The notes under the pieces were generated by a model. The model saw nothing but the letters and a program-made list of their open reading frames with translations. It ran no database searches and was not told the origin of the DNA. A stretch of DNA of 64,000 nt, taken from assembly GCA_052325505.1 (NCBI GenBank), contig JBKQUS010000133.1, positions 1,807 to 65,806 on the forward strand, in the 5' to 3' direction. The position numbers were made by a program, and so were the translations under genes. The stretch's first letter is position 1. The number at the start of each line of letters is the position of its first letter. This DNA comes from Limisphaerales bacterium (GTDB lineage: Bacteria > Verrucomicrobiota > Verrucomicrobiia > Limisphaerales > Palsa-1400). Shown here in pieces: positions 1 to 64,000 of this stretch.

Positions 1-1149
1 CAGGTGCAATTCCGGCAAGAGCCAGCCGATTCGCCGGCGCATGCGCCAGAGCGTTTGTGTGCTGTCGGGCTTCCGGCCGAACAGCCGGAGGTCGAGCGCG
101 TAAGCCTGCGGATTGTCGCCTTGAATCAAGCTCAACAAAGTGGTCTTGCCGGAGCCGTTCGGACCGAGCAATGCCCAACGCTCGCCCCGGCGCATCGTCC
201 AAGTCACATCGTCGAGGATGCGCTGGTTTCCGAGCCGGACGGTGGCATGGTTCAATTCAACCAGCGCAATGCGGCTGGTTGTTATGGACCTGGAGACGTC
301 TCGTCGGGGCATCGGCAGCGGCGCCACTGATGAAAATCCCCTGGCTCCCAATTCCCGGGCCAGCGGATGGTTCAACACGGCGCGCCTGGTTCCCTGGGCG
401 ATGATCCGGCGGTTGCGAACGAGGAGCAAATGGGTGGTTTGCGGTGGAAGCTCATCGGGACGATTGGTGATGAGCAGCACGGGCAGCCCGGAGCGCATCA
501 ATCGGCGAATGACCGTTTTCAGGCGCGCACGTGTGGCCTGATCGAGGCCGCCGAACGGGTCGTCCAGGATCAAAAGGCGCGGCGACCGCAGCAAAGTATG
601 GACGAGGAGGACGCGACGTTGTTCGCCACTGGACAGAACGGCGAGTTTGCGTCGAAAAAGGGGTTCAATGTAGAGCCAGCGGCTGAAACGGCGGCGGTTT
701 TCGCGAAAGAGGCGCGGGTCGCCTTTGGGCGCGTCCAACTGGAACGGGTTGATGTCCTCGACGCCGGCCCGGGAAAGGAACTCAGCCACGGTGCGGCGGC
801 CTTCGCTGACGCCACTGTGCCAGCGCGATTGGTAGAACGAGCTTTCGCCGGTGGCAAGTTCGCGTTGCAGATGCGGCGAGATCAAAGCGATGGATTGTTC
901 CGGAACCGCGCCAGGCTGCTGCGGTTGAGCGTCGAAATAGCAGTGAATTTCTCCGCGCGGCAAAGGGGCTTTTCCGAACAGGGCGAGCGCGAACAGCGAT
1001 TTGCCGGAATTGTTGGGACCGAGGACGGCCCACTGCTCACCGCGCCGCCATGTCCAGCGGATGCGCGCGAACGCAGTCCGTCCGTTCCAGCGAATCGTAA
1101 TGTCGTCGAGGACGAGCAGGCTGCTTTTTGCCGCGCAGGTTTCAGCCAT
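1..1149 (-). CDS. ABC transporter ATP-binding protein with two ABC cassettes (ModF-like); 3' end runs off the window
   Basis: Absent from the ORF track because no stop lies inside the window. Hand translation of the minus strand from ATG at 1149 gives MAETCAAKSSLLVLDDITIRWNGR. It shows Walker A GPNNSGKS, signature LSSGEQRR, Walker B LLILDDPFGGLD, then a second Walker A GPNGSGKTT. The frame stays open to position 1. Confidence 0.8.
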   Translation of the reverse strand, partial: MAETCAAKSSLLVLDDITIRWNGRTAFARIRWTWRRGEQWAVLGPNNSGKSLFALALFGKAPLPRGEIHCYFDAQPQQPGAVPEQSIALISPHLQRELATGESSFYQSRWHSGVSEGRRTVAEFLSRAGVEDINPFQLDAPKGDPRLFRENRRRFSRWLYIEPLFRRKLAVLSSGEQRRVLLVHTLLRSPRLLILDDPFGGLDQATRARLKTVIRRLMRSGLPVLLITNRPDELPPQTTHLLLVRNRRIIAQGTRRAVLNHPLARELGARGFSSVAPLPMPRRDVSRSITTSRIALVELNHATVRLGNQRILDDVTWTMRRGERWALLGPNGSGKTTLLSLIQGDNPQAYALDLRLFGRKPDSTQTLWRMRRRIGWLLPELHL

Positions 1150-1313
1150 AACCGCCGGCCACCAAATCTATGCGCACGAAGCGCGGCATGGTTGAATGCT
1201 GCCCGGCGTTACTCCGCCGGTCAAGTTCTTGTCACCTAGATGAATAATACGTCGTTGCGCCCTTTGGCCGGACTTGCTAATCAGCAGCCAATCACAACCC
1301 AAGTTCGCAGGAT

Positions 1314-3416
1314 ATGATTGGCCAAAAGTCTCCACAAAAAGGGAAGGCCCTCGCTCCCCGCCATGAGCAACCCTGGCGCGTGGCGGTGCTCTGCTTTGTG
1401 CTGGCCGCGATCACCTTTGCTGTTTTCGGCCAGACGGCGCAACACGAGTTCGTCAACTGCGACGACCCGGATTATGTGTATGGCAACCCGATCGTCGCCC
1501 AAGGTCTGACGCTCAAAGGAATGATCTGGGCGTTCACGGTCTTTCACGCCGACAACTGGCACCCGCTCACCTGGCTTTCCCATATGCTGGACTGCCAATT
1601 ATACGGGCTGCATCCCGGCGGACATCATACCACCAACGTCCTGATTCACACCGTGACCGTGATCCTGCTCTTTCTGGTTCTGCGCCAGATGACGGGCGCC
1701 CTTTGGCGCAGCGCCTTTGTCGCGGCAGTTTTCGCCATCCATCCGTTGCGGGTTGAATCCGTCGCCTGGGTGGCCGAGCGCAAAGACGTGCTCAGCGGAT
1801 TGTTCTTCATGCTGACCCTCGCGGCTTATGTCCGTTATGCGCGCCGTCCCTGGTCGCTTGCCCGATACGGGCTTGTGATGCTTCCGTTTGCGATGGGGCT
1901 GATGTGCAAGCCGATGCTGGTGACGCTGCCCGTGGTGCTGTTGTTGTTGGATTACTGGCCATTGCAACGGGCGGGACGCACAAAGCTTTCGGTGTTGGCG
2001 CTGGAAAAGCTGCCCTTGCTGGCACTTTCCGCCGCCAGTTGTGTCATCACCTTTTTGGCGCAGACCGGAGCGATTCTATCGACCGAAAAACTTCCTTTGC
2101 CGCTCCGATTTGGCAACGCGTTGGTGACCAGCATGGGCTATCTTGGGCAGATGGTCTGGCCGGCGGGGTTGGCCTTGCTCTATCCCTATCCGCAAAAAGG
2201 CCAGCCGGGGTGGGAAGTGGCGCTGGCCGGAACCCTGTTGGCCGGGCTTTCAGTGGTGGTGTGGAGAGAGCGGCGGACGCAGCCGTGGCTGCTGACGGGA
2301 TGGGTTTGGTATTTAGTGATGCTGTTGCCAGTGGCGGGAATCATCCAGGTGGGCGTGCAGGCCCACGCGGATCGCTACACCTACCTGCCGCAGATTGGGA
2401 TCTATTTGGCGGTGGCGTGGCTGGTGGCGGAATGGGGGGTGAAGTGGCTGCAGCGCGGGCCGTTACGCGTGGCATCGGGGAGCCTGATGACGGGCATCAT
2501 CGCAGTGTTAATGGTCTGCGCTTGGAAACAGACCGCCTCCTGGGAAAACGACGAAGCCTTGTGGTCCCGCTCGCTTGCCTGCACGACGGACAACGCCGCC
2601 GCCCACCTCAACTTAGGAACCGCCCTTCTGGCCGGGGGCAGAGTGGATGACGCCATCACCCAATACCAACAGGCCCTGCACATCAATCCAGACTACGCGG
2701 ATGCACATTTCAACCTCGGCAATGCCCTGCGCAAGAACGGAAGAGTGGAGGACGCTATTGCCCAATACCAACAAACCCTGCACATCAATCCGAACTACGC
2801 CGAAGCCCGCCTCAATCTCGGAGTCGCTTTTCTGGCCGGGGGCAGAGTGGATGACGCGATCACCCAATACGAGGCGGCCCTGCACATCAATCCGAACTAT
2901 GCCGAAGCCCGCGTCAACCTCGGCAACGCTCTTGCGCAAAAAGGAAAACTCGACGACGCGGTCACCCAATACCAACTGGCCCTGCAAATCAGACCCGACG
3001 ACGAGGTGGCCCACGTCAGCCTCGGCATTGTTCTTGCGCGAGCGGGGAGGGCGGGCGAAGCGATCAGCCATTTGCAGAAGGCGCTGCAACTCAAACCTGC
3101 CGATCCAGAGATCCAAAATAATCTGGCCTGGCTCCTGGCCACCTGTCCAGAGGCGCCGCTACGCGATGGCAACAAGGCGGTGGAACTGGCCCGGCAGGCC
3201 AACGCGCTGACCGGCGGGGGAAATCCGGTCGTTCTCCACACCCTCGCCGCCGCCCTGGCCGAAGCCGGGCGGTTTTCCGAGGCGCTGGAAACGGCGCAAC
3301 GCGCCCTGGCCCTGGCCGCAGCGCAATCCAATACCAGGCTGGCCGGGCAACTGCAAATTGAGATGAAACTCTATCAAACAGGCAGCGCGTTCCATTTGCC
3401 CGAACCGACACATTAG
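1314..3416 (+). CDS. TMTC/PMT_2-like polytopic membrane glycosyltransferase with C-terminal TPR repeats
   Basis: 700 aa ORF. The N-terminal half is multi-TM and has the HPLRVESVAWVAERKDVL motif typical of TMTC-like (DUF1736) proteins. The C-terminal half has about 7 tandem 34-aa TPR units (AIxQYQQALHINPxYAEA). Confidence 0.75.
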   Translation: MIGQKSPQKGKALAPRHEQPWRVAVLCFVLAAITFAVFGQTAQHEFVNCDDPDYVYGNPIVAQGLTLKGMIWAFTVFHADNWHPLTWLSHMLDCQLYGLHPGGHHTTNVLIHTVTVILLFLVLRQMTGALWRSAFVAAVFAIHPLRVESVAWVAERKDVLSGLFFMLTLAAYVRYARRPWSLARYGLVMLPFAMGLMCKPMLVTLPVVLLLLDYWPLQRAGRTKLSVLALEKLPLLALSAASCVITFLAQTGAILSTEKLPLPLRFGNALVTSMGYLGQMVWPAGLALLYPYPQKGQPGWEVALAGTLLAGLSVVVWRERRTQPWLLTGWVWYLVMLLPVAGIIQVGVQAHADRYTYLPQIGIYLAVAWLVAEWGVKWLQRGPLRVASGSLMTGIIAVLMVCAWKQTASWENDEALWSRSLACTTDNAAAHLNLGTALLAGGRVDDAITQYQQALHINPDYADAHFNLGNALRKNGRVEDAIAQYQQTLHINPNYAEARLNLGVAFLAGGRVDDAITQYEAALHINPNYAEARVNLGNALAQKGKLDDAVTQYQLALQIRPDDEVAHVSLGIVLARAGRAGEAISHLQKALQLKPADPEIQNNLAWLLATCPEAPLRDGNKAVELARQANALTGGGNPVVLHTLAAALAEAGRFSEALETAQRALALAAAQSNTRLAGQLQIEMKLYQTGSAFHLPEPTH

Positions 3417-3499
3417 ATTTCTTGTCGTTTTCTCTCCTTGCATTTCCCGGCCCAGTGGCGTTATTCTGGCGCAAGACACCGGTCTGAATTGTAGCTGAT

Positions 3500-5605
3500 A
3501 TGTATTTCGGAGCTGATTATCACCCGGAGCATTGGGTCTATCCTTATGCCGGCACCGCCGAGGAACCCGAGGCGCGTTGGAAACAGGACATTGAACTGAT
3601 GGTGGCCGCCGGCATGAACGCGGTGCGGATGGGCGAATTCGTCTGGGGCCTGTGCGAGCCGCGCGAGGGCGAATATGATTTCAAATGGCTGGAGCGGGTC
3701 ATGGATTTGATGGGGGAGGAGGGGATCAAGGTTTTTCTCGGAACGCCCACGGCGGCGCCGCCCATCTGGCTGACCAAGAACCATCCGGAAATCCTGCCCG
3801 TGGATGAACGCGGCTTGCCACTCTCCTCCGGCACGCGCCACGCCTGTTGTTTGAACAGCGATCTGTATTGGGAATATTCCAAGCGGATCATCCGGGCCAT
3901 GGCCGAGGCGCTGGGCAAGCATCCCCAATTGATCGGATGGCAAATCGACAACAACGTCGGCGCCCATTCGATGCTGCCTTGTTTCAACGAGGAGACGAAG
4001 CGGGACTGGCATGCCTGGCTGAAGGCCAAATACGGAACAGTGGACCATCTCAATAACATGATGGGAACCCGCTTCTGGGGCCAAGTGGTCAACGAGTGGG
4101 AGCATGTGCCGATGCCCAAAACCGCGCCCGCGCCGCACAACCCGGCCTTGATGCTGGATTGGCGCCGCTTCAGCAGTGACACCATCGTGGCCTTCGTCCG
4201 CATGCAGGCGGATTTGCTGCGGGAACTGACCCCCCATGCGCCGGTCACGACCAATCTGCGCGTCTTTGGTCAGAACCTGGATTTGTTTGACATGGGCGAC
4301 ACGCTGGATTTTGTGTCGCTCAACAGCAACGCCACCATTAAATCCAAATCGTCCGAAAACGCCTGCGAACTGGACATGCTGCGGTCGCTGAAAAAGGCCG
4401 GAGCCAAACTGCCGGGAGGCGAGGAGGGCTTCTGGGTCATCGAGCAGAAAGCCGGGCATGTGAACTGGCAGGATGTCAATTCGCTGGTGCGGCCGGGGGT
4501 GGTGCGGCTGTTCACTTACCAGACCATTTCCCGGGGCGCCAACGGTGTGCTCTACTTTTTCTGGCGGCAACCACGCATTGGGCCGGAGAAATTCTACGGC
4601 GGCATCCTGACGCACGACGGCCGCGGCGAAAACCGGGTTTACAAGGAGATCAGCCAGATCGGCCAGGAACTCAAGCGCCTCGCGCCTGCTTTAAAGGGAA
4701 CCACGGTCAAGGCCGAGGTCTGCATTCTCTACAGTCATGAGAACGACTGGACCCTCTCCCTGCCCCGGCAGCCGACCAAGTATTTCAATTTGCGCGAGCA
4801 CGTCCAACTTTTTCATTCCGCGTTCCATGACCGCAACATCGCGGTCGATTTTGCCCGGCCGACTGAGGACCTCTCCAAATACAAACTGGTCGTGGCGCCG
4901 TCCCTGAGCCTGCTGGCTGGCGGGGAGGCGGACGCCTTGAAGCTTTACGTGCATAACGGAGGCACACTCGTCGCCACCTGCAACACGGGACTTGTCGATG
5001 AGCATCACATGGCGGCGAGCAGCGGCATTCCGCACGATTTGACCGATGTCTTTGGCCTGGAAGTGTCGGAATTCGACCCCCTGCCCTGCGAGGAGGAGAA
5101 CCATCTGGCGTTCAAAGGCAATTTTCACACCAGCCAGATGCATACCGCGCGGATTTGGTGCGACGTAATCGAGCCTAAAGGCTGCCAGGCGCTGGCTTCC
5201 TTCACACGGGACTTTTATGCCGGGCGCCCCGCCATGACAGTGAACAATTTTGGCGCGGGCAAGGCCGTTTATATTGGCACGCTCTCGCAGCAGGCTTTTT
5301 ATTACGACCTCGTAGCCTGGCTGCGCACCATCTGCCTCCTGCACCCGTTGCTCAAAGTGCCCGATACCATTGAAGTCAGCCTGCGGCAAAAGGACGGCGC
5401 CAAAATCTACTTTCTCCTCAACCACCAGAACACGCCGGTACGCATCAGCTTTTTCAAGCCCATGCATGACTTCCTGACCGAGCGCACCTTCAGCGGCAAT
5501 TATGATCTGCCCCCTCATGGCGTGCTGGTGCTCGACGAACAACTCGCGGACATGTCCGCCGCCGCAAAAGCGCCGGAACCGGACGTTGTTACCGAGAAGA
5601 AATAG
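3500..5605 (+). CDS. GH42-family beta-galactosidase-like protein (acid/base Glu position reads Asn)
   Basis: 701 aa. It opens with the GH42-type MYFGADYHPEHW, followed by W..D..LM..GMNAVRMGEFVW..EPREGEYDF. The nucleophile motif FWVIEQKAGHVNW is present, but the clan GH-A NE motif reads WQIDNNVG. Confidence 0.85.
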   Translation: MYFGADYHPEHWVYPYAGTAEEPEARWKQDIELMVAAGMNAVRMGEFVWGLCEPREGEYDFKWLERVMDLMGEEGIKVFLGTPTAAPPIWLTKNHPEILPVDERGLPLSSGTRHACCLNSDLYWEYSKRIIRAMAEALGKHPQLIGWQIDNNVGAHSMLPCFNEETKRDWHAWLKAKYGTVDHLNNMMGTRFWGQVVNEWEHVPMPKTAPAPHNPALMLDWRRFSSDTIVAFVRMQADLLRELTPHAPVTTNLRVFGQNLDLFDMGDTLDFVSLNSNATIKSKSSENACELDMLRSLKKAGAKLPGGEEGFWVIEQKAGHVNWQDVNSLVRPGVVRLFTYQTISRGANGVLYFFWRQPRIGPEKFYGGILTHDGRGENRVYKEISQIGQELKRLAPALKGTTVKAEVCILYSHENDWTLSLPRQPTKYFNLREHVQLFHSAFHDRNIAVDFARPTEDLSKYKLVVAPSLSLLAGGEADALKLYVHNGGTLVATCNTGLVDEHHMAASSGIPHDLTDVFGLEVSEFDPLPCEEENHLAFKGNFHTSQMHTARIWCDVIEPKGCQALASFTRDFYAGRPAMTVNNFGAGKAVYIGTLSQQAFYYDLVAWLRTICLLHPLLKVPDTIEVSLRQKDGAKIYFLLNHQNTPVRISFFKPMHDFLTERTFSGNYDLPPHGVLVLDEQLADMSAAAKAPEPDVVTEKK

Positions 5606-5640
5606 GGCCTGCTTCTTCGAGTGAAAAGAAGAAGCAGGGC
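5606..5640 (+). terminator. Stem-loop directly after the GH42 stop; no U-tract
   Basis: cctgcttcttc / gaagaagcagg forms an 11-bp stem with a 9-nt loop, starting 1 nt after the stop codon. There is no downstream T run, so intrinsic-terminator status is uncertain. Confidence 0.35.
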
Positions 5641-5817
5641 TGGCTTGCGCCGGCCCCGCTTGCGGGATAGCTATGGTTTATTTCAACTTCGCGCCGTTAT
5701 GGGCTGGTAAATCAATGCCCGGCCATTAACTCAGAGTCGCATGGCAGGCCAACGACTGTTCGGTGACAATTAGGTGACGATTTATCCTCTGTTTTATGCC
5801 GCCAGCTCTCGCGTCTG

Positions 5818-5849
5818 AAAAAAGCAGGGCAGGCTTTCGCCTGCCCCGC
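5818..5849 (-). terminator. Rho-independent terminator for the 5881..9024 gene
   Basis: The minus strand reads gcggggcaggc-gaaa-gcctgccctgc followed by tttttt. It lies about 30 nt downstream of the stop at 5881. Confidence 0.6.
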
Positions 5850-5880
5850 TCGCGAGATTCCTTCTCTTACAAAGGCATCA

Positions 5881-8800
5881 TCAAGGAGCCATCAGCCGGA
5901 AGTACTGTTGTGTTCCGCTGGCCGGCATGGTGACGATGTTCATCCCTTGGTAAGTTGTCTCGGCCACGGGCGGCGAGATCGTCACGTTCTGCCAGCCGGA
6001 CGCACTGGCGGAGGAGTTATACTGGAGCGAGTAGGAGGTGAACATTTGGGGCCACGTGATGGCCACCGAGTTGACCCCCGAGATGTTGGTTTCGGAAATC
6101 GACAAGCTCGGCCCGCCCGAGGAGAAGACCAGGTTGTCAATGCCGATGCCCTGCGCCCCGCTCAACGCGGTCGTTTCTTCCCAGACAATCCACAAAATGC
6201 CGCCCTCCGGCCAACTGGTGCCGAGCGGCACATTGACGAATGACATATTGGTTGTCGCGATGGGTGCGTTGGTGCCATAGATCTTGCTTAGTGAATGCGT
6301 TACCCCTCCAAGGTTCGTCGAAAACTGCAGGTTGGTGAGGCCGCCCGTCCAGTTATTGGTGGGCGTCGTATTGGTGCCGAATGGATCGACGTAGAACCAG
6401 TTCGTCATAATATTGCTGTTCAATGTGTTGCGCCACAGCTCGCTGACATAGCTCAGATTGAGGTTGGTCAGGGTGTGCCCGCTCAGGTTACGGATGCGCA
6501 GGGCAAAAATGCCGTCGGCGGGGTCGCCGGAATTGCCGCCGGCTGAAGTGGCCGGCGAGGAGAGCATTCCCAGCGCGCGGTTATTCGTCGGGTAGAGCGG
6601 GTTGACCGTGTTTATCGCATTGGTGCAACCGAAGCTGACAATCAGCCCGGTGGTGTTGTCGCCCGAGGTGGCCTGGATTTGCTGGTTGCCGAGGTCGGAC
6701 GAATACCAGCCAACCATGGTGGGTAGATTAAGACCGCCAAAACCCAGGTCTCCAGAGACGGAGAGGGGAGCGGCAAAGTCAAACGGGTTGCTGACATTGT
6801 AATTTGTGCCGCCAATGGTGGCCGTGGTGGGCGTTGGGAAGGTGATGGTGCTGTTGTTCACGGAGACGGTTCCGGGGTCCGGCAGGGTGTCAAAATTCTG
6901 CGTATAGACCGAGCCTACCGAGGTATAAGGCAACGCGGAGTAGGGCGCCGGCGTCTCGACCGTCAGCGTTGCAACCGTACTGGTGACGGATCCGCCGTTG
7001 TACGATACGACCACGTAGTAGCTGGTTCCATCGGACTCTTGCACGTTGTCGTCCGTCAAGGTCGAGGTCTGGGAACCGGACCATTGGGCGCCAGACACCG
7101 GCGTCCCGCTGGGCGGAACACCCGCATACCATTGATACGTCGCGTCCAGAGGGTAGGCCGAGACAGTGAACTGGGCCACGCCGTTGCTGGCCGCCACCTC
7201 GTCCAAAGGCTCCACGAAAATGACCGGAAGCGGCGTAACAACGCTGACAACGGCAACAAGATTGGACGATGGCAAACCGACGCCATTATTGATCACCACA
7301 TAATAGCTCCCCGAGTCCGAAGTGGATGAGGCATTGATAATAAGCGTTCCGGTGGCCGTGCCGGTGAAGTCGCCGCTGTCGCTCAGTTGGGTCGAGGAAC
7401 CCGGGCTGGTGCTTTGATACCATTGGTAGTTCAGTGGCGTCGTGCCAGAGGCGGTGACGGGAATGGTGATGGTGTCATACACGGCATTGGTCACCCGGAG
7501 CGCCGGAACGGGCGAGGTGATGCTGGGAGAGGTCGCGCTCGAGGTGACGGTCAGATTGGCCACAAGGCTGGTCACGGCGCCATAGGTGTTGGAGACAATC
7601 ACCTGATAGGTGCTGCCGGAGTCACCAAGCGGTGGAGAAGACACGGGGTAGCTGGCGGTGGTCTGGCTGGCATCCAGCACGCCATTGACGAACCATTCAT
7701 AGGTGTTGGCGTGAATTGCCGTCGCGCCAACGGTGAAAGTCACCGGTGTGTGGGCGACGACGGATTGGCTGGCGGGATTGCTCGTGATCGCAGGCGCAAG
7801 ATTGGGCGTCCAAGCCAGACCGCGGAAAGCGATATTGCCCGACCAACCCGTGGCGAGGGTGACGAGGTCAGCGCTCACGTCATGCACTTGGCCGTCGGTG
7901 AAGTTGTAGTCGTCATTAATGCGCACCAGGCGGTTGGAGTTGGCATATCCGCCATTGCCTTCCGTGGTGGTGGCAAAGACCACAGGGTTGGCTCCGCTCC
8001 AATCCACCACCAACCCAAAGCAGCCGGTATAACTTCCCGGATAAACGGGCGTGCCCGTGCTGGTGTTGTTCGTCATGGCGAAGGAACAGGCCAGGGTCCA
8101 ATTGCCATCGACTTCGATATATTTCTGAATGCCAAAGGTGTTGTCGGCCATGTAGGCGGTGTTTCTCTGCGGGTTCATGTCAAATCCTTCCACGTTCGGG
8201 TATTGCGCCGAAGCCGGAACCACCAGATTGAGGAAGAATGCGTCGCCTATCGGCAGCGTCACCGGGAACCCGCCACCCTCGGTCTGCAGATCATAAATGC
8301 CCTGCGGATACAAGCCCCCGCCATCCCCTTCCTGCAGGCTGGTGTAGAAAACCCCGTTGATGATTTTGACCTGGCGCGAGCTGTTTAGATTCTGCACCGT
8401 CACTGGCGGGTCGGATTCGGAGGGGTTGTACCATTCCGTGCCGTCCAGGCTGCCGGAACCCCAGAAATTGTCCACGCCGTCGTCCGAAACCACGCCTCTG
8501 GGATTGGTCTGGCTGCCGGCCCCAAGGCCATACCAATCACTGCCTTCGTAGGCAATGGAGCTGGCACCCGCCTGGTTAATCACGCAAATGCCGCGGGGGA
8601 TGTTTAGTTGCGACGGCGTCCCTGACTGCGCCAGGATGTCCCCGCCGTAACCGGTAAAGGTCAGGCTGCTGAGATCCTCGGACAGGGCCAGGTAGCCTTC
8701 CGTGCCCGCATGGCCGTTAAACCACATGGCTTCGTAAGGCCCGCTTTCCGGATCGTTGGTCGGTATCGCCACCGAAAAGAGAGGGCCTTCCGTGCCCGTG

Positions 8801-9024
8801 TCGGTGTTCGGAATCACAATGGGCGTGACCGGATCATACTGGTCAACGAACGCCGGCGCCTGATGCGCGCCGTTCAGGGACGAAGCCGCGCTGGTGCCGT
8901 TGTCGCCCGCGCGCAGCACGGCGAGCTTGTTGGGTGAGAATTGGGCGTGGGCTGTCGCCGCCACCAAGCCGGCCAGCCCCGCCATCAGGGCGAATTTCAG
9001 GGTTTTCATGGGTTGCATCATCAT
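5881..9024 (-). CDS. Large secreted protein with three Ig-like repeats and a C-terminal W...YFRL module
   Basis: 1047 aa with signal peptide MKTLKFALMAGLAGLVAATAHA. It has three roughly 90-aa repeats (YEWFVNG..., YQWYQS..., YQWYAG..., each ending LTV). The C-terminus ends ...SGWQNVTISPP...QQYFRLMAP. Confidence 0.7.
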   Translation of the reverse strand: MMMQPMKTLKFALMAGLAGLVAATAHAQFSPNKLAVLRAGDNGTSAASSLNGAHQAPAFVDQYDPVTPIVIPNTDTGTEGPLFSVAIPTNDPESGPYEAMWFNGHAGTEGYLALSEDLSSLTFTGYGGDILAQSGTPSQLNIPRGICVINQAGASSIAYEGSDWYGLGAGSQTNPRGVVSDDGVDNFWGSGSLDGTEWYNPSESDPPVTVQNLNSSRQVKIINGVFYTSLQEGDGGGLYPQGIYDLQTEGGGFPVTLPIGDAFFLNLVVPASAQYPNVEGFDMNPQRNTAYMADNTFGIQKYIEVDGNWTLACSFAMTNNTSTGTPVYPGSYTGCFGLVVDWSGANPVVFATTTEGNGGYANSNRLVRINDDYNFTDGQVHDVSADLVTLATGWSGNIAFRGLAWTPNLAPAITSNPASQSVVAHTPVTFTVGATAIHANTYEWFVNGVLDASQTTASYPVSSPPLGDSGSTYQVIVSNTYGAVTSLVANLTVTSSATSPSITSPVPALRVTNAVYDTITIPVTASGTTPLNYQWYQSTSPGSSTQLSDSGDFTGTATGTLIINASSTSDSGSYYVVINNGVGLPSSNLVAVVSVVTPLPVIFVEPLDEVAASNGVAQFTVSAYPLDATYQWYAGVPPSGTPVSGAQWSGSQTSTLTDDNVQESDGTSYYVVVSYNGGSVTSTVATLTVETPAPYSALPYTSVGSVYTQNFDTLPDPGTVSVNNSTITFPTPTTATIGGTNYNVSNPFDFAAPLSVSGDLGFGGLNLPTMVGWYSSDLGNQQIQATSGDNTTGLIVSFGCTNAINTVNPLYPTNNRALGMLSSPATSAGGNSGDPADGIFALRIRNLSGHTLTNLNLSYVSELWRNTLNSNIMTNWFYVDPFGTNTTPTNNWTGGLTNLQFSTNLGGVTHSLSKIYGTNAPIATTNMSFVNVPLGTSWPEGGILWIVWEETTALSGAQGIGIDNLVFSSGGPSLSISETNISGVNSVAITWPQMFTSYSLQYNSSASASGWQNVTISPPVAETTYQGMNIVTMPASGTQQYFRLMAP

Positions 9025-9141
9025 AAATACAAACAGTTTTAGCGTGATCAGTGTTGTTACTACTTTTGTTTCTTTTTGTTAATTCCAGCCGCAAGCCGGC
9101 CGGAAAGGCGCAACGAACGCGACGAAGTAAAACAGAAGCGC

Positions 9142-9238
9142 GTGACAAGCCAACGACTGTGGCGTGACATTCTTGTGACAACTTGCCGACCGTTTTATTT
9201 GTCACAAGTTTGTCACATATTCTTCATAAGTTTGTAAC
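9142..9238. promoter_or_regulatory. Dyad-symmetric operator-like array: three GTGACA half-sites mirrored by TGTCAC, TGTCAC and TGTAAC
   Basis: GTGACA occurs at 9142, 9164 and 9175. TGTCAC occurs at 9200 and 9211, and TGTAAC at 9233. Spacings are 22 and 11 on one side and 11 and 22 on the other, and all three pairs are centred on about 9190. The inner pair is a perfect 10-bp inverted repeat, CTTGTGACAA-N17-TTGTCACAAG (9172..9208). The array sits midway between the divergent starts at 9024 and 9368. Confidence 0.45.
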
Positions 9239-9367
9239 ATGAGTGTGGCAGCATCACGCGTCGTTTTGAAATTTCCGCGTTGCAGGAAGTTGAGGGTGGT
9301 AATAATTATACTTGACATTTAAGGTCCGCGCCGCGGGAAACCGGGCGGACTGGCATTTTTATTGGAC

Positions 9368-10237
9368 ATGAAAACACAACGTCGTTCCGGCTTCACGCTG
9401 ATTGAGCTGCTGGTGGTCATCGCCGTCATCGCGATTCTGGCCGCCCTGCTGCTCCCCGCTTTGGCCAAGGCCAAGGAGGAGGCCAACCGCGCCGCCTGTT
9501 TCAGCAACTTGAAACAATGGGGCCTGGCCCAAAACATGTATCTGGACGACAGCAAGGGCGTTTTTCCCACCAGCAAAATCCCCCCCGACCCTCCGCTGAC
9601 CCCGCCGAGTTACACTGCTACTACGGCCAAGACCCCCACCTGGCTTGACTTGACCGATATCCAATACATGAGCCAGCAAAGAGGCGTCTCCATCGGCAGC
9701 GACGCCTGGTTCAATGCACTGCCGCCCTACATCGCGTCCAAGGCCTTGTGGCAATATGCGGTCACTGGCGCGTCGAGCACTTTCAACATCTCGAAAAGCA
9801 TTTATCGATGCCCCACGGCGGCGCTCCTGCCGCAGGATACGACCATTCCGACCGGCCAGATCCTGTTCAATTACGCCATGAACTCCAAAGGAAACAATGA
9901 CCTGCCCAATGGCGTGGACTTGAAGCAGCAGGATGTGCTGCATCCTTCCGCATTCGTGCTGTTTTGCGAGTGCCGCACGGAGCAGTTCGAAACCCCCTAT
10001 TACGGAGCCGGCAGCGGTAATGCTGACATCCTGTGTTCTTGCGAATGCTACACGACTCGTTTGTCCTCCCGCCATAGCAAGGGATCGAACATCTGCTTCA
10101 GCGATGGCCACGTCAGATATTACAAATACATCTATACCTGCACCCTGTGTAACGGCAACAACGCCTGCGATCCCGGCCAGCCCGACATCAACTGGAGTTG
10201 CGACGGGGTCACGATTGGCGGCGCGGATGTTGAGTAA
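9368..10237 (+). CDS. Prepilin-type N-terminal cleavage/methylation domain protein with H-X9-DG motif (DUF1559-like)
   Basis: The N-terminus reads [32 protein letters not shown]. The C-terminal motif is [15 protein letters not shown] (H-X9-DG). The track ORF begins at a TTG at 9362; the ATG at 9368 is the likelier start. Confidence 0.85.
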
Positions 10238-10268
10238 CGGCTGATGCTCCCGTAATTTCCCTTCCAAA

Positions 10269-10985
10269 ATGAAGAACCGCCGTTTGCAGTTTCCGGGCCT
10301 TTTTGCGCCCGTTTTGTTTGCGCTGGCCATGGCTGTTGCGCCGTTGCAGGCCCGGGCAGCGCATTACCTGCCCGACGGCCAACCCGACGCCATCTTACTG
10401 CTTGCGCCGCCGCCGCTGCCCGGTTCGCCGGAGGAAGCCGCCGATCTGGCCGAAGTGCGATCGGTTTGCCGCGCCGCTCCCACCAATGATGTTTCCGCCG
10501 CCATGGCTGAAAGGAAGTTCTCTGTCTTTACTTTTGCGCCAGCCATCGGGGATTTTTTCCAACCCGGCAAATATCCCAAGACCGGGCAGTTTTTCCATCA
10601 AGTGCAGAAAGACGCCGCCAACGCGACCGATGACGCGAAGGAGTTCTGGAAACGTCCGCGCCCTTACGTCTTGGATCCCACCCTGGCCGCCGGCAAACTG
10701 GAGAAGAGCTTCAGCTATCCCAGCGGCCATTCAACGGAGTCCATGGTCCTGGCGCTGGTGCTGGCTGACTTGTTTCCTGACAAGCGTGATGCCATCCTCG
10801 CGGAAGCGCGCCGCGTCGGCTGGCATCGGGTCGAGATTGCCCGGCATTATCCCACCGATATTTATGCCGGCCGGGTCTTCGCCCAGGCCATTGTGCGGGA
10901 GATGAAAAAGAATCCCGCATTCCAGGCGGATTTTGCCGCGGTCAAAGCTGAAATCGCCGCCCTGCCGCAAGCGGCCCGCAATTGA
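10269..10985 (+). CDS. Class A (PAP2 superfamily) acid phosphatase, secreted
   Basis: It has a signal peptide and the three PAP2 motifs: KRPRPY, YPSGHS and HRVEIARHYPTD. Confidence 0.85.
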   Translation: MKNRRLQFPGLFAPVLFALAMAVAPLQARAAHYLPDGQPDAILLLAPPPLPGSPEEAADLAEVRSVCRAAPTNDVSAAMAERKFSVFTFAPAIGDFFQPGKYPKTGQFFHQVQKDAANATDDAKEFWKRPRPYVLDPTLAAGKLEKSFSYPSGHSTESMVLALVLADLFPDKRDAILAEARRVGWHRVEIARHYPTDIYAGRVFAQAIVREMKKNPAFQADFAAVKAEIAALPQAARN

Positions 10986-11009
10986 CGAAGCGACGGCACC
11001 CCAGCCGCG

Positions 11010-12215
11010 TTACCGCGCCACTTCAAAGGCAAAGCCCTTGAGATACTCCGTCTCCGGGATTGCCGGCAGAACAGGATGGTCGGGCGACTGGCTGAAAGTC
11101 GCCACGCGGCGCAGGATGCGACGGGCATCGAAGGCCGCTTCCAGAATGACGGCTTGGAACATGGCGGCGTCCACGTGGTGCGAACAACAAAATGTCGCGA
11201 GCGTTCCCCCGGTCCTCAACAGCTTCAGCGCCCGCAAGTGAATCTCCTTGTAGCCCCGCATCGCATCGTCCACGGCGGCGCGCGTGCGCGTGAAGGAGGG
11301 CGGGTCAAGTATAATGCCATCAAATGCCGGGATGACCTTCTCGTGCGGGCGCACAGCGGTCCGGGCCTTGAGCCAGTCGAAGACGTTGACCGTCTCAAAG
11401 GAGCATTGCGCGGCCAGCCCGTTGGCCTGCGTCAGGCGGCCCGCCGCGGCAACCACCTCCTCGCTCTGGTCCAAGCCGTGGACATGGGCGGCGCCGGCGC
11501 GGGCGCAATGAAGCGCAAATCCCCCCAGGAAACTGAAACAATCCAATACCTGCCCGCCCCGGATCAACCCGGCCACCTTTTGGTAATTCTCTTGCTGGTC
11601 CAGGTAGAGGCCTGTCTTGTGGCCGCCCAAAATATCCACGTCGAACTTCAAGCCGTTGAGGTCGATTTGCACCGGCCCCTCCAACGTGCCGCTCAAAAGG
11701 CCGTTGCTTTCGGGCAGCCCCTCGAATTTGCGAAACGACGCCTCGCTCCGTTCCACGATGGCGCGCGGGGAGAAAATCCCCTGGAGCGCTTCGACAATCA
11801 TCGTTTTGCGCTGGTCCATGCCGAGCGAGGAGATTTGCACCACGAGAACGTCGCCGTATTTGTCAACAATCAGTCCGCTCAAAAAATCGCTCTCCGCATT
11901 GACCACGCGGAAGGACGAGGCGCGCGGCAAATGGCGCTGCCTCACCGCCAGCGCGGCGCGAATGCGTTGGGCGAAAAAGTCGCCGTTGACCTCGACCCGC
12001 TCCGGCGCAACCACCCTGACTTGGATTTTTGATTTTGAGTTATAAAAACCCACGCCCAGAAAACGCTGCCGGTGGTCCTTGATTTGCACCAGCGCGCCGT
12101 CGGCGGCCGGGGCCGTCAGGCGCAGCACCGAGGCGGCATAAATCCACGGATGCCCGGCGATGACACGGTCGGCGGCGCCGGGCGTCAGCAAAACAGTTGG
12201 CAATGAAATTTGCAT
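11010..12215 (-). CDS. rlmI: RlmI-like SAM-dependent rRNA (cytosine-C5) methyltransferase (PUA plus MTase)
   Basis: 401 aa. The N-terminus GAADRVIAGHPWIYAASV is PUA-like. The MTase core shows VLDCFSFLGGFALHCA and IILDPPSF. Confidence 0.8.
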   Translation of the reverse strand: MQISLPTVLLTPGAADRVIAGHPWIYAASVLRLTAPAADGALVQIKDHRQRFLGVGFYNSKSKIQVRVVAPERVEVNGDFFAQRIRAALAVRQRHLPRASSFRVVNAESDFLSGLIVDKYGDVLVVQISSLGMDQRKTMIVEALQGIFSPRAIVERSEASFRKFEGLPESNGLLSGTLEGPVQIDLNGLKFDVDILGGHKTGLYLDQQENYQKVAGLIRGGQVLDCFSFLGGFALHCARAGAAHVHGLDQSEEVVAAAGRLTQANGLAAQCSFETVNVFDWLKARTAVRPHEKVIPAFDGIILDPPSFTRTRAAVDDAMRGYKEIHLRALKLLRTGGTLATFCCSHHVDAAMFQAVILEAAFDARRILRRVATFSQSPDHPVLPAIPETEYLKGFAFEVAR

Positions 12216-12279
12216 TCTGTCAGCAGTCTGCCGTCCCGCGACTCATCCCACAACAATAAGGCGCGAAGATTATTACGGA

Positions 12280-12927
12280 TTATTGCGGATTATCCTGCAA
12301 CCAGGTGTCGATGGTGGAGGCCCATTGGTCCCAATTCGTGCCGTTATCTGCCTGGGTGAGAAGGCCGAGCAAATCCAGCGCCTGGTCCTTGAGGGGATGA
12401 GAGCTGTTGCTGGCGATGGCCAGCAGCATGGGAAGCTTGAGGGAATTACTGCGATTGAGCAGGTCGTTCATCAGCACGCCCGACACCTCGGGGGACGTGT
12501 CGGCATTGGTCAGCAATTCGGCCGCCCCGTCGTAATGGTCGTCCTGCACCATGTTGACCAGATGTTGCGCCAGCTCCTGCTGGGCCGCGGCGGGAGCGCG
12601 CGGGATTAAGGCCAGGATTTTGTCGGCCTTGCCGTTGTCATCGTCGTCGCCGAGAAGGATGTCATCAAGCTGTTGTTCCCAATCGGCGGCGCCCTGGTCG
12701 AGGTGGCGCGAGAACTTGACGTGCGCCGGTTCGCGCCCTGCGGGCGAAGTTTCCGGCGCAGGCTGGGCCGCCATCGGCGCGACCGCCAGCGGCGTGCTGA
12801 CTGGCGGAGGCGCGGCGACGGGCGTGACGTCCCCCCGCCGGCTGACCAGCCAGCCGATCAAAGTTCCCAAAACGGCCGCCAGCGCCAGCACCGCCAATGC
12901 CCGGAGCACCTTGTTTAAATTGCTCAT
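12280..12927 (-). CDS. Hypothetical membrane-anchored protein
   Basis: 215 aa with an N-terminal TM helix (LRALAVLALAAVLGTLIGWLV), a Pro/Ala-rich linker and an acidic helical C-terminal domain. I recognise no family. Confidence 0.5.
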   Translation of the reverse strand: MSNLNKVLRALAVLALAAVLGTLIGWLVSRRGDVTPVAAPPPVSTPLAVAPMAAQPAPETSPAGREPAHVKFSRHLDQGAADWEQQLDDILLGDDDDNGKADKILALIPRAPAAAQQELAQHLVNMVQDDHYDGAAELLTNADTSPEVSGVLMNDLLNRSNSLKLPMLLAIASNSSHPLKDQALDLLGLLTQADNGTNWDQWASTIDTWLQDNPQ

Positions 12928-12996
12928 CGTTCTATCTTACAATCCAACCCCGCAGGGTCAACATTGTTGCGCCTGGCGCGCCGGTTTTGCGCGCGT

Positions 12997-13806
12997 TCAA
13001 CCTCCGTCCATTTTCGGGAAAAAACCGTGAGCGGCGGCAATGGTCGCCGTGCTGAGTTCTTCCAGCGAACAGTTCTTGACCTCCGCAGCCAGGAGGGAAA
13101 TTTCCCTGACGTAGGCCGGTTCGCAACGCTTGCCCCGAAACGGCACCGGGGCCAGAAAAGGGCAATCGGTCTCGAACATAAACTGGCCGAGCGGAGCGGC
13201 GGCCAGCGCCTCGCGCGCGTTCCGGCCGTTCTTAAAGGTGAGGATGCCGGTGAAGCTGACGAGTGATCCCAAGGCCAGCACCCGGCGCAACGCCCCGGCG
13301 TCTTCGGAGAAACAGTGGAACACCCCGCGCGTCCGGCCCGCGAACGGCTGCATTACCGCCACAGTGTCCTCGAACGATTCGCGCTGGTGGATGACGCAGT
13401 TTAATCCCCGTTCTGCGGCCACTTCCAGTTGCTGGCGGAAAATTTCCTTCTGCCGCTCTTTGTATTGCTCGAACCCGGCCTGCTCTTTCGCGTCATCAGG
13501 ACGCCGGTGATAATCCAGACCCGTTTCGCCGATGGCCACCACTTTGGGATGGGCCGCCAGCTCGCGCAACGCCGGACGGACGTCGGGCGGGGCTTCCAGG
13601 GCTTCCGTAGGATGCCAGCCCACGGCGGCGAAGACGTTTGGGAACTGTTCGGCAATACGGATGGCCTGGGCGCTGCTCTCGAGGTCAGTGCCAATGGTGA
13701 TGATCTTGCCGATGTCGGCGGCGGCGGCCCGTTCGATTACTTCGAGCAAGTCGCGGGCAAAATCGGGAAAACCGAGATGGGCGTGCGTATCGTAAAAAAC
13801 AGGCAT
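12997..13806 (-). CDS. tatD: TatD-family metal-dependent hydrolase
   Basis: MPVFYDTHAHL is the classic TatD N-terminus, with later GETGLDY and motifs around HCFS. The track ORF starts 12 codons upstream at 13842; the ATG at 13806 fits the family better. Confidence 0.85.
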   Translation of the reverse strand: MPVFYDTHAHLGFPDFARDLLEVIERAAAADIGKIITIGTDLESSAQAIRIAEQFPNVFAAVGWHPTEALEAPPDVRPALRELAAHPKVVAIGETGLDYHRRPDDAKEQAGFEQYKERQKEIFRQQLEVAAERGLNCVIHQRESFEDTVAVMQPFAGRTRGVFHCFSEDAGALRRVLALGSLVSFTGILTFKNGRNAREALAAAPLGQFMFETDCPFLAPVPFRGKRCEPAYVREISLLAAEVKNCSLEELSTATIAAAHGFFPKMDGG

Positions 13807-13888
13807 GTCAAAATCAGTGAAAAAAACATAGCTGAAGGCCAAGGCGCGCGCAAGTCAGTCGAATCCCTGGAAGTGGTACAGTTTGAAT

Positions 13889-14617
13889 TCATTTGAGCAG
13901 CCGGACGAACTCCTCCAAGCTCCAAACATGATCGGCAACGCCGGCCTCCATTGCCGGGATGACGCGCAAGGCCGTATGAATGCGGGTGAAATTATAGTGC
14001 ATGAAGTGGAGGGCCACAGCCGACTCGCGGTTCTCGACTTTCTTTGAAAAGGCGTTCGTGAGCCGGGTAAATCGGCGCATGGACATCCGCAGGGTGAGGT
14101 TTTGCCGCTCGGTATGGCTGGTGGAAATATGCGCGTAATGAGGATGGCCGGAAATGACCGCCTTTCGTGCCCCCATGCGCTGGGCCGGGCTGTAACGCAC
14201 TTCCGGGGCCTTCCCTCCAAGGCCAGATTCATTGCCGTGAATCTTCACCAGTTGCGCATAATCAATGTCCGCGCCAAGGGCTTCCTCTGTGGCTTGAACG
14301 TAAAGCTTTAAGCCGTCCGTGGTCAATTGGACGCTGGTGGCAAGCCGCCCGCGCAGATCGTGCATGAAATGATATGCCGCGCTGGCGTCCCGCAGTCCGA
14401 CGTCCCAGCAGGGAACGAGCTTGGTCTTGGAATCAAGCGCGGTCCAAGACCAAATGTCGCCTCAGCCGCCACGCTTTTGCAGAGTGGGGCCATCCAAAGC
14501 GTCGGCCGCACGTTGCAGGGCCGGGACATCGGCCGCGGCCGTGAAGCGGTTGTTATCTTTGGCAAAGGCGGTGTGGCGGCGGAGCAACTCCCGCTCGATG
14601 AAATGGTGGTCGTTGAG
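13889..14617 (-). pseudogene. IS1-family-like DDE transposase relic (in-frame stop, no N-terminal DNA-binding region)
   Basis: ORF 13889..14365 ends with TERQNLTLRMSMRRFTRLTNAFSKKVEN...HYNFTRIH. This resembles IS1 InsB [26 protein letters not shown]. Hand translation upstream in the same frame continues ...LQKRGG*GDIWSWTALDSKTKL, with a TGA at 14462..14464 and a TAA at 14618..14620. Confidence 0.6.
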
Positions 14618-14781
14618 TTAGGCGGTGACCTGGAAGGGGAGAAACACAAGATGTTTGAAGTTTTGAAGGTGCCGACGGCAGAAGCAATATCCGGCCAACC
14701 GGAGCTTCCGGGTCGGTGACTTCAAAATTTCAAATGTCTTTGGCCAGGATCAGGAGAAGGAGCTAATCGAAATGCCTTGAA

Positions 14782-15306
14782 TCATTTCCGGCGCGCCTTT
14801 TTTACCGGCGCGTCAGCCAGGGCGCGGCAACGTTCCGAGACCCAGGCCAGATTTTCCAAGAACTCCTCGCGCTTTTTCTCGCTCCATTCCGCCAGCGCCT
14901 CGGTTTGAAGCGCGGCGGCTATTTTCCGCGCACGGCTGTATTGCCTGCGGCCGGCGGGAAGGAGGCGCAGGCGGTTGGCGCGCCGGTCCTTTTCGTGGGG
15001 CGCACGCGCGACCCAGCCGCCATGCTCCATCCGTTCCACCAGCGCGCCGACGGTGTTCGGGTCGCTGGCCATCAGTCGGGTCAAATCGCTCTGCGTCAAT
15101 CCCCCCGGCTCGTGCTCGGACAACGTGCGCAAGGCGGTGAACTGGTCGGGAGTCAACCCGCTGCGCGCCAGGCGCCGGCGGAACGTCTGGTTCAAACTGT
15201 ACCAGGCATGGCGGAGCAGGATGGGCAGCCGCCGCCGCCCGGGCGCGTCGATGGGCAGGGCGGCGGAGGCGGAAACTTGTTTTTTGGAGGCCATGGGCGT
15301 TTGCAA
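14782..15306 (-). CDS. MarR-family transcriptional regulator
   Basis: 174 aa with a winged-helix core: LTPDQFTALRTLSEHEPGGLTQSDLTRLMASDPNTVGALVERMEHGGWVARAPHEKDRRANRLRL. It is divergent from the operon starting at 15418. Confidence 0.85.
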   Translation of the reverse strand: MQTPMASKKQVSASAALPIDAPGRRRLPILLRHAWYSLNQTFRRRLARSGLTPDQFTALRTLSEHEPGGLTQSDLTRLMASDPNTVGALVERMEHGGWVARAPHEKDRRANRLRLLPAGRRQYSRARKIAAALQTEALAEWSEKKREEFLENLAWVSERCRALADAPVKKARRK

Positions 15307-15417
15307 AAGTATTACGTGTAAGTATTATTAATGTTGCATATTCCAAAATATGTAGAACAATATCCGTGTGCTTTAAAGACAATAATCGTGTGGAAGGTCT
15401 GCGCCCTCTATTGATTT

Positions 15418-17745
15418 ATGAAATTGAAAATACCGGTTGTGTGCCTGCTCTGTCTTTTCCTCTCCGGGATCGAGGCCGCGCCCGCCGCCCCGACCGGCTG
15501 GTTTAACTGGCGCGGGCCAAACCAGAACGGCACCTCCTCGGAAAGAAACCTGCCGGACACGCTGGACGCCGCCAAACCGCTTTGGACGGCCGATTTCCCC
15601 GGCATGTCCACCGCCGTGGCGGCCAACGGCAGGATTTACATCCTCGGTTATCTCGGCGAAGGACCGGATTTGTCGGAGGGCGTGGCTTGTTTCGACGCCA
15701 ACACCGGGGAAAAATTGTGGGAAAAGCTCTATCTGGATTTTCTGAGCGACACGATTTATCTGCGCTATGCCACCTCCAGCCCGACGATCGATCCTGACAC
15801 CGGCAACGTCTATATCCAGGACACCCAGGGAATTTTCGCGGGCTTCACCACCGACGGCCAAGAGCTTTGGGAACACTCGTTGATGGAAGAATATGGCCGC
15901 CTGACTTTTCCCAATGGCCGAACCGCCTCGCCCGTCGTCGATCAGGATCTGGTCATCACCCGCGGCATCACCGCCAACTGGGGCGGGCAAGGCCCGGCTG
16001 CGGACCGGTTTTATGCCTTCGATAAAATGACCGGGGAAGCCGTCTGGTCATCGACTCCGGGCGGGCGTCCGAAGGACAATTCATATTCGCATCCCGTTTT
16101 GGCCTGGCTGGATGGCCGGCGCGTCTTTTACGCCGCCACGGGCGACGGTGCCGTCGTCTGCGTCAACGCCCGCAACGGCAATCCCATTTTCCGGATTCCG
16201 ATTTTCAAGGCGGGCATCAACTCGTCGCTTTTGCTGCACGGCGATGATGAAATCATTGCCATTTACGGAACGCCCTACGATCCAGGCCGGATGGTCGGCC
16301 TCAAAATCCCGCATGTCACACCCACCAACGCTGCCGAACCCGTGATCGTGCCGCGTGCCGACGCGCTGCTCTGGGAAAATGAAATTCGCACTTCGGCAAG
16401 CTCGCCCATCCTGGTGGGCGACCGCGTTTATGTCACGAGTGAGATCGGCTATTTGGTGGCGGTGGACGCGAAGACCGGCACGGTGCTGTGGAGATTGAAG
16501 CTCGGCATTGAGCAGCGCAATTCCTGCCCGCTTTATGCCGACGGCAAGATCTACGCCCCCATCGTCAATGATCCGGACGCCTCCGCCGCCATCGGCGAGG
16601 AAAGCGCCGAAGGCGCCCATGGCGCGCTTTATGTCATCGCGCCCGGAGATAACGAAGGAAAAATCCTCTGCCACACGATGCTGGACGGACGCTGCTTCGG
16701 TACGCCCACGGCTTACAACGGCCGTATCTACATGCAAACCACCAAAAAGCTCTACTGCTTCGGCCCCGCCACGCCCGCCTCCACCTCATTCGAAACCGCC
16801 GACGCCGCGCCGGTCGAGAAATGGCCGGAGCCTGGCCCGGCCAAGAGCCTGCTGGCCGTTCCTTCCGAGTTGCTGTTGCAGCCTAGCGACACAGTGTCGT
16901 TTCATGTCCGCGCGCTCGACGCCAACGGTTTGACCGTGCGCCCGATTGATGACCCGAAGTCAATCCAATGGTCGTCCTTCATCCCGCCCACAGCGAAGGT
17001 CAGAGCCACCCTGAAAGCCTCGTTTAACTCCGACGGACAATTGGTGGCGGCCCCGGACAAAACGCCTTCCGCCGGCGCGTTCCAGGCTAAAGCGGACGGC
17101 CTGGCCGGCTACATCCGCGGGCGAATTCTGCCCGGCCTGCCCATCCGGCAGGATTTTAAAAGTTTCAATCTCACCGAAACCGCCAGCAATGCCTTTGAGC
17201 CGCCCGCGAAATTCGCCTACCCGCCCCTGCCGTGGATCGGCGCTCGTTTCAAATTCGACGTGCGCGAAAAGGACGGCGCGAAATGTCTTGTCAAGACGAT
17301 TGACAACCCATTCTTCCAGCGCGCCACCGTCTTCATGGGTTCGCCGGACCTGAAAAATTACACCATCGAAGCTGACGTCATGAGCGATGGCAACAAGCGG
17401 AAAATGTCCACCGTCGGCGTAATCAACCAGCGTTATCGCATCTCGCTCAAGGGCAACGAACAGGCCCTCGAAGTGACTTCCAACGAGCAACTGCTCGATG
17501 TCATGCAGCCTTTTCACTGGGCGGCCAACGAGTGGTATCATTTGAAGGCGCGGGTCGATGTGGTGGCGGATGGCTCGGGGGTCGTGCGCGGCAAGGCCTG
17601 GAAACGGGGCGACACTGAACCGGCCGCTTGGGGCATCGAGGTGCCGCTCAAACACACCAGCACCTGTGGCTGCCCCGGCCTCTTCGCTTTCTCGCCACAG
17701 AACATGCGCGTGTATATCGACAATATTGCCGTCACCCCGAATTGA
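15418..17745 (+). CDS. Secreted PQQ-like (BamB-like) beta-propeller repeat protein with a C-terminal lectin/DUF1080-like domain
   Basis: 775 aa with a signal peptide. It has repeated W..(D/T).G...W / ..SP.. / GRIY-type propeller blades. The C-terminal roughly 200 aa (WYHLKARVD...VYIDNIAVTP) looks like a concanavalin-type domain. Confidence 0.75.
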   Translation: MKLKIPVVCLLCLFLSGIEAAPAAPTGWFNWRGPNQNGTSSERNLPDTLDAAKPLWTADFPGMSTAVAANGRIYILGYLGEGPDLSEGVACFDANTGEKLWEKLYLDFLSDTIYLRYATSSPTIDPDTGNVYIQDTQGIFAGFTTDGQELWEHSLMEEYGRLTFPNGRTASPVVDQDLVITRGITANWGGQGPAADRFYAFDKMTGEAVWSSTPGGRPKDNSYSHPVLAWLDGRRVFYAATGDGAVVCVNARNGNPIFRIPIFKAGINSSLLLHGDDEIIAIYGTPYDPGRMVGLKIPHVTPTNAAEPVIVPRADALLWENEIRTSASSPILVGDRVYVTSEIGYLVAVDAKTGTVLWRLKLGIEQRNSCPLYADGKIYAPIVNDPDASAAIGEESAEGAHGALYVIAPGDNEGKILCHTMLDGRCFGTPTAYNGRIYMQTTKKLYCFGPATPASTSFETADAAPVEKWPEPGPAKSLLAVPSELLLQPSDTVSFHVRALDANGLTVRPIDDPKSIQWSSFIPPTAKVRATLKASFNSDGQLVAAPDKTPSAGAFQAKADGLAGYIRGRILPGLPIRQDFKSFNLTETASNAFEPPAKFAYPPLPWIGARFKFDVREKDGAKCLVKTIDNPFFQRATVFMGSPDLKNYTIEADVMSDGNKRKMSTVGVINQRYRISLKGNEQALEVTSNEQLLDVMQPFHWAANEWYHLKARVDVVADGSGVVRGKAWKRGDTEPAAWGIEVPLKHTSTCGCPGLFAFSPQNMRVYIDNIAVTPN

Positions 17746-17749
17746 ATTT

Positions 17750-19441
17750 ATGAAAGCTAATCTCATCTGTTTTTCCAGCGTCGCTGCCGCACTTTTGGCC
17801 GGCGGCTTGATCGCCCGCGGGGCCGACTGGCCGCGCTGGGGCGGGCCAGATCCGGGCCGCAACATGTGCTCCACGGAAACCGGCCTGCCCGACCACTTTA
17901 CCTCCGGCACCAACAGCCAAATCGGCCTTAAGCCGGGGACGGATGAAGTTGATGTCAACAATGTTCCAAACGTCAAATGGGCCGTCAAAATGGGCTCACA
18001 AAGCTACGGCAACGTTGTCGTCGCCGATGGCAAGGTCTTCATCGGCACCAACAACGAGAATCCGCGCGACCCCCAACACCAGGGCGACCGCAGCATCCTG
18101 ATGTGTTTCGACGAAAAGACCGGCGAGTTTCTCTGGCAATTGGTCATTCCCAAGCTGGCCTCGGGCAAGGTCAACGATTGGGAAAATCTCGGCCTGCTCT
18201 CGTCGCCCAACGTCGAGGGCAACCGCGTTTATATCGTCACCAGCCGTTGTGAAGTCATGTGCCTGACCACCGACGGCATGGCCAAGGGCAACCAAGGGCC
18301 TTTCATGGACGAAGCGCAATATGTCGCCGGCCCGGGCAACCCCCCCGCCAAAATCGGCCCGCACGATGCCGACATTGTCTGGAAGTACGACATGATGGAT
18401 GAGCTGGGCGTCTTCCCGCACAACGCCTCCAATTGTTCGCTCCTCATTGTGGGCGATTTGGTTTATGCCTGCACTTCCAACGGCCAGGACTGGACGCACG
18501 TCAACATCCCTTCCCCTAATTCCCCCAGCCTCATCGCGCTCGACAAGCACACCGGCAAACTCATGGGCGAGGACAATGCCGGCATCGGCCCGCGCATTTT
18601 TCACGGCGAATGGTGTTCCCCCTCCGCCGGGGTGGTCAATGGCCGCCAGCTCATTTTCTTCGGCGGCGGCGACGGCATTTGTTACGCCTTCGACGCAACG
18701 CCGCAAAAAGGCGACGGCTCGCCCATCGTCCCCGTCGTGCCCGGCCCGCCCAACCCCCGCTTCGAAGATAAGGACACCATGTATCTGAAGAAAGTCTGGT
18801 GGTACGATTGCAACCCGCCGGAGCGCCGGGTCAATGACGCCATGCACAAATATCCGGCGCCGGACGGCCCTAGCGAAATCAACGCCACCCCCGTTTTCTG
18901 GCATAACCGCGTCTATGCCGCCGTCGGCCAAGACCCCGAACATGGCGAGGGCGTCGGCATGCTCAATTGTATTGACGCCACCAAAACCGGCGACATCACC
19001 AAGGCCGGCAAAATCTGGAGCTACGACAAAATCCATCGCAGCCTCTCCACCGTCTCCATCGCGCCCAACGGCCTGTTGTTCATCGGCGACTTTTCCGGCT
19101 TCGTTCATTGCCTGGACGCCGAGACGGGCCACGTCTATTGGGTGCATGACATGAAGGCGCACATGTGGGGCTCGACCTTGGTCGCCGACGGCAAGGTTTA
19201 TTGCGGCGATGAGGACGGCGACCTAGTGGTTTTCGCCGCGAAAAAGGAAAAGCGGATTCTGAGCGAGACGAATTTGGGCGACCCGATTTATTCGACGCCA
19301 GTCGCGGCCAACGGCGTGCTTTACGTCCATTCCAACACGCATTTGTTCGCCTTTTACGATGCGGAACACAAGCGCATGGCCAGCGACGAGAAGCCGAAGG
19401 TTGAACTCGAACTGGGCAACCCGGGTGCGAACCAACGATGA
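17750..19441 (+). CDS. Secreted PQQ-like beta-propeller repeat protein
   Basis: The ATG at 17750 gives MKANLICFSSVAAALLAGGLIARGADWPRWGG, a signal peptide. The track start at 17558 would overlap the previous gene by about 190 nt. Propeller-blade motifs run throughout (GKVFIGT, GNRVYIVT, DLVYACT, NRVYAAVG, GLLFIGD, GKVYCGD, GVLYVHS). Confidence 0.8.
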   Translation: MKANLICFSSVAAALLAGGLIARGADWPRWGGPDPGRNMCSTETGLPDHFTSGTNSQIGLKPGTDEVDVNNVPNVKWAVKMGSQSYGNVVVADGKVFIGTNNENPRDPQHQGDRSILMCFDEKTGEFLWQLVIPKLASGKVNDWENLGLLSSPNVEGNRVYIVTSRCEVMCLTTDGMAKGNQGPFMDEAQYVAGPGNPPAKIGPHDADIVWKYDMMDELGVFPHNASNCSLLIVGDLVYACTSNGQDWTHVNIPSPNSPSLIALDKHTGKLMGEDNAGIGPRIFHGEWCSPSAGVVNGRQLIFFGGGDGICYAFDATPQKGDGSPIVPVVPGPPNPRFEDKDTMYLKKVWWYDCNPPERRVNDAMHKYPAPDGPSEINATPVFWHNRVYAAVGQDPEHGEGVGMLNCIDATKTGDITKAGKIWSYDKIHRSLSTVSIAPNGLLFIGDFSGFVHCLDAETGHVYWVHDMKAHMWGSTLVADGKVYCGDEDGDLVVFAAKKEKRILSETNLGDPIYSTPVAANGVLYVHSNTHLFAFYDAEHKRMASDEKPKVELELGNPGANQR

Positions 19442-19677
19442 AAAAACTCCTTTTATTTCTTCTTGTCGCGCTGGTCTATGCGGCGCATCAGGACGTGTGG
19501 AACTGGCGCCAATCCAGCCCCATGGTCTTCGGGTTCCTTCCCATCGGTCTGGCCTATCATGCGGCCTATTCCATCGCTGCCGCCGTCATGATGGCCGTTC
19601 TGGTCAGGTTCGCCTGGCCGAAGGGCCTGGAGGAGCGTGAAACGTCTTCGTCCGCTCCCCCGCCGCCTCATTCATGA
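19438..19677 (+). CDS. DUF3311-like small membrane protein (partner subunit of a sodium:solute symporter)
   Basis: 79 aa with two TM helices. ATGA start/stop overlaps occur on both sides. The position immediately upstream of an SSS permease is typical of DUF3311. Confidence 0.65.
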   Translation: MKKLLLFLLVALVYAAHQDVWNWRQSSPMVFGFLPIGLAYHAAYSIAAAVMMAVLVRFAWPKGLEERETSSSAPPPPHS

Positions 19678-21389
19678 TTCCGGTCGTGGTCATATTGGTT
19701 TACCTCGCCGTCATCGCGGTCGTCGGCGGCGTGGCTTGGCGTCGGGGCAGGGAAAACACCGAGGATTTCTTCCTCGCCAGCCGGTCCGTCGGCCCGATTT
19801 TTTTCTTCTTGTCAATCTTTGCCACCAACATGACCGCCTTCGCCATCCTGGGCAGCTCGGGCCAGGCTTACCGGCAGGGCATCGGCATTTACGGCCTGAT
19901 GGCTTCTTCCTCCTGTTTTGTCATTCCCCTGACCCTCTTTTTCATCGGCACGCGCCTTTGGGCCATCGGCAAAAAATTCGGTCACCAGACCCAGGTGGCT
20001 TTCTTCCGCGACCGCTGGGAATGCAACCACATCGGCACCGTGATTTTTGCGTTGAGCGCCGCCATGTTGGTGCCCTACATGATTATCAGCATCATGGGCG
20101 GCGGCACCGTCCTGGCCGATATCTCCGCCTCGCCCGAAACCCATCAACCGCTCATCCCCTATGCCTGGGGGTGCGCCATCGTAGCCGTGGTCGTGACGCT
20201 CAACGTCTTCCTCGGCGGGATGCGCGGCACGGTCTGGGTCAACATTCTGCAAACGACCCTGTTTCTCTGTTTCGGTGCGGTGGCTGTGGCCGTCATCAGC
20301 CACGCCCTGCCCTTGGGCTTTGGCGATTATATGCAAAAATTGGCCGCGGACCCCAAAACGCGCTTTTTAGTCACGCGCGAAAGGATGCCTCCGCAGACTT
20401 TCTGGAGTTACACTTTGATCCCGCTTTCTTCGATCATGTTCCCGCACATGGCGATCATGTGTTTTTCCGCCCGCCGCGTTTCCGCCTTCAAACAAACTGT
20501 GGTCGCCTATCCCATTGCCATCATGGCCATCTGGCTGCCCTGCGTGTTTCTCGGTGTGCTCGGCTTTGCCGCGCTGGGCAAAATTCCCGATCCCGACGGC
20601 GTCCTGCTGCGCATGTTGCAATCGTACGCGCCCGTGTGGCTGGCCGGGATTTTGGGCGCTGGCATCATCTCTGCGGTGATGGGTTCGGATGCCCACCAAG
20701 TGCTGGCCCTGAGCACCATGTTCACCAGGGACGTCTTCGCCCATTATGGCGGGCATGAGAAATTCGGCGAAAGCCGCTCCGTCCATTTTGCGCGCGGCTT
20801 CATCGTGGTGGTCACGGTCATCGCTTGGCTGGTGGCGCTGGCGCTGAAGGAAAAGCAGGGCATTTTCGAAATCGCGATCCGTTACGCTTTTTCAGGATTT
20901 GCCGCGATGGCCCCGGTCATGGTGGCGGCGTTGTTTTGGCGGCGCAGCACCAAATGGGGCGCTTTGGCAGCGACCATTTTTGTCGCGGCCAGCCTCATCG
21001 CCACGGGTTTCCTCCAGGGAAAACCTGTGCCGTCGCCTGCCGCCGCCGCCAAGCTTTCGACAAACACTCTCGCGACCGCCGCGGTCCTAACCAACACAGC
21101 GCCAAATCTTGCCGCGACCAACGCACCACCGTCCAAGCTGGCATCCGCCGCTCCCGCCGCCGCCAAGCCAAAGGAAGACATCATCTGGCAAATCGGCCAG
21201 GGAGCCGATGCAATCAAAGTTCTTTCTCGCGCACCCAACGGCGACGTTCGTTTCCTCAACGGCTACATGACGGTTTTCCCGATGGTCCTGGGTTCGATCC
21301 TCTGCGTCGTTTTCTTCTCCCTCGCCACCCCGCCACCCAGCCGGGAGACCATAGCCAAATATTTTGACACACGAGTTCCTGAGAAATGA
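19674..21389 (+). CDS. Sodium:solute symporter (SSS) family permease
   Basis: 571 aa with about 13 TM helices. The N-terminal FFLASRSVGP motif is typical of SSS carriers. An unusual Ala/Pro-rich loop (aa about 445-500) precedes the last helix. Confidence 0.85.
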   Translation: MIPVVVILVYLAVIAVVGGVAWRRGRENTEDFFLASRSVGPIFFFLSIFATNMTAFAILGSSGQAYRQGIGIYGLMASSSCFVIPLTLFFIGTRLWAIGKKFGHQTQVAFFRDRWECNHIGTVIFALSAAMLVPYMIISIMGGGTVLADISASPETHQPLIPYAWGCAIVAVVVTLNVFLGGMRGTVWVNILQTTLFLCFGAVAVAVISHALPLGFGDYMQKLAADPKTRFLVTRERMPPQTFWSYTLIPLSSIMFPHMAIMCFSARRVSAFKQTVVAYPIAIMAIWLPCVFLGVLGFAALGKIPDPDGVLLRMLQSYAPVWLAGILGAGIISAVMGSDAHQVLALSTMFTRDVFAHYGGHEKFGESRSVHFARGFIVVVTVIAWLVALALKEKQGIFEIAIRYAFSGFAAMAPVMVAALFWRRSTKWGALAATIFVAASLIATGFLQGKPVPSPAAAAKLSTNTLATAAVLTNTAPNLAATNAPPSKLASAAPAAAKPKEDIIWQIGQGADAIKVLSRAPNGDVRFLNGYMTVFPMVLGSILCVVFFSLATPPPSRETIAKYFDTRVPEK

Positions 21390-22453
21390 AGGACACCATC
21401 CAAACTGCGCAGGATCAACTCGACGCCCACGTCCGCGAGATGATGCGCTGGCATTTTTCGCCGGAGACTGGGTCCACCTTCTGGCTGGACTGGGCCAAAA
21501 GGGCTGGCTGGAATCCCGCCACCGAAGTGAAATGCTTCGGCTGCCTGCAACGCTTCCCTCATTTCCAGGACGAGTGGCTGCGCGATTTGCAGCCGGAGGT
21601 CTGGGTCCCGAAACAATTCCAGGGCCGGCCCTTCAACATCTTCGAAACCGGCGGCACCACCGGCATGCCCAAGCAACGTATCGGTTGGGACGACTACAAG
21701 GTGGATTACGAGGAATTCTCCGCCAAACTTTCCGACGCCGACTTCCCGCGCGGCGCCGCCTGGCTTATGGTCGGCCCGACCGGGCCCCGCCGCTTGCGCC
21801 TGGCCATCGAGCACCTCGCCAATTTTCGCGGCAGCTCCTGTTACTTCATTGATCTGGACCCGCGCTGGGTCAAAAAGGTCCTGTCCGCAAAACAATTCGA
21901 CGCGGCCCGCGCCTACATGGACCATGTGGTGGACCAAGCCGTCACGATCCTGAAACACCGCAAAATTGCCGGCCTCTTCACCACGCCCAAACTGCTCGAA
22001 GCCCTGGGCGAGAAAATCCAGCTATGGGACGCCGGCATCCGCGGCGTGTTTTGCGGCGGCACAACTATGGCGCCGCAATACGTCCGTTACATCATCGAAG
22101 AAGTGCTCGAGAACCGCATTGGCTTCTATCCCGCCTACGGCAACACCCTGATGGGCCTGGCCGCCAGCGTTCCGCTCCGCCCCGAAGACCGGTTTTCCGT
22201 GACCTACTTCGCGCCCCAGCCCCGCGCTGTCCTGCGCGTCGTCGATCCCAACAAGACCGATCAACTTGTTGACTACGGAAAATGGGGCCGCGTCGAGTTG
22301 ACCACGTTGACCAGGGAATTCTTCATGCCGCGATTTCTGGAACGGGACGAAGCCATCCGCCGCGAGCCGCGCCCGCCCTATGCCTGGGACGGTGTCGCAG
22401 AAGTGCGCCCCTTCGGCGCGATGGAAAAAACCATCGTCGAAGGAGTTTATTGA
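21386..22453 (+). CDS. Adenylate-forming (PaaK/ANL-like) enzyme, putative
   Basis: 355 aa. FETGGTTGMPKQR resembles the (S/T)GTTGxPK AMP-binding P-loop of PaaK/F390-synthetase-like ligases. It is translationally coupled (ATGA) to the symporter. Confidence 0.5.
   Translation: MKDTIQTAQDQLDAHVREMMRWHFSPETGSTFWLDWAKRAGWNPATEVKCFGCLQRFPHFQDEWLRDLQPEVWVPKQFQGRPFNIFETGGTTGMPKQRIGWDDYKVDYEEFSAKLSDADFPRGAAWLMVGPTGPRRLRLAIEHLANFRGSSCYFIDLDPRWVKKVLSAKQFDAARAYMDHVVDQAVTILKHRKIAGLFTTPKLLEALGEKIQLWDAGIRGVFCGGTTMAPQYVRYIIEEVLENRIGFYPAYGNTLMGLAASVPLRPEDRFSVTYFAPQPRAVLRVVDPNKTDQLVDYGKWGRVELTTLTREFFMPRFLERDEAIRREPRPPYAWDGVAEVRPFGAMEKTIVEGVY
22309..22453 (+). repeat. Copy 1 of a 145-bp direct repeat (functional 3' end of the ligase-like gene)
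   Basis: My hand alignment to 28944..29088 gives about 125 of 145 identical positions, including the stop codon position. Confidence 0.85.
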
Positions 22454-22534
22454 CTGGGGGTCTCGTTCACATCGGTGTACCTCCCGCCAATCGTGCATAT
22501 TCCAGTAATAATGATAATTAGCAAATTAAATACA

Positions 22535-22556
22535 AAATTTGTCGCTTGACAAATTT
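22535..22556. promoter_or_regulatory. Inverted repeat containing a TTGACA box at the AT-rich left edge of the island
   Basis: The sequence is AAATTTGTC-GCTT-GACAAATTT, with 9-bp arms. It lies about 170 nt upstream of the Kelch gene start. A second 9-bp-arm hairpin (gtttgaatc...gattcaaac) follows at about 22572..22598. Confidence 0.3.
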
Positions 22557-22724
22557 CTAACTTAGTGTTGGAGTTTGAATCGCTGTGAAGGATTCAAACA
22601 CAACGAGTCGTAGCAGTGCAATCCGGGCTTCAAACGATGGGGTTCGAGTTTCAAAACCCCTTCTCAACGGCAGTGGCCGCATTTGTCCCCCTCCCCGCAA
22701 AACTGCAAACCAAAAGGTGATTCA

Positions 22725-25700
22725 ATGAAAACTCGTCCAGGAAATGTTGTTCAATTCGCACTGGCGCTGTCCGCGCTGGCAATCAACTCATGTGTCATTC
22801 AGTCGGTGCATGCCGTCAATTTCACCGGCACCGGCTCGGTGAGCTCCGCGCGCTGGGGTCAAACCGTCACCTTGCTCAACAACGGGAAGGTGCTGGTCGT
22901 GGGAGGTTCCGGCAGCAGCGGCGTTCTTTGCGAAGCGGAGCTTTACGATCCGGCCACTGGAACATGGACACCCACCAGTTCGCCGAACGCAGCGCGCATG
23001 AATCACACGGCGACCTTGCTCCCCAACGGGAAGGTAATGGTTGCCGGGGGCACAGATGGCAGCAGCGTTCTTTCCAGCACGGAACTGTATGATCCAACCG
23101 ATGGTTCGTGGACGACGGTCGACGGTCTGAACACCGCGCGCTGTTATCACACGGCAACCTTGCTGGGCAATGGCGAGGTGCTGGTCACGGGAGGCGAGGA
23201 CATCAGCGGAAACTCCAGCACCAAGTGCGAGTTGTACGATCCAGCCACCGGGTATTGGACGGTGTCGAAGGGCAATCATCTGCTCAGCGCGCGCTATATG
23301 CACACGGCGACGTTACTGCCCGATGGAAGGGTGCTGGTCGCGGGAGGCTTTAGCACACCCAACACGATACTTTCCAGTGCCGAGCTTTACACTCCGGGCG
23401 GCAGTGGTTTGTTATGGTTGCCGGCCAGCGACATGGGCGCCGCACGCGATGGTCACACGGCAACGTTGTTGCCCAATGGGACCGTGCTGGTTGCAGGGGG
23501 CCTTGGCCCCGGCGTTCTTAATAGTTCGGAGTATTACACTCCGGACAGTGGAGAGGGAACGTGGACGGTGACCGGCTCGTTGAACCAAGGACGTTGTGCC
23601 AGCACGGCGGCATTGCTGCCCAACGGGACTGTGCTGGTGACGGGAGGGTCGATCTACGAGGGGGTTCTCGAAGAAAGTCTTTCCAGCGCTGAACTATACG
23701 ATCCGAACAACAACGGTGGCACATGGACGACAACCGGCTCGCTCAACAACTCACGCTCCCATCACACGGCGACCTTGCTGGCAAACGGACAGATGCTGGT
23801 CGTGGGGGGCTACGAACCCACCCTTTTCGGCGGCCCCGTCCCTCTGTCCAGCACGGAACTGTATGATCCGTCCGAACCGATGTGGTGGACGACCGGTGTT
23901 GGTGCGCTAAACCAAATGCGCGCCAGCCAGACGGCGACGTTGCTGCCCATTGGGATGGTGCTGGTCGCCGGGGGCCTTGGCCCCACCGGCTGGCTGCCCA
24001 ACGCGGAGTCATATAATCCGGCCACGTGGACTTGGACAGTGACCGGCTCGCTGCACACCGCACGCTCCGGTCACACGGCGACCTTGCTGGCAAACGGAAA
24101 GGTGCTGGTGGTGGGAGGCATGAACAGCAGCGGCTATCTGCCAACCCATTATGGCGTGGAGCAGTACAATACGGACGACGGGACATGGGCGGTGCCACCC
24201 GCCAGTTGCAATCTCTGCCACCCCGCATCCGCACCGTTCCCGGCAGCTTTGGACAGCCGCCCGACAGGCCACCTGCATGTTGAACGCTCTCAGCACACAG
24301 CGACGCTGCTGAGCAATGGGAAGGTGCTGGTCGCCGGAGGTCAAACCGGCAGCAGCCTTGCCAATGCCACAGAGCTGTACGATCCGGCCACGGGGTTTTG
24401 GTCGCTATGGCCGCTGACAGCCAGAAGTTGCACCACCTGCCACACCGCCCCGCCTTCGGATGCCAGTGACAAACCGGCAGGCCACCTGCACACCCCTCGC
24501 TATGGTCACACGGCCACATTGATGCCCGACGGAACGGTGCTGGTCACGGGTGGCAAAAACGCCAACGGCTACTTAATGAATACTGAACCCGATGCAGGCC
24601 CCGGTTCAGGGCCCGGCATAGGCTTGGAGGTTAGCGTGGAGCAGTACGATCCCGTTACCGGGACGTGGGCGCCACCCAAGGACTGCGAAGACTGTCACAG
24701 GAATGGTTTGGTACCAGGACATTATGGCCACCTCGGCACCAGCGGTCGCAGTGATCACACGGCAACGTTGCTGCCCAATGGCGAAGTGCTCGCCGCGGGG
24801 GGCGAGGAGAACGGCATCGCTTCGTCCAGCTCAATGTTGTACTTCCCAGCCTTGCGGGAGTGGAGGAACACAACCAATATGGCCACCGGTGACATTACCT
24901 ATATGGTCACCGCACGTTATGATCACAAGGCGACCTTGCTGGCCAATGGGAAGGTTCTGGTGACGGGAGGGTATGATTCCAACGGCGACCCTGTCAACAA
25001 CGCGGAATTGTTCGACCCGGCCAGCGGGACGTGGACGGCCACCAGTCCGCTGACCACCGCACGCGGGGATCACACGGCGACGTTGCTGCCCAACGGGAAT
25101 GTGCTGGCCGCAGGTGGATTTGACAGCCTCGGCGATCCTCTTTCCAGTGCGGAAGTTTATAACGTTGGATTGGGTTTCTCAAACGTCTGGCAACCGCAGC
25201 TCGACCCGTTTGCCTCGGAACTCGCTTTGGGCGGCAACTTGACGATCAGCGGCTCCGGCTTTCGGGGCATCTCCGAAGGTTCGTGCGGCAACTCTCAGGC
25301 CTCGCCGGGGGATGTCCCGGTGGTGCAACTCCTCAGTCTGGCCAACGAGCAGACTTTGTTCCTGCTGCCCGATCCGGACACCGCCTGGTCGGACACGTCT
25401 TTCACTTCCGGGATCGTGACTGGATTCCCGCCCGGCTACGCGCTCGTGACGGTGTTCGTCAATGGCATTCCCAGCGTGCCCGCCTCGGACCCGCTGTTGC
25501 CCCTCATCGACATCCCAGGCAAGGGGAACATTCTCGACGTCAGTGTTCCGGTTCCGACCGCATCCACTCTGACGAATCTCACAACACTCGGCGACGGTTC
25601 GTACCAATTCGCCTTCACCAACACTGTTGGAGCGTTGTTCGGCGTGCTGGCCACCACGAATCTGGCGCTGCCGATGACCAACTGGACAGTCCTGGGCGGC

Positions 25701-25790
25701 GTCGCGGAAGTCTCGCTGGGCCAGTTCCAGTTCATTGATGCGCAAGCGGCGCTTTACCCGCAGCGATTTTACTGCGTGTACTCGCCGTAA
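22725..25790 (+). CDS. Secreted multi-blade Kelch-repeat protein with three CxxCH-containing blades and a C-terminal W...FY module
   Basis: The ATG at 22725 is preceded by aaggtga and gives signal peptide MKTRPGNVVQFALALSALAINSCVIQSVHA. There are about 17 repeats of the HTATLLPNGKVLVAGG + ELYDP..G.W type. The track start at 22683 is a TTG. Confidence 0.85.
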   Translation: MKTRPGNVVQFALALSALAINSCVIQSVHAVNFTGTGSVSSARWGQTVTLLNNGKVLVVGGSGSSGVLCEAELYDPATGTWTPTSSPNAARMNHTATLLPNGKVMVAGGTDGSSVLSSTELYDPTDGSWTTVDGLNTARCYHTATLLGNGEVLVTGGEDISGNSSTKCELYDPATGYWTVSKGNHLLSARYMHTATLLPDGRVLVAGGFSTPNTILSSAELYTPGGSGLLWLPASDMGAARDGHTATLLPNGTVLVAGGLGPGVLNSSEYYTPDSGEGTWTVTGSLNQGRCASTAALLPNGTVLVTGGSIYEGVLEESLSSAELYDPNNNGGTWTTTGSLNNSRSHHTATLLANGQMLVVGGYEPTLFGGPVPLSSTELYDPSEPMWWTTGVGALNQMRASQTATLLPIGMVLVAGGLGPTGWLPNAESYNPATWTWTVTGSLHTARSGHTATLLANGKVLVVGGMNSSGYLPTHYGVEQYNTDDGTWAVPPASCNLCHPASAPFPAALDSRPTGHLHVERSQHTATLLSNGKVLVAGGQTGSSLANATELYDPATGFWSLWPLTARSCTTCHTAPPSDASDKPAGHLHTPRYGHTATLMPDGTVLVTGGKNANGYLMNTEPDAGPGSGPGIGLEVSVEQYDPVTGTWAPPKDCEDCHRNGLVPGHYGHLGTSGRSDHTATLLPNGEVLAAGGEENGIASSSSMLYFPALREWRNTTNMATGDITYMVTARYDHKATLLANGKVLVTGGYDSNGDPVNNAELFDPASGTWTATSPLTTARGDHTATLLPNGNVLAAGGFDSLGDPLSSAEVYNVGLGFSNVWQPQLDPFASELALGGNLTISGSGFRGISEGSCGNSQASPGDVPVVQLLSLANEQTLFLLPDPDTAWSDTSFTSGIVTGFPPGYALVTVFVNGIPSVPASDPLLPLIDIPGKGNILDVSVPVPTASTLTNLTTLGDGSYQFAFTNTVGALFGVLATTNLALPMTNWTVLGGVAEVSLGQFQFIDAQAALYPQRFYCVYSP

Positions 25791-25894
25791 TCGCAGGCAG
25801 TTTTCCGGTTGAATCAATTCCTCACCCGGATGCATGGACAAATTGATTGGTCGAACAGGAAAGCAATGACAACGAACAAAATCTAAAATGTCTT

Positions 25895-26989
25895 ATGAAA
25901 ACACAATTCCTCCATCTATTCATGTTGCTGGCGGTGTTTGCCGGCATTCATCCCGCTCTGGCGCAAACAACCAATTTGAATATTGCGGCGGCGGGCAACC
26001 AAGTCGTTCTATTCTGGTCGGTCACGGACACGAATTACGTTCTGCTGAGCACCACCAATCTTGACTCCACAAACTGGGTGCCGGTCTGTAATGCCGTCCC
26101 GGTCACCGCCGTCACCGTCACCAACCTCCCAGCCACAATCTTTTTCCGTTTGGTCGCCACTACGGCCGGCATGGCGTTCGTTTGCGGGGGGCAGTTCACG
26201 ATGGGGGACACTTTGGATGGCGAGATGGATGCCATCCCCATCAGCGTAACGGTGACGGGATTCTACATGGAAACGAACCTGGTGAGCTACAGTCTGTGGC
26301 AGTCGGTCTATAATTGGGCCACGAACAACGGATATGGCTTCGACACCGCCGGTATGGGCAAGGCGTCGAACCATCCCGTGCAGTACGTGGATTGGTATGA
26401 CGCGGTGAAGTGGTGCAATGCGCGGTCGCAGCTCGCGGGTTTGACTCCGGTATATTACACGGACGCTGGTTTGACGCAGGTTTATGAGGGTTTTGCGGAC
26501 GTGGATGCTGTTTATGCCAACTGGTCGGCCAATGGCTACCGATTGCCGACGGAAGCGGAGTGGGAGAAGGCGGCTCGCGGCGGGCTGGACGGGAAACGGT
26601 TTCCGTGGGGCAATACCATCTCTGAAAGCCAGGCCAACTACTACGGAGACACCACCCTTGGCTACGATTTTGGACCGAACAGCTACAACGCAGCTTTTAC
26701 AAACGGAGCGATGCCTTATACGAGCCCGGTGGGGTCATTCGCACCAAACGGATATGGACTTTACGACATGGCTGGAAATGTACTGGAGTGGTGTTGGGAT
26801 TGGGATGGCACGCCTTACGGCCAGCCATCCACCAGTAATCCGACAGGACCGGCAACTGGAGACAACCGAGTGTTGCGCGGCGGCTCTTGGATGCACCGTG
26901 CCAACCTCGCGACGTGCGCCTATCGCTGGAGCTACAATCCGTATAATTGGGACGATTATGCCGGATTTCGTTGTGTGAGGACATATTAG
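25895..26989 (+). CDS. Formylglycine-generating-enzyme (SUMF1/FGE-sulfatase) domain protein, secreted
   Basis: The ATG at 25895 gives signal peptide MKTQFLHLFMLLAVFAGIHPALA. An N-terminal W...FFRL module is followed by FGE-domain motifs: GGQFTMGD, NHPVQYVDWYDAVKWCNA, GYRLPTEAEWEKAARGG, YDMAGNVLEWCWDW and RVLRGGSW. Confidence 0.85.
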   Translation: MKTQFLHLFMLLAVFAGIHPALAQTTNLNIAAAGNQVVLFWSVTDTNYVLLSTTNLDSTNWVPVCNAVPVTAVTVTNLPATIFFRLVATTAGMAFVCGGQFTMGDTLDGEMDAIPISVTVTGFYMETNLVSYSLWQSVYNWATNNGYGFDTAGMGKASNHPVQYVDWYDAVKWCNARSQLAGLTPVYYTDAGLTQVYEGFADVDAVYANWSANGYRLPTEAEWEKAARGGLDGKRFPWGNTISESQANYYGDTTLGYDFGPNSYNAAFTNGAMPYTSPVGSFAPNGYGLYDMAGNVLEWCWDWDGTPYGQPSTSNPTGPATGDNRVLRGGSWMHRANLATCAYRWSYNPYNWDDYAGFRCVRTY

Positions 26990-27081
26990 TTTTGTTCGTT
27001 TGCCCGGTAACCCCTTTGAACTTGTGGGCTTAACCGCCACTGCAATGCGTCTTCCACGCCACTTCGGACGGCTCGCTTCCA

Positions 27082-28801
27082 TCACGGGTTTGTCTGCATC
27101 AAGCGGTAGAAACGGCTTGAATTGGTGAGAGGCACCGGGTCGCTCCATATTTGGGTTGAGTTCGTCAAGGTCACGCTGCCCGCGGTCTGCCACTGGTTGC
27201 TGGTGTTCAGGCCTGAAACACTTTGAATCTGGTAGGTCCATCCCATCGAGCCGTAAATGGTGAACGAGACAGTCTGGCCGGAAAGGACGGGCGACTGGAT
27301 CTGGGGGGGGCGTTGTCTGCACCAAGCGGTAGAAGCGGCTTGAATTGGTGAACGGCACCGGGTCGGTCCATACCTGAGTCGAATTCGTCAAGGTCACGCA
27401 GTCCACTGTTTGCCAGTGGTTGCTGGTATTCAGGCTCGAGACACTTTGGATCTGGCACGAGTATCCGATCGAGCAGCAAATCGTGAACGAGACAGTCCGG
27501 CTGGAAAGGACGGGCCATTTGATCTGGGGGGGTGGATTGAGTCCGCTGAGGAAGAATGTGTTCGGCACTGGATTGAAATTATAGTTGTAGTCCATGCTGG
27601 TGGTGCCGCCCGTGACAAACAATCGGCCGTCCCTCAAGAGCGTCGTGGCCACGCTGCCGGGATAGTAGTTGGATATCGTCAACGGATCGGAAAGGGCGAG
27701 CGTCTCGCCGGTGGCCAGGTCCGCCTGATACACCCGGAAAGTGGCGTCGGCGCCTCCATCCGGGCTTGCCCCGGCCAGCATCAACACGCGGTTGTTGGCC
27801 GCATCCACCACGGGTGGCCAAACCGCCAGATTGTTCCAAAACACCGGCGTCAAGGCCAGCTTCGAGAATTGCTTGCTCGCCGGGTCGAAAAACGCCAGCG
27901 CGTACTCAGTGTTCGTGTTGACCGTTTCCCACATAAGGAACACGTAGCGGCCGTCGCTGGTTTTGAACCGTCCGACGTCCTCGCCATACTCCACGCCTCC
28001 GTAAACCCAGTTCGGCTCCCCGGCAATCGCGCACGCCGCCAGGACTGTGAAGGTGTTGCTGCCCGGATCGTAAAGCTCGATGGACGGGATGTTGGAGCTG
28101 CCGTAAATGTCCGTGCCGCCCACCACCACGGCTTTGCCATCCGACGTCGGGAATACCAAAGGCAACGACCGCGGGCTGTTCAGCGCGCCGGTTGCGGCAA
28201 AGGCTTTGTTGGACGGGGTGTAAATCTCGCCGTACGTGCCACTGCTGTAATCATACCATCCGCCGACGATCAGCACACTGCCTCCGGTCAACTGCGCGCC
28301 CTTGCAGCGCATCCGGGGAAGGTTCATCGTGGTGCCGGTGGACGCGACAGTTGCGCTCGTCGGACTCAACAGTTGCGCGGAAGCATAACCGGGCGCAACT
28401 CCCCAATCGGCGGCCCCTCCCGCCATCAAGTAAGTGCCGTCGGCCAGGGGGATCAGCGCGCCCATGTCATAGACAAAGGGCAGGCTCTGATTGACACAAC
28501 TGTTGTTCGCCAGCGTCCACAGATCCATGGAGTTGAGCGCGGAAAACCCCGTCCCGTGCCCGCCAAGCAGCGCCACTCTGCTATCCGGCAACTGGACAAT
28601 GTAGTGCCCCATGCGGGCCACGCTCATCACCGGCCCTGGCTCAAGGATGGCCCCGTTCCCGATAGCGCTACCGGCGACACCCAGCCAGCATGCCGCCGCC
28701 AGAATCAGGCCCAGCCGTCTTCGGCGACGACCCGGGGCCAATCGAATGTCTGCTGCGTGGGGTTCAACCTCAAGTTGTTGAATAAAGGGCTTGGTAGTCA
28801 T
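27082..28801 (-). pseudogene. Kelch-like beta-propeller secreted protein; frame broken at a C8 (plus-strand G8) tract between two tandem C-terminal modules
   Basis: The as-assembled ORF is 26735..28801. After the first FYRLVQ module the translation becomes low-complexity and overlaps the convergent FGE gene by 255 nt. Removing one C from the tract at 27303..27310 gives a second in-frame module (...SSRFYRLMQTNP) and a TGA at 27082..27084. The N-terminus has RRRRRLGLILAAACWLGVAGSA. Confidence 0.7.
27088..27532 (-). repeat. Tandem duplication of a 215-nt coding unit, each copy preceded on the coding strand by a poly-C tract (C7, then C8)
   Basis: Copy A is 27311..27525 and is preceded by the C7 tract at 27526..27532. 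Copy B is 27088..27302 and is preceded by the C8 tract at 27303..27310. The copies are roughly 80 percent identical by eye. A C7-plus-unit length of 222 nt is in frame; with C8 it is 223 nt. Confidence 0.85.
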
Positions 28802-28943
28802 GCATAGAGAATATCAAACGCCACTTCATTGTCAATCAGAAATGGTAATTATCACAAACTTTAAGATGAGATTTGCTTCTCTATGATTTTACGTAAGTGC
28901 TTGCAAATCAACGCTGCAAAGGTGGCAATACAGTTCAACACCC

Positions 28944-29088
28944 GACCAGGGAATTCTTCATGCCGCGATATCCAGAGCGCGACGAAGCCATCCGCCGCGA
29001 ACCGCGCCCGCCGTACGCTTGGTACGGCGTCGGCAAAGTCCGCCCCTTCGGCGCAATGGAAAAAACCATCGCCGAAGGAGTCTATTAG
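28944..29088 (+). pseudogene. Orphan relic of the ligase-like gene 3' end (copy 2 of the 145-bp repeat)
   Basis: It translates to TREFFMPRYPERDEAIRREPRPPYAWYGVGKVRPFGAMEKTIAEGVY*. The end of the intact gene reads TREFFMPRFLERDEAIRREPRPPYAWDGVAEVRPFGAMEKTIVEGVY*. Weak similarity continues about 20 nt further upstream and then stops. Confidence 0.85.
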
Positions 29089-29098
29089 CCCGGGCGGA

Positions 29099-29686
29099 TC
29101 AACGGCTTTGCTGGAGCAAGGGAATAAGCCAACCTGGCAGCGGGTTGGCCAGGAAGGTCGCTTTTCCGTTTTCGAACTCCGCCACGCGATGGAAGGGATG
29201 ATTCAAATCATCGTTGTCGAAGATGATCACATGAGGCAGAACAGGAATCGCGGCTTTCAAATTCGCCAGCGTTCGCGGGAAACGTGTCACCAATTTGGCC
29301 AACGGCACGTCATGGCCTCCTTGCGAGACCCGCATCGCGACGCGTTGATCGGAAGTTTCAGGGCTGCCGATGCCGATAAAACAGAGCGCCACTTGATAGC
29401 CCCTCCTCATCGCGTCTTTCAGAAACGCCAGCTTGTCGCCCGCCGGATCGGAGAAGACGGTCTCGAACACAAAACTTTCGCGTTGATCCACCAGACGTTG
29501 CCGCAGCACCCCTGCCATTTTCGCCGCGTCATAAACATCGATCCCCAGTTCCCTCGCCAGGATGTCCGCATCGACCAGACGCAGTGCGCTGGGTTGAAGG
29601 TGAGTATGGTAAAATGTGGTCTTCCCGGCTCCGTTTGATCCGGCCAGAGCGACGATCACGGGACGTTTGTCGAGGGGCAAAATCAC
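29099..29686 (-). CDS. Zeta-toxin-like P-loop kinase (toxin candidate)
   Basis: 195 aa with Walker A LAGSNGAGKTTFY close to the N-terminus. Its size and layout resemble zeta/AAA_33-type toxins. It overlaps the upstream small gene by 4 nt. Confidence 0.65.
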   Translation of the reverse strand: MILPLDKRPVIVALAGSNGAGKTTFYHTHLQPSALRLVDADILARELGIDVYDAAKMAGVLRQRLVDQRESFVFETVFSDPAGDKLAFLKDAMRRGYQVALCFIGIGSPETSDQRVAMRVSQGGHDVPLAKLVTRFPRTLANLKAAIPVLPHVIIFDNDDLNHPFHRVAEFENGKATFLANPLPGWLIPLLQQSR

Positions 29687-30063
29687 TTTTTCCTGGGCGC
29701 ACCCACCCGGAACCGCCGGTTGACGAAACGCCCGACAGTGCGCTTCCCGCCTTCATCGATGCGCACCAGGAACCCCGGCTTGTTGGGGGCCGGTTCGTAA
29801 TGCGGATAGGGCAGCGTGTTGAGATACGTTTCCAGCCGTCTTCGGCCCTTGGAGGAATCGGCCGACGCCAGGCACTCCGAGAGAGGGCGGGGGCCGGCCA
29901 TTTTGCAGAGGGCCAGGGCTTGATCCCCTTTCAGCAACGGTTCGATGGCGCGGCCCAAATTGGCCCAAAACTCAATTTGTCCGGCGATGGATCGTTCCGC
30001 GATCTCGCCCGTCAAACGCGCATCCAGCACCAGGACATCCGAAAGCTTCACCGGTTGACTCAT
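29683..30063 (-). CDS. ParD-like antitoxin candidate
   Basis: 126 aa lying immediately upstream of, and overlapping, the zeta-like gene. The N-terminal region (VKLSDVLVLDARLTGEIAERSIAGQIEFWANLGRAIE) resembles my recollection of the ParD_like family. Confidence 0.5.
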   Translation of the reverse strand: MSQPVKLSDVLVLDARLTGEIAERSIAGQIEFWANLGRAIEPLLKGDQALALCKMAGPRPLSECLASADSSKGRRRLETYLNTLPYPHYEPAPNKPGFLVRIDEGGKRTVGRFVNRRFRVGAPRKK

Positions 30064-30210
30064 GGTGTCATGGTAGCATATTGCTACCGACTGTCAAACT
30101 ACCCGCCGCCAAGGCGTCCGGAAAAGAGACGAAACGCACAGTTAACTTCATGCTCAAAAAGTGGGCGGCGCAAAATCGGACTTCGCCATTCCAGATGCTC
30201 CCGCCAAACT

Positions 30211-31875
30211 TCAGCTTCCGGCCTTTTCCAGCATTTCCCGCGCGTGCTGCAGGGCGGTGTCGGTCTGGTCCCCCAGCATTCGGGCGATTTCACGCACGCG
30301 TTGCGCGGAGTCAAGCATTGTGATTTCGGATATGGTCCGGCCCGACTCGATCCGCTTGGTGACGACGTAATGCGCGGCGGCGCTGGCGACCACGGCAGGC
30401 AAATGCGTGATGCAGACCACCTGGTGCCGGCGGCCGATTTCCCGCATCTTCTCCCCCACCACCACCGCCGTTCCGCCGCCGACGTTGGCGTCGATTTCGT
30501 CGAAGACCAGCAGCGGAATTTCATCCTCGGCGGCCAAAACGGTTTTAAGGGCCAGCATGACGCGCGACATCTCGCCGGAGGAAGCGATGGCGCGCAATGG
30601 CCGCGCCGGTTCGCCGGCGTTGGGCGCGAACTGAAATTCAATTTCGTCCAGGCCGGAGGCGGAAGGGGTTTCGACGGCGCGCAAAGTGACTTCGAAATGG
30701 CTCCGTTGAAATCCCAGGCCCTGCAATTGTTTCATGGCCGCTTTGACCAGTTTGGGAATGGCCTTGTGGCGCTGAACGGAAAGTTCCCGGCCCAGGCGGG
30801 CTATCTCATCGCGGAGCGTTTGCAGCGCGCCGTTGATCCGCGCCAACTCGGCGTCGCGCTGTTCCAGGTTTTGCAGTTTCCTTTGCGCCTCTTCGCCGAA
30901 GGCGATGACCGCCGGCAGCGTCGCTCCGTATTTGCGTTTGAGTGACTGAACCAGATTGAACCGCTCTTCCAATTTCTGAAGCTGCGCCGGATCGACTTCG
31001 AGTCCGTCGGCGTAGCGGTGCAACGCCGAGGGTAACTCGTTCCAAACCGACATGGCCTGCTCATGGAGGCCTGTCAAGCTGGCGGCGGACGAATCGAGCC
31101 GTTGCAAGGCCTGGAGCGTCCGGCCCAGCGCGCCCGCCTGCCGCAACAGGGAATCCTCCTGTTCGCCCAAAAGGTTGAGCGCCTCCTGGCACAACTCCAG
31201 CAGCCGCGAGGCATTGCCGGCGCGTTGAAAATCCTCCGTCAACCGGCCCTCTTCGTCGGGCTGCAATCGCGCCGTGGAAATCTCCCGGCTCTGGAAGCGG
31301 AGCAGATCCAGTTGGCGGGCGTAGGTCTGTTCATCGACAATCAACACGGCTTTTTCATTTTCCAAATCAGAACTGCGCCGGATCAAGCCGGCGAACGTTT
31401 CACGGGTTGGATTCAGGCCGGCAAAGGCGTCGAGAATCTCCAGTTGTTTGGCCGGATGCAGCAGCGACTGGTGTTCGTACGGCCCGTGCATATCCACCAA
31501 TTCGCGCCCCACGGCAGCCAGCATTTGCAGCGTGGCGGGGGAGCCGTTGATGAACTGCCGGTTGGCCCCGGCGGCGGTCAGGACGCGTTTGAGCAGGAGC
31601 TGGTTGTCGACACAGGGTTCCAGCCCGTTTTCCTCAAGGAATTTTTGCAGGCGGCGCAGTGCCGGCCCTTCGAAAACCGCTTCCACCGAACAATTCTCGC
31701 ACCCGGCGCGGATCAGCTCGCGGTCCGCCCGTTCCCCCAGCGCCAGGTGCAGCGCGCCGATGATAATTGATTTGCCGGCGCCGGTCTCGCCGGTGATGGC
31801 ATTGTATCCCGGCTGCAATTGCAGCGTGAGATCAGAAACCAGGGCCAAATTCTTAATGCGCAACGTGCTTAACAT
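30211..31875 (-). CDS. recN: DNA repair protein RecN
   Basis: The ATG at 31875 gives MLSTLRIKNLALVSDLTLQLQPGYNAITGETGAGKSIIIGAL. Long coiled coils follow, then a C-terminal SGGEMSRVMLALK signature and LVFDEIDANVGG Walker B. Confidence 0.9.
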   Translation of the reverse strand: MLSTLRIKNLALVSDLTLQLQPGYNAITGETGAGKSIIIGALHLALGERADRELIRAGCENCSVEAVFEGPALRRLQKFLEENGLEPCVDNQLLLKRVLTAAGANRQFINGSPATLQMLAAVGRELVDMHGPYEHQSLLHPAKQLEILDAFAGLNPTRETFAGLIRRSSDLENEKAVLIVDEQTYARQLDLLRFQSREISTARLQPDEEGRLTEDFQRAGNASRLLELCQEALNLLGEQEDSLLRQAGALGRTLQALQRLDSSAASLTGLHEQAMSVWNELPSALHRYADGLEVDPAQLQKLEERFNLVQSLKRKYGATLPAVIAFGEEAQRKLQNLEQRDAELARINGALQTLRDEIARLGRELSVQRHKAIPKLVKAAMKQLQGLGFQRSHFEVTLRAVETPSASGLDEIEFQFAPNAGEPARPLRAIASSGEMSRVMLALKTVLAAEDEIPLLVFDEIDANVGGGTAVVVGEKMREIGRRHQVVCITHLPAVVASAAAHYVVTKRIESGRTISEITMLDSAQRVREIARMLGDQTDTALQHAREMLEKAGS

Positions 31876-32217
31876 GGCGGCAGCCCGCAGAGTAAAGTTC
31901 CCGGTCCGAACTTCAAAGTTTAAACTGCATGGCATGGGTGATTGAAAGTGGGTGAGATTCATCAATCATTCGCCCAACGGGAGAACATCATTCAGCCAGG
32001 GGTCGCCCCGATTCCCAGAGGGGCTACCCCAGGCCATGGTCCGTTATCCTCCCCTACTCGGAACGGGTTTCCGCTATTGGCCTGCACGAACTAATGATTG
32101 ATCGATTATCTTTTCATTGAAAGTGGCTCTATAAAACAGACATTATACGGAGTAGGTTGGACCGTTTACAGGTTCTTTAAATGATCCTGTAAGTTTGTGT
32201 CAACTCAACAACGCCGC

Positions 32218-34782
32218 ATGAAAATTCGCATTATAAAACCATTTGTTGCTTTGGGCGCTGTCGCGCTGCTGATCTCTTCGGGGTCGAATGGTTGTGCCCT
32301 GGCTGATCCTGCTCCTGCACCGTCAACGTTCGATGCTGCCGTTGCCGGCGTCTGCCATGGTCCGGCCGGTCGGTATGTGCTGTGGTATCAGCAGCCGGCA
32401 ACAAATTGGTATGAAGCACTTCCGGTCGGCAATGGCCGCCTGGGCGCGATGATTTTCGGTGACACGAAAATGGAGCACCTGCAGCTCAATGAAGACACGA
32501 TCTGGTCCGGCGGTCCGTATCAGCCGGCACGAGCCCCGGCACTGGAAGCTGTCAAGCAGGCGCGTGAATTGGTTTTCAAGGGCACACCGGAAGCGCAGAG
32601 AGAGGCTTGTGGCTTGCTTTACCAAAATGCGATGGGCCAACCCATGAAGGAAACCTCATATCAACTTCTGGGCGACCTGGCGCTGACATTCCCGAGCAAC
32701 GTCCTTCCTGTCACGGATTATTACCGCGCGTTGGATCTGGATACCGCCGTTGCGGTCACGACCTACAAGGTTGGTGACATCACCTACACCCGCGAGGAGT
32801 TTGCCAGTTATCCCGACCAGGTCATTGTGGCTCGCATGTCGGCGGATAAGCCCGGTAGTGTCAGTTTCACCGCCGCCTTTGCGTCGCCGCTCAAAGGTTT
32901 CCGGCAAACGGCCGAAGGCAATACGCTCGTGATGCAGGGCCGGGCTGGTGACTACAGAAAAACCGTCAGGGAATATTGGATGCCGGATCAAATCCCCCAA
33001 TCCGCCCGCACTCCCATCCACGACGTGGATGTTCCCGGCGTCATCGTCGCCCATACCCGGCTCGCCGCGAAAAATGACGGCGGCAAAGTCACTGTGACCA
33101 ACGATGGTCTCACGGTGGAAAACGCCAACTCGGTCACGTTGATCATTTCCGCCGCAACGAATTTCAAGAATTACCACGACGTTTCCGGCGACGCGAAAGC
33201 CCGGGCCGGCGCCGCGCTCAAAGCCGCGACAAAAAAATCATACGCGCAGTTGAAGTCGGCTCATCTGGCCGATTACCAGGCCCTGTTTCGTCGCGTTTCG
33301 ATTGATCTGGGCAGGACCGACGACGCAAGCCTGCCCACCAACGAGCGGATACCGAATTTTTCCAAGGGCAACGACCCGGATCTGGCGGCGCTTTACTTTC
33401 AGTTTGGACGTTACCTCCTGATTTCCTCCAGCCGCCACGGCGGTCAGCCTGCCAATCTACAGGGACTCTGGAACGGTGCAAACTTCCACACCGGCGAACT
33501 GGACATGAGCGGGAAGGAGTATTACGGCTCGCCGATGTCCCCCGCCTGGGGCAGCAAATATACGGTGAACATAAATACCGAGATGAATTACTGGCCCGCC
33601 GAAACTGCGAATCTCTCCGAGTGCGCCGAACCGCTCTTCGGGATGATCAAGGACCTTTCCGTTGCCGGCGCCGTGACCGCCAAGACCATGTATGGCGCCG
33701 ATGGCTGGGTCGTCCATCACAACACCGACCTCTGGCGTGGCACGGCTCCGGTGGATTTTCCTCCTACCGGCATGTGGCCAATGGCGGGTGCCTGGCTTTG
33801 CACCCATCTTTGGGAGCACTACCAGTTCGCCGGCGACAAGGCGTTCCTGAAGCAAGCCTATCCGCTGATGAAGAGTGCGTCCGAATTTTTTGTGGATTAT
33901 CTGGTGCCCGACCCAAACCATCCCGAATGGATGGTGACGTGTCCCTCGTTTTCGCCGGAGAACGGCGGTCTCTGTGCGGGGCCGGCCATGGATAACGGCC
34001 TGCTGCGTGACTTATTCGGCCAAACGGCGAAGGCTTCGGAGATTCTCGGCAAGGACGCCGCGTTTCGGAAACAGATTCTCGCCTTGCGGGCGAAACTGCC
34101 GCCGTTCAAGGTCGGCAAATGGGGACAGTTTCAGGAATGGCTGGATGACATGGACAATCCAAACGACAACAACCGGCATGTCTCGCAGCTCTACGCCCTT
34201 TTTCCCAGCAGCCAGATCAGTCCATCCGGCACACCGGAACTTTTCAATGCCGCAAAGGTCACGCTCAAAGGCCGCGGCGATGCGGGCACGGGCTGGAGTC
34301 TCGCGTGGAAAATCAATTTTTGGGCGCGCCTCCTTGACGGCGACCACGCCTATTTGATTTTGACGCATTTGCTCGACGCTCCGGGAAGCCACGGCAGTTC
34401 TTTTGATACCGGTGGCGGCACTTACCCTAATCTTTTTGACGCGCATCCGCCGTTCCAGATTGACGGCAATTTCGGCGCTGTATCCGGCATCACCGAAATG
34501 CTCCTGCAAAGCCAGGAGCGTTACGGAAACCGAAAGGCTCCGGGTGAAGAGGGTTGCATTATTGATCTGTTGCCCGCGCTGCCGAAAGCATGGCCTGACG
34601 GTTCGGTGAAGGGACTCCGGGCCCGCAGCGGCTTCGAGGTGGACATCGCATGGCAGGGCGGCAGGCTGACTGAAGCCACGGTGCATTCGCTCAACGGAAA
34701 TCCCGTAAGGCTTCGTTACGGCTCGACCACGCATAACTTGCATTTGAAAAAAGGCGAAAGCTTCCTCTGGGATGGGAAATGA
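32218..34782 (+). CDS. GH95-family alpha-L-fucosidase-like glycoside hydrolase, secreted
   Basis: It has a signal peptide [20 protein letters not shown]. The N-terminus [45 protein letters not shown] is the characteristic GH95 N-terminal domain. Length is about 850 aa. Confidence 0.85.
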
Positions 34783-37238
34783 ATGCTGTTCGATGCTCAT
34801 TCTTAAGTGGAACGGCAACGGCGATTGGCTTCATGCTGGTGGTCATGTTCTCTGGCGGTGCCATCCAGACCCATGCCGCACCGGTCCCCAATGGTTCCGC
34901 GGAAGTTCCTGGGATAGCGAACCCGCAGCCAAAAGTGGCACCACCGCTGACCAAGGTTCTTCGGATCGTACAGGATCCGGCCGGCCGGCAGCTTCAGTCG
35001 GCCTTCATCTGGACGGACGCCGCGGCAACCGGGGACAATCCGGGAGTGGCGGTTGGATTCCGTAAAAGTTTTAACCTGGAACGGATTCCCGCCAGCGCCT
35101 GCCTGCAACTCTTCGCCGACGCCCGCTATATCCTGTGGGTGAACGGAACCTACGTGGAGCGCGGTCCGGCCCGGTTCCAGCCCAACGGGCCTGAATACGA
35201 CTCGGTGGAGATCGCGGCTTTTTTGCAGGCCGGAGAAAACAGCATTGCCCTGCTGTGTGTCGGAAACCTCTCCGGGGGCAAGGTGATGAGGCATCCGCCG
35301 GGTTTGACTGCGACGCTTAAAATCGGGAAACGGACGCTTTGGTCCACGGACGAATCCTGGAAGTGGTCAGATTCCACCCGTTTCCGAGCCGTGAGTGCCA
35401 GTTGGCCGGACCTGGGTGAATCCTTGGTGGACGCCACCGTGGAAGACGGCGACTGGACGCAGCCCGGTTACGACGATATGCATTGGAAAACTGCGTCCAA
35501 GATTTCGGGAGCCTTATGGGGGCCGCTCACTTTGCGGCGAATTCCCCGCCTTAGGGAAACCGTCGTCCCGGTTCATTTTGCCAACGGGGTGAGCCTGCCG
35601 GTTACGCTTTCTGCCGGTGAGAAACTGGAATTCACGTCAGACCGGATTGTGCAGGCGTATCCGATGATCACCTTGGAAGCGGTGGCGGGAACGGTGTTGC
35701 AGGTTGAACCCTATGATGTCACCTACGTGGCCAAGGCCGGACCCCAGAGTTACTTTACCATCGACACGCGCGGGATTGCCAATGGCGCGGTCGTGGTCAG
35801 CAAGGGGCAGGCGACCATTCAGGGATTCAAGCTGGTGGAACGCCTCTATCCGTTTGATTGCCCGGCTTCCTTCACCAGTTCTGATTCGTTTCTGGACCGA
35901 CTCTGGGCAATGTGCGCCCGCTCCGGCCAGGTGCTCGGTGAGGATTCGTATGTTGACTGCGCCGACCGCGAACGCGTGGAGTGGATGGATGACACGCCGC
36001 CGGGATACGACATCACGCGCACGGCGATGGCCGTGACCGGCAGTGACGGCCACACCAACTTTGGAGATCCGAGACTGCTGGGGGAACTGATCCGCCGCAC
36101 GGCGCTCACGCTGCAGCCCGGTGGCTGGGTGAAGGCTCATACCTGTTCCGATCGCTTCGATATCCACGCCAAGATGGAAGACCGGGCTTGCGACTGGGTT
36201 GAGGGAGTGCGCCTTTACGAAGAAGCCACTGACGACAAAGACGCGGTGCTGGAAATCTGGCCGGCAATGGTCGCCCAGATGGACTACTTTCTGGATCGCC
36301 GCACCGAGCGAGGTTTGGTGCGCGCCCGCGATTGGGTCGTCTGGGGCAATCCGGTTGGCTATTTTACCGGTGAGGGAACCACGCTGAATGTCTTTGTTTG
36401 CCGTGCGCTGGAGGATGCGGCCAAGCTGGCGGCACTCATCGGCAAACGAGCCGACAGCCGCCGTTTTGCCAAAGCCGCCACCGATCTGAAACAGGCAATC
36501 AACACAGTGCTCTGGGACGAAGCTGCGGGCACTTATTATGCGGGATACTTCACCGATGCGGACGTTGCGGAGTCCAAGCGGAAGTTTTCTCTCCCCCGCG
36601 AAAACAACCTTGCTTCACCAACTCTTCATGCCAGCATCTTTGCCTTGGATCGGGGCGTGGTTCCAATTGAGCGGCGGGAGCGCGTCTTGCAAGCCACGTT
36701 GAAACAGGAGGCCGTGGGGAACGCACGCGTGATGACTTATTATTATCTGGCCAAACAACTCTATGCAATGGATGAGCCGGCTTATGACCAGCAGGTGCTC
36801 GACCTCTTCCGTAAAAAATGGTCGGCGATGGCGGCTTCGCCATGGCAGTGTTCGTGGGAGGATTTTGACGGAGGTTCCAAGGCGCATATCTACGGAATGT
36901 ATCCCGGATATTTTCTTGGCGCCTATGTGTTGGGGGTTCGCCGTGATGCCCCGGTTTCTTTCAAGGAACTTCGTATTGAACCTCATCTGGCCGACCTGGT
37001 CACAGCGAAGGGAACCGTTGTTACCGAATACGGGCCGGTGCCGGTCTCTTGGACAACTACCAGGGTTGATCTGACGTTCACCCTTACGGTTCCGCCGGGG
37101 ATAAAAACCACGCTATCCATTCCGTATCGTGCCGGTCACGAGAGCGTCCGGCTGGATGGCAAGGATGTAAAAGGAACCCACCGAGCAAACCGTTTGGAAA
37201 TCCTGCTCCGCGCAGGTGATCATCAGGCAAATTATTAA
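34779..37238 (+). CDS. GH78-like (alpha-L-rhamnosidase family) six-hairpin glycoside hydrolase
   Basis: 819 aa with an ATGA overlap with the GH95 gene. It shows [37 protein letters not shown] (rhamnosidase N-terminal-domain pattern) and a later (alpha/alpha)6-like region. Confidence 0.6.
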
Positions 37239-37496
37239 AAAGCCGTCTGGCTGTTCACATGCACTTCAATGTGCTCCACCAGTCGGATACTCCGTAACTT
37301 TTGTCACCGCAACAGTTGAACCATCGGAGGTGGTCAAGCCGGCCATGCGCTCATTTCAGCCGGAGCGGAGCAAGCCGGGCAATTCGGAGCGCACCCCTGG
37401 CCCTAGGCAAGCGAATCTAAATCTTGGCGTTTTTCTGATTGCGCGGGCGGGCAGAAGGGTGCCGGAGGCTGCGGATCACGAAAAACCCATTTGGGT

Positions 37497-37832
37497 TTAC
37501 AGGCCAAGCCAATTGCGCACGCCAGCTTCCACCAACCCCAATTGTTGCGTTGTCAATCGGCCGAGGAATCGCTCGGCTTTCACCGACGAAATTGTAATGG
37601 GGTTCTGGACCAGAAAGGCTCCGGGCTGAAGGAAGGGGACGTTGACCCGAATTTCCAGATCAGAACCGCGCAACGCCGTGGTGTGGGGAATCACGCTGAT
37701 CAATGCGCGGTCTGCTTCTTTGAATGGGCGGTTCAGAATCAGCGCGGGCCGAACCTTTTGAATCATTCCTAAATCCACCAGCCAAACTTCACCGCGACTG
37801 GGCACGGTTTTCCTCCTGATCCAACAATGCAA
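37497..37832 (-). CDS. PemK/MazF-family toxin
   Basis: 111 aa. The motifs RGEVWLVDLG...KVRPALILN...ISVIPHTT...RGSDLEI fit the MazF/PemK fold signature. Confidence 0.75.
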   Translation of the reverse strand: MHCWIRRKTVPSRGEVWLVDLGMIQKVRPALILNRPFKEADRALISVIPHTTALRGSDLEIRVNVPFLQPGAFLVQNPITISSVKAERFLGRLTTQQLGLVEAGVRNWLGL

Positions 37833-37986
37833 AAGTTTCCGCGGCGATTGCGGTTAAGTCGTCATCTGAGAGTGGCCCGTAGTCCGCTGGCGTCACCTTG
37901 CGGGCAATTGCTTCATAGACGGCCAGTTGTTCCACTTGCGGCAAGCTGTTGAATTCGTGGATGACGGCTTGGGCTTTGCTGCTCAT
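37789..37986 (-). CDS. Antitoxin candidate (addiction-module-component-like)
   Basis: 65 aa from the ATG at 37986 (MSSKAQAVIHEFNSLPQVEQLAVYEAIARKV...). It overlaps the MazF-like gene by 44 nt. It is small, acidic and upstream of the toxin. Confidence 0.5.
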   Translation of the reverse strand: MSSKAQAVIHEFNSLPQVEQLAVYEAIARKVTPADYGPLSDDDLTAIAAETFALLDQEENRAQSR

Positions 37987-38144
37987 GTAGTGAAGGTTAA
38001 ATGACGTTCGATGGATTTGCAAGCCGGATGATCAGCCGGATGATCCGCAGCGCAAGGAGCCGTTGCCCTTTGCTTTTGCCATAGGCTCATGCCTATAATG
38101 CGTGTCTGAGAAGGCACTCATTGGGAGTGTAAATTACAAGATCC

Positions 38145-38930
38145 ATGTCTTTCTCCTTTATTTTTTTGGGCAGCGGCACTTCGCAGGGCGTGCCGATCAT
38201 CGGCAAGGAATATCCGCCGGAATTCCTGGCCAACCCCAAAAACCACCGCACCCGGCCCTCCATCTACGTCTCGACCGGGGAAGTGAAGCTGGTCGTCGAT
38301 ACGACCCCGGAATTCCGCATCCAAATTCTACGCGAGAAGATTTGCCGCCTGGATGCCGTCATTTTCACCCATTCCCACGCCGACCATATCATGGGCCTGG
38401 ATGATTGCCGGCGCTTTTGCGACCTGCGCGGCGGCACCGCCCTGCCAATCTATGCCAACGCGGCCACCATGGCCGATTTGCAACGGGTTTATAAATATGC
38501 GTTCGGCAATCCCAACATTCCCAAGGGCTATTTCATCCCTGAACCGCACGTGATTGACGGGCCGTTTTCCCTGGGCGATTTGGAAATCATTCCCCTGCCG
38601 CTGCCGCATGGGAAATCGGGCAGCACCGGCTATTTGTTCATGCAGAACGGCGAAAAGCGCCTGACGTATTTGAGCGATTGCAGTGAAGTCCCTCCCGACG
38701 CGGTGGAGCGTGTGCGCGGCGTCGCCGTCGCCGTGCTGGACGCCCTGCGGCGTACCCCGCACCCCACCCACATGTGCCTGGACGAAGCGCTGACCGCCGC
38801 CAGGCGAATCGGCGCCGGACGAACTTATTTCACCCATCTGACCCACGATTACGACCACGACGCCGCCCAGTCGGAACTGCCTGAAGGCGTGTGGTTTGCG
38901 TATGACGGCTTGCGTGTCGAGATAAGTTAA
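38145..38930 (+). CDS. MBL-fold metallo-hydrolase (PhnP-like)
   Basis: 261 aa. [11 protein letters not shown] at the N-terminus and HSHADH match the beta-lactamase-fold HxHxDH motif. Confidence 0.8.
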
Positions 38931-38931
38931 T

Positions 38932-40596
38932 ATGCGATTATTCACGATTATTTCGGCTTTTATTTTCAGTTTGGCCGGAGTCGCCCTCCCCGCCGCCGAA
39001 CCTGGCGATACCGTAGTCGTCGTCTATAACTCGCAGATGCCCGAGTCCAAACAAGTGGCGGACCATTATATCGCCCGGCGCCACGTCCCGGAGAATCAGG
39101 TGGTCGGATTGAATTTGACCACGAACGAGGTGATGACGCGAAGCGAGTATCGGGACCAGTTGGAGAATCCGCTGCTCCACTTCCTGGAGGCGGAGAAACT
39201 CCTTGAGTTCGAGCCGGAGGCCGGAGGCGCCGATAGCGGAACGCGAAAATTGAAGGAGATCAAAATTCGTTATGCCGTGCTGTGTTACGGCGTTCCATTG
39301 AAGATTGCGGAGGAAGGATCTTTGAAGGAACCCGGCGCGGAAAAACTGCCGGAAGTTTTCCGCCGCAATGGCGCGGCAGTGGACTCCGAACTTTGCCTGC
39401 TGCCGTGGACCAATTCACACCGGATGCTGGCCGGCTTCACTGCAAATCCGGTTTATGGCGCGACCAACGCGGCCCTGCTCGATCCGTTGCATGGTCTGCT
39501 GATGGTCGCCCGCCTCGACGGGCCAGACGCCGCCATCGCCGGGGCGTTGGTCGATAAGGCGATGGAAGCGGAAAGCAACGGCTTGTGGGGCCGGGCCTAT
39601 TTCGACATGCGCGGACTGACCAACGGCGGGTTAAAACAGGGTGATGACTGGATCGGATACGCCGCCCTGGCCTCCAGCGAGTACGGTTTTGAAACCGTGG
39701 TGGATGACAAACCGGAAACCTTTTCGGCGGGTTTTCCGATGAGCCAAATTGCGCTTTACGCCGGCTGGTATGAACCGAACGTCTGCGGGCCTTTCGCACA
39801 ACCGAATGTCGAGTTCATGCCTGGCGCGTTTGCCTATCATCTGCACTCCTACAGCGCGTACACCCTGCGCCATTCCACCAAATACTGGTGCGGGCCGTTG
39901 CTGGCTGATGGCGCGGCGGCCACCATGGGATGCGTCGAGGAGCCTTTTCTGGACGGCACGCCCAACGTGGGATTATTTTTCGCGCGCTGGCTGGCGGGTT
40001 TCACTTTTGGCGAGGCGGCTTATGCTTCGCAAGGGATGCTGTCCTGGCAAACGACCGTGATCGGCGATCCGCTTTACCGGCCGTTCGGGAAGAATCCGCG
40101 AGAGCTGCACGAGGCGTTGCTGGCGCGGCACAGCCCGCTGATCGAGTGGTCGTACTTGCGCGTCGTGGTTTTGAGCCTGCTCCAAGGCTCGTCCCCCGGC
40201 AAACTGGTGAGGTACTTGCAGGACGTGGATGTGACCAGCCGGAGCGCCGTGTTGATGGAAAAGATGGGTGACTTGTACTTGATGGAAGGCCAAACCAATC
40301 TCGCCCTTCAATCCTGGCAACAAGCGCTGAAACTCAATCCCACCCCGTTGCAAGCCGTCCGCTTGACGCTGGACTTGGGAGACACTCTGGCCTCATCCGG
40401 CAAAATGGATCAAGCCCTGGCCTGGTATGACAATTTTCTCGAAGCCCACCCGGCTTATCCGGACGCGCTGCCCCTCTATCGCAAAATGGAAAACATGGCA
40501 GAGCAAATCCATAAAAGTTCCCAAGCCAGACGTTACGCCAAAGAAATTGAGCGCCTCACTCCCCAGCCGCCCCCGCCCACCCAGCCGGTCAAATGA
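38932..40596 (+). CDS. Secreted conserved hypothetical protein with C-terminal TPR (possibly TIGR03790-like)
   Basis: 554 aa with a signal peptide. The N-terminal VVVVYNSQMPESKQVADHYIARRHVPENQVVGL pattern resembles my recollection of the TIGR03790 family. The C-terminal roughly 120 aa are TPR-like. Confidence 0.55.
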   Translation: MRLFTIISAFIFSLAGVALPAAEPGDTVVVVYNSQMPESKQVADHYIARRHVPENQVVGLNLTTNEVMTRSEYRDQLENPLLHFLEAEKLLEFEPEAGGADSGTRKLKEIKIRYAVLCYGVPLKIAEEGSLKEPGAEKLPEVFRRNGAAVDSELCLLPWTNSHRMLAGFTANPVYGATNAALLDPLHGLLMVARLDGPDAAIAGALVDKAMEAESNGLWGRAYFDMRGLTNGGLKQGDDWIGYAALASSEYGFETVVDDKPETFSAGFPMSQIALYAGWYEPNVCGPFAQPNVEFMPGAFAYHLHSYSAYTLRHSTKYWCGPLLADGAAATMGCVEEPFLDGTPNVGLFFARWLAGFTFGEAAYASQGMLSWQTTVIGDPLYRPFGKNPRELHEALLARHSPLIEWSYLRVVVLSLLQGSSPGKLVRYLQDVDVTSRSAVLMEKMGDLYLMEGQTNLALQSWQQALKLNPTPLQAVRLTLDLGDTLASSGKMDQALAWYDNFLEAHPAYPDALPLYRKMENMAEQIHKSSQARRYAKEIERLTPQPPPPTQPVK

Positions 40597-40608
40597 CACC
40601 TGCTGGAG

Positions 40609-41298
40609 CTATCTTTTCTGATTGTAGCCCGCCTGTAAATATCTCGCGTCCTGCAGACTCCGGGTCATATCCGCGAGCGGTTCCGTGATCTGCAACGGGC
40701 TCCATTCGACGTCCCATTGGTTCCGCGCGACCTCGCACATGGCGGATTGCCAGTCTTCCCGCGTCACGGAAATCGGCGGCGGTTGGATCGATCCCTGGAT
40801 GAGCAAACCGGTTCGCGTCCGCCTTTGAGCTGCGCCCGCGATTTTACGGCCGTGCCACATCAGGTCGAATTTCTCCGCGCCGACAAAACACTGGCCTGGC
40901 ATTTCCTTTTGCGATGACGCCGCCAAGGTGGTGGGGACGCCGACCTGGGCAAACGCGTGTCGAATCCATTCATGAACCCGCCGGTAACTCTCCGCCGCCT
41001 TGAGCCGGTGCCAGGGATGTCGCGCGGGAATGACAACACTGTAAGTCCAATCGGCATCGTGCGGCACCAGGCCGCCGCCGGTGGGCCGCCGCACCAAGGG
41101 ACGCAACAGGGTCCACCGTTCGATGTCCGCGTATTTCTGCGCATAACCAAAACTCGCCGCCGGCTCCAGCCAGCCATAGAATCGCAGCACGGGACGCCCC
41201 AGTCCCGGCGCGCTTTCCAGCAAGGTTTCGTCCAGGGCCATGTTGTAAGCGGCGGTTTGCTTCTCTTGTTGCAGCAAATACCATCCCGGGCCGCTCAT
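40609..41298 (-). CDS. Lipoate/octanoate-protein ligase family (BPL_LplA_LipB domain) protein
   Basis: The ATG at 41298 forms an ATGA overlap with the nth stop. The protein reads [27 protein letters not shown]...RFYGW...RRPTGGGLVPH...GRKIAGAAQRR. Confidence 0.7.
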   Translation of the reverse strand: MSGPGWYLLQQEKQTAAYNMALDETLLESAPGLGRPVLRFYGWLEPAASFGYAQKYADIERWTLLRPLVRRPTGGGLVPHDADWTYSVVIPARHPWHRLKAAESYRRVHEWIRHAFAQVGVPTTLAASSQKEMPGQCFVGAEKFDLMWHGRKIAGAAQRRTRTGLLIQGSIQPPPISVTREDWQSAMCEVARNQWDVEWSPLQITEPLADMTRSLQDARYLQAGYNQKR

Positions 41299-42017
41299 AT
41301 TCGCATCCGCAATTTCTTGCGCTGTTCGGCGGTCAGTTTGGGATTCAGCAATTGGCGGCCCGCCGGGCAATCGGCTTTGATCTCGCAATTCTCGCAATCC
41401 GGATTGCGCGCCATGCAACGCCGCCGCCCGTGCCAAATCAGCAAATGACCGAACAATGTCCAATCCTCCCGCGGGACCAGTTGTTGCAAATCAGCTTCAT
41501 TTTTCTCGGGAGCCGCCTGCGCGCTCAATCCGAGCCGCCGCGAGAGCCGGGCGACATGAGTGTCAACTACAATTCCTTCGTTCATGTCAAACGCATTGCC
41601 CAGGACGACGTTGGCGGTTTTCCGTCCCACGCCGCCCAATTCGGTCAGCTCCTGCATGGTGCGCGGCACTTCGCCGCAATGTTTTTCCACCAACGCCTGG
41701 CAGGCCGCCTTGATGTTTTTGGCCTTGTTGCGATACAGGCCGATGCGGCGGATGTCCTCCTCCAATTCGGCCACCGGCGCCCCCGCATAATCCCGCGCCG
41801 AGGGGTATTTCTTGAAAAGCGGCCCGGTGACGATGTTCACCTGCCGGTCGGTGCATTGCGCGGAGAGAATCGTGGCGATGAGCAACTCCAGCGGGTTGGA
41901 ATAATCCAATTCGCAACGGGCCTGCGGATACGCAGCCCGCAGCCCGAGAATAATGCGTTCCGTGCGCGCGACTCTGTCTGCCGAACGTTCTTTCAACATG
42001 GCGCGAAAGTATGACAT
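41295..42017 (-). CDS. nth: Endonuclease III
   Basis: It has an HhH-GPD core ([25 protein letters not shown]) and a C-terminal Fe-S cluster loop [14 protein letters not shown]. Confidence 0.9.
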
Positions 42018-42143
42018 TTCGCCTTTGAATCTTCAAGCGACGCCCGCGCTCCAAAACAAACAAATGCAACTAAAGGGTTGGCAAGCGGAGGCGACCGCGT
42101 ATATTTCACCGCGCAATCTGGAAAACTGATTGAATTGAAAATT

Positions 42144-43346
42144 ATGACTACGAAGAGAACAAGCCGTCACCGCGAAGATTTGACCGAAACGCCGGATTGG
42201 CTGCTGAAAAAGAAATGTCCGCACCGTGAAAAGTACCTGGCTGGCAAGCGCATCATGCCCAAGGGCATCACCGGCAGGGAAAAATTCCCCGACCTGATCG
42301 ATGAATGCTTCCTCGCCTACAACTCCGCCCGCTTGCGCGAGGTGTGCCGCTTGTACACCGAGCGTATGCTCGAACCGGATGTGACCCTCGGCATGAGCTT
42401 GTCGGGCGCGTTGACCCCGGCCGGCTTGGGCTGCTCCTCCATTGTCCCGTTGATCAAGGCAGGATTCGTGGACTGGATCGTGAGCACCGGCGCCATTCTT
42501 TACCACGATCTGCACTTCGCTTTGAATCTCCCCGTCCACGTCGGCAGCCACCTCTTTGACGACACCGATTTGCGCACCAACGATATCGTCCGCGTCTATG
42601 ACGTCCTCATCGGTTACAGCGACTGCCTGATGGCCACGGACGAAATCCTCCGCAACATTCTTATCCAGCCTGAATTCCAGAAGGAAATGGGCACCGCGGA
42701 ATTGCACTATCTGATTGGCCGCTACGCCGCCGAATGGGAGCGCAAGGCCGGCCTCAAGGATGTCTCCGTGATGGCGGCCGCCTATCGCGCCGGCGTCCCC
42801 TGCTACACCTCATCGCCCGGCGATTCGACCATCGGCATGAACGTGGCCGGCGTGGAACTGCGCGGCAACAAGCTGCGCATGAATCCGTCCATCGATGTCA
42901 ATGAAACCACCGCCATTGTCCTGGGCGCCAAGCGCTCCGGCGGCAAGAGCGGCGTCATGCTCATGGGTGGCGGCAGTCCCAAAAACTTCATGCTCCAAAC
43001 CGAGCCTCAGATTCAGGAAGTCCTGCGCATGAGGGAGTACGGCCAGGATTATTTCTTCCAGATCACCGACGCCCGCCCGGACACCGGCGGCCTTTCCGGC
43101 GCCACGCCCAGCGAGGCGGTCAGTTGGGGCAAGGTGGATCCGGACCGTTTGCCGGATGCCGTGGTCTGCTACACCGACACAAGCATCGCCCTCCCGATCC
43201 TCACCCATTACGCGCTGGCCCGCCACGCCAAACGCCCCCTCAAGCGCCTCTATGACAAACGGCCCCAGTTGGTCAAGGCCTTGACGAAGGAATATTTCGC
43301 CCACAACAAGGTGAAAATGATCGACGGGTCCGACCCTGCGATCTAG
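42144..43346 (+). CDS. Deoxyhypusine synthase-like protein (homospermidine-synthase-type candidate)
   Basis: The ATG at 42144 gives [12 protein letters not shown]. The motifs [14 protein letters not shown]...[19 protein letters not shown] and PGDSTIGM are typical of the DHS family. Confidence 0.8.
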
Positions 43347-43350
43347 GAGA

Positions 43351-44484
43351 ATGACGAAGAAGCAACTGCAGGACATCGCCCGCAAAGAGGGCACACCGGT
43401 GGTGGTGATCGATCACAACGTCGTTCGCGCCAACTATAAATCGTTCCACCGGCACATGCCCCGGGTCCAGGCCTACTACGCCGTCAAGGCGAACCCCGAC
43501 CCGGCCATCGTCCGCAGCCTCTACAAGATCGGAGCGAGCTTCGACGTGGCCTCGCTGGCGGAATTCAGGCTGGTGTACGAGAACATCAAGGGGCTGCCCG
43601 CCAGAGAGCAGCAGGATTTCATCTGGGACAAAATCATTTACGCCAATCCCACCAAGCCGCGCGAAACCCTGGAGGCCCTCGATCAATACAAGCCGCTGGT
43701 CACTTTCGACAACCTCAACGAATTGAAGAAAATCAAGCGGTTCGCCCCGCACGCCGGCGTCGTCCTGCGCGTGCGCGTGCCCAACACCGGCTCAGTCGTC
43801 GAACTGTCCTCCAAATTCGGGGCCGACCCCAGCGAGGCCGTGACACTGATTCAGGCGGCCTTCGACCTTGGACTGGTGGTGGAGGGACTGAGCTTCCATG
43901 TCGGCAGCCAGTGCATGAATTTCGAGAACTTCGTCCAGGCGCTGAACATCTCGGCCAGCGTGATGCAGGAATCCGAGGCGCGCGGCCACAAGATCAAGAT
44001 CCTCGACATCGGCGGCGGCTTCCCCGCCCCCTACCATCGCGACGTCGAATCCATTCAGGTCCTCGCCCGGAAAATCAACGCCGAGATTCACCGCCTTTTT
44101 TCCAAGGACACTGAGATCATCGCCGAACCGGGCCGGTTCGTGGTTGCCTCCGCGGCGGTTTCCATTGCCAAGATCATCGGCAAAGCCCGCCGCGACGGCA
44201 AGACTTGCTACTACATTGACGACGGGGTTTACTCCACCTTTTCCGGCATCATCTTCGATCATTGCCAGTACCATCTCAAAGCCTTCAAGCGGGGCCAGCC
44301 CGAAATCTGCGCCGTCTTCGGCCAGACCTGCGACGCCTTGGACACCATCTCCCTCTCCGAGGATTTGCCCGATTTGGAATTGGACGACCTGCTTTATTGC
44401 GAAGCGATTGGGGCCTACAGCAACGCCTCCGCCACCTGGTTCAACGGCTTCGCCCCCGCCAAAGTCGTTCACGTGAACGAGTAA
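43351..44484 (+). CDS. PLP-dependent ornithine/lysine/arginine decarboxylase (Orn/DAP/Arg decarboxylase family 2)
   Basis: 377 aa. The YAVKANPDPAIVRSLYKIGASFDVAS motif carries the PLP lysine. Also present are DIGGGFP and a C-terminal GAYS motif. It starts 4 nt after the DHS-like gene. Confidence 0.85.
   Translation: MTKKQLQDIARKEGTPVVVIDHNVVRANYKSFHRHMPRVQAYYAVKANPDPAIVRSLYKIGASFDVASLAEFRLVYENIKGLPAREQQDFIWDKIIYANPTKPRETLEALDQYKPLVTFDNLNELKKIKRFAPHAGVVLRVRVPNTGSVVELSSKFGADPSEAVTLIQAAFDLGLVVEGLSFHVGSQCMNFENFVQALNISASVMQESEARGHKIKILDIGGGFPAPYHRDVESIQVLARKINAEIHRLFSKDTEIIAEPGRFVVASAAVSIAKIIGKARRDGKTCYYIDDGVYSTFSGIIFDHCQYHLKAFKRGQPEICAVFGQTCDALDTISLSEDLPDLELDDLLYCEAIGAYSNASATWFNGFAPAKVVHVNE
44418..44484 (+). 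repeat. Copy 1 of a 67-bp direct repeat (last 22 codons plus stop of the decarboxylase gene)
   Basis: Identical to 45247..45313 except for 2 positions (C/G and C/G). Confidence 0.9.
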
Positions 44485-44630
44485 CGGCAATCTCGGCGTT
44501 TTCCATTGAATCGCAGTCTCGCTCTCGCTATAACACGGGGCATGGCACAACGCAACGAGTCGGCGTACACCGTGGCCGTGAAGGTAATTCAGATTTTCGA
44601 CAACGAAAGGACCAAAACAGTGAAGGTCAA

Positions 44631-44954
44631 ATGAGCAACAGGCGCAACATCCTGTTTAATGTCCGCACGCCACTCGGTTTCGCTGTGCGCGTGACACGGG
44701 AGTACTGGGCGATCATTACCACCGTCAAACATCCCGTGATGGCAGGGTGTGAAGCGGAGGTGCAGGCAGTGCTGGAAAGCCCGGAAGAAATTAGGCGTAG
44801 CAAAAATGACGCCACGGTGTATCTTTTCTATCGCAGCCGCCGCACACGGCGTTGGGTGTGCGCCGTAAGCAAACAAGAGGGCCAATCCGGCTTCCTCATT
44901 ACGGCGTACGTGACTGACGCCATCAAAGAAGGCGAAAGAATATGGCCGAAGTGA
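44631..44954 (+). CDS. Small hypothetical protein, toxin-like partner of the DUF2283-like gene
   Basis: 107 aa from the ATG at 44631, preceded by gaagg. It overlaps the next gene by 13 nt. The sequence is MSNRRNILFNVRTPLGFAVRVTREYWAIITTVKHPVM...FLITAYVTDAIKEGERIW. I cannot name the family with confidence. Confidence 0.5.
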   Translation: MSNRRNILFNVRTPLGFAVRVTREYWAIITTVKHPVMAGCEAEVQAVLESPEEIRRSKNDATVYLFYRSRRTRRWVCAVSKQEGQSGFLITAYVTDAIKEGERIWPK

Positions 44955-45166
44955 ATGTTTATTATGACCCGATGGGGCGCACGTTGACCGTTTGGTTCGG
45001 CCGGCCGCAGGCGGAGTGCGTCTGTGAAGAAACGGGCGAAGAAGTGGTGTTGATGAAGGACCACAAAGGCCGCGTCATCGGCTTCGAGCGGTTGAATTAT
45101 CCGGCCACAGGCAAAGCCGCCCAGCCGGTCCGAATGGCCTTCGAAACTCTGGCCCAAACGGATTGA
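44942..45166 (+). CDS. DUF2283-like small protein (antitoxin-like)
   Basis: 74 aa. MAEVNVYYDPMGRTLTVWFG...EVVLMKDHKGRVIGFERL matches the DUF2283 pattern (YD.e.D.l.i.f......dG.i.Gie.l). Confidence 0.65.
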   Translation: MAEVNVYYDPMGRTLTVWFGRPQAECVCEETGEEVVLMKDHKGRVIGFERLNYPATGKAAQPVRMAFETLAQTD

Positions 45167-45246
45167 TGCTTTGATCCTACGCAAAAGCCAGGCCGACACG
45201 CCCCAGATCGGGCTTCTGAAAGCCCGCGTTCCCGACTTGGCCGTTG

Positions 45247-45313
45247 CAGCAACGCCTCCGCCACCTGGTTCAACGGCTTCGCCCCGGCCAAAGTGGTTCA
45301 CGTGAACGAGTAA
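45247..45313 (+). repeat. Copy 2 of the 67-bp repeat (orphan decarboxylase 3' end)
   Basis: It is not preceded by the rest of the gene. It ends with the same TAA. Confidence 0.9.
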
Positions 45314-45556
45314 GTATTTGCCGCAGGGAAAATGTGGAATGACGAAGTCGTAATGATCAATAAAGATCCGAAATGACGATTTGGCAGATGCAGGATTCCA
45401 AGACCCTAAAATTCTCGAAAAAGCCATAAAATCCTTTCCACCCATTGAAGCATAACATATTGGCTTGCAATGTGTTGTATCGCACAAAAGTTTTTCGCTT
45501 TTTGCGGTTTCCTCGGTCGGAATACTCGCCACGGATGCAGATTCGCTGCGCCCGAC

Positions 45557-45620
45557 CAATTGTCAATTATCCATTGTCAACTATTAATTGTAAAAGTCCA
45601 TTGGCCATTTTCATTGCCCA
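45557..45620 (+). repeat. Five phased ATTG-core repeats (period 13-14 bp)
   Basis: The units are CAATTGTCAATTAT, CCATTGTCAACTAT, TAATTGTAAAAGT, CCATTGGCCATTT and TCATTGCCCAACA. ATTG occurs at 45559, 45573, 45587, 45600 and 45613. The array is about 130 nt upstream of the lipoprotein gene. Confidence 0.6.
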
Positions 45621-45746
45621 ACAGAGCCGCAACATGTTTCAGGTTTCAGTTGGTTCGCCAAATTGAAGAGTTCTTGGCATACCAAGATGCTTCTCCATAA
45701 TCCACGGTGGGGTTTTACCCCATAGCGGCCGCAAGGTTTTCAGGTG

Positions 45747-46208
45747 ATGCTTCCGGCCATGAAAAATAATAAAAAATTGCTCATCACGTTCCTCTCTGCC
45801 GCCACGTTCGCGGTGGGATGCAACAAGGAACAAACCGCCTCGCAGCAGATCGACAAGGTTCAAACCGAAACGAAACAGGCCGCGCAGGACATGAAAGATT
45901 ACAGCTTCGCAGAGAAGGCTGAATTCGTCAAAACCATGCAGGCTCAGTTGACCGCCCTGGATCAGGATCTGGATAAACTCTCGGCCAAAATTGACAGCTC
46001 CAGCGACGCCATCAAGGCTGAAGCCAAGCCAAAGCTGCAAGCGTTGCGCGATCAAGCCGCGAAGTTGAATCAGCAGCTTGCCGACGCCCAGAACGCCACC
46101 GAGTCTACTTGGGACAACGTGAAGGCCGATTCAAAAAGAGCTTACGCCGCGTTGGAGAACAGTTTCATGGACGCCCGCCAGTGGGTGAGTGACAAAATCG
46201 CTCCTTGA
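45747..46208 (+). CDS. Coiled-coil lipoprotein, hypothetical
   Basis: It has a lipobox LSAATFAVGC after a basic N-terminus. The rest is Q/K/A/D-rich helical sequence. AAGG lies about 10 nt upstream of the ATG at 45747. Confidence 0.6.
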   Translation: MLPAMKNNKKLLITFLSAATFAVGCNKEQTASQQIDKVQTETKQAAQDMKDYSFAEKAEFVKTMQAQLTALDQDLDKLSAKIDSSSDAIKAEAKPKLQALRDQAAKLNQQLADAQNATESTWDNVKADSKRAYAALENSFMDARQWVSDKIAP

Positions 46209-46885
46209 ACTGCTTCCCGCAAAAGCTGCCTGCATGCCAAACCGCTGCGCAGCGGCACTTTGCCGTTACGTTGGCGGCAAATAAAACGAAAAACATCAAA
46301 CAGCAATGCCCTTCGGAGGTGGAAAGTGAAGTCGCGCGCTGTTGAATCGACTTTGTTCGCGATCCACGCCACTCATGATTGACAGTGGATTGCCAAAGCA
46401 CACGGTGCGTGAACCAGCAGTGAGTAATAGCAGGAGGCTGTCGTTGCGGAGGCTGTCGGCTTACGCGGGGGCATCCATTGTTGCGCTCTTCCTCGTCCTC
46501 GCGATGCTCATTTTTGTGTTTGGTGGTACGATGCTTGATAGCTACGGCAAAAGTGCGGCTGCCCGGGCATTATCCCACTTAGCAGCGGAAAGGCCGAATC
46601 CCCGGGGCAAATTCCATATCTTGACCTGCTCTCCAAGCACGTCAGAGAGACTGCGCCGCTGCTTCCCGATGCCGTGGGGGAATTTCAGGGGCGCCCGGTC
46701 ATGTATTTCCTTGATGCTTGCGGCGGCGATCCGGATGCTAGCGAGCGGTTAGAGCTTCAGCAGCGATTGGCAAATCGCGGAGACCAACGCACCGAGGCCG
46801 AGAAACAGCAGCGAGGCTTTGTGAACGGGAGTCTGGGAGACGCAGTTGACCGCGCTCGCTTCGATGGGGTCTCCCAGAGCGATGG

Positions 46886-47422
46886 TTGCTCGTTGCGCAT
46901 GCTGCAGTAGCGGCAGCGTTTATCATCATCCGAAAGCAGGGATTCGACCTGCGAAACGCAGGGGAAAACGCAATTACCAACCAGTTGGAAGGCGTTCTGA
47001 GAAATGACTTGCTCAATCGCGGAACCGTGGAAGGATTCGACAGACGGTTTTTCGGCCCGGTCACTCGTGGGAGCGAAGTGGAGAACTACAACGGTGAGAA
47101 GATCAGCAAGAAGCCCGACTTGGTGTTCCATCTTCAGCGTGAGAATGCACTTTGGGACCAAAGACAGGACGCGATCTTTGCGGAATGCAAACCCGTGGAC
47201 CGAGACCACTCGCTTTCGGCAAACTACTGCGCGGTCGGGACAGACCGAGTGGGCGTGGAGCGGTTTGTCATCGGCGACTATGCCTGGGCTATCCACATTG
47301 CGCCCATCCAAGTCTTTGCCGTCCAAGACCTGAAATTAGGAAACGGGAGCCAATTCCTTCGGCCCTTCTTTGCTGGCTTGCCGCTATTTGTTCAGGATGG
47401 CTTTTCAGCGAGAAGTTTCTGA
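46886..47422 (+). pseudogene. Possible degraded PD-(D/E)xK nuclease-like gene
   Basis: There is no ATG start, and the frame is closed upstream by a TGA at 46847..46849. The fragment contains KKPDLVFHL...DAIFAECKPVD, a D...E.K pattern. Neighbouring frames (46342..46752, 46674..46910) carry protein-like pieces, which suggests frameshift decay. Confidence 0.3.
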
Positions 47423-47940
47423 ACGACCTCCTCCACATGATGAGGCTGAAGTCCAATTGCGCGAACAATTCCTTTGCGATCCACCACAGCATAGGTGGGA
47501 TAGTAGTGAACATGCCAGGCCTGCTGTGCCGCGAGCGAGACATCACGAGCAGTTGGATATTGAATGCCCCTCTCTTGCACTGTTTGACCCATGTTTTCCT
47601 GGCCACGTTTTGAAGTGCAAACCCCGACGATGACCAAACCTTTTGCTTTGTATTTCTGCAGAAGTTCGTTGTTGTGTGGGATGGCATTCATGCACGGACC
47701 ACACCACGTCGCATAAAAATCCACCACCACGACTTTTCCCTTCATGTCTTGAGCTTTCACCTCGCCGTTGATCCAGCCCGTCAGCTTCAGGGATGGCATG
47801 ACTTTGCCCTCCAGCGCGACATGTTCGGCCCGTAATTCGGGCTTATTATCCCAAGTCCAAGAATCAGGAAATTCACTGGCTTGGAGGGTGAGGGCCAAAA
47901 CCAAGAACGAACCGCCAATACATAGACGCTTTTTTGACAT
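47392..47940 (-). CDS. TlpA/ResA-like thiol:disulfide oxidoreductase (thioredoxin fold), secreted
   Basis: It has signal peptide MSKKRLCIGGSFLVLALTLQA and the active site FYATWCGPC. Confidence 0.85.
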   Translation of the reverse strand: MSKKRLCIGGSFLVLALTLQASEFPDSWTWDNKPELRAEHVALEGKVMPSLKLTGWINGEVKAQDMKGKVVVVDFYATWCGPCMNAIPHNNELLQKYKAKGLVIVGVCTSKRGQENMGQTVQERGIQYPTARDVSLAAQQAWHVHYYPTYAVVDRKGIVRAIGLQPHHVEEVVQKLLAEKPS

Positions 47941-48466
47941 GATTTTAGAATTCCACATGGGCGAAAGCCTGTCAAGCCAACAAATCTGCCTCTAAACCCG
48001 CCAACCTCTCTTCTTGGCGTCTTGGCGTGAGAAAAACGGGCCCTTGCCAATAAACATACTTGACAATACGCCCCCCGACACCCGTTTTCATCAATATTTA
48101 CAGGGGTTTCGTGTTATTAAAAATATATGTCACCGTGACGTGTACACTTTTCTCCATTTATGCCATAATTAAAGGAAAAGTCTGAATTATGAATGAAAAA
48201 TTAAGAACTCCCGCCGTCGCAGGGGGCAGGCAGCATGACGGGTTGGCGCTCATAATCATGAAATCTCCGAATTCAAATTTTAGATTCTCCTGTAACGGCG
48301 TTGGCACGACAGGTCGGCAGTCGGAAAACCGCCGCGGACATAATTTCTCGCCAAAATCGCGCCGGGGAATCCGGGAATTCTCACTTTTCTCGGATACTGG
48401 GCTTTTGGCCACTTTTCGGCTGGAACCTGCTGCCGTGCAAACCATTCCAACTGAAACAGGCCTGTG

Positions 48467-48517
48467 GATTTCTCGGATTTATCGAGAATTTCTCGGGGGG
48501 TGGTATACCGGGGGGGG
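48467..48517 (+). repeat. Intergenic element copy 1: three tandem ATTTCTCG-type decamers followed by G6-T-GGTATACC-G8
   Basis: The sequence is gATTTCTCGGATTTATCGAGAATTTCTCGGGGGGTGGTATACCGGGGGGGG. A second copy in the same orientation lies at 56956..57005. Confidence 0.75.
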
Positions 48518-48771
48518 CTAATCCTAATCTTGATCGTAATCTTAATCCCAGCCAAAGATATTTGAAATTTGGGCGTCGCGGCACTCCGCCCACCCGGGAG
48601 GGGCGAGCGCCGCGAGCCCCTGAATATCTGAGAGATTATTTGACGACATTTTCACGCTTAGAATCTAAACAGGAACTCCTTACAAAACAACCAACAGTTG
48701 AGCCGGTCATACCACTCAAAGCGAATCAAAGTGATTTTAATATTATCCTTTGTCCATTATCCTGCTCCATT

Positions 48772-49857
48772 ATGACTGGGAAAAAATCCACGACTTCAGG
48801 CACTCCGGCCTCCCTCGGATTTGCCATGCCCGCCGAATGGGAGCGGCACGAAGCCACTTGGCTGGGCTGGCCGCACAACCCCACCGACTGGCCCCGCAAA
48901 GTCAGCACCATCCGCTGGGTTTATGGCGAAATGGTCCGCAAAATCAACCCGGGCGAAATCGTCCGGCTGTTTGTCAATTCCAAGACCGACGAAACCGCCG
49001 CCCGCCGCACTCTGACCCAGGCCCACGCCGATGTCTCCCGCGTCGAATTCATCATCCACCCGACCAACCGCGGCTGGACCCGCGACAGCGGGCCGATCTG
49101 TGTCCGGCGCAGCGGAGATAATCCGGAAACCGCGTTTGTTCATTTTCATTTCAATGCCTGGGCCAAATACCCGGATTGGCAGAAAGACCGCAAGGTGCCT
49201 GAAATTGCGGCCAAACGCCTGGGCAAGCGACTGTTCAACGCCGAGTACCAGGGCCGGGATTTTGTCATCGAAGGCGGCGCCATCGATGTCAATGGCCGGG
49301 GCACTCTTCTCACGACCGAGGAGTGCCTGCTGGATCGAAGAACCCAAGTGCGCAATCCCGGTCTGGGTCGGGAGGAAATCGAATTGGTGCTCCGGAACTA
49401 TCTTGGCGTCACGAATGTGCTCTGGCTGGGAGGCGGGGTGGTGGGCGACGATACCCACGGCCATGTCGATGACATCTGCCGGTTTGTCAACCCGACCACC
49501 GTGGTGCTGGCGCAGGAGGGCAATCCCAAGGACATCAATTACAAGCCGCTGGCCGAGAACCGGGAACGCCTGGAGGGCATGCGCCTGGAAGACGGCTCAA
49601 AAATCCAGGTGGTGGCGCTGCCCATGCCCGCGCCGATTTTTTACGACGGCTATCGTTTGCCGGCCAGCTACGCCAATTTTTACATCAGCAACGCCGCGGT
49701 TATTGTGCCCACCTTCAACGATCCAAATGACCGCATCGCCCTGGGCATCGTGGGCGATTTGTTCCGCGACCGGCCGGTGGTGGGGATTCACGCGGTGGAT
49801 TTGGTGCTGGGCTTCGGCACGCTCCATTGCCTGAGTCAACAACAGCCGGCCATTTGA
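48772..49857 (+). CDS. aguA: Agmatine deiminase
   Basis: The ATG at 48772 gives MTGKKSTTSGTPASLGFAMPAEWERHEATWLGWPHN. Later motifs are GGAIDVNGRGTLLTTEECLL, GDDTHGHVDD and ASYANFYISN, ending with GTLHCLSQQQP and its catalytic Cys. The track start at 48301 is a TTG far upstream in AT-rich repeat DNA. Confidence 0.9.
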   Translation: MTGKKSTTSGTPASLGFAMPAEWERHEATWLGWPHNPTDWPRKVSTIRWVYGEMVRKINPGEIVRLFVNSKTDETAARRTLTQAHADVSRVEFIIHPTNRGWTRDSGPICVRRSGDNPETAFVHFHFNAWAKYPDWQKDRKVPEIAAKRLGKRLFNAEYQGRDFVIEGGAIDVNGRGTLLTTEECLLDRRTQVRNPGLGREEIELVLRNYLGVTNVLWLGGGVVGDDTHGHVDDICRFVNPTTVVLAQEGNPKDINYKPLAENRERLEGMRLEDGSKIQVVALPMPAPIFYDGYRLPASYANFYISNAAVIVPTFNDPNDRIALGIVGDLFRDRPVVGIHAVDLVLGFGTLHCLSQQQPAI

Positions 49858-49909
49858 TCACGCGGCTGTGCTGGGCCCTTGCTCTTATGTCCACTAAATC
49901 AGGGAAATC

Positions 49910-51235
49910 TTATCCCCATACTCCCGCGATCTTTGTCCCGCAGAATCGGCATTTGCCGTTGGCGATGTCCAGGCGCGTGACGGCGAAAATGTCGCGCTCG
50001 ACGACGGCTTTCTTGCAGCCGGGGCACCAAGTCGTCCCCGCGCCTTCCAAGCCGGGCACGTTGCCGATATAGACATAGCGCAGCCCTTCGGCACGGGCGG
50101 CGTCGCGGGCTTTGACCAGCGTTTCGACGGGCGTGGGCGTCAAGTGCGCGAGTTTGTGCGCCGGATGGAACCGCGAGAAGTGCAATGGCCGGTCCGGCCC
50201 CAATTCTTTCACAATCCAGCCGCACATCCGCCGGATGGCGTCGAGGTTGTCGGTGTAAGTCGGCACGACGAGGTTGATAATCTCAAACCACAGGCCGAGG
50301 TCATTGAGCGTTTTGGTTGTGGCAAGGATGGCGGACAATTTGCCGGCATTAAGTTTTTTATAGGTGTCCTCGTCGAAACCTTTCAGGTCCACGTGCGCCG
50401 CGTCGGCGAATTGATACAGATCGCGGGCGGGCCGTTCCTCGATGGAGCCGCACGTGACGACGATGTTCTTGAGTTTCCGCTCGCGCGCCGCTTTGCAGGT
50501 GTCCTGCGTGTATTCGTAAAACGCCGTCGGCTCGGAGTAAGTGTAGGAAATGGACGGGCACCCCAGCGCCTCGGTCACGGCCACGACGTCGTCGGGGAAC
50601 AGGGTCAGCCGCGCCATTTGTTCCATGGTGAGGCTGGACGGCAACGGCGGCCGCAAACGAAGCTCCCCGCCGCGCGGGTCCTTGGTTTCCTCCGGTTTCT
50701 TCTGCGAAATTTCCCAATTCTGGCAATTCAGGCAGCGGAAAACGCAGCCGGAAGTGGCAATGGAAAAGCTCAATGTGCCCGGCATGAAATGATACAGCGG
50801 CTTTTTCTCGACCGGATCAACGTGGAACGTGCAGGGGTCGCCATAGACCATCGTGTAGAGCGTGCCGTCGAAGTTGACCTTGTTGCGGCAATGGCTGCGG
50901 TCGCCCGGCCCCAGAATGCAGTTGTTCGGGCAGACCTTGCACTGCACGTTGCGCCCGAGCTTGAGGTAATGCCGCGCCTCTTTTACCCAGCCGCGTTTTT
51001 GCCACAGTTCCCAAAGCTGGCCCGTGGGCGCGTCGCCTTTGAAAATGTCGGCGGGGGCCTCGGACTCGCGCCACTTGGCGAAGAAATCGAACCATGAAAC
51101 GTCCGCCAGACCGATCACGCCCGCCGCGCCCAGAGCGATGGCCGCGCGGCGCGAAATGCCACCCGCCGAACCGGCTTCACGACGCGATGTAGCGCAGGGT
51201 TTCACGTCTCCGGGCGGGGTTTGATCCAGCCCCAC
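49910..51235 (-). CDS. AmmeMemoRadiSam-system radical SAM enzyme (PFL-activase-like) with a Tat-like N-terminus
   Basis: 441 aa with a radical SAM CX3CX2C motif (SGCVFRCLNCQNWEIS). An upstream Cys cluster reads CKVCPNNC...HC. A C-terminal zinc-ribbon-like stretch reads WCPGCKKAVV...GKCRFCG. The N-terminus reads GISRRAAIALGAAGVIGLA. Confidence 0.85.
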   Translation of the reverse strand: MGLDQTPPGDVKPCATSRREAGSAGGISRRAAIALGAAGVIGLADVSWFDFFAKWRESEAPADIFKGDAPTGQLWELWQKRGWVKEARHYLKLGRNVQCKVCPNNCILGPGDRSHCRNKVNFDGTLYTMVYGDPCTFHVDPVEKKPLYHFMPGTLSFSIATSGCVFRCLNCQNWEISQKKPEETKDPRGGELRLRPPLPSSLTMEQMARLTLFPDDVVAVTEALGCPSISYTYSEPTAFYEYTQDTCKAARERKLKNIVVTCGSIEERPARDLYQFADAAHVDLKGFDEDTYKKLNAGKLSAILATTKTLNDLGLWFEIINLVVPTYTDNLDAIRRMCGWIVKELGPDRPLHFSRFHPAHKLAHLTPTPVETLVKARDAARAEGLRYVYIGNVPGLEGAGTTWCPGCKKAVVERDIFAVTRLDIANGKCRFCGTKIAGVWG

Positions 51236-51465
51236 CGCTGAAAAGCAAGATACGCCGCCGGCACAACGTGCGCGAGCACCAAAACAATCAACGGCAGGTG
51301 AAACATGCGGTGCAGCGTCAGCGCGCTCTTCTCGTCCAGCAGCTTGCCGAAGCCATGGCGGCCATCCATGATGTAACCAGTCAACAAGAAGCCCATCACC
51401 AGCGGCAGCAACAGCCAGCCGCTCCAGCGCATCGTTTTAAGCGAAATAAGGTTGAGTTTGGTCAT
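51202..51465 (-). CDS. Small hypothetical membrane protein
   Basis: 87 aa with 2-3 predicted TM helices (WSGWLLLPLVMGFLLTGYI; HLPLIVLVLAHVVPAAYLAF). It overlaps the radical SAM ORF by 34 nt and starts 12 nt after the upstream gene. Confidence 0.5.
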   Translation of the reverse strand: MTKLNLISLKTMRWSGWLLLPLVMGFLLTGYIMDGRHGFGKLLDEKSALTLHRMFHLPLIVLVLAHVVPAAYLAFQRWGWIKPRPET

Positions 51466-51477
51466 ACGCAGTCTTTC

Positions 51478-53664
51478 TCACGCAGCCGATCCCGGCGCGG
51501 CGGCATTTGGCAGGAATGCCAGCGCGCCGCCCAGCAAGTTCATCACCGCCGCCAACACGCAAACGCCCGTCACGCCAATCAACGGAATCAAAAGCGCCCC
51601 GGCCAGCGACGCGCCCAGGAATGCGCCGACAAAATCCGACGTGTAAAGGCGCGAGGCGCCCGAGACGGTGCCGTCGAATTCCAGCCGGTTGGCCAGCGGA
51701 AATTGCATTCCCACCAGCGCCGCGAGGACCAGCGTCAGCAGCGCAATGGCGGTCTTGATGAGCACAACCGCCGCCGTCGAGCCTCCGAGCCGGTTCAACA
51801 ACGGAAGTAAAAACGCGAGCAGAATGGCATAACCGGCAATGGCAAAGGCGAGCAGGGCCAGATGTTTTGCAGTCGAAGCGCGCCGATTCACCATCATCGC
51901 CCCAAGCGCCAGGCCGGCCATAAAAACCGTGACGATAAGCCCCAGTTGATGATAAACGGAGCCGCACAGAACCTGGAACGCCAGCAACAGCACAACCTCC
52001 AATGCCGTTGCCGCGAAACCCGAGGCGAACAGGACAAAAGCCGTTCCGCGCAACCGCACCAGATAGACGCACAGCAGGACAAGAAGCGACGCCTGCAATG
52101 CGCCGAACCCGGCATTGAACTGACTCATCCAGTGGCGGAGATGATAAAAGTACAGCACCGGGTTGAAGTCCCTGTTTATTGCCGCCGGCTGCGCGATGGC
52201 GTTGCGCATGTCCATCATGCGGTCGGCTGCCAGCATCGCGTCGAGGTAATGCCGGTTCATCAGTTTGGTGGCGATGCCCTGCTTTTCGATCCGCGAAGCG
52301 ATGTCGTCAAAGAGAGGGCCGTCCGACGCGAGAAAGAAAACTTGCCCGCCGGGAATCACCAGCACGTTTGCGAAGGATGGTTTCAACGACCGGCCGGCCG
52401 AAGCCAGCATCCGCGCCAACTCCGGACTGACGTAGTTTTCATAATGCCCGAGCGAAAAGGACATGACGCCGTTCGGGGAAAGCGCCCGCTTGACGTCCGC
52501 CAAAAACTCCACGGTAAAGAACCGGTTGAGTTGCGCGGTGGAAGGGGCGGGGATATCGACAATGACCACATCGTATTTTTCGCCGGTTTGCCTGACGAAC
52601 AGGCGCCCGTCGGTGTTGATCACTTTGATGCGGCTGTCGGCCAAATTGTCCGGCAGGTATTTCCGCCCGAACTTCAGAATCAACGGGTCGAGTTCCACAT
52701 AATCAACCCTGCTGACGTGGCATTTCAGGAGTTCCCTGGCCGTGCCCGAAATGCCGCCGCCCACCAGCAGCACCTGGCGGGCATCCGGCCGTTCTGCCAT
52801 CGCGTAATGCACGGCCTCCTCCACATGCTGATCGTCACGGGTCGAGGTGAGCGGAACGCCGTTCTCGATGAAATCAAACTGCCCGTCGGATTCCGTGACG
52901 AGCAGTTTGCCGTAAGGCGAATTGGCCCGAGCCACAATGTGCTGCCGGGGATACTGCCAAGCCGTGGAAACTCCATCGAGGTCAAACAAAACCGCCGACG
53001 CCGCCACTGCCCCGGCCAGAGCGCCCGCCATCGCCAAAAGCCATTTGTGTCCAGCGTGAAAACCCATCACCCCGGCGAGCAGCAGGTTCAAAAGAGCGGG
53101 ATACACCAGAATGCCGGCATGATCGAGAAACCTGATCAGCACAAAGCTGAACAGCACGCCGCCGCCGATGCTACCAATGCTGTCCGCCACGTACACATGA
53201 CCGATGCCGGTCGCGCCCTCTTCGCGCGCCATGATCGAGCACGCCAGGGTCAGGCCATAGCCGGCCACGACGCAATACGGCAGAAGCAGGAGGAAGGCGC
53301 TCAAGACGGTTTCACCGACACCCACCGCCGCGCCGCGGATGAATATGACGTTGTGCAATCCCCGCAGAACAAACACCTGCCACAGCGGCAGCACGGCCAG
53401 CAGGATTTGCACGGCGGCCAGGACGGCCCGTGGATTTTGGAGTTTGTCCGAAGTGCGGCCAAGCCAGGCGCCGATTCCCATCAGCAGCAACCAATTGCCC
53501 AGCACCAGGCCCAACACCAGTTCGTTTCCGCTAAACGCGCCCAGCAACTCGCGCATCAGGGCCAGTTGCGTCATCACGCACGAAACGCCCATCGCGGCCA
53601 CGGCTGCAAGAACAAGCCGCCGTTGACTCGTGACCGCCCGCAGAATCGGCTTCCGGTCGGCCAT
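51478..53664 (-). CDS. Polytopic membrane protein with a central spermidine-synthase-like (aminopropyltransferase fold) domain
   Basis: 728 aa. About 7 N-terminal and about 6 C-terminal TM helices flank VLLVGGGISGTARELLK...VDYVELDPLILKFGRKYLP...RIKVINTDGRLFV...YDVVIVDIPAPSTAQLNRFFTVEF. The canonical GGGDGG and D(S/T)xDP motifs read GGGISG and DIPAP. Confidence 0.8.
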   Translation of the reverse strand: MADRKPILRAVTSQRRLVLAAVAAMGVSCVMTQLALMRELLGAFSGNELVLGLVLGNWLLLMGIGAWLGRTSDKLQNPRAVLAAVQILLAVLPLWQVFVLRGLHNVIFIRGAAVGVGETVLSAFLLLLPYCVVAGYGLTLACSIMAREEGATGIGHVYVADSIGSIGGGVLFSFVLIRFLDHAGILVYPALLNLLLAGVMGFHAGHKWLLAMAGALAGAVAASAVLFDLDGVSTAWQYPRQHIVARANSPYGKLLVTESDGQFDFIENGVPLTSTRDDQHVEEAVHYAMAERPDARQVLLVGGGISGTARELLKCHVSRVDYVELDPLILKFGRKYLPDNLADSRIKVINTDGRLFVRQTGEKYDVVIVDIPAPSTAQLNRFFTVEFLADVKRALSPNGVMSFSLGHYENYVSPELARMLASAGRSLKPSFANVLVIPGGQVFFLASDGPLFDDIASRIEKQGIATKLMNRHYLDAMLAADRMMDMRNAIAQPAAINRDFNPVLYFYHLRHWMSQFNAGFGALQASLLVLLCVYLVRLRGTAFVLFASGFAATALEVVLLLAFQVLCGSVYHQLGLIVTVFMAGLALGAMMVNRRASTAKHLALLAFAIAGYAILLAFLLPLLNRLGGSTAAVVLIKTAIALLTLVLAALVGMQFPLANRLEFDGTVSGASRLYTSDFVGAFLGASLAGALLIPLIGVTGVCVLAAVMNLLGGALAFLPNAAAPGSAA

Positions 53665-53670
53665 GCGGCA

Positions 53671-55239
53671 TTACTCCGCCTCCGCGAACGCCTCGACGTG
53701 ATAGATGGAGACGCTGACATCGCGCCCGCGCCAGTCGTCCGGCGCGCAGCCGGCTTTTTCCGCGAGGCGGTCGAGGAATTGGACCTTGTCCGGCAGTTGC
53801 TCCCAGACCTGCGGCAGGTACGTCGCCCCGCGCGGGCCGATGCGGAGCACCACGCCGTCCTCGCCCGGCTCCAGCTTGTTGAGCAGGTCATCCGGCGAAT
53901 TGAAACTCAGCGGCTCCGGCTCCGTCAGCACGCTGATTTCGATCTTGATTTGCTTCACCTCATCGGGCCGCACCGGCTGGAAACGCGGGTCGCGCGTGGC
54001 CGCGTTCCGCGCATTGTCCACCACCGCCTGGTAAAGCGCTTCCTGCGGCAGAATGTGGCCGATGCACCCGCGCAACTCGCCATGCTCGGTCAACGTCACA
54101 AAGCATCCTTTCTTCTCCGATATTCCTGGCGACAAATCCCGGGCGTTCACTTCGGGTCCCGGCGAATCGGCGTTGGTCGAAACGCGGCTCAACGTGCCGC
54201 GGGCCAGATCAAGCAAAAATTTCCGTTCCTTCGCCCCGAAGTTTTGCGGCGCCGGCTCGTAAAAGGCGATGGCGGAATAACCCACCACCCGGCTTTTGTC
54301 GCCGGCCGTGTCGCCGCTGTTGCGATAATCCAGCAACTGCGTCTTCCAGCCTTTGGCACGGGCCAGATGCATCAGCGTCAAAATGGGTGTTTTGCCGCAG
54401 GCTTCCTGCGTTTTCATGGCGTCGATGTTCATGTCGCAAACCGCCTTGACACAGCGCGTGTCCAGTTCCCTGGCCTCATCATAGGTATGATAATGACTGA
54501 GATCGGAACTGGCCACCACGAGGGTTTTGCTGTCAATCATCCCCGCCAATACCTTCGCGGCCTGTTCAGTGTCACACTCGCCAAAGACGACGGGCAGGAT
54601 GGTGAAGTTGGTCAGGGTTTTTTGCAGGAAAGGCACCTGCACCTCGATGGAATGTTCCCAAGTGTCGGGCGTGTCCTCCCCCGCAGGCGGCGCGGGCTTG
54701 TAAGATTGGGCCCACCACGCCGGCCGCTGCACCATGCATTGCGGTTCCAGAACAAATGGGCGCATCCCGGCCAGTTGCCGCGCCCGGCCCGAGATGGGAA
54801 CGGTTCCCAATGGCGTTTGGTAAGCATCCACGTTCGGGACCGACGCCCCCTCAAACCACGCATAATGGCTGGGGCCGAGGATGACGACGGTTTGGAAATC
54901 GTGGCCCGCCAGCGTTTTGTAGGCAATCGCCGCCGTCGGTCCCGAGAACGGGTAGCCCGCATGAGGGCAAACCAAGGCCTTCAAGCGCGGGATATGATGC
55001 GCGGGCGCACCTTGCAGTAATCCCTCAACATCCCTTGACAGGGCTGCTTCTTCCGCCGGATAGAACAGCCCGGCCACGGCGGGCGCGCGGACGCGCGGAT
55101 GGCTATTCGTGAGTTGTGCCGGCTGAAGGGGAAGGTCCGCGCGCGGCGTTTCCCCACGGCAATAATACCCGAAGAAAGGCAACAGGAGAGCGGCCAGGAC
55201 AATCCCGACGGCCGCCTTTCGTCTGTTTCCCGCAGGCAT
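53671..55239 (-). CDS. Fused Memo-like (AmmeMemoRadiSam protein B) and AMMECR1 (protein A) protein with an N-terminal membrane anchor
   Basis: The ATG at 55239 gives MPAGNRRKAAVGIVLAALLLPFFGYY. The Memo part shows AVAGLFYP...LVCPHAGYPFSGPTAA...ILGPSH...SSDLSHYH. The AMMECR1 part shows GCFVTLTEHGELRGCIGH...ATRDPRF...GATYLPQVW. Confidence 0.85.
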   Translation of the reverse strand: MPAGNRRKAAVGIVLAALLLPFFGYYCRGETPRADLPLQPAQLTNSHPRVRAPAVAGLFYPAEEAALSRDVEGLLQGAPAHHIPRLKALVCPHAGYPFSGPTAAIAYKTLAGHDFQTVVILGPSHYAWFEGASVPNVDAYQTPLGTVPISGRARQLAGMRPFVLEPQCMVQRPAWWAQSYKPAPPAGEDTPDTWEHSIEVQVPFLQKTLTNFTILPVVFGECDTEQAAKVLAGMIDSKTLVVASSDLSHYHTYDEARELDTRCVKAVCDMNIDAMKTQEACGKTPILTLMHLARAKGWKTQLLDYRNSGDTAGDKSRVVGYSAIAFYEPAPQNFGAKERKFLLDLARGTLSRVSTNADSPGPEVNARDLSPGISEKKGCFVTLTEHGELRGCIGHILPQEALYQAVVDNARNAATRDPRFQPVRPDEVKQIKIEISVLTEPEPLSFNSPDDLLNKLEPGEDGVVLRIGPRGATYLPQVWEQLPDKVQFLDRLAEKAGCAPDDWRGRDVSVSIYHVEAFAEAE

Positions 55240-55425
55240 GGTCTTTGGATATAACACCCCGCGCAAAACGAAGTCAATCCTTTCGCCAGCGGAGCAGTGC
55301 CTTAATCCAGTGGTGTAGTGTCGGCGCTGCGCGCCGATTTCGAGCCACAGGCTCCACCCCACACCAAATAAAGACATTAACGGTTGCAGGGCATGGTTCA
55401 GAATCGTTTGGTTCCCGCAATGGGG

Positions 55426-56249
55426 TTAAACGCCAGCGCAGCGGCGGTGGCGGCCGAGGAGTGCGGTGACGCCAACGGCCAGCAACCCCAAAGCCGACGG
55501 TTCAGGCACGGGCAACATTTCGTCCTGGAAGGCGAGAGCCATCGGCCCGAACGTGGAGGCAAAGGTGCTTTCCACTCCCCCCGGCGTGTAATCATAGATG
55601 TTGCCGCCTTCTGTATCCCCCACAAACAGATCGCCCGCGCTGTTAAAGGCCAGTCCTATAGGACAATAGTGATCCAACCCGGAGGCAAAGGTGCTTTGCA
55701 CTCCGCCCGGCGTGAATTCATAGATGCTGCTGGAGCCGACGCTGCGACCAGCCAACACAAACAGATCGCCCGCACTGTTAAAGGCCAGTCCTTCCAGTGA
55801 ACCACCAAAATACCCGGAGGCAAAGGTGCTTTGCACTCCGCCCGGCGTGTATTCATAGATGTTGTCTGTGGCTGCATCCGACACAAACAGATTGCCCGCG
55901 CTATTAAAGGCCAGTCCAAAAGGATGACCCACCCCGGAGGCAAAGGTGCTTTGCACTCCGCCCGGCGTAATTTCATCAATTTCATAGTTGTCGCTGGGGT
56001 CGCCTAAATAATTCGCCACAAACAGATCGCCCGCACTGTTAAAGGCCAGTCCAGCAGGAGAAAAAAAACGGAGGCAAAGGTGGTTTCTGCTCCGCTCGGC
56101 GTGAATTCATCAATGTTGCCGCTGGCATCCGACACAAACAGATTCTGCGCCGGCGCGCTGGAGGCAATCAGCAGGACCGCTCCCGCACAGACCGCTCCGC
56201 CGAATGAGTGACACACGGCACGAATGTTGGATTTGAATTTTGTTTTCAT
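55426..56249 (-). pseudogene. NHL/SGL-like repeat protein with a PEP-CTERM tail, split by a frameshift at a T8 (plus-strand A8) run
   Basis: ORF 56004..56267 carries the signal peptide plus the first repeat (NLFVSDASGNIDEFTPSGAETTFAS). ORF 55426..56019 carries 4 further repeats (GLAFNSAGDLFV...IYEYTPGGVQSTFAS) and ends VPEPSALGLLAVGVTALLGRHRR. Adding one T at 56061..56068 joins them in frame (...FASVFFSPAGLAFNSAGDLFVANYLG...). Confidence 0.7.
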
Positions 56250-56955
56250 ATGGTTTCGTTGATTCAAGCTTTTTCCGTTTTTGTATAATTTGCTTTCGAT
56301 CCTCTTGCCGACGCGCCGAAGAACATCCCAGGCCTCCTGCCGAGGCTACACGGGCAATCTGGTTCGAAATCTGAGGGCAAAAGGGATGCTGCGCCCACTG
56401 ATCGGGGTTTTGTGCTGTTGCCCTGTCGTTTGCGCCCACATGTTTCGTTGGCAGCCGGAAAACGACAATGAGGCCGCTTTCTCGGGCCTGCACTACGTCA
56501 TTTGGGGTTCGATAAGCACAACTTAAACAACAATTTTTGTAAAGAAGCAAGAATAAAATAACAAAAAAATCATAATGCTTGCGTGGCAGCATTCCCCGGA
56601 AGGGGGTCGCCCAAGCTCAGACCCAGCATAAAGCCCTGTGCGACAACCGTTTCACCAAGCGTTGGATCGAGAGACCATGACTGCGACAGGAATCCGCTTT
56701 TTTGGGTTCCTCGACGTTTCCGGTGGAATGAAATGCGGCCAACGCTACCCCGATTAAGGATCCGAATGATGGGCAGGGATGGGCTTAAAGGCCGGAGACC
56801 ATCCAACCAGCGCCCGCCTTCGAAGGCATTTGTGACGGGTTCACCCATGCATAACCCATTGACCATCAACATTTGTGACGGTGTGACGGGTCCAGACCCC
56901 CGGACGCCTCGACCCCTCAGCGTCGCCGCCCTGCCAGACCCGCCGACGCTTCGCA

Positions 56956-57005
56956 GATTTCTCGGATTTCTCGATAATTTCTCGGGGGGGTATACACCGG
57001 GGGGG
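56956..57005 (+). repeat. Intergenic element copy 2: three ATTTCTCG-type decamers followed by G7-TATACACC-G7
   Basis: The sequence is gATTTCTCGGATTTCTCGATAATTTCTCGGGGGGGTATACACCGGGGGGG. It is roughly 85 percent identical by eye to 48467..48517. Confidence 0.75.
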
Positions 57006-57296
57006 TATCGCCGGAAGTTCATCATTCCGGCTAATTCGGGGTGATTCGTGCTGATTCGTGCTAAAAAACAAAATCATTTATCTTGGTTGCCCTTGTCAAA
57101 GGCCTCGCACCATAGCTTTGTCCATTTTCCTTTATTCAATTGATTTTCTCCATCGCAGGGGTCAAGCCCGCCTGGGCTGGCTGTGGCCGGAATGTGGCCA
57201 TCGAAACCAGTCCACGAGCGGGGACTACCGCTTCCGGATCTGAAATCCAGCCATTTCGACCTCGGCAGGTGTTGCTTGCCTTTGATACGTTATCGG

Positions 57297-59849
57297 CTAT
57301 TTCCCACCAGCGACCTTGTCGGTGAAGTCCTCGGTCAACCGCACATTTTCAGTGAGGGGCAGATCGCGGGACGAGGGGCCCACGGCGATTTCATAGGTTC
57401 CGGCGTCGGCCTTCCACTGGCGGCCGGGGACGTCAAAGTAAGCGAGGTCGCGGGGTTTGAGGGTGAAGGTGATGGTTTTGGTTTCGCCGGGCTTGAGGGG
57501 GACTTTGGCGAAGCCCTTGAGTTCGCGTGGGGCTTTCTCGATTTTGGGGCGGGGATCGTGGACGTAGAGTTGGGCGACTTCCTCGCCGTCGCGATGGCCG
57601 GTGTTGGTTACGTCCACGGAGGCGGTAAGCGAGCCATCGGCTTTCAGGCTGGCGGCGGAGAGCTTGAGATTTTTGTATGTGAAGGTGGTGTAGGAGAGTC
57701 CGAAGCCGAAGGGGAAGAGGGGCTGGATGCCCGCGTGGTCAAAGTGGCGGTAGCCGACGAAAATGCCTTCCGCATAATTCACTTGATGATTGGCGCCGGG
57801 GAAGTTGGGGGCGTCCGAATAATCGTCGCGATTGGCGGCGAAGGTGTCGGGGAGCTTGCCGGATGGGTTGACGTTGCCGAAGAGAACGGCCGCGAGGGCG
57901 GCGCCGCCTTCCTGGCCGGGGAACCAGGCGTCGAGGAGGGCGGGCACCTGCGGGAGCCAATCGTTCATGGTCACGGGCGCGCCGGCATTCAGGAGGACGA
58001 TGGTTTTGGGATTGGCTGCGGCCACGGCGCGAATGAGGTCGGATTGATGGGCGGGCAGATCCATGGACGGACGGTCGGCCCCTTCGCCTTCGGTATGCCG
58101 GGTGGAAACACAAACCACGGCGACGTCGCTATTCTTGGCGGCTTCGATTGCGTCGTTGTAAGGGGAAACGCTGGGCAGCAGCCAGCCGAAGCGGGCCACG
58201 TAATCGCCGCCGTTCTGGTAGAATTCGATGCGCACATCGTAGGACTTGCCAGCCTCCAGGCTGGCGGGGGCGGTCACGGTGCTGACGGAGCCGTCCCGCC
58301 ATTGATCGATCAGGAGTTTGCCGTCGAGATAAACCCGGTAGCCGTCATCGCCGGTGAAGGAGAAGCCGACGGTGCCCGTGACGGGCGCGAGCAGCTTGCC
58401 GGTCCAGCGAACGCTGAAGTGAGTGGTGGCAAGCCCTGGCGCCGGCGCAGCGGGCGAATTGATGTTGACCTGGTTTTCGATGCGTGAGCACACGGGCTGG
58501 CCGTCAAGCGACATGTTTCCGAAGTATTGGGCCCGGAAGCCACTGGTTCCGTCGGGTTGCCGGATGGCGGACCCGGGGACGAGAATGCCATCCATTTCGG
58601 CGGCGGCGAGGCGGATGGCGACCTGATCGCCGACTACGTTTTTGATGCCATCGATCAATTCGGTGGTGTGGGGGGGGGTCACTTCCGGACTGCCGAGTGC
58701 TCCAACCTGGAGTTTTTTGGCCGGTTCGCCGATCAGGGCGATGGATTTGATGCGGGTGCGGTCGAGGGGCAGGAGGTTTTGGTTGTTTTTGAGGAGAACG
58801 ATGCCCTTGGTGGCGGTTTCGAGGGCGAGTTGATCATGTTCGCGGGAGTTGACGAGCTGGCCGTCCGGGTGGAGCGGGTTATCGAGCAGGCCCACGCGGA
58901 TGATCGTCCGGAGAATACGATGCACGGAATCGTCCACGGCGGCCTGGGTGACGGTGCCGTCGGCGAGTGCGGCCTTGAGTTTGGGAACGCTCATGTTATC
59001 GCCGGTGGGCATTTCCAAGTCGTTGCCGGCCTGCACGACGGAGGTTTCATGGACGCCGCCCCAGTCCGACATGACGAGACCATTGAAGGCCCACTCGCCT
59101 TTCAAGATATCCTTGAGCAGGATGGGATTGGCGCTGGAATGCCGGCCATTGACCTGGTTGTAGGAACTCATGACGGACCAGACGTTGCCTTCCTTCACGC
59201 CGGCTTCAAATGCGGGCAGATAGATTTCGCGCAAGGCGCGCTCGTTTACAGTGGCATTGATGTCGGAACGGTCGGTTTCCTGGTTGTTGCAGGCGAAATG
59301 CTTGATGCAGGCGGCATTGCCGCTGGATTGGAGGCCCCGGATGTAGGCGGCGGCGAGGCGGGAGGCGAGGAAAGGGTCTTCGCTGAAATATTCGGCGTTG
59401 CGCCCGCCGAGCGGGGAGCGGTGGATGTTGACGGCGGGGCCGAGGAGGATCGAGGTGCCCTCGCCCTTGTTCCGCGACTCCACACCGATGGCGTGGCCCA
59501 CGCGCGCGATAAGTTCGGGATCCCAGGTTGATGCCATTAGCACGCCGCAGGGGAAGGCGGTTGCCGGACCTTGGGTGCGGTCGGTGCCGCCGCGCACACC
59601 CTGGCCGGCATCGGCCATGCCCATGGCAGGAATGCCGAGCCGCGGAATGGGCTGGGTGGTGAAGCCGGTGCCGCCGAGGAGGGCGAGTTTTTCGTCCGGC
59701 GTCAGCCGGTTGAACAGGTCGTTCACGCGGTCCTCGATGGGCGCCCGGAGGTTCTGGTAAGGGAGTGTTTCCTCCGCGTTCGTTCCGCGGACGGCGAGAG
59801 CGAGCGCAAGGACGGCCAGTATGCAGGTTTGGGGCAAAGATGTGTTCAC
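57297..59849 (-). CDS. GH3 beta-glucosidase (BglX-like) with an inserted PA14 domain and a C-terminal Fn3-like domain
   Basis: Motifs include GGRNAEYFSEDPFL and MSDWGG (nucleophile Asp). The PA14 segment reads GFRAQYFGN...FSVRWTGKL...GDDGYRVYLDGKLLID. A GTG at 59849 gives a signal-peptide-like N-terminus VNTSLPQTCILAVLALALAV; the track ORF extends to 59957. Confidence 0.88.
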   Translation of the reverse strand: MNTSLPQTCILAVLALALAVRGTNAEETLPYQNLRAPIEDRVNDLFNRLTPDEKLALLGGTGFTTQPIPRLGIPAMGMADAGQGVRGGTDRTQGPATAFPCGVLMASTWDPELIARVGHAIGVESRNKGEGTSILLGPAVNIHRSPLGGRNAEYFSEDPFLASRLAAAYIRGLQSSGNAACIKHFACNNQETDRSDINATVNERALREIYLPAFEAGVKEGNVWSVMSSYNQVNGRHSSANPILLKDILKGEWAFNGLVMSDWGGVHETSVVQAGNDLEMPTGDNMSVPKLKAALADGTVTQAAVDDSVHRILRTIIRVGLLDNPLHPDGQLVNSREHDQLALETATKGIVLLKNNQNLLPLDRTRIKSIALIGEPAKKLQVGALGSPEVTPPHTTELIDGIKNVVGDQVAIRLAAAEMDGILVPGSAIRQPDGTSGFRAQYFGNMSLDGQPVCSRIENQVNINSPAAPAPGLATTHFSVRWTGKLLAPVTGTVGFSFTGDDGYRVYLDGKLLIDQWRDGSVSTVTAPASLEAGKSYDVRIEFYQNGGDYVARFGWLLPSVSPYNDAIEAAKNSDVAVVCVSTRHTEGEGADRPSMDLPAHQSDLIRAVAAANPKTIVLLNAGAPVTMNDWLPQVPALLDAWFPGQEGGAALAAVLFGNVNPSGKLPDTFAANRDDYSDAPNFPGANHQVNYAEGIFVGYRHFDHAGIQPLFPFGFGLSYTTFTYKNLKLSAASLKADGSLTASVDVTNTGHRDGEEVAQLYVHDPRPKIEKAPRELKGFAKVPLKPGETKTITFTLKPRDLAYFDVPGRQWKADAGTYEIAVGPSSRDLPLTENVRLTEDFTDKVAGGK

Positions 59850-60612
59850 CGGGATTTCCCATTTGGTTTGTTGTTCATGTCGTAAATGAGCTGTTTTCTG
59901 TCGCTGGCGTGATTTTCCCCGCGCGGCACGGATTTGCAAGCCATTCTGGAGTGCCAAAACTTCGTTTTTCGGTGGAAGTGGCTTGCGCGCAACCGATTTT
60001 CACTTCCCAACCAGCCCTTGCAAATGGAAGCAAAGACGCTTCTCCCTTGCTGACGGATGTTTTCATGCAATCTCTTTCACTTTTCATTTATGTAATCGTT
60101 TTGCGCGAGACGTTGCGGGAAGGAACCATGATGCAGCAAAAAGCCTTTCTGCGCTTATTACCGGAGACCATAGTAACGCCGATGGGGTCGATTTCGGGAT
60201 CACTTTTAACTTTGCTGCCGACATAACAGGCGTCTCCCCCCAGGACATCCACATCGAGGCAATTTACAACGACGCGCGACGGCATTTCCTCCTCGCAAAA
60301 AGCTGTTTAAGTCAGATTAAGATTTTAAACGGGCAGATCCCACCAGCAGTCGCGGATGACTTCGCGGACCTCGAAATAACCCTAGATGAGTTCTTCGTGG
60401 GGCCGACAGTAGCCCCGCACGATAAGCTTGATGGAAAGTCTACGACGGATGAACAACGCGCCCACCACAACACTTTCCGACCCGCTTGAGCAGGCCGGAG
60501 TAATCCCAAAACAGTCAACAATTAACATAAAGAAAGGTCAAACTTATGAACAAAAAGCAAAAGCAGCAATTTATGGCCCAAGTGCCACCGCTGGAATCGA
60601 AAGGAGGCTTCT

Positions 60613-61083
60613 ATGCCCAACTGGTGTGATAACCAATTAGAGGTGCGTGGACCAAGTAATGACGTAAAGCGGTTCAAAAAGAAGGCTGTTGGCTACTACC
60701 CCTGGGCGACGCCGGGGGAAAAACAGAACGGTCCGGCCGACCCGCTCAACTTCCACAACTTGGTTCCGATCCCGAAGAAAGTTCTAAAGGCCGAAAATGA
60801 GGATGCTGTCGAAGACTGGGCAAGAGAAAACTGGGACACGAAGTGGGGTGCGTACGAATCGAAAATGGGCTTCGTTCTTAGTCAAGACCCGCTGACGGTT
60901 TGGACGATCCTGGAGGACAACAATGGCGAGTGGTATCTGCGGAGCGGATGCCACTGGGTCAATCGCATCGGCTACCTGATAAGCACCAAGCCGTTTGAAG
61001 CGGATCAGATAATTCGGGTGTATCCGCAGTGGATTCATATCACGGCGCGAGTCGGCGGAGTCCATGGTCCTGGCACTGGTTGA
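60613..61083 (+). CDS. DUF1281/Api92-like hypothetical protein (mobile-element-associated family, from memory)
   Basis: 156 aa opening with MPNWCDNQLEVRGP, the MPNWC.N.L...G signature I associate with that family. It lies in a visibly AT-richer patch and is followed by a strong terminator. Confidence 0.5.
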   Translation: MPNWCDNQLEVRGPSNDVKRFKKKAVGYYPWATPGEKQNGPADPLNFHNLVPIPKKVLKAENEDAVEDWARENWDTKWGAYESKMGFVLSQDPLTVWTILEDNNGEWYLRSGCHWVNRIGYLISTKPFEADQIIRVYPQWIHITARVGGVHGPGTG

Positions 61084-61101
61084 CCGCAGTAAAATGAAAA
61101 G

Positions 61102-61138
61102 CACTGGGTTGGATCTATTCGGCCCGGTGTTTTTTTTT
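61102..61138 (+). terminator. Rho-independent terminator after the 60613..61083 gene
   Basis: The stem is cactggg / cccggtg (7 bp with one G-U pair) with a 14-nt loop. A T9 run follows at 61130..61138. Confidence 0.65.
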
Positions 61139-61375
61139 GTACTGTGCCGCTGGGGTTGGTGGGAGGAGCCGTTATTGCCATTCCCGCCCACCCCTCATAT
61201 CAATCTTGGGACTTGTGCGGCTGTTGGTGGGGTTGCTGGGGCTGCTTATTATACATTCGCCCGCCAGTTATATGCGAAGGTTTGGCCTGGACCCTCTAAA
61301 ATCGTTTATAGGGCGTTTTGATTTACGGGAATTGCGGGAACGAAGTCAAAATGCCTCTGAACGGAGGGAAGGCCA

Positions 61376-62300
61376 TTATTTTTTAAGTCTTTCGCCCACG
61401 CTGTCCGGCACTCCCGGAGCATGGTGGATGACACCCGTCACTTCGCCTTTGTCATTTTTGAGGAAGGTCAATTGCGCACCATTGACCTTGAGGAAGAAAT
61501 TCGTTTGCGAAGAGGCATAAATCTCAACGACTCCTTGAAGAACCTTCTTGCCTTCGGCCTGGCCGAACAACCGGTTTCCTTCCCGCCAAATCGTGAGTTT
61601 CATTCCCGTAGGAGGCCAGATGGCGTTCGGTGGGAATTCGTAAAGGCCGGCGACGGCATCCAGAAGTGATGTGTCTAGCTTGATGACGATATACGGGTCG
61701 GGTGGCTCCGGGGCTGTTTGCGGTTGAGCGGAAATTTTCTGAGATTCCAAGGTAATCGTCCATTCGTTGGTCCCCTTCGCCAAGGTGGATTCGACGGTCC
61801 GGGAAACATCCCTGCTCTGGACCGTCACTTCATAATCTCCCAGGAAGCCCTTGAAGGCGCACATCCCATTCCGGTCGGAAGTCAATGAGGCGCGCGTCCA
61901 CCAGGTTTGATGGATCAGTTTCATGAGGCGGTCATAGGCTAGTTTGGGTGTCAAGTCCGCGTGGAGGAGTCCGCCTGGCGCGCCCTGCCAGGCGCCATCC
62001 TGCAAGTCCCACCAGGTAATGGCCTGGACGGAAGGATGCGAGAACAGCAGGGTGTAAAGCCGCTCCACATAATCGGCCTGCTGCAACTCCCCGGTCGGCG
62101 TCGTCGGCCACGGTCGCGGCAATTCCCAGCCGTGTTTGCCGGACAGCACGGTGACTTCGCTGAAGTGGATGTCTTTGCCGAACTTGGCATAACGCTCACA
62201 GATATCCCAGACATCTTGCAGAGGCCATTCCCCGCGGTGCATGTGTGATTGAATGCCGATGATTTGAAACGGCGCTTTGTCCTTGACCAGTTGATCGCAA
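61376..62300 (-). pseudogene. 5'-truncated GH10-like fragment followed by CarboxypepD_reg-like and DUF3471-like domains
   Basis: The frame is open upstream of the annotated Met and reads ...SFCDQLVKDKAPFQIIGIQSHMHRGEW...IHFSEVTV...ITWWD. This is the second half of a clan GH-A (beta/alpha)8 barrel, including the nucleophile-type SE motif. The NE acid/base half is missing. The C-terminal region AGLYEF...LTFLKNDKGEVTGV is DUF3471-like. Confidence 0.5.
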
Positions 62301-63999
62301 AAACTGTCCCACAGCCTAAACTGCCGCCATCGTAAGTCGTGCCATAGAGCGTGGAGCCAGCCGACGTGAGGCCAACGGACGGGTTTGCCCCGTCGTTGGT
62401 AACGCTGCCAAATCGGTAGAGGTTGGTGTAGCCGCTGCCGCCGGTCTTGATTGCAAAAACCGCCCCGTTGCTGGAGCTGCCTAGCCCCTCGTAAGTCGTA
62501 CCATAGAGCGTGGAGCCAACCAACGTGAGGGGGCCACCAAAGGGATCTACCCCGTCGTTAGCAACGCTGCCAAATCGGTAGAGGTTGGTGTAGCCGCTGC
62601 CGTCGGGGTTGATTGCAAAAATAGTCCCATAACCCCACTCACCGGTGCCATAGTAGCCGCCGTGGGGAGCCGTGCCATAGAGCGTGGAGCCGACCAACGT
62701 GAGGCCAGCCGACGAGCCTGACATTTCACCATCGTCAGCGACGCTGCCAAAGCTGTAGAGGTTCGTGTAGCCGCTGCCGTCGGTGTTGATTGCAAAGATT
62801 GTCCCACTGCCGGAGGTGAGTCCTGGTTGAGTTGTGCCATAGAGTTTGGAGCCGACTAACGTGAGGCCAGCCAACGGGGTCGTACCATCGTCAGCGACGC
62901 TGCCAAAGCTGTAGAGGTTGGTGTAGCCGGTGCCATCGGTGTTGATCGCAAAGATCGTTCCCTCGCCAAAGCTGCCGCCTTCGCTAGCCGTGCCATAAAG
63001 TCTGGAGCCAACCGACGCGAGCCCAGCAGACGGATTTGATCCGTCTCTAGCGACGCTGCCAAATCGGTAGAGGTTGGTGTAGCCGCTGCCGTCGGTGTTG
63101 ATCGCAAAGATCGTTCCCTCGCCAAAGCTGCCGCCTTCGCCAGTCGTACCATAGAGCGTGGAACCGATCACCGTGAGGCCGGCATACGGGTGCTCCCCGT
63201 CATTCGCCACGTTGACAAATTTGTAAAGATCGGTTGGACACGACACCGCCGGACGACCGCCATAGGTCGAAATCCACCCGCTCGCGCCAAACAAATAATA
63301 GGCCGTCACCATATTGTTGTTAGTAAACACTGATCCATCATTCACTGGTGCGTTGCCCATGAAATAGACGCTGAACAGAAAGTTGCAGAAACCAAACGCC
63401 CCAGCCCCTATGCTAGTGACGCTGCCGGGGATCGTAATGCTGCTCAGACTAGCGCAGTACTCGAACGCATACTGACCGATGTTGGTGACACTGTTGCCAA
63501 TTACGAGGTTGGTCATCATGCCGCAGTACATAAACGCCCCGTCCCCGATGCTAGTGACACTGTCGGGAACCGTGATGCCGGTCAGGTTCTCGCAGTCAAA
63601 AAACGCATCATCCCCGATGCTCGTGACGTTGGTGCCGATCATGACGTTGGCCAGACTGTAGCACATGAGGAACGCCCCGGCCCCAATATTAGTCACGCTG
63701 TTTGGGATTGTGATACTCGTCAGACTGGCGCATTGCTGGAACGCATTAGATTCAATGCTGGTGACGCTGTCGGGAATCGTGACACTGGTAAGACTGCACC
63801 ACTCAAAGGCCCCGTCCCCGATAATGGTGACTGGCAGGCCACCGAGCGAGCCGGGGATTGTCACTGCACCGCTGCCGGAACAGGTATATCCGGTGATGGT
63901 GATCGAGCCATTGTTGGTGGCAAACGTCAATTGGGCTTGAACCTGTGTTGACAGAGCCAGTGTGATGATGAGAATCCCGAACAATGTTTTTCTATTCAC
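62290..63999 (-). CDS. Secreted BspA-type leucine-rich-repeat plus GloVer tandem-repeat protein, 3'-truncated at a junction with the GH10 fragment
   Basis: A GTG at 63999 gives VNRKTLFGILIITLALSTQVQA, a signal peptide. There are about 8 LRR_5-type units (IPDSVTSIGDGAF). Six GloVer-type units follow (P.AGLT..GSTLYGTT..GG..G.GTIFAINTDGSGYTNLYSFGSV). The last unit stops at GTVFAIN, and the track ORF then continues as junk to 61951. Confidence 0.75.
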
Positions 64000-64000
64000 A

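Follow-up and report, generated by a model that had tools for sequence, protein, structure and literature searches.

Analysis of the window, the whole 64,000-nt stretch of DNA that was studied, revealed that a 6490-nt segment with three genes for predicted exported proteins has been inserted behind a ligase-like gene, and that a second copy of the 3' end of this gene persists on the far side of the segment as an orphan. The best explanation, in which we place about even confidence, is a homology-anchored illegitimate integration; the hot spot concerned lies in the gap that separates the ligase gene from ALDH/ADH genes. The same footprint recurs with other cargo in other lineages, and looks like anchored recombination and not like a classical mobile element. 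The features concerned are the following, with related loci designated by L numbers.

21386..22453, plus strand: EhpF-like adenylate-forming enzyme gene ('ligase-like'), 355 aa, intact (full-length match to EhpF, PDB 3L2K/3HGU, E 5e-42)
22309..22453, plus strand: copy A, resident ligase 3' end, last 47 codons and TGA (sequence comparison)
22454..28943, no strand: inserted segment, 6490 nt, missing from the empty-site relative L085
22683..25790, plus strand: Kelch1, large secreted Kelch-repeat propeller, 13-14 repeats, ~1021-1035 aa (Kelch_4, E 1e-92)
25847..26989, plus strand: FGE-sulfatase (SUMF1/EgtB/PvdO-type) domain protein (PF03781, E 7e-52)
27082..28801, minus strand: Kelch2, divergent Kelch-type secreted protein (domain searches; intact orthologues in L083 and L169)
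28808..28835, minus strand: Kelch2 promoter-like site, TTGACA-16-TATTCT, inside the right AT-rich edge
28944..29088, plus strand: copy B, orphan ligase 3' end, 47 codons and TAG (contiguous with zeta/ParD, as is the intact gene in L085)
29099..29686, minus strand: zeta-toxin-family kinase gene (PF06414, E 2.5e-14)
29683..30063, minus strand: ParD-like antitoxin gene, sharing 4 nt with the zeta gene (PF11903, E 2.5e-11)
30070..30105, minus strand: ParD promoter-like site, palindrome GGTAGCA-N3-TGCTACC, right limit of the zeta/ParD module
30211..31965, minus strand: recN, right flank (TIGR00634, E 6e-139)

Alignment of copies A (22309-22453) and B (28944-29088) revealed that 125 of 145 nucleotides are the same without a gap (blastn within the window, E 1.7e-46), the first 26 nt of the repeat forming an identical block. 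The deduced peptides are TREFFMPRFLERDEAIRREPRPPYAWDGVAEVRPFGAMEKTIVEGVY for copy A and TREFFMPRYPERDEAIRREPRPPYAWYGVGKVRPFGAMEKTIAEGVY for copy B, and their stop codons, TGA and TAG respectively, are in register. The original prediction had described 47 codons plus stop recurring at about 125/145 nt with the same stop position, 6490 bp apart, with three exported-protein genes (Kelch, FGE-domain and Kelch-like) between the copies and a zeta-toxin/ParD-like pair at 29099..30063 immediately to the right of copy B; all of this was borne out, the pair by its Pfam matches. An nhmmer profile indicated weak additional homology upstream of copy B, from ~28933. Searches of the window with the whole ligase gene by tblastn and blastn found no ligase remains beyond the 145-nt copy, and the orphan is therefore without upstream remains. 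Copy B carries five replacements at residues that are invariant across 80 relatives (F>Y, L>P, D>Y, E>K and V>A), which indicates decay after displacement. A second contig from the same assembly (L081) spans the whole structure with 1 mismatch in 21 kb, and an independent ENA assembly (L164), which matches at 99.2% identity, extends over Kelch2, the orphan, zeta/ParD and RecN.

The ligase gene, which besides EhpF gave weak AMP-binding and F390-synthetase matches, closes a conserved block in the order PQQ-propeller, DUF3311, Na+/solute-symporter and ligase. Across more than 200 verrucomicrobial loci its protein is 77-95% identical at the aa level, and the C-terminal 55 residues are near-invariant among the relatives; the analysis covered about 200 loci of the more than 1100 that match. 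ALDH-family and Fe-ADH genes begin ~14 nt past the ligase stop in 44/80 genome loci. The DNA homology of the window with its closest relatives ends at the ligase stop codon. The gap between the ligase gene and the aldehyde-dehydrogenase/Fe-alcohol-dehydrogenase genes is a hypervariable hot spot, filled in the clade of the window by a DUF4062 protein, a DUF6883 protein, a rhomboid, VapBC or Kelch2, and often without any repeat.

That the segment is a net insertion was established by comparison with L085, a metagenome contig whose positions 8607-9768 are collinear with 28944-30105 of the window (87.4%). In L085 the zeta gene lies 17 nt past an intact ligase gene and there is no island; this is the empty site that had been predicted, with the ligase gene followed directly by zeta/ParD. 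Since an intact ligase gene here adjoins zeta/ParD, the Kelch-FGE-Kelch block and one copy of the ligase end are a net insertion in the window, and the assignment of orphan copy B to the older ligase-to-zeta/ParD junction is supported. L083, L084 and L086 likewise carry zeta/ParD on the downstream side of the ligase gene; the zeta protein is 86-89% identical to the copies adjoining the ligase gene in L083-L085, and the pair and the ligase gene diverge in parallel patterns, in keeping with vertical descent. By its Pfam matches, its gene order, in which the small antitoxin gene precedes and overlaps the kinase gene, and its promoter-like site with a palindrome, the pair is a predicted type II toxin-antitoxin module. 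Homology of the window with L083-L086 stops at 30070..30105, and in the closest genomes synteny ends exactly at the recN stop codon; recN is not the ancestral neighbour. A candidate for a second, older orphan remnant at 30092-30110 was rejected: 12/16 first nucleotides match in the register predicted from L083 and an unbiased local alignment was not significant.

Four gene/orphan pairs were compared at the codon level. The differences fall at 48 third positions versus 17 first and second positions, with 44 synonymous versus 16 non-synonymous codon differences; tested against a duplication in situ with neutral decay afterwards, this gives P 5e-6. The stop codons are unlike in 3/4 pairs. Because the differences are mostly at third positions, the copies are two alleles that diverged under selection and not the products of a local duplication. 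The original prediction took the 14 percent divergence to fit a replacement end of foreign origin or an old event; the foreign origin fits this result, the alleles having diverged under purifying selection. To see which copy was imported, both copies were compared with the gene ends of relatives, and a sliding window was run along the upstream block. Over 142 nt the orphan matches L084 at 128/142 and L001 at 118/142, a lean to the zeta/ParD clade that is not significant.

Four more independent duplications of the ligase end, of ~76 to 171 nt, were identified among the ~200 loci.

L040: repeat of 129 nt, enclosing an 81-aa ORF
L056: repeat of 98 nt, enclosing two small genes
L083: ~76 nt of the repeat left, enclosing zeta/ParD
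L184: repeat of 171 nt, enclosing one BrxH/DrmD-like SNF2 helicase gene

With the window these make five events with five different, unrelated cargoes, and two of the inserts are only ~270 and ~700 nt. All ORFs in the five duplications were accounted for and none encodes a recombinase. Relative to the stop the orphans start at about -171, -145, -129, -98 and ~-104 nt, and two of the five coincide: the L056 and L083 orphans begin at the same nucleotide (ATCCGCCG), which could hint at a preferred site. In L061, L136 and L141 a helicase gene of the L184 type lies downstream of the ligase gene with no orphan, and this is the donor-type arrangement for the L184 case. An arrangement of the ligase gene followed by Kelch1-FGE-Kelch2 with no orphan was not found among the loci examined; likewise no empty sites were found for L040, L056 and L184, whose downstream flanks match no other locus examined.

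Homology-anchored illegitimate integration would account for these observations as follows. In the ancestor the ligase gene would have been directly followed by the zeta/ParD-like pair, as in L085. Incoming DNA from a related verrucomicrobial lineage would have carried its own ligase 3' region together with Kelch1, FGE and Kelch2; on the left side it would have recombined homologously inside or upstream of the highly conserved ligase gene, while on the right side it would have been joined illegitimately ~145-153 nt before the stop of the recipient ligase gene, and no dedicated recombinase would be required. The outcome would be an intact ligase gene, partly or wholly imported, then the cargo, then the last 47 codons of the recipient as a decaying orphan, and then the old downstream genes. 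The ligase gene is a suitable anchor, with a conserved C-terminus, homology that ends at the stop and the 26-nt identical block. Among the marks of displacement, a conserved anchor, different alleles, and unrelated cargo with variable junctions and no recombinase are present.

At the far junction of the window an imperfect match was observed between AGTTCAAC and AGTTGACC (6/8). The zeta/ParD right flank in L084-L086 has the 10-nt AAGCCATCCG in common with the ligase gene, exactly at the start of the L083 orphan, and this match might just as well be all that is left of a deleted orphan. GGA is shared at the L083 orphan-to-Kelch2 junction. Such microhomology is only suggestive, since no junction is comparable with both true parents. 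The cargo ends are tidy, lying outside complete genes in all five cases. Random illegitimate joins would be less likely to show this pattern, although it could result from selection for units that work.

The original prediction read the footprint as site-specific integration of an incoming element into the 3' end of a gene; known events of this type are those of e14 and phage 21 at icd. In this explanation an attP with the ligase 3' end would have been integrated by a tyrosine or serine recombinase, since lost or acting in trans, and the island would be what such an element left stranded, or else a satellite cassette that has no integrase. The architecture is that of icd-e14-icdC: in Escherichia coli, where e14 and phage 21 enter the icd 3' end, the last ~50 codons are a substituted allele with mostly silent differences and icdC is left as a pseudogene (PMC13626634). 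As here, there is an intact gene, inserted DNA and, in the same orientation, a fragment of the displaced C-terminal end; the existence of the empty site and the distinct alleles of the two copies also agree with this reading. However, e14 can be recognised as a prophage, has its own integrase beside the att site and leaves by precise excision when the SOS response is induced; no such property was shown for the island. Domain searches of all ORFs between or beside the copies found no recombinase, integrase or transposase, as the original prediction had itself noted; none of the five duplications in the ~200 related loci is the recombinase-bearing version that it proposed to look for, and the inserts of the five cases leave no space for such a gene. 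Although the 26-nt identical block could be a core, L056 and L083 have a common orphan start and the cargo ends are tidy, the duplicated length is never the same (171, 145, 129, 98 and ~76 nt) and the cargo is unrelated among cases and as small as 270 nt. No ligase gene end was found in 2.9 million IMG/VR contigs, searched with the whole protein and by alignment of the C-terminal ends. There is no tRNA gene in the window and no Rfam family match in 20000-32000. The Kelch2 orthologues in metagenomes occur in other contexts, at ordinary chromosomal sites, and the island genes have a GC of 0.55-0.61 and a GC3 of 0.66-0.77, inside the range of the flanking genes. Taken together, these results argue against site-specific integration, to which we still allow roughly one chance in four.

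A Campbell-type insertion-duplication is somewhat less probable. Here a circularised fragment from a related lineage, carrying a ligase 3' end and its downstream genes, would have entered by one homologous crossover and duplicated exactly the homology that it carried. This predicts a gene followed by cargo in its native donor arrangement and by a partial copy that starts abruptly, and it also predicts varied repeat lengths, two alleles and no recombinase. The 26-nt identical block is about the size required for RecA-type exchange. Entry of this kind would be expected to give the same structure as anchored illegitimate integration and has the same sequence outcome; it is less economical than a linear fragment, as it needs a circular non-replicating intermediate that must itself be closed illegitimately.

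A further possibility, which we consider improbable, is that the ligase 3' end is a dedicated attachment site, at which an unrecognised recombination system encoded in trans elsewhere in verrucomicrobial genomes loads integrase-less cassettes (toxin-antitoxin pairs, defence helicases, secreted proteins), each with a replacement gene end. If so, a protein-coding gene would here serve as the base of an integron-like platform for capture.

Purely local events are very improbable, whether an in-situ duplication (a long target duplication) with subsequent divergence or a tandem paralogue of which decay has left only the last piece. The copies do form a direct repeat and the orphan shows decay, but the third-position bias holds in all four pairs, the unlike stops add to this, and the empty site identifies the orphan as the terminal part of the one original gene. 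The decayed paralogue was rejected on the tblastn and blastn searches above, which returned the 145-nt copy only. The original prediction had held that native composition of the island, together with the lack of an empty site in all relatives, would point to a local duplication; GC and GC3 are indeed native, yet an empty site exists, and as far as sequence can show the local readings are refuted. A diversity-generating retroelement, whose template repeat a near-copy of ~145 nt downstream of the gene resembles, and an assembly artefact are both scarcely credible, as there is no reverse transcriptase, the orphan has A at only 6/20 mismatches, relatives show a nearly invariant and not a hypervariable gene end, and three assemblies concur on the structure. 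An integron cassette array is likewise not supported, with no integrase in the interval or beside it and no hairpin shared by the module ends in a repeat search.

Anchored illegitimate integration, the preferred reading, would make the locus a natural example, in an uncultured verrucomicrobium, of a known kind of event. Homology-facilitated illegitimate recombination has reportedly been shown in the laboratory in Acinetobacter, Streptococcus pneumoniae and Pseudomonas stutzeri, where, as here, foreign DNA is joined illegitimately near the end of a single homologous anchor. Those events usually delete recipient DNA, whereas here the anchor end is duplicated because the join falls inside the homologous stretch; they also concern transformable bacteria, whereas the present organisms are uncultured and the process in them would depend on a putative DNA-uptake route. 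Such gene addition is well described in the laboratory and seldom documented in wild uncultured bacteria, and the locus would be a clear natural case of foreign genes added beside a conserved gene without mobile-element machinery, with both empty-site and allele evidence.

An earlier study put forward this model to explain T6SS effector-immunity arrays and Rhs loci (PMC5361080). In the T6SS arrays of Vibrio cholerae and in Rhs/CDI C-terminal displacement there is, as here, a conserved upstream anchor at which a new 3' end and genes arrive while the old 3' piece and gene are kept, with no integrase (PMC5361080). In polymorphic-toxin arrays, however, the displaced ends are variable toxin domains with immunity genes, and are kept because of selection for immunity, whereas here the end is that of a near-invariant metabolic enzyme, the cargo is unlinked to the anchor gene and the orphan is without evident use. 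As in integration hot spots, flexible genomic islets and defence-island hot spots, one interval between conserved genes holds, in closely related genomes, varied accessory genes (toxin-antitoxin, DUF4062, BrxH/DrmD-like helicase, secreted proteins), but some events here leave a duplicated gene end that records direction and allelic origin. In Verrucomicrobiota of peat and soil the ligase/ALDH-family interval is a hot spot at which secreted proteins, toxin-antitoxin pairs and defence-type genes accumulate, and its orphan gene ends are usable to order successive acquisitions. An islet bracketed by a direct repeat of a gene 3' end should not on that ground alone be called an integrative element, which bears on automated island and prophage prediction.

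Analysis of the inserted segment revealed further properties of the cargo. Kelch1 has three CxxCH motifs between blades, and a repeat search resolved DNA repeat families D1-D5 in it; the tetranucleotide correlation of the island is low (0.851 vs 0.953 +/- 0.022), a value confounded by the Kelch repeats. An 85%-identical Kelch1-FGE pair occurs in L168, from which Kelch2 is absent. The FGE protein has an N-terminal signal-like segment and belongs to a very large paralogous family, its closest non-self homologue being 91% identical. The module 27067-28939, which comprises Kelch2, recurs in L083 and L169 with the same ends within ~6 nt; no close relative of Kelch2 was found in the GTDB genome collection. 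The AT-rich edges noted in the original prediction are real, but at least two hold promoter-like sites (those of Kelch2 and the ParD-like gene), and they are predicted to be gene promoters rather than element ends. Kelch2 has two tandem ~74-aa domains at the C-terminus, and in the window a +1 frameshift at a C-run near 27310 puts the second of these out of frame, while the intact orthologues in L083 and L169 have 573-575 aa. The public gene call over the Kelch2 stretch is on the wrong strand.

Alignment of the window with itself revealed that the last 47 codons plus stop of the ligase gene, which codes for an EhpF-like adenylate-forming enzyme, occur a second time beyond three other genes, as claimed in the original prediction. 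The region is arranged as follows:

21386..22453, plus strand: ligase gene, intact, ending in the resident end (22309..22453)
22683..25790, plus strand: Kelch1, a Kelch protein of 13-14 blades
25847..26989, plus strand: FGE, an FGE-sulfatase-domain protein
ending at 28801, minus strand: Kelch2, a divergent Kelch protein
28944..29088: orphan copy of the ligase 3' end
29099..30063: zeta/ParD, the zeta-toxin-family and ParD-like genes with a 4-nt overlap, then recN

The two copies are identical at 125 of 145 nt without gaps (blastn E 1.7e-46), including all of the first 26 nt, and their stops are in register (TGA versus TAG). Since no other part of the ligase gene has a second resemblance across the 64-kb window by blastn, the orphan is a bare 3' end lacking the upstream remains of a decayed paralogue. 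Another contig of this assembly (L081) covers the whole structure with 1 mismatch in 21 kb, and an independent ENA assembly (L164), 99.2% identical, includes Kelch2, the orphan, zeta/ParD and recN, so that the structure is no assembly accident.

The copies are separated by 6490 nt, and the contents of this segment agree with the original prediction: the three proteins have signal-like hydrophobic N-terminal starts, as judged by eye, zeta/ParD lies immediately right of the orphan, and no recombinase gene was found between the copies or in the neighbours on either side. The islet region likewise contained no tRNA gene or Rfam match. The AT-rich edges, formerly counted as part of an integration footprint, are accounted for by predicted promoters of Kelch2 (28835-28808) and the ParD-like gene (30097-30070), both of which coincide with module limits; the same coincidence explains the retention of complete working units.

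The ligase-like protein matched EhpF (PDB 3L2K/3HGU), a truncated adenylate-forming enzyme, over its full length (E 5e-42). It is highly conserved in Verrucomicrobiota, with amino acid identities of 76-95% among the approximately 200 distinct loci examined, out of more than 1100 matching stretches in genome and metagenome collections, and almost no variation in the C-terminal 55 residues. Several clearly verrucomicrobial loci (L184, L188, L020, L079 and others) carry public labels such as Bifidobacterium, Akkermansia muciniphila, Methylomirabilota or Saccharimonadales, which probably reflect errors of binning or naming. The ligase gene belongs to a block, syntenic in relatives, that also has two PQQ-type propellers, DUF3311 and a Na+/solute symporter upstream of it, and DNA homology with the closest relatives (92% for L001, 87% for L002, 89% for L084/L085) does not extend past the ligase stop codon. 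Synteny with L001-L005 and L083 begins, for all of them, at a common point on the left (14770-14846; about 14785 in the window), which suggests a second hot spot bounding the PQQ-to-ligase block. In 44 of 80 genome loci an aldehyde-dehydrogenase (ALDH)-family gene lies about 14 nt after the ligase stop and is followed by an Fe-alcohol-dehydrogenase gene; the three genes are likely an ancestral operon, and the latter two are both absent from the window.

Comparison of the contigs of the window's clade showed that the gene content of the interval behind the ligase gene differs from contig to contig:

L084: DUF4062 protein, DUF6883 protein, rhomboid, zeta/ParD, ALDH-family gene
L086: similar to L084, with the zeta gene truncated
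L083: 114-aa ORF, PIN-type pair, zeta/ParD, 76-nt ligase-end fragment, intact Kelch2, ALDH-family gene

The order Kelch-orphan-zeta/ParD in the window and zeta/ParD-orphan-Kelch2 in L083 thus represent both fusion orders of the two fillings. Defence-type or toxin-antitoxin genes are gathered at the hot spot in other lineages, namely a solitary SNF2 helicase most like BrxH/DrmD (L184 11117-15112), the DUF4062 and DUF6883 proteins (L084 2319-3266) and the PIN-domain pair (L083 11998-12638). At a further locus (L169 4515-7108) the Kelch2 module directly borders the Fe-alcohol-dehydrogenase gene, of which the final 230 nt remain, the rest being deleted together with the ALDH-family gene; this deletion stops within about 6 nt of the limit that the Kelch2 module has in the window and L083.

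The predicted empty site, with the ligase gene followed directly by zeta/ParD, exists in the metagenome contig L085. Positions 8607-9768 of this contig align unbroken to window 28944-30105 (87.4%), and its intact ligase gene (92% amino acid identity) stops 17 nt before the zeta gene. Zeta/ParD is also found downstream of the ligase gene, with other genes intervening, in L083, L084 and L086. Zeta/ParD identity is 88-89% between the window and these contigs and 90-92% among them, while the corresponding values for the ligase gene are 89-91% and 92-95%; this parallel divergence fits vertical descent of the adjacency and, together with the L085 arrangement, marks the orphan plus zeta/ParD as the old junction. 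The net insertion is therefore the Kelch1-FGE-Kelch2 block plus one ligase-end copy, and the islet is indeed an insertion with a displaced gene end.

When all loci were searched with a nucleotide profile built from the final 240 nt of the ligase gene, orphans were identified in four further loci:

L040: 129 nt duplicated, 88% identity; one 81-aa ORF in about 270 nt
L056: 98 nt duplicated, 94% identity; two small overlapping genes, about 700 nt
L083: about 76 nt remaining, 76% identity to the window's gene end; zeta/ParD
L184: 171 nt duplicated, 85% identity; one 1331-aa SNF2 helicase gene, BrxH/DrmD type

Scanning the cargo of these loci with Pfam and PADLOC revealed no recombinase. The footprint thus recurs with unrelated cargo, without any recombinase and with a variable extent of duplication. 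We infer that incoming DNA would have paired with the recipient via the ligase gene and that its far end would have been joined illegitimately slightly upstream of the end of homology, in which case the recipient's last 76-171 nt survive as the orphan; a join beyond the stop codon would leave no orphan and would account for many repeat-less fillings (L084, L086). In L061, L136 and L141 the L184 helicase gene is located downstream of the ligase gene and no orphan accompanies it, which is the kind of donor arrangement this model requires. Others have put forward this model, known as homology-facilitated illegitimate recombination, for T6SS effector-immunity arrays and Rhs C-terminal displacement (PMC5361080). 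The junctions offer only hints of such a mechanism: the right flank of zeta/ParD in L084-L086 has AAGCCATCCG in common with the ligase gene where the L083 orphan starts, GGA is common to both sides of the L083 orphan-to-Kelch2 junction, and the window Kelch2-to-orphan junction has an imperfect 6/8 match. Directly after the zeta/ParD module, window 30092-30110 reads AAACTACCCGCCGCCA and, in the register that L083 predicts, agrees with the ligase AAGCCATCCGCCGCGA at 12 of 16 nt (an unbiased alignment was not significant); a final vestige of an earlier orphan may survive here.

Entry of a circularised fragment by a Campbell-type single crossover would produce the same final structure and may have occurred instead. 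Site-specific integration into the gene end, the explanation given originally, was not supported and is rather unlikely even with a trans-acting system included. The layout is identical to that of e14 in icd and the icdC fragment (PMC13626634), and the L056 and L083 orphans begin at an identical nucleotide; however, none of the five cases has a recombinase, two inserts fall short of the size of autonomous elements, repeat lengths are unequal, IMG/VR contained no ligase end, Kelch2 orthologues occupy ordinary chromosomal sites, and the GC and GC3 of the islet, inspected for foreign composition, are native. A trans-acting recombination system using the ligase end as a distinct platform is improbable. 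The event is additive acquisition at a hot spot via a conserved anchor, a kind already known, of which the islet is a fresh example with an unusually clean footprint recurring in several lineages.

Local duplication followed by neutral drift of the orphan, under which about 46% of differences would fall at third positions, is rejected by the four measurable gene/orphan pairs, in which third positions account for 48 differences and the first two for 17 (P 5e-6). The differing codons comprise 44 synonymous and 16 non-synonymous ones, and the stop codons are unlike in three of the four pairs. The third-position excess means that each pair consists of two alleles that diverged in different lineages while parts of working genes; the insertion beside this ultra-conserved gene thus involved a second, foreign ligase-end allele. 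Five replacements in the window orphan (F>Y, L>P, D>Y, E>K, V>A), at residues invariant in 80 relatives, are decay after cut-off. The orphan is identical to L084, of the zeta/ParD-carrying clade, at 128 of 142 nt and to L001, the window's nearest genome, at 118 of 142, 142 nt being too few to decide which copy is the incomer, and the resident end is about equally near to both. Both flanks of the backbone, namely the upstream block and recN, are most similar to MAG SPRUCE 17, from which L001 was taken.

Analysis of Kelch2 revealed a +1 frameshift in a C run (27300-27320, minus strand) between two tandem C-terminal domains, also present in L164. The shifted ORF continues into the FGE gene (26735..28801) and the last domain remains as a separate 54-aa ORF (27082..27246), while the orthologues of L083 (575 aa) and L169 (573 aa) are intact; the window gene is either a pseudogene or carries a slippage-prone tract. 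The domains, of about 74 aa and each with an RFYRL end, are encoded by a tandem 220-nt repeat (27090-27309 and 27313-27532, 84% identical), and more distant orthologues (L165-L167) have a single copy. A public gene call on the plus strand at 27410-28807 (L081 16031-17422) is an arginine-rich, protein-unlike 463-aa ORF; Kelch hits and close orthologues place the true gene on the minus strand. Kelch1 residues ~500-665 contain three CxxCH motifs (CNLCH, CTTCH, CEDCH) in insertions between blades, with a weak match to the CxxCH c-type cytochrome domain TIGR01904 (NCBIfam, E 0.001), and the protein may be a haem-binding secreted propeller.

On the recN side, synteny with the closest genomes (L232-L234) stops exactly at the recN stop codon (30211), after which these carry a convergent 366-aa gene, a mechanosensitive channel gene and a UbiB-like gene and no zeta/ParD. 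In MAG MFD05580 recN and the ligase gene share a strand and are separated by about 209 kb, while in the window they are convergent neighbours, an arrangement that would fit a large inversion of which one breakpoint lies at the hot spot. A further variable segment is window 32000-38036: in place of its approximately 6 kb (a GH95 gene and the next gene), the closest genome, L232, has about 3.2 kb of different DNA.

Follow-up and report, generated by a model that had tools for sequence, protein, structure and literature searches.

An exported Kelch protein encoded in the window (the whole 64-kb stretch of DNA that was analysed) raises the question of whether CxxCH motifs placed in the loops between propeller blades are sites of covalent haem attachment. 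The reading favoured here, at a probability of roughly 0.6, is that three covalent, probably bis-His, c-type haems lie along one face of a putative second propeller. This reading is drawn from comparison of sequences within the clade, with its Kelch relatives, and with known cytochromes.

Architecture of the exported Kelch protein

The gene encodes a protein of 1021 residues, identical to P0121 of a public assembly, which comprises a signal peptide, 14 Kelch blades, and a C-terminal region of ~215 residues.

22725-25790, forward strand: gene for the 1021-aa exported protein, an open reading frame from the ATG at 22725 to the stop at 25790, as translated
22725-22814, forward strand: Sec-type signal peptide MKTRPGNVVQFALALSALAINSCVIQSVHA, likely cut after VHA, by inspection
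25140-25787, forward strand: C-terminal region, aa 806-1021, of predicted beta-sandwich domains, common to the 900-aa paralogues
25479-25523, forward strand: clade-specific insertion of 11-15 aa in the C-terminal region, aa 919-933, from alignment

The signal peptide claimed in the original prediction was borne out by inspection as Sec-type and family-wide, with a basic n-region, a hydrophobic core, an A-x-A-like end, and a pattern that is kept in orthologues and paralogues. AlphaFold2 renders its residues 6-23 as a helix of low pLDDT. The Pfam models Kelch_1, Kelch_2, Kelch_3, Kelch_4, and Kelch_6 match the protein far above threshold, with Kelch_4 reaching 304 bits over 13 stretches and Kelch_1 213 bits, against cut-offs of ~20 bits. 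At the DNA level, 13-14 periodic Kelch copies can be recognized, and the blade period of 144-168 nt lengthens to 222, 213, and 249 nt at the three insert-bearing blades. A full-length AlphaFold2 model based on a 56-sequence alignment (pLDDT 81, pTM 0.81) contains 14 sets of four strands. The curated repeat scores and the four-stranded blades of the model are those expected of a Kelch-repeat beta-propeller. Roughly 14 blades had been thought to lack an insert in addition to the three that carry one; 14 is instead the total number of blades, and 11 are without an insert. Foldseek searches against the PDB recovered only Kelch and galactose-oxidase-like structures, with a target-normalised TM of ~0.78 for Kelch and designer Kelch propellers among the closest structural matches.

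Within an unnamed family of 900-aa secreted Kelch proteins with 14 blades, the window protein falls into a derived subclade. Members of this ~900-aa family (such as P0131, P0142, and P0145) are colinear with the window protein over the full length at 43-55% identity in a 56-sequence alignment, and have in common with it the signal peptide pattern, the 14 blades, and a C-terminal 'QRFYxxxSP' end. However, they lack the D-A loop inserts, the CxxCH motifs, and the extra His residues described below, as seen for ~48 such paralogues. Proteins of the family are often automatically annotated as 'N-acetylneuraminic acid mutarotase' or 'delta-60 repeat protein'. The C-terminal region is strongly conserved family-wide, and a Pfam search with this region returned no match even at E values up to 10.

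Three CxxCH inserts in consecutive D-A loops

The motifs CNLCH, CTTCH, and CEDCH start at residues 495, 569, and 654. Translation of the open reading frame confirmed the originally predicted codon coordinates of these motifs exactly, and the three peptide segments that had been quoted for the inserts are correct. The extra segments do occupy an equivalent position in three consecutive blades, as had been proposed, since all of them lie in D-A loops (before blades 10, 11, and 12).

24189-24266, forward strand: insert 1, aa 489-514, AVPPASCNLCHPASAPFPAALDSRPT, in the D-A loop before blade 10, with CxxCH at 24207-24221
24402-24479, forward strand: insert 2, aa 560-585, SLWPLTARSCTTCHTAPPSDASDKPA, before blade 11, with CxxCH at 24429-24443
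24669-24725, forward strand: insert 3, aa 649-667, APPKDCEDCHRNGLVPGHY, before blade 12, with CxxCH at 24684-24698
24555-24644, forward strand: enlarged B-C loop of blade 11, aa 611-640, exceeding in length that of most paralogues

Alignment with the 48 colinear paralogues defines the inserts as 18-26 additional residues, rich in Pro, Ala, and Ser, that separate the 'GTW' of strand D from the generic D-A loop sequence 'TGxLxxxR'. The expectation for CxxCH based on composition is 0.004 per 1021-aa protein; among 20000 shuffles of the protein, none contained at least three CxxCH and 79 contained at least one. No CxxCH occurs in the other credible open reading frames of the 64-kb window. AlphaFold2 gives the three inserts pLDDT values below 50, with a short helix at residues 654-657 in insert 3. 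The inserts are the very parts that AlphaFold2 fails to place. This makes the prediction uninformative for them and is a weak point of the haem reading, but it is also the behaviour expected of cofactor-dependent loops. The enlarged B-C loop of blade 11 is variable in sequence, with clade-specific Y616 and P622 kept and a low pLDDT at 626-634, and by propeller topology it would share a face with the D-A loops.

Conservation of the motifs within one clade

The clade comprises the window protein and 10 other recovered members, which are 68-81% identical over the aligned length and come from uncultured Verrucomicrobiae of soil, peat, and wetland. Nine of the 10 show all three motifs, and the remaining one, a truncated fragment, shows the two that it covers. 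The original prediction had called for homologues to be checked for CxxCH and the following His in the same blades, and Cys, Cys, His, and Gly-His are kept in all 10; the refuting outcome that it had named, homologues without conserved Cys/His at these positions, did not occur. Across the 11 members, the Cys, Cys, and His of CxxCH are invariant (32/32 motif copies), and no Cys apart from the six of the motifs is conserved throughout the orthologues. The xx residues, the spacer sequence, and the spacer length drift among clade members, and synonymous TGC/TGT and CAC/CAT changes are found at the motif codons in six related loci compared as DNA. Insert 1 is missing in 48 of 48 paralogues; among orthologues its C, C, and H never vary, with TGC/TGT changes at the codon level. 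The spacer of insert 3 is highly variable in both sequence and length (7-13 residues), with C, C, and H again invariant across TGC/TGT and CAC/CAT changes.

These patterns bear on the proposal that the inserts are neutral loop expansions spread by intragenic conversion, with the conservation of the motifs reflecting recent common ancestry. The clade is indeed small and shallow at 68-81% identity, and the strand 'VEQY..GTWA.PP' that precedes both insert 1 and insert 3 (DNA repeat family D7) suggests copying between blades. However, the spacers, that of insert 3 above all, have been replaced at nearly every residue and altered in length, whereas at the same divergence C, C, H, G, and H stayed fixed with synonymous substitutions, and the chance probability of three CxxCH is below 1e-4. 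Neutral expansion is thus regarded as extremely improbable.

Outside the clade, the 231 other Kelch homologues contain 18 CxxC, none of which lies in a D-A loop; those that fall inside a Kelch blade are never followed by His, and sit in the B-C loop. A homologue search with the insert-bearing segment returned mostly generic Kelch proteins, with the motifs in one fragment only (P0001), and a single-pattern scan of the genome collection found one species representative only, an uncultured Verrucomicrobiae MAG. A profile of the inserts alone, run against 1.84 billion representative proteins, recovered one Kelch cluster. By alignment and profile search, the inserts are confined to one small clade, which agrees with the earlier view of them as a specific elaboration. 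No RNA-seq runs holding the gene were found.

As the protein is exported and CxxC is the classic dithiol/disulfide motif, it could also be supposed that the three motifs form disulfides, either redox-active in the manner of thioredoxin or serving to clamp the loops, with the His residues tuning them or being incidental; the original prediction had itself named disulfides as a conceivable outcome. This explanation leaves nine invariant clade-specific His unaccounted for, including the constant His after the second Cys. The context is not thioredoxin-like either, as the motif occurs in a Pro-rich loop and not at the N-terminus of a Trx-fold helix, and the CxxC of other Kelch relatives differs both in its B-C loop location and in having no His. 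Disulfide formation as the function of the inserts is therefore considered highly unlikely.

Clade-specific histidines in neighbouring loops

Besides the His of CxxCH, six clade-specific His residues (H444, H516, H518, H587, H589, and H669) are present in the same and adjacent loops.

24045-24065, forward strand: GSLHTAR in the D-A loop before blade 9, with His444, clade-specific and invariant
24267-24278, forward strand: GHLH, aa 515-518, after insert 1, with His516 and His518, both clade-specific and invariant
24480-24491, forward strand: GHLH, aa 586-589, after insert 2, with His587 and His589, clade-specific and invariant
24726-24734, forward strand: GHL, aa 668-670, after insert 3, with His669 as the conserved downstream His, from alignment

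His444 is found in 11 of 11 clade members vs 10% of paralogues, which mostly have Asn at this position. The GHLH after insert 1 aligns with 'TGsLnxxR' of the paralogues, so that His has been substituted into a generic Kelch loop. A motif GH(L/Y)(H/G) had been described downstream of each CxxCH; its His is conserved, but its G and L are generic Kelch-loop residues. For insert 3, the register 'GHYG' was mistaken, as the conserved His belongs to the second GH. The downstream G and H are invariant in 24/24 aligned insert segments and in additional orthologues. The 'GH' His residues occur in loops 10-12 and the 'LH' His residues in loops 9-11, an offset of one blade. Among the six extra invariant His, a candidate distal (sixth) ligand would be available for each putative haem. 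Their number is also twice that needed by three bis-His haems, which counts against haem.

The original prediction had named Cys/His metal sites as an alternative to haem, and the same residues could instead be arranged as metal staples, in which the two Cys of each motif are joined by the 'GH' His from that loop and the 'LH' His from one blade earlier to bind Zn or a different metal in a Cys2His2 site. Such staples would tie adjacent long D-A loops together and would be structural or metal-sensing and free of haem. The ligand count of six Cys and six clade-specific His fits this arrangement as well as it fits haem, the one-blade offset between 'LH' and 'GH' loops is compatible with it, and one insert has a faint match to a phage zinc-binding model (E 0.1). 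The His directly after the second Cys, constant in 32/32 motif copies, is nevertheless left without explanation, and no relative has CxxC without His at the equivalent position. Because CxxC is oxidised in the periplasm, exported bacterial proteins seldom contain Cys-ligated Zn sites. AlphaFold2 is usually confident on Zn knuckles, whereas the pLDDT of the inserts is below 50, although this is a weak argument. In addition, an exported CxxCH is a substrate of the haem-attachment machinery (PMC8112865). Both the Cys2His2 sites and the proposed tying of loops by them are considered unlikely.

Relation to cytochromes and to other propeller proteins

The other 29 matches of the insert profile are nearly all multihaem cytochromes with 4-34 CxxCH, along with a few low-complexity repeats, and the multihaem matches that were scanned belong to Pfam Cytochrome_C7 and c3. 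The alignments span 'vpP.sCxxCH', 9-13 residues, and 'paGH(L/I)', that is, the haem motif and the downstream His at equal spacing. Much of the score of the multihaem matches comes from summed CxxCH copies. In c7/c3 cytochromes (PF14522, PF02085, PF14537; matches P0243, P0245, P0261), a similar unit is formed by CxxCH, 9-16 residues, and (G)H; as in the inserts, it is rich in Pro, Gly, and Ala, has little secondary structure, and takes up ~25-35 residues per haem. However, the c7/c3 units are contiguous and their haems form the core of the domain, whereas the units of the window protein are separated by a whole Kelch blade and would hang from the propeller. The window protein does not contain a c7/c3 domain as defined by PF14522 and PF02085, since its units are non-contiguous and the native protein has no match.

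No cytochrome families are among the Pfam matches of the native protein, and no curated cytochrome c model of Pfam or NCBIfam reached threshold on it. The NCBIfam model TIGR01904 (CxxCH cytochrome domain) matches weakly at aa 563-587 in insert 2 (E 0.001, 18.8 bits vs a cut-off of 27). This stretch aligns to model positions 46-70, the CxxCH half of the Geobacter CxxxxCH...CxxCH domain (TIGR01904/PF09698); with the CxxxxCH half missing and the score below cut-off, the window protein is not a member. When the inserts were artificially concatenated, sub-threshold Pfam matches were obtained at 25.3 bits to PF22113 and 22.8 bits to PF14522 (cut-off 24.8). Shuffles that kept only the CxxCH positions reached up to 30.6 bits (PF22113) and 23.7 bits (PF14522), and thus the sub-threshold matches add nothing beyond the motif. 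The MtrC, c7, and paired-CXXCH matches of the concatenate were accordingly rejected as evidence. At the Pfam level, the c7/c3 resemblance of the inserts is no better than the shuffled control, and homology between them is at most putative. Querying the PDB with the insert sequences returned chance antibody matches only.

The original prediction knew of no family that combines a Kelch propeller with haem c, and searches of Pfam, NCBIfam, the PDB, and the literature likewise turned up no described one. A propeller and c-type haem occur in one chain in cytochrome cd1 nitrite reductase and in quinohaemoprotein alcohol dehydrogenases. The alpha subunit of hydrazine synthase also combines the two (PMC12607021). 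The likeness lies in the union of propeller and haem c, putative in the window protein, in one exported polypeptide. In these three cases, however, haem c is held by a separate autonomous cytochrome domain and the propeller is non-Kelch, whereas here the motifs lie within the blade-connecting loops. Galactose oxidase and GlxA (PDB 5lxz and 4unm, the top Foldseek matches) are, like the window protein, secreted Kelch propellers followed by a C-terminal beta-sandwich, and their loop face bears a redox cofactor, as is proposed here; but they use Cu and a Tyr-Cys radical, lack CxxCH, and have a single seven-bladed propeller. The NCBIfam model for GlxA (NF052501) gives 118 bits where its cut-off is 800, from the Kelch repeats alone, and the protein is not classed as a radical copper oxidase. 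In extracellular electron-transfer clusters, the NHL-repeat propellers UetH/UetI and Gmet_0556 accompany outer-membrane multihaem cytochromes (bioRxiv 10.1101/2022.05.06.490989). Those exported propellers are linked with cytochromes as separate proteins, in contrast to the window protein, which has the motifs inside the propeller and no cytochrome gene nearby.

Gene neighbourhood

The gene is accompanied by a conserved upstream region and lies between two copies of a direct repeat.

22544-22724, forward strand: conserved upstream region, travelling with the gene and ~80% identical to its counterparts at the L001 and L006 orthologues
22309-22451, forward strand: left copy of a 143-nt direct repeat, 87% identical to 28944-29086
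28944-29086, forward strand: right copy of the 143-nt direct repeat, which closes a 6.6-kb segment

Despite the ~80% identity of the upstream region, the upstream genes differ between the window and loci L001 and L006. The region has a perfect TTGACA at 22546-22551, followed by a leader of ~170 nt; a consensus scan found no canonical -10 and no full sigma-70 promoter, and the leader matched no Rfam family. Two further candidates ahead of the -35 in the window, a palindrome and an AT-rich stretch resembling a Fur box, were dropped because neither L001 nor L006 conserves them. The upstream F390-synthetase-like gene has the left repeat copy as its 3' end, and the repeat-bounded segment contains the Kelch gene, a gene with an FGE-sulfatase domain, and a second Kelch-like gene. 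An equivalent direct-repeat arrangement exists in L001 with a different upstream gene. In the window, the neighbours are a solute symporter gene and the F390-synthetase-like gene upstream and the FGE-domain gene downstream, whereas L001 and L006 have TPR, Ser/Thr kinase, and ECF sigma genes upstream and GntR and ABC transporter genes downstream. A conserved operon partner was rejected on the basis of this difference in gene context. No cytochrome c maturation genes (Ccm or CcsBA) or further cytochrome genes turned up in the 64-kb window or at L001 and L006, which counts against haem.

Proposed haem attachment and arrangement

If the motifs are sites of haem attachment, a periplasmic cytochrome c synthase would attach one haem to each CxxCH after export. 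The synthase needs only two thiols and a His, and CcsBA acts on 9-mer peptides (PMC8112865); a passage of PMC3601427 cites Braun and Thony-Meyer (2004) for the requirement of CxxCH alone by bacterial synthases. The His of CxxCH would serve as the proximal ligand. The distal ligand may be supplied by a neighbouring invariant His, either from the same loop or from the loop of the preceding blade, to produce low-spin bis-His haems. The D-A and B-C loops are expected to leave the propeller on one face, where adjacent blades are ~10-13 Å apart, and the three haems would thus form a short arc or chain within electron-transfer reach. The enlarged B-C loops may partly cover this arc. It is further speculated that, in soil and peat, the propeller serves as a platform on which a partner or substrate is bound, and that the haems donate electrons to it or accept them from it, either within the periplasm or extracellularly. 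In evolutionary terms, a small clade of uncultured Verrucomicrobiae has probably made a three-haem c-type cytochrome from a Sec-exported double Kelch propeller, as judged from the pattern of motifs and His residues.

Implications

Somewhat below even odds is the broader proposal that the protein represents a new architectural class of cytochrome c, built on a beta-propeller scaffold in peat and soil Verrucomicrobiae. Three consecutive blades would each contribute one minimal loop, with CxxCH and His residues drawn from two adjacent blades, and the resulting three-haem arc over the binding face might connect whatever partner or substrate is bound there with an outside donor or acceptor of electrons. 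If haem is attached, these would be the first c-type haems on blade-connecting loops of a beta-propeller found in the literature and family libraries searched. It would follow that ~25 loop-grafted residues per haem can suffice, which would widen the range of cytochrome designs, and the protein would serve as a natural model of how haems can be set at a fixed spacing along a rigid scaffold of repeats. The case also carries a warning for annotation, as domain-based pipelines report 'Kelch' or 'mutarotase' and overlook the CxxCH motifs. For the organisms themselves, the protein would be a candidate extracytoplasmic redox protein in uncultured Verrucomicrobiae of peat, wetland, and soil, settings where the extracellular transfer of electrons to iron and to humic matter is important.

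Fold and Motifs

The Kelch-CxxCH gene encodes an exported protein whose only Pfam matches are Kelch repeats, with very high scores, and which is a member of the Kelch superfamily. The propeller has 14 blades, with inner strands that start with an H[TK]A[TA]L-like sequence in 13 of them and with QTVTLL in blade one. The original prediction had placed roughly 14 blades beside the modified ones; 14 is instead the total, and 11 are free of inserts. Its CxxCH coordinates coincide exactly with the translated open reading frame (ORF), the three peptide segments that it quoted are correct, and the signal peptide that it proposed is Sec-type and conserved.

Kelch-CxxCH gene and motifs in the window (motif positions from translation)
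22725 (ATG) to 25790 (stop), + strand: Kelch-CxxCH gene, ORF encoding 1021 aa
24207-24221, + strand: CxxCH motif 1, CNLCH, aa 495
24429-24443, + strand: CxxCH motif 2, CTTCH, aa 569
24684-24698, + strand: CxxCH motif 3, CEDCH, aa 654

By chance, a protein of this composition should contain 0.004 CxxCH, and three were found in none of 20,000 shuffles of the sequence. No other credible ORF of the 64-kb window contains CxxCH.

Insert Anatomy and a Putative Remodelled Face

A full-length search recovered an identical protein in a public assembly and seven more at 66-79% identity, followed by a large family of ~900-aa proteins at 37-50% identity. The latter are colinear with the window protein, sharing its signal peptide pattern, 14 blades, and strongly conserved C-terminal region, and an alignment of 56 proteins from this search revealed three segments of the window protein that they lack. 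The sequences place the window protein as a derived subclade of this unnamed secreted family. Each insert is a clean segment of 18-26 residues between the 'GTW' end of outer strand D and a generic 'TGxLxxxR' before the next strand A, and the three occupy the D-A loops preceding blades 10, 11, and 12. In repeat analysis of the DNA, the blade period is 144-168 nt, rising to 222, 213, and 249 nt at the three insert blades. Of the downstream GH(L/Y)(H/G) motif first described, the His is specific, while the G and L are generic loop residues. For insert 3 the register had been set on 'GHYG'; the conserved pair is G668-H669 ('GHL'), just after it.

Comparison of the insert-bearing clade with its insert-less paralogues identified 93 positions that are invariant in the former and rare in the latter. 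These are concentrated at aa 444-669 and include nine His.

Clade-specific His (clade-invariant, rare in paralogues)
499, 573, 658: CxxCH His
516, 587, 669: 'GH' His of loops 10, 11, and 12
444, 518, 589: 'LH' His of loops 9, 10, and 11

Blades 9 and 11 also have altered or enlarged B-C loops. Since the up-down topology of a propeller brings B-C and D-A loops out on one side, all changes in blades 9-12 would remodel a single face. Inserts 1 and 3 are each preceded by GVEQY..GTWA.PP strands (window 24154-24191 and 24634-24671, 79% DNA identity) that are not present in other blades, which suggests that the insert-bearing unit was copied from blade to blade through intragenic duplication or conversion. 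The clade also has a private insertion of 11-15 aa (SDPLLPLIDIP; window 25479-25523, aa 919-933) in the C-terminal domain, with low pLDDT and missing from 48 of 48 aligned paralogues. This insertion might contact the remodelled face.

Conservation

With metagenomic loci added, the clade comprises 11 sequences (database homologues P0121-P0127, P0129, and the fragment P0001, and loci L004 and L006), which are 68-81% identical to the window protein across the length aligned. CxxCH is found at all three sites in 11/11 members wherever sequence covers the site, and the loss of Cys and His from homologues, which the original prediction had named as contrary evidence, was not seen. In the DNA of six related loci, both TGC and TGT encode the motif Cys, and both CAC and CAT the His. 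The intervening motif residues vary (N/T/S, L/F, T/K, T/S, D/V/I), and the spacer of insert 3 is nearly all replaced, at a length of 7-13 residues, around a constant C, C, H, G, and H. At the sequence level this amounts to purifying selection acting across the entire pentapeptide, beyond shared ancestry alone; inserts without function can hardly be credited. No Cys other than the six of the motifs is conserved across all orthologues; that these six form disulfides is improbable. A set of 231 other Kelch homologues contains 18 CxxC in total, none of which lies in a D-A loop, and none of these proteins has a CxxC followed by His within a Kelch blade.

Haem or Metal

CxxCH is the covalent attachment site of haem c, and the window protein probably carries c-type haem at its three motifs, at an estimated probability of about 0.6. 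The conserved Sec-type signal peptide counts for this reading. Bacterial cytochrome c synthases require only two thiols and a His, and CcsBA loads 9-mer CXXCH peptides with haem (PMC8112865), so any organism producing cytochrome c would be expected to attach haem to an exported, loop-exposed CxxCH. Maturation of short exported CXXCH tags by the Ccm system is likewise described (Braun and Thony-Meyer, 2004, as cited in PMC3601427).

An insert-only profile (24 segments, 35 columns; W, C, C, H, G, H, and H invariant) was searched exhaustively against 1.84 billion representative proteins. It matched one Kelch cluster (E 5e-35) and 29 further proteins at E up to 1e-3, nearly all of which carry 4-34 CxxCH and a few of which are low-complexity junk; the multihaem matches draw much of their score from summed CxxCH. 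The non-Kelch matches that were scanned are multihaem cytochromes of the Pfam Cytochrome_C7, c3, or MtrC type, with no propeller among them. The profile aligns with c7-type multihaem repeat units, such as 'VQPKSCNSCHNGNLAPGKPAKHLVT' and 'TPTQCAACHNGTLAQGMPAGHL', in which CxxCH is followed by (G)H at 9-13 residues. In c7 cytochromes such as PpcA, a His ~15 residues past one CxxCH is the distal ligand to another haem. Insert 2 also weakly matches the NCBIfam Geobacter CxxCH domain. No curated cytochrome model reached threshold against the native window protein, and matches of the concatenated inserts to MtrC, c7, and paired-CXXCH models were discounted because shuffles fixing only the CxxCH positions reproduce them. 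The window and the fetched loci contain no maturation genes or other cytochromes.

The serious rival to haem is a metal reading with three Cys2His2 sites, in which each CxxC would combine with the 'GH' of its own loop and the 'LH' of the loop before it. Though a good deal less probable, it accounts neatly for all six extra His, three of which are surplus under the haem model, where they could hydrogen-bond to propionates or serve as alternative ligands. However, metal sites would leave the three invariant CxxCH His without explanation and would be unusual for an exported protein. Also counting for haem, the inserts are rich in Pro, Ala, and Ser and are the parts that AlphaFold2 fails to place, with pLDDT below 50 at 494-513 and 564-577 and low around 650-660, as is common for cofactor-dependent loops.

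Distribution and Genomic Context

A single scan of 185,579 species genomes found one carrier, an uncultured Verrucomicrobiae MAG, and a metagenome scan found five loci. The sequence occurs in runs from soil, peat, wetland, and freshwater-sediment metagenomes; no RNA runs containing it were found.

Features around the Kelch-CxxCH gene (window unless a related metagenomic locus is named)
15418-19441, + strand: two adjacent PQQ-like beta-propeller proteins, 775 and 563 aa, upstream
22309-22451 and 28944-29086: direct repeats of the F390-synthetase-like gene 3' end, 87% identical and set 6.6 kb apart, with three genes between
25847-26989, + strand: FGE-sulfatase/GldK-like gene, exported protein with N-terminal beta-sandwich
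28801 down to ~27085, - strand: second, divergent Kelch-like gene with RRRRR-containing signal-like N-terminus
L001 9644-9777 and 13093-13226: direct repeats of the ECF sigma gene 3' end, 98% identical and set 3.4 kb apart
L004 3153-3299: ECF fragment downstream of the Kelch-CxxCH gene

Comparison of the window, L001, and L006 revealed no conserved neighbours. A solute symporter and an F390-synthetase-like gene precede the Kelch-CxxCH gene in the window and an FGE-sulfatase-domain gene follows it; in L001 and L006, a TPR, Ser/Thr-kinase, and ECF-sigma cassette precedes it and GntR and an ABC transporter follow. A conserved upstream region travels with the gene. The 3.3-kb module common to the genomes (window 22544-25855, equivalent to L001 9820-13101, 84% DNA identity) begins exactly at a conserved GCTTGACA, and its leader of ~180 nt is as conserved as the coding sequence. 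The leader has no Rfam match and no canonical -10, and may be a promoter with a structured 5' UTR. At window 22490-22565, a Fur-box-like, AT-rich stretch, AATAATGATAAT, and a perfect 9-nt palindrome, AAATTTGTC..GACAAATTT, overlap the TTGACA. They were rejected and are probably context-specific or due to chance, since L001 and L006 conserve neither the left arm nor the AT-rich stretch.

Direct repeats of 134-143 nt flank the gene in two differing contexts, and each time they derive from the 3' end of whichever gene stands upstream. Those of L001 enclose the Kelch-CxxCH gene only, and L006 is without the downstream ECF fragment. From these sequences, the segment looks as if inserted by recombination that duplicated the 3' end of its target; no integrase or transposase lies inside it. 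Past the right-hand repeat (29099-31965, - strand) are a zeta-toxin/ParD-like pair and an SMC_N/AAA_23 ATPase gene, labels that are precomputed Pfam assignments on public gene calls. This content is typical for a variable or defence island and fits with the segment being an insertion hot spot.

The FGE-sulfatase/GldK-like gene likewise directly follows the Kelch gene in L007 (2094-3233, 92% aa identity), an order not shared by L001, L004, or L006. The Kelch protein shows no evident CxPxR target motif. In the second Kelch-like gene, a C-terminal domain (~73 aa, '...SSRFYRLVQT') occurs in two tandem copies, 84% identical (27090-27532), the second out of frame because the repeat period is 223 nt. 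Beyond it, nonsense sequence extends the ORF as far as 26735 and into the FGE-domain gene; a frameshift, a sequencing error, or a pseudogene is the explanation. On the opposite strand, the publicly called gene (27416-28807, + strand) looks spurious. Neither PQQ-like protein contains CxxCH; DUF3311 and then a sodium:solute symporter follow the pair.

Proposed Mechanism and Known Systems

It is proposed that Sec would export the window protein unfolded, that haem would be attached to the three CxxCH sites, and that the propeller would fold so that the D-A/B-C face of blades 9-12 carries three haems. Loops from adjacent blades would clamp each haem, with His-His ligation, and haems at blade spacing would be close enough for mutual electron transfer. 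With its putative haems, the protein can be likened in its working to a small multihaem cytochrome, but in membership tests it falls outside c7/c3, TIGR01904, and the radical copper oxidases.

To our knowledge, proteins that combine a propeller with haem c confine the haem to a separate cytochrome domain, as in cd1 nitrite reductase, quinohaemoprotein dehydrogenases, and hydrazine synthase, whereas the motifs of the window protein sit in the propeller loops themselves. The NHL propellers of electron-transfer clusters are separate polypeptides (bioRxiv 10.1101/2022.05.06.490989), and full-text literature searches for Kelch with CXXCH or multihaem returned nothing relevant. The motif and the fold are each known; their combination and geometry are new.

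Follow-up and report, generated by a model that had tools for sequence, protein, structure and literature searches.

The 762 bp that lie directly behind the ornithine/DAP/arginine decarboxylase (ODC) gene of a peat-soil Verrucomicrobiota bacterium are the stump of a decayed Type III restriction-modification (R-M) operon, flanked on both sides by a copy of the host gene's own 3′ end. We favor, at a probability of roughly 55%, a reading in which this R-M relic arrived by a recombinase-free long target duplication, generated through a homology-anchored, one-ended exchange. The locus resides within a stretch of 64,000 nt, here called the window, to which all positions refer.

The target gene (43351..44484, plus strand) encodes an intact protein of 377 amino acids (Pfam PF02784, 2.9e-55; PF00278, 1e-15) that is 93-96% identical to its orthologs in 10 related MAGs, where a deoxyhypusine-synthase-like gene is always located upstream. 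A repeat search recovers the 3′ end of this gene as a direct repeat of 67 nt (44418-44484 and 45247-45313, both on the plus strand) with 65/67 identical positions, which confirms the repetition with two mismatches described in an earlier note on this DNA. The repeat forms one family of two copies, the only two within the window, spaced 829 nt from start to start with 762 bp between them. It extends from the third base of codon 356 to the TAA stop codon and comprises the last 22 ODC codons plus the stop. Copy A (44418..44484) is the functional end of ODC and copy B (45247..45313) a displaced, untranslated one. Both mismatches fall at third-codon, synonymous positions, and comparison with the 10 relatives assigns one private change to each copy, a synonymous GTG>GTC in copy A and CCC>CCG in copy B. 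The stop is TAA in both copies, compared with TAG in 8/10, TAA in 1/10 and TGA in 1/10 of the relatives, and the TAA common to the copies is a derived state. The repeated segment is the host's own ODC 3′ end: each of 80 related species has a single copy, and a second is present in 0/80. Long direct repeats are also infrequent by chance, as 9/380 random control positions (2.4%) have one of at least 40 nt, the threshold applied, within 1.5 kb on each side.

The objection that the duplication is an assembly artifact was checked in assemblies and in reads. The two-copy arrangement is also present in L001 (ENA ERZ25039544) and L002 (GCA_052915985.1), giving three assemblies with the integrated form. 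L001 is an independent assembly, since it differs from the window locus by a 1-nt indel, and one assembly (Flye-style contig name, 1-nt indel) may be long-read based. In four sequencing runs (X1-X4), the Logan unitigs break, as expected, at the 39-nt block that is common to copies A and B, where coverage is roughly double that of the adjoining DNA (23.7 vs 10.6/9.2/7.6 in X1 and 46.7 vs 17/24.9/19.5 in X2); the depth of the cassette equals that of the flanks in both X1 and X2. A joint that skips the cassette was looked for in the Logan contigs of X1-X4, and none was seen. A fifth run, X5, does contain a mismatch-free Logan contig (376 nt, depth 4.9) that joins 44417 to 45247 and so skips 829 nt. 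This contig would fit a tandem arrangement that is unreal in the cell, being either an artifact or an empty site accompanied by an 829-bp circle, whose combined 31-mer content is the same as that of the integrated form. The polymorphism check rests on Logan contigs, and such de Bruijn contigs cannot separate the integrated form from circle plus empty site because the 39-nt block exceeds k = 31. However, the cassette depth in X5 (5.7-8.6, at low coverage) is equal to or above that of the flanks (~5), and a mis-join after the loss of weak edges is the simpler reading of that joint. Together with the three assemblies and the roughly doubled block depth, which speak for a real duplication, this makes an unreal tandem the least probable of all the readings considered here.

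What had been described as a defined 762-bp cassette is instead the remnant of a Type III R-M operon, consisting of a mod leader, an in-frame mod stub, an intact DUF4258-like/DUF2283 gene pair and a start-less res stub. The two overlapping small genes that the segment was said to carry are both found, but they are not its only content, as a third ORF of 30 codons (44542-44634) had been missed. The former leader or promoter region of mod (44485..44541, plus strand) is assigned by its position and by weak sequence homology to the DNA upstream of the mod stubs in two other loci containing the same pair (L085 and L090). The hexamers TTGAAT-17-TATAAC are visible there by eye; they fail the criterion of the promoter tool because the last base of the -10 hexamer is not T, and a promoter function of the leader is plausible.

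The 30-codon ORF itself has no family match, and its identity as a stub of mod, the Type III DNA methyltransferase gene (44542..44634, plus strand), follows from matches to L085, L105/L106 and L090. It keeps the first 8 and the last 22 codons of mod in frame: positions 44541-44565 are 96% identical to the start of the L085 stub (E 1e-7), positions 44566-44585 are 90% identical to the 3′ end of the L105/L106 gene, and the contiguous alignment of the window with L105 and L090 begins at 44565/6. The stop of the stub overlaps the start of the following gene (ATGA). A full-length mod homolog is available in L088 (687 aa, MAER...TVKVK*; N6_N4_Mtase, 2.7e-41), and the C-terminal fragment in L105 matches plasmid genes annotated as site-specific DNA-methyltransferase (E 3e-19). 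The 70-aa mod stub of L085 finds no match on plasmids and is identified by aligning it with the N-terminus of L088.

At the opposite edge, 45167..45246 (plus strand) corresponds to approximately the first 25 codons of a Type III res gene (RKSQADTPQIGLLKARVPDLAV), in which the ATG is mutated to ATC and which ends at the junction with copy B. Positions 45180-45223 are 88.6% identical to the initial codons of the L087 gene (E 9e-10), an ORF directly following the pair that contains a ResIII domain (9.2e-17), and the N-terminus is as in L089 and L105. The gene order in L105/L106 is mod-pair-DUF488-res, and full-length R-M homologs flank the same pair in L088, L106 and L087; in other metagenomes the pair is thus found with a full-length mod on one side and a full-length res on the other. 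The window, L090 and L085 have each lost an internal part of mod, at a point that differs among the three, and the pair is intact everywhere. The window locus is a relic and not a functional Type III R-M system.

The intact pair consists of two genes on the plus strand that overlap by 13 nt. The first (44631..44954) encodes a DUF4258-like protein of 107 amino acids, a putative toxin of the RelE/ParE superfamily (BECR) as judged from the Pfam matches of its homologs and an AF2 model, and the second (44942..45166) encodes a 74-aa DUF2283 protein (PF10049, 6.4e-6; 26.7 bits vs a Pfam cut-off of 23) that is a putative antitoxin or partner. The antitoxin role of DUF2283 is known from annotation only. 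The 107-aa protein has 268 homologs, and 16/36 aligned members of its family match DUF4258 (PF14076, best E 2.7e-6), a BECR toxin family listed with target unknown and no references (PMC11980606), although the window protein itself has no Pfam match at E<0.1. Its model has a pLDDT of 92; in a Foldseek search of the PDB no match reaches significance (E at least 0.15), the weak top matches being RelE-like (Cami1, HigB2, BrnT). A sequence profile search of the PDB returned no match, and scanning it directly against Pfam, NCBIfam and PADLOC was uninformative; one weak PADLOC match, to a Type III methyltransferase model, has an E of 0.035. No relatives of the 107-aa protein were found on viral contigs in IMG/VR.

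Throughout L085-L108 the 74-aa gene is the immediate neighbor of the 107-aa gene, and the unit is kept in all loci with both ends. Like Type II toxin-antitoxin systems of the RelE/ParE (BECR) kind with DUF4258 (PMC11980606), the pair displays two small, overlapping, co-oriented genes, a toxin-side family that overlaps DUF4258, a predicted strand and helix order with weak structural neighbors of the RelE type, and an embedding in defence islands. It differs in its toxin-first gene order, in the window protein's own lack of a Pfam match, and in having a DUF2283 partner rather than an HTH or MqsA-type antitoxin; members of DUF4258 and DUF2283 are not known to have been characterized experimentally. 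The proposal that the two genes are toxin-antitoxin-like is supported by the DUF4258 matches among the relatives of the 107-aa protein and by its DUF2283 partner.

The R-M stump resides at the head of a larger, lineage-specific insertion (44485-48755, 4.27 kb) that splits ODC from aguA. An insertion at this point is borne out by the two nearest relatives, L003 and L005, in which the ODC stop is followed by ~25 nt and then aguA. The remaining 3.44 kb (45314..48755), absent from L003 and L005, contain small ORFs without family and a thioredoxin/AhpC-like gene (47392-47958, minus strand; gene calls and Pfam), at a GC content of 0.51 vs 0.60 in ODC. Homology to L003/L005 resumes at 48756/48772 with an aguA-like (PAD_porph) gene (48772..49857, plus strand; tblastx and blastn matches of 92-94% to L003 and L005), which is also supported by PF04371 on the identical locus L001. 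Copy B lies 0.8 kb into the 4.27-kb insertion and does not mark where the foreign DNA ends. The view of copy B as a displaced gene end holds insofar as it is the host gene's own 3′ end, but it adjoins lineage-specific insert and not ancestral DNA.

The cassette, the second copy and the 3.4-kb segment are absent from all 80 GTDB relatives, and the DNA to the right of copy B shows synteny with none of them. Neither a donor-type genome nor a clean empty site (cf. ODC-TAA-GTATTTGCC...) was found among the relatives; in the empty-site check called for earlier, the 80 relatives have a single copy at the end of ODC, and the right flank is non-syntenic. Exact-protein look-ups with ODC, the 107-aa protein, the thioredoxin-like protein and a 153-aa protein led back to just these two assemblies and a single Logan contig, and a 154-aa GTG-start version is not on record. 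A comparison of L099 and L101 as a pair with and without the insertion was discarded, as the two carry one context in differently rearranged form and an empty site is seen in neither. The expected absence of a recombinase gene was upheld, with no integrase or transposase family match among the ORFs tested in 44485-48755. No tRNA was found, the cassette ends lack terminal inverted repeats, and no structured RNA in the window has an Rfam match.

Similar architectures can be found elsewhere around the same pair. Flanking direct repeats of at least 40 nt are present in 6/22 of its independent contexts, vs 9/380 controls (Fisher p = 5e-5). These repeats, of 44-234 bp, are locally derived and unrelated to each other, the duplicated segments being the 3′ end of a PIN gene (L085), the 3′ end of kdpC (L092/L093), the C-terminus of a methyltransferase gene (L095), the 5′ end or interior of res (L087), and the 5′ end of a nucleotidyltransferase gene plus its promoter (L101). 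The long-repeat case that had been reported upstream in the window is also real, with 143 nt (22309-22451 vs 28944-29086) that are 87% identical and 6.5 kb apart. The architecture thus recurs, as had been suggested, twice in the window and in at least five other metagenomic contexts of the pair. No recombinase is present among the tested ORFs of this upstream case either (Kelch and FGE-sulfatase genes).

Recurrence of this kind would also be expected of a cassette with defined ends whose mobility depends on a site-specific recombinase that acts in trans (integrase-, Xer- or integron-like) and targets gene 3′ ends, with the element's attachment site carrying the gene-end copy. The rebuilt gene end with a distal displaced copy resembles integrase-borne islands, two such cases fall within 64 kb, and the same pair is repeat-flanked in other contexts. 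However, cargo that is up to 93% identical in nucleotide sequence is accompanied by unrelated repeats that possess no common core at the six loci (the longest words in common are no longer than in shuffled sequence, and any given 7-mer occurs in at most three of them), and the cargo boundaries differ at every locus. A site-specific recombinase is therefore unlikely, and the earlier note's trans-acting recombinase or gene-end-targeting unit is hard to reconcile with repeats of such varied lengths. The duplicated segments moreover include a 5′ end with its promoter (L101) and an internal portion of res (L087), the 67 nt are ordinary ODC coding sequence, and the lack of an integrase among the tested ORFs, of a tRNA, of terminal inverted repeats and of viral-contig relatives points in the same direction. 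On balance, we regard a recombinase of this type as very unlikely.

Established element classes fit the locus poorly for related reasons. Integrase-borne islands and prophages, which occupy the 3′ ends of tRNA, tmRNA and protein genes, share with it a duplicated 3′ end and a target that stays functional, but here there is no integrase among the tested ORFs, no constant att core and no constancy of the element ends, and the second copy is internal to the insertion; an integrative element was excluded on the first three of these grounds. An integron gene cassette was rejected because the repeat is ODC coding sequence, single-copy in relatives. The only palindrome within the repeat (GTTCACGTGAAC) is not conserved in L005, L009 and L011, and no intI was found among the ORFs tested, a subset of the window. 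A transposon or MITE was dismissed in view of the long and variable duplications and the absence of terminal inverted repeats.

A known class that the locus does match is that of R-M units inserted with long target duplication (Nobusato et al., 2000, Gene 259:99; Furuta, Abe and Kobayashi, 2010, NAR, PMC2853133). The published cases involve R-M types I-IV, lack mobility genes, and have target duplications that are unique and measure from 30 to more than 400 bp; many of these repeats extend across a start or stop codon, and orphan M and partial M and R genes as well as Type III systems are included (PMC2853133). Furuta et al. (2010) asked for R and M homologs, an insert <20 kb, a direct repeat >30 bp, a single copy in the empty site of a relative, and neither a linked mobility gene nor a multi-copy repeat. 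In the window, the insert is 762 bp and the repeat 67 bp (65/67), no linked mobility gene is present among the tested ORFs and the repeat is not multi-copy, while R and M are present only as stubs, of ~25 start-less codons for res and 30 codons for mod. The locus further resembles the class in that the cargo is R-M-derived, the repeat is genome-unique, single-copy in relatives and slightly diverged between copies, and it spans the stop codon of a neighbor that stays intact. It departs from the class in that only the DUF4258-like/DUF2283 pair is intact, in its host, a Verrucomicrobiota MAG, and in having no clean empty site. The phenomenon, described before for R-M units (PMC2853133), is not specific to this lineage, in contrast to what was previously proposed. 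The recurrence of the same small pair with different long repeats in several metagenomic contexts has apparently not been reported before. The authors of the 2010 study suspected double-strand breakage, and no experiment has so far demonstrated how long target duplication comes about (PMC2853133).

In the homology-anchored exchange that we favor, close strains carrying different accessory DNA directly behind ODC would have recombined, with the last conserved stretch, the ODC 3′ end, serving as homology anchor or single-crossover site. The other side would have been closed by an illegitimate joint between res codon ~25 and ODC codon 356, leaving the resident ODC 3′ end behind as copy B. In an equivalent route, a repeat-bounded circle would re-integrate by a Campbell-type crossover. 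Selection for an intact ODC would then preserve copy A and leave copy B to drift, while later deletions would have taken mod and res but never the pair. One-sided anchoring of foreign DNA is familiar from natural transformation studies as Campbell-type insertion-duplication and homology-facilitated illegitimate recombination, processes that have been shown in the laboratory with selectable markers. As in those processes, a short homology provided by a conserved gene end would lie on one side and an illegitimate joint on the other, the homologous segment occurs twice, flanking or adjoining foreign DNA, and the repeat identity would stop where inter-strain homology stops; the difference is that here the process is deduced from junction anatomy alone.

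The main competitor is a true target-site duplication, in which the R-M DNA would have been taken up at a double-strand break whose ends were staggered by 67 nt, arising from opposite-strand nicks that possibly resulted from restriction attack, followed by fill-in and ligation to give two initially identical ODC ends. The window repeat is compatible with this, as it is with the exchange, each copy being exactly one substitution from the inferred ancestor with TAA in both, and the locally unique repeats of 44-234 nt are as in the published cases (PMC2853133). Repeat differences in L085, L092, L095 and L101 are evenly spread over codon positions ([6,6,9] summed), and this lack of bias fits an in-situ duplication as well. 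In the 143-nt case, an overall third-position bias (13/20, p = 0.004) resolves, when polarized with relatives, into even changes in copy B ([2,4,4] by codon position) and constrained ones in copy A ([0,1,5]), consistent with neutral decay of the former, a pattern that also agrees with the drift of copy B in the favored reading. A foreign-allele origin of that copy B was thereby ruled out, the bias stemming from the functional copy A.

Two features argue against a staggered cut. The identity between copies A and B stops exactly at the ODC stop codon, which is also the point where post-ODC sequence diverges from relatives, and in the 143-nt case identity ends at stop +1 while copy B matches relatives to stop +3. 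In both window cases, then, the right repeat edge coincides to the nucleotide with the stop codon and an older synteny breakpoint, a coincidence that would be unexpected for a random second nick because ~430 nt of non-coding DNA are available to the right. Moreover, in L095, L087 and L092/L093 the alignment of the high-identity repeats runs on, in register, into flanks that are homologous yet far more diverged (LTPEEIQIVEGNA* vs LSKDEIKNVEDGGR*, MPRKKKDNTDQPS vs MPRKNQADAAQIG, and DGK* vs DGLAGK*), as expected if the copies come from two alleles; fill-in duplication cannot produce such tails. For these reasons we infer that homology-anchored exchange is the better of the two explanations, and consider the staggered-cut duplication unlikely, with perhaps one chance in a few. 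The favored exchange has its own difficulties. The allele argument is weak at the window locus, since only two substitutions separate the ODC copies, and the 67-nt anchor, with its 39-nt identical block, is short for a RecA-dependent crossover, near the lower limit. The route also requires that two insertions arose independently in sister strains at one and the same nucleotide behind ODC, which is plausible only because the ODC-aguA spacer is ~25 nt.

The persistence of the pair through these deletions may reflect a putative addictive (post-segregational) property, by which segment loss through repeat-repeat recombination would likewise be disfavored. Because the promoter, the start codon and the ATGA-coupled end are all preserved in the mod stub, the mod promoter probably continues to drive expression of the pair. 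Conceivably, the pair, alone or with R-M partners, could act as the core of a mobile addiction unit that works without a recombinase and promotes its own insertion, with long target duplications, beside gene ends, and it may do so via breaks and repair provoked at the integration site or via repeat-bounded circles re-entering by homology. We view this as improbable; if it were true, the recurrent long local repeats would be a property of the module itself.

Long target duplication is a route by which R-M genes have been known for 25 years to spread without transposase or integrase, and the present locus offers a compact comparative handle on it, as a pair of ~0.6 kb occurs with different target-derived repeats whose junctions can be read per base. 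For annotation, the lesson is that the 30-codon and 44-codon ORFs at the cassette edges are gene stubs and not new genes. If the homology-anchored reading is correct, many of the duplicated gene ends seen beside accessory DNA in MAGs would be footprints of ordinary inter-strain recombination and not signs of new recombinases. Finally, mod and res have decayed in three lineages while the toxin-antitoxin-like pair stays with the mod promoter and a translationally coupled stub, which makes the locus a testable case of an addiction module that may have outlasted its carrier defence system.

The 3′ end of the Orn/DAP/Arg decarboxylase gene (ODC; 43351..44484, + strand) occurs twice in the window as a direct repeat of 67 nt, at 44418-44484 and 45247-45313, with 65 of the 67 positions identical and 762 bp between the copies; self-comparison of the window reproduces the coordinates and the two mismatches reported in the earlier note. 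The gene-attached copy (copy A) begins at the third base of codon 356 and closes with the TAA stop. The gene product is a PLP-dependent decarboxylase of 377 aa (PF02784, 2.9e-55; PF00278, 1e-15), and the gene itself is preceded by a deoxyhypusine-synthase-like gene. Both differences from the displaced copy (copy B) are synonymous changes at third-codon positions. The same two-copy layout is present in two further records of this locus, L001 (ENA) and L002 (GCA_052915985.1), the former being an independent assembly because a 1-nt indel sets it apart. In Logan unitigs from four soil and peat runs, a 39-nt block common to the two copies is found at about twice the flank depth, with the cassette at flank depth. 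A second copy of the species' own ODC end was found in none of 80 related species, and of 380 random control positions only 2.4% have a direct repeat of 40 nt or longer within 1.5 kb. The duplication is thus confirmed as real, neither artefact nor chance. Two gene-call oddities in L001, a 1-nt insertion that cuts the DUF2283 call to a 54-aa ORF (7592-7817) and an aguA call that extends 160 nt into the following gene (11476-12726), are probably long-read homopolymer errors rather than biology.

A single-copy form of the locus appears in one metagenome run, X5, in which a 376-nt Logan contig joins position 44417 to 45247 with no mismatches, carries the copy-B variants and skips 829 nt, equal to one repeat unit plus the cassette. 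Here the 39-nt shared block exceeds the k of 31, coverage is low (about 5x) and the cassette has the depth of its flanks, so that a low-coverage de Bruijn mis-join is at least as likely as a real empty or excised allele.

Between the two copies, the earlier note had described just two small genes. Both are present, a 107-aa ORF (44631-44954) and a 74-aa ORF (44942-45166), but there is also a third ORF of 30 codons (44542-44634), whose end overlaps the start of the 107-aa gene as ATGA and whose origin is seen when the cassette is aligned with 16 related loci. The leader and the first 8 codons of this third ORF correspond to the starts of ORFs in the metagenome loci L085 and L090 (25 nt at 96%); these ORFs themselves match a 687-aa gene of L088 at its N-terminus (MAER...LVWEGKYDSAGNRVAPLRVALPFQTVETVNES). 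The last 22 codons correspond to the end of the gene represented by this L088 copy (…YTVVVKVIDILGNDTTKTV.VKVK, then stop), as seen in L088, L105, L106 and L090. The L088 gene is an N6_N4 DNA methylase (2.7e-41), and the L105 fragment matches plasmid genes annotated as site-specific DNA-methyltransferase. On the other side, the 80 bp past the DUF2283 stop (45167-45246) correspond to the first ~25 codons of the gene 3′ of the pair in L087, L089 and L105 (88.6% over 44 nt, E 9e-10), with the ATG changed to ATC in the window; in L087 this gene encodes a Type III restriction subunit (ResIII, 9.2e-17). Because the third ORF matches the ends of a Type III methyltransferase gene (mod) and the 3′-most segment matches the start of a restriction-subunit gene (res), the “cassette” is, to judge from these alignments, the stump left by a Type III restriction-modification (R-M) operon, comprising a mod leader, a mod stub, the pair of small genes and a res stub.

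The label “toxin-antitoxin-like”, which had been attached to this pair, appears reasonable from its relatives. The 74-aa protein matches DUF2283 (26.7 bits against a cut-off of 23). Direct family searches with the 107-aa protein itself gave no match; it is DUF4258-like through its homologues, a family of at least 268 proteins in which 16 of 36 aligned members match DUF4258, a domain catalogued with the RelE/ParE-superfamily BECR toxins, target unknown (PMC11980606). The AF2 model of the protein is confident (pLDDT 92), and its structural neighbours are RelE-like (Cami1, HigB2, BrnT), with weak, non-significant similarity.

A scan of JGI metagenome contigs yielded 38 loci that encode proteins related to the 107-aa one. 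At the nucleotide level, similarity to the window (75-93%) spans the pair and at most ~65 nt to its left and ~60 nt to its right, and never includes ODC. Elsewhere, intact mod and res genes of Type III R-M operons flank the pair, with the arrangements mod followed by the pair (L106, 228-2713), mod, a 172-aa gene and then the pair (L088, 1317-4321), the pair followed by res (L087, 645-3098) and pair-DUF488-res (L105, 3-2568). The internal deletions of mod in the window, in L090 and in L085 fall at three different points, and all three have left in place its promoter region, start codon and coupled 3′ end. Since mod and res have been almost wholly deleted independently in three lineages while every locus with both ends has the pair intact, the pair is most simply explained as one that would be costly to lose (addiction) and was retained for this reason, an explanation that leans on the family assignment; such addiction would also counter-select deletion through recombination between the repeats. 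In another clade of the pair, its ATG shares bases with the stop of other genes of defence type: in L095 that of a methyltransferase C-terminus, in L101 that of a nucleotidyltransferase fragment. Rather than standing free as a toxin-antitoxin module, the pair may belong to defence systems as an accessory.

The stump is the leading part of a larger insertion. In L003 and L005, the two nearest relatives with readable flanks (ODC 96% aa), an aguA-like gene follows the ODC stop after only ~25 nt, and its counterpart in the window lies at 48772-49857; segment 44485-48755 is therefore, by this comparison, a lineage-specific insertion of 4.27 kb, in agreement with the insertion behind ODC proposed earlier. 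Its first 762 bp are the R-M stump and the next 67 bp copy B, and the rest contains small unassigned ORFs and a thioredoxin-like gene; GC content is 0.60 in ODC, lower in the stump (0.56) and lowest in the remainder (0.51). The insertion splits what in L003 and L005 is a tight DS-ODC-aguA polyamine gene cluster. In other close relatives, ODC is followed by unrelated genes, for a GH31 hydrolase, for an outer-membrane efflux protein, for an amidohydrolase or, in L009, for a DNA methylase ~1.1 kb downstream, so this position is a variable spot in the group, and no relative offers a clean empty site for the 829-bp step. At the far end, the last 14 nt of the insertion (48742-48755, ATTATCCTTTGTCC) are a near-duplicate of the first 13 nt of resumed synteny (48756-48768, ATTATCCTGCTCC), just before the aguA ATG, which could be a short duplication or a microhomology footprint of the 3.4-kb insertion. 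Just past copy B, a 44-nt piece (45326-45369) that occurs once in the window and in none of the other loci fetched has counterparts (3 mismatches) in other contigs from runs X1-X3, where both flanks differ, and may be a short dispersed repeat of this genome or community. In L025, a more distant relative, a partial second ODC-like frame lies directly upstream of ODC (1393-2310 and 2367-3497; two tblastn segments, ~77%).

At other loci, a direct repeat of at least 40 nt brackets the same pair in 6 of 22 independent testable contexts, compared with 9 of 380 control positions (Fisher p = 5e-5). The repeats all differ, and each is locally derived: 104 nt of a PIN-domain gene 3′ end, to stop +1 (L085/L086); 62 nt at the 3′ end of kdpC, which like the target gene in the window is a housekeeping gene, with the cassette in reversed orientation (L092/L093); 140 nt from the C-terminal part of a methyltransferase-like gene (L095-L098); 44 nt of the res 5′ end (L087); and 234 nt of the promoter and 5′ end of a nucleotidyltransferase gene (L101). 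The sixth, L120, has a hairpin-containing repeat of 78 nt in three copies around an incomplete toxin gene (3256-3333, 3903-3980 and 4944-5021; 97-99% identical, 650-1040 nt apart), a layout that resembles a small cassette array or REP/terminator-type repeat, unlike the locally derived gene-end repeats, and is possibly a different thing. In L085, the gene-attached PIN-end copy (1803-1905) has a 1-nt deletion that frameshifts the C-terminus and the displaced copy (2804-2907) stays in frame (…ELVTGDPEFKALAQEIKIVWLR, then stop), the reverse of the situation in the window.

These comparisons argue against a transposon-like unit and against the site-specific recombinase or cassette-like mobile unit that the earlier note had proposed. 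As the note had stated, there is no recombinase gene at the cassette, among the ORFs tested; neither inverted ends nor constant repeat lengths or cargo ends are seen, the boundaries of the bracketed segment vary at every locus, and no common core was found among the bracketing repeats. The insertion, the toxin-antitoxin-like content and the recurring architecture of that proposal stand, and its mechanism is unlikely, recombinase and artefact each keeping only a sliver of probability.

The recurrence is illustrated by an older case of the same architecture upstream. There, a PaaK-like gene for an adenylate-forming enzyme (21386-22453) has its 3′ end repeated over 143 nt at 87% identity (22309-22451 and 28944-29086), bracketing 6.5 kb (insert 22454-28943) that contain a 1035-aa Kelch-repeat gene, an FGE-sulfatase-domain gene and a further Kelch-like ORF, and no recombinase among the ORFs tested. 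Seven relative contigs (L123-L129) have a single copy of this end, followed by a convergent aminotransferase gene (4-nt overlap) and clpX-clpP, which are absent from the window downstream of the displaced copy; that copy retains the ancestral TAG and three more ancestral bases before diverging. Polarised changes by codon position are [2,4,4] in the displaced copy, showing neutral decay, and [0,1,5] in the gene-attached copy, showing constraint. This case supports recurrence of a process, not of a particular element. Other repeats in the window include a 220-nt tandem duplication (27090-27309 and 27313-27532, 84% identical) in the Kelch-like ORF region of the insert, and a 71-nt element (5727-5797 and 9128-9198, 70% identical) framed in both copies by TAA...TTTTAT; the latter, which has no Rfam match, lies ~85-160 nt downstream from the stop codons of two successive genes on the minus strand (5881-9024, 9359-10330) and may be a shared regulatory or terminator-region motif.

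The ODC locus matches the “insertion with long target duplication” described by Kobayashi's group, in which R-M units, whatever their type, enter without mobility genes and lie between unique direct target duplications of 30 to over 400 bp. The duplications often cross a start or stop codon, which lets the neighbouring gene survive; those cases include partial M and R genes, and double-strand breakage was suspected (PMC2853133). The locus likewise combines R-M-derived cargo, no mobility gene among the ORFs tested and a unique, locally derived repeat. A staggered break with fill-in would leave two initially identical copies, as is consistent with the single private change in each window copy relative to the state common to ten relatives, with the TAA in both, with the even spread of repeat differences across codon positions at four other loci, and with the decay of the displaced 143-nt copy beside a constrained partner. 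It does not account for two further features, and we regard it as the less likely of two routes. In both window cases, identity between the copies stops at the stop codon (+0 and +1), the same point at which the lineage's downstream DNA no longer matches its relatives. Moreover, in L095, L087 and L092/L093 the high-identity repeat runs on in register into homologous, strongly diverged sequence (LTPEEIQIVEGNA-stop versus LSKDEIKNVEDGGR-stop; MPRKKKDNTDQPS versus MPRKNQADAAQIG; DGK-stop versus DGLAGK-stop), and the copies at these loci are, as their sequences read, alleles rather than fill-in products. Because of these two features, a homology-anchored route is more likely, in which a single crossover or one-ended anchoring in a conserved gene end would be combined with an illegitimate joint; this would explain both. 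If the exchange partners were very close strains, the anchored route would also fit the private changes, the codon-position spread and the 143-nt decay. For the whole explanation, each step of which we infer, we estimate a probability of roughly 0.55.

The locus thus adds to the known long-target-duplication class an example from a new phylum whose cargo has decayed, and its value lies in the comparative series that it provides around one small module.
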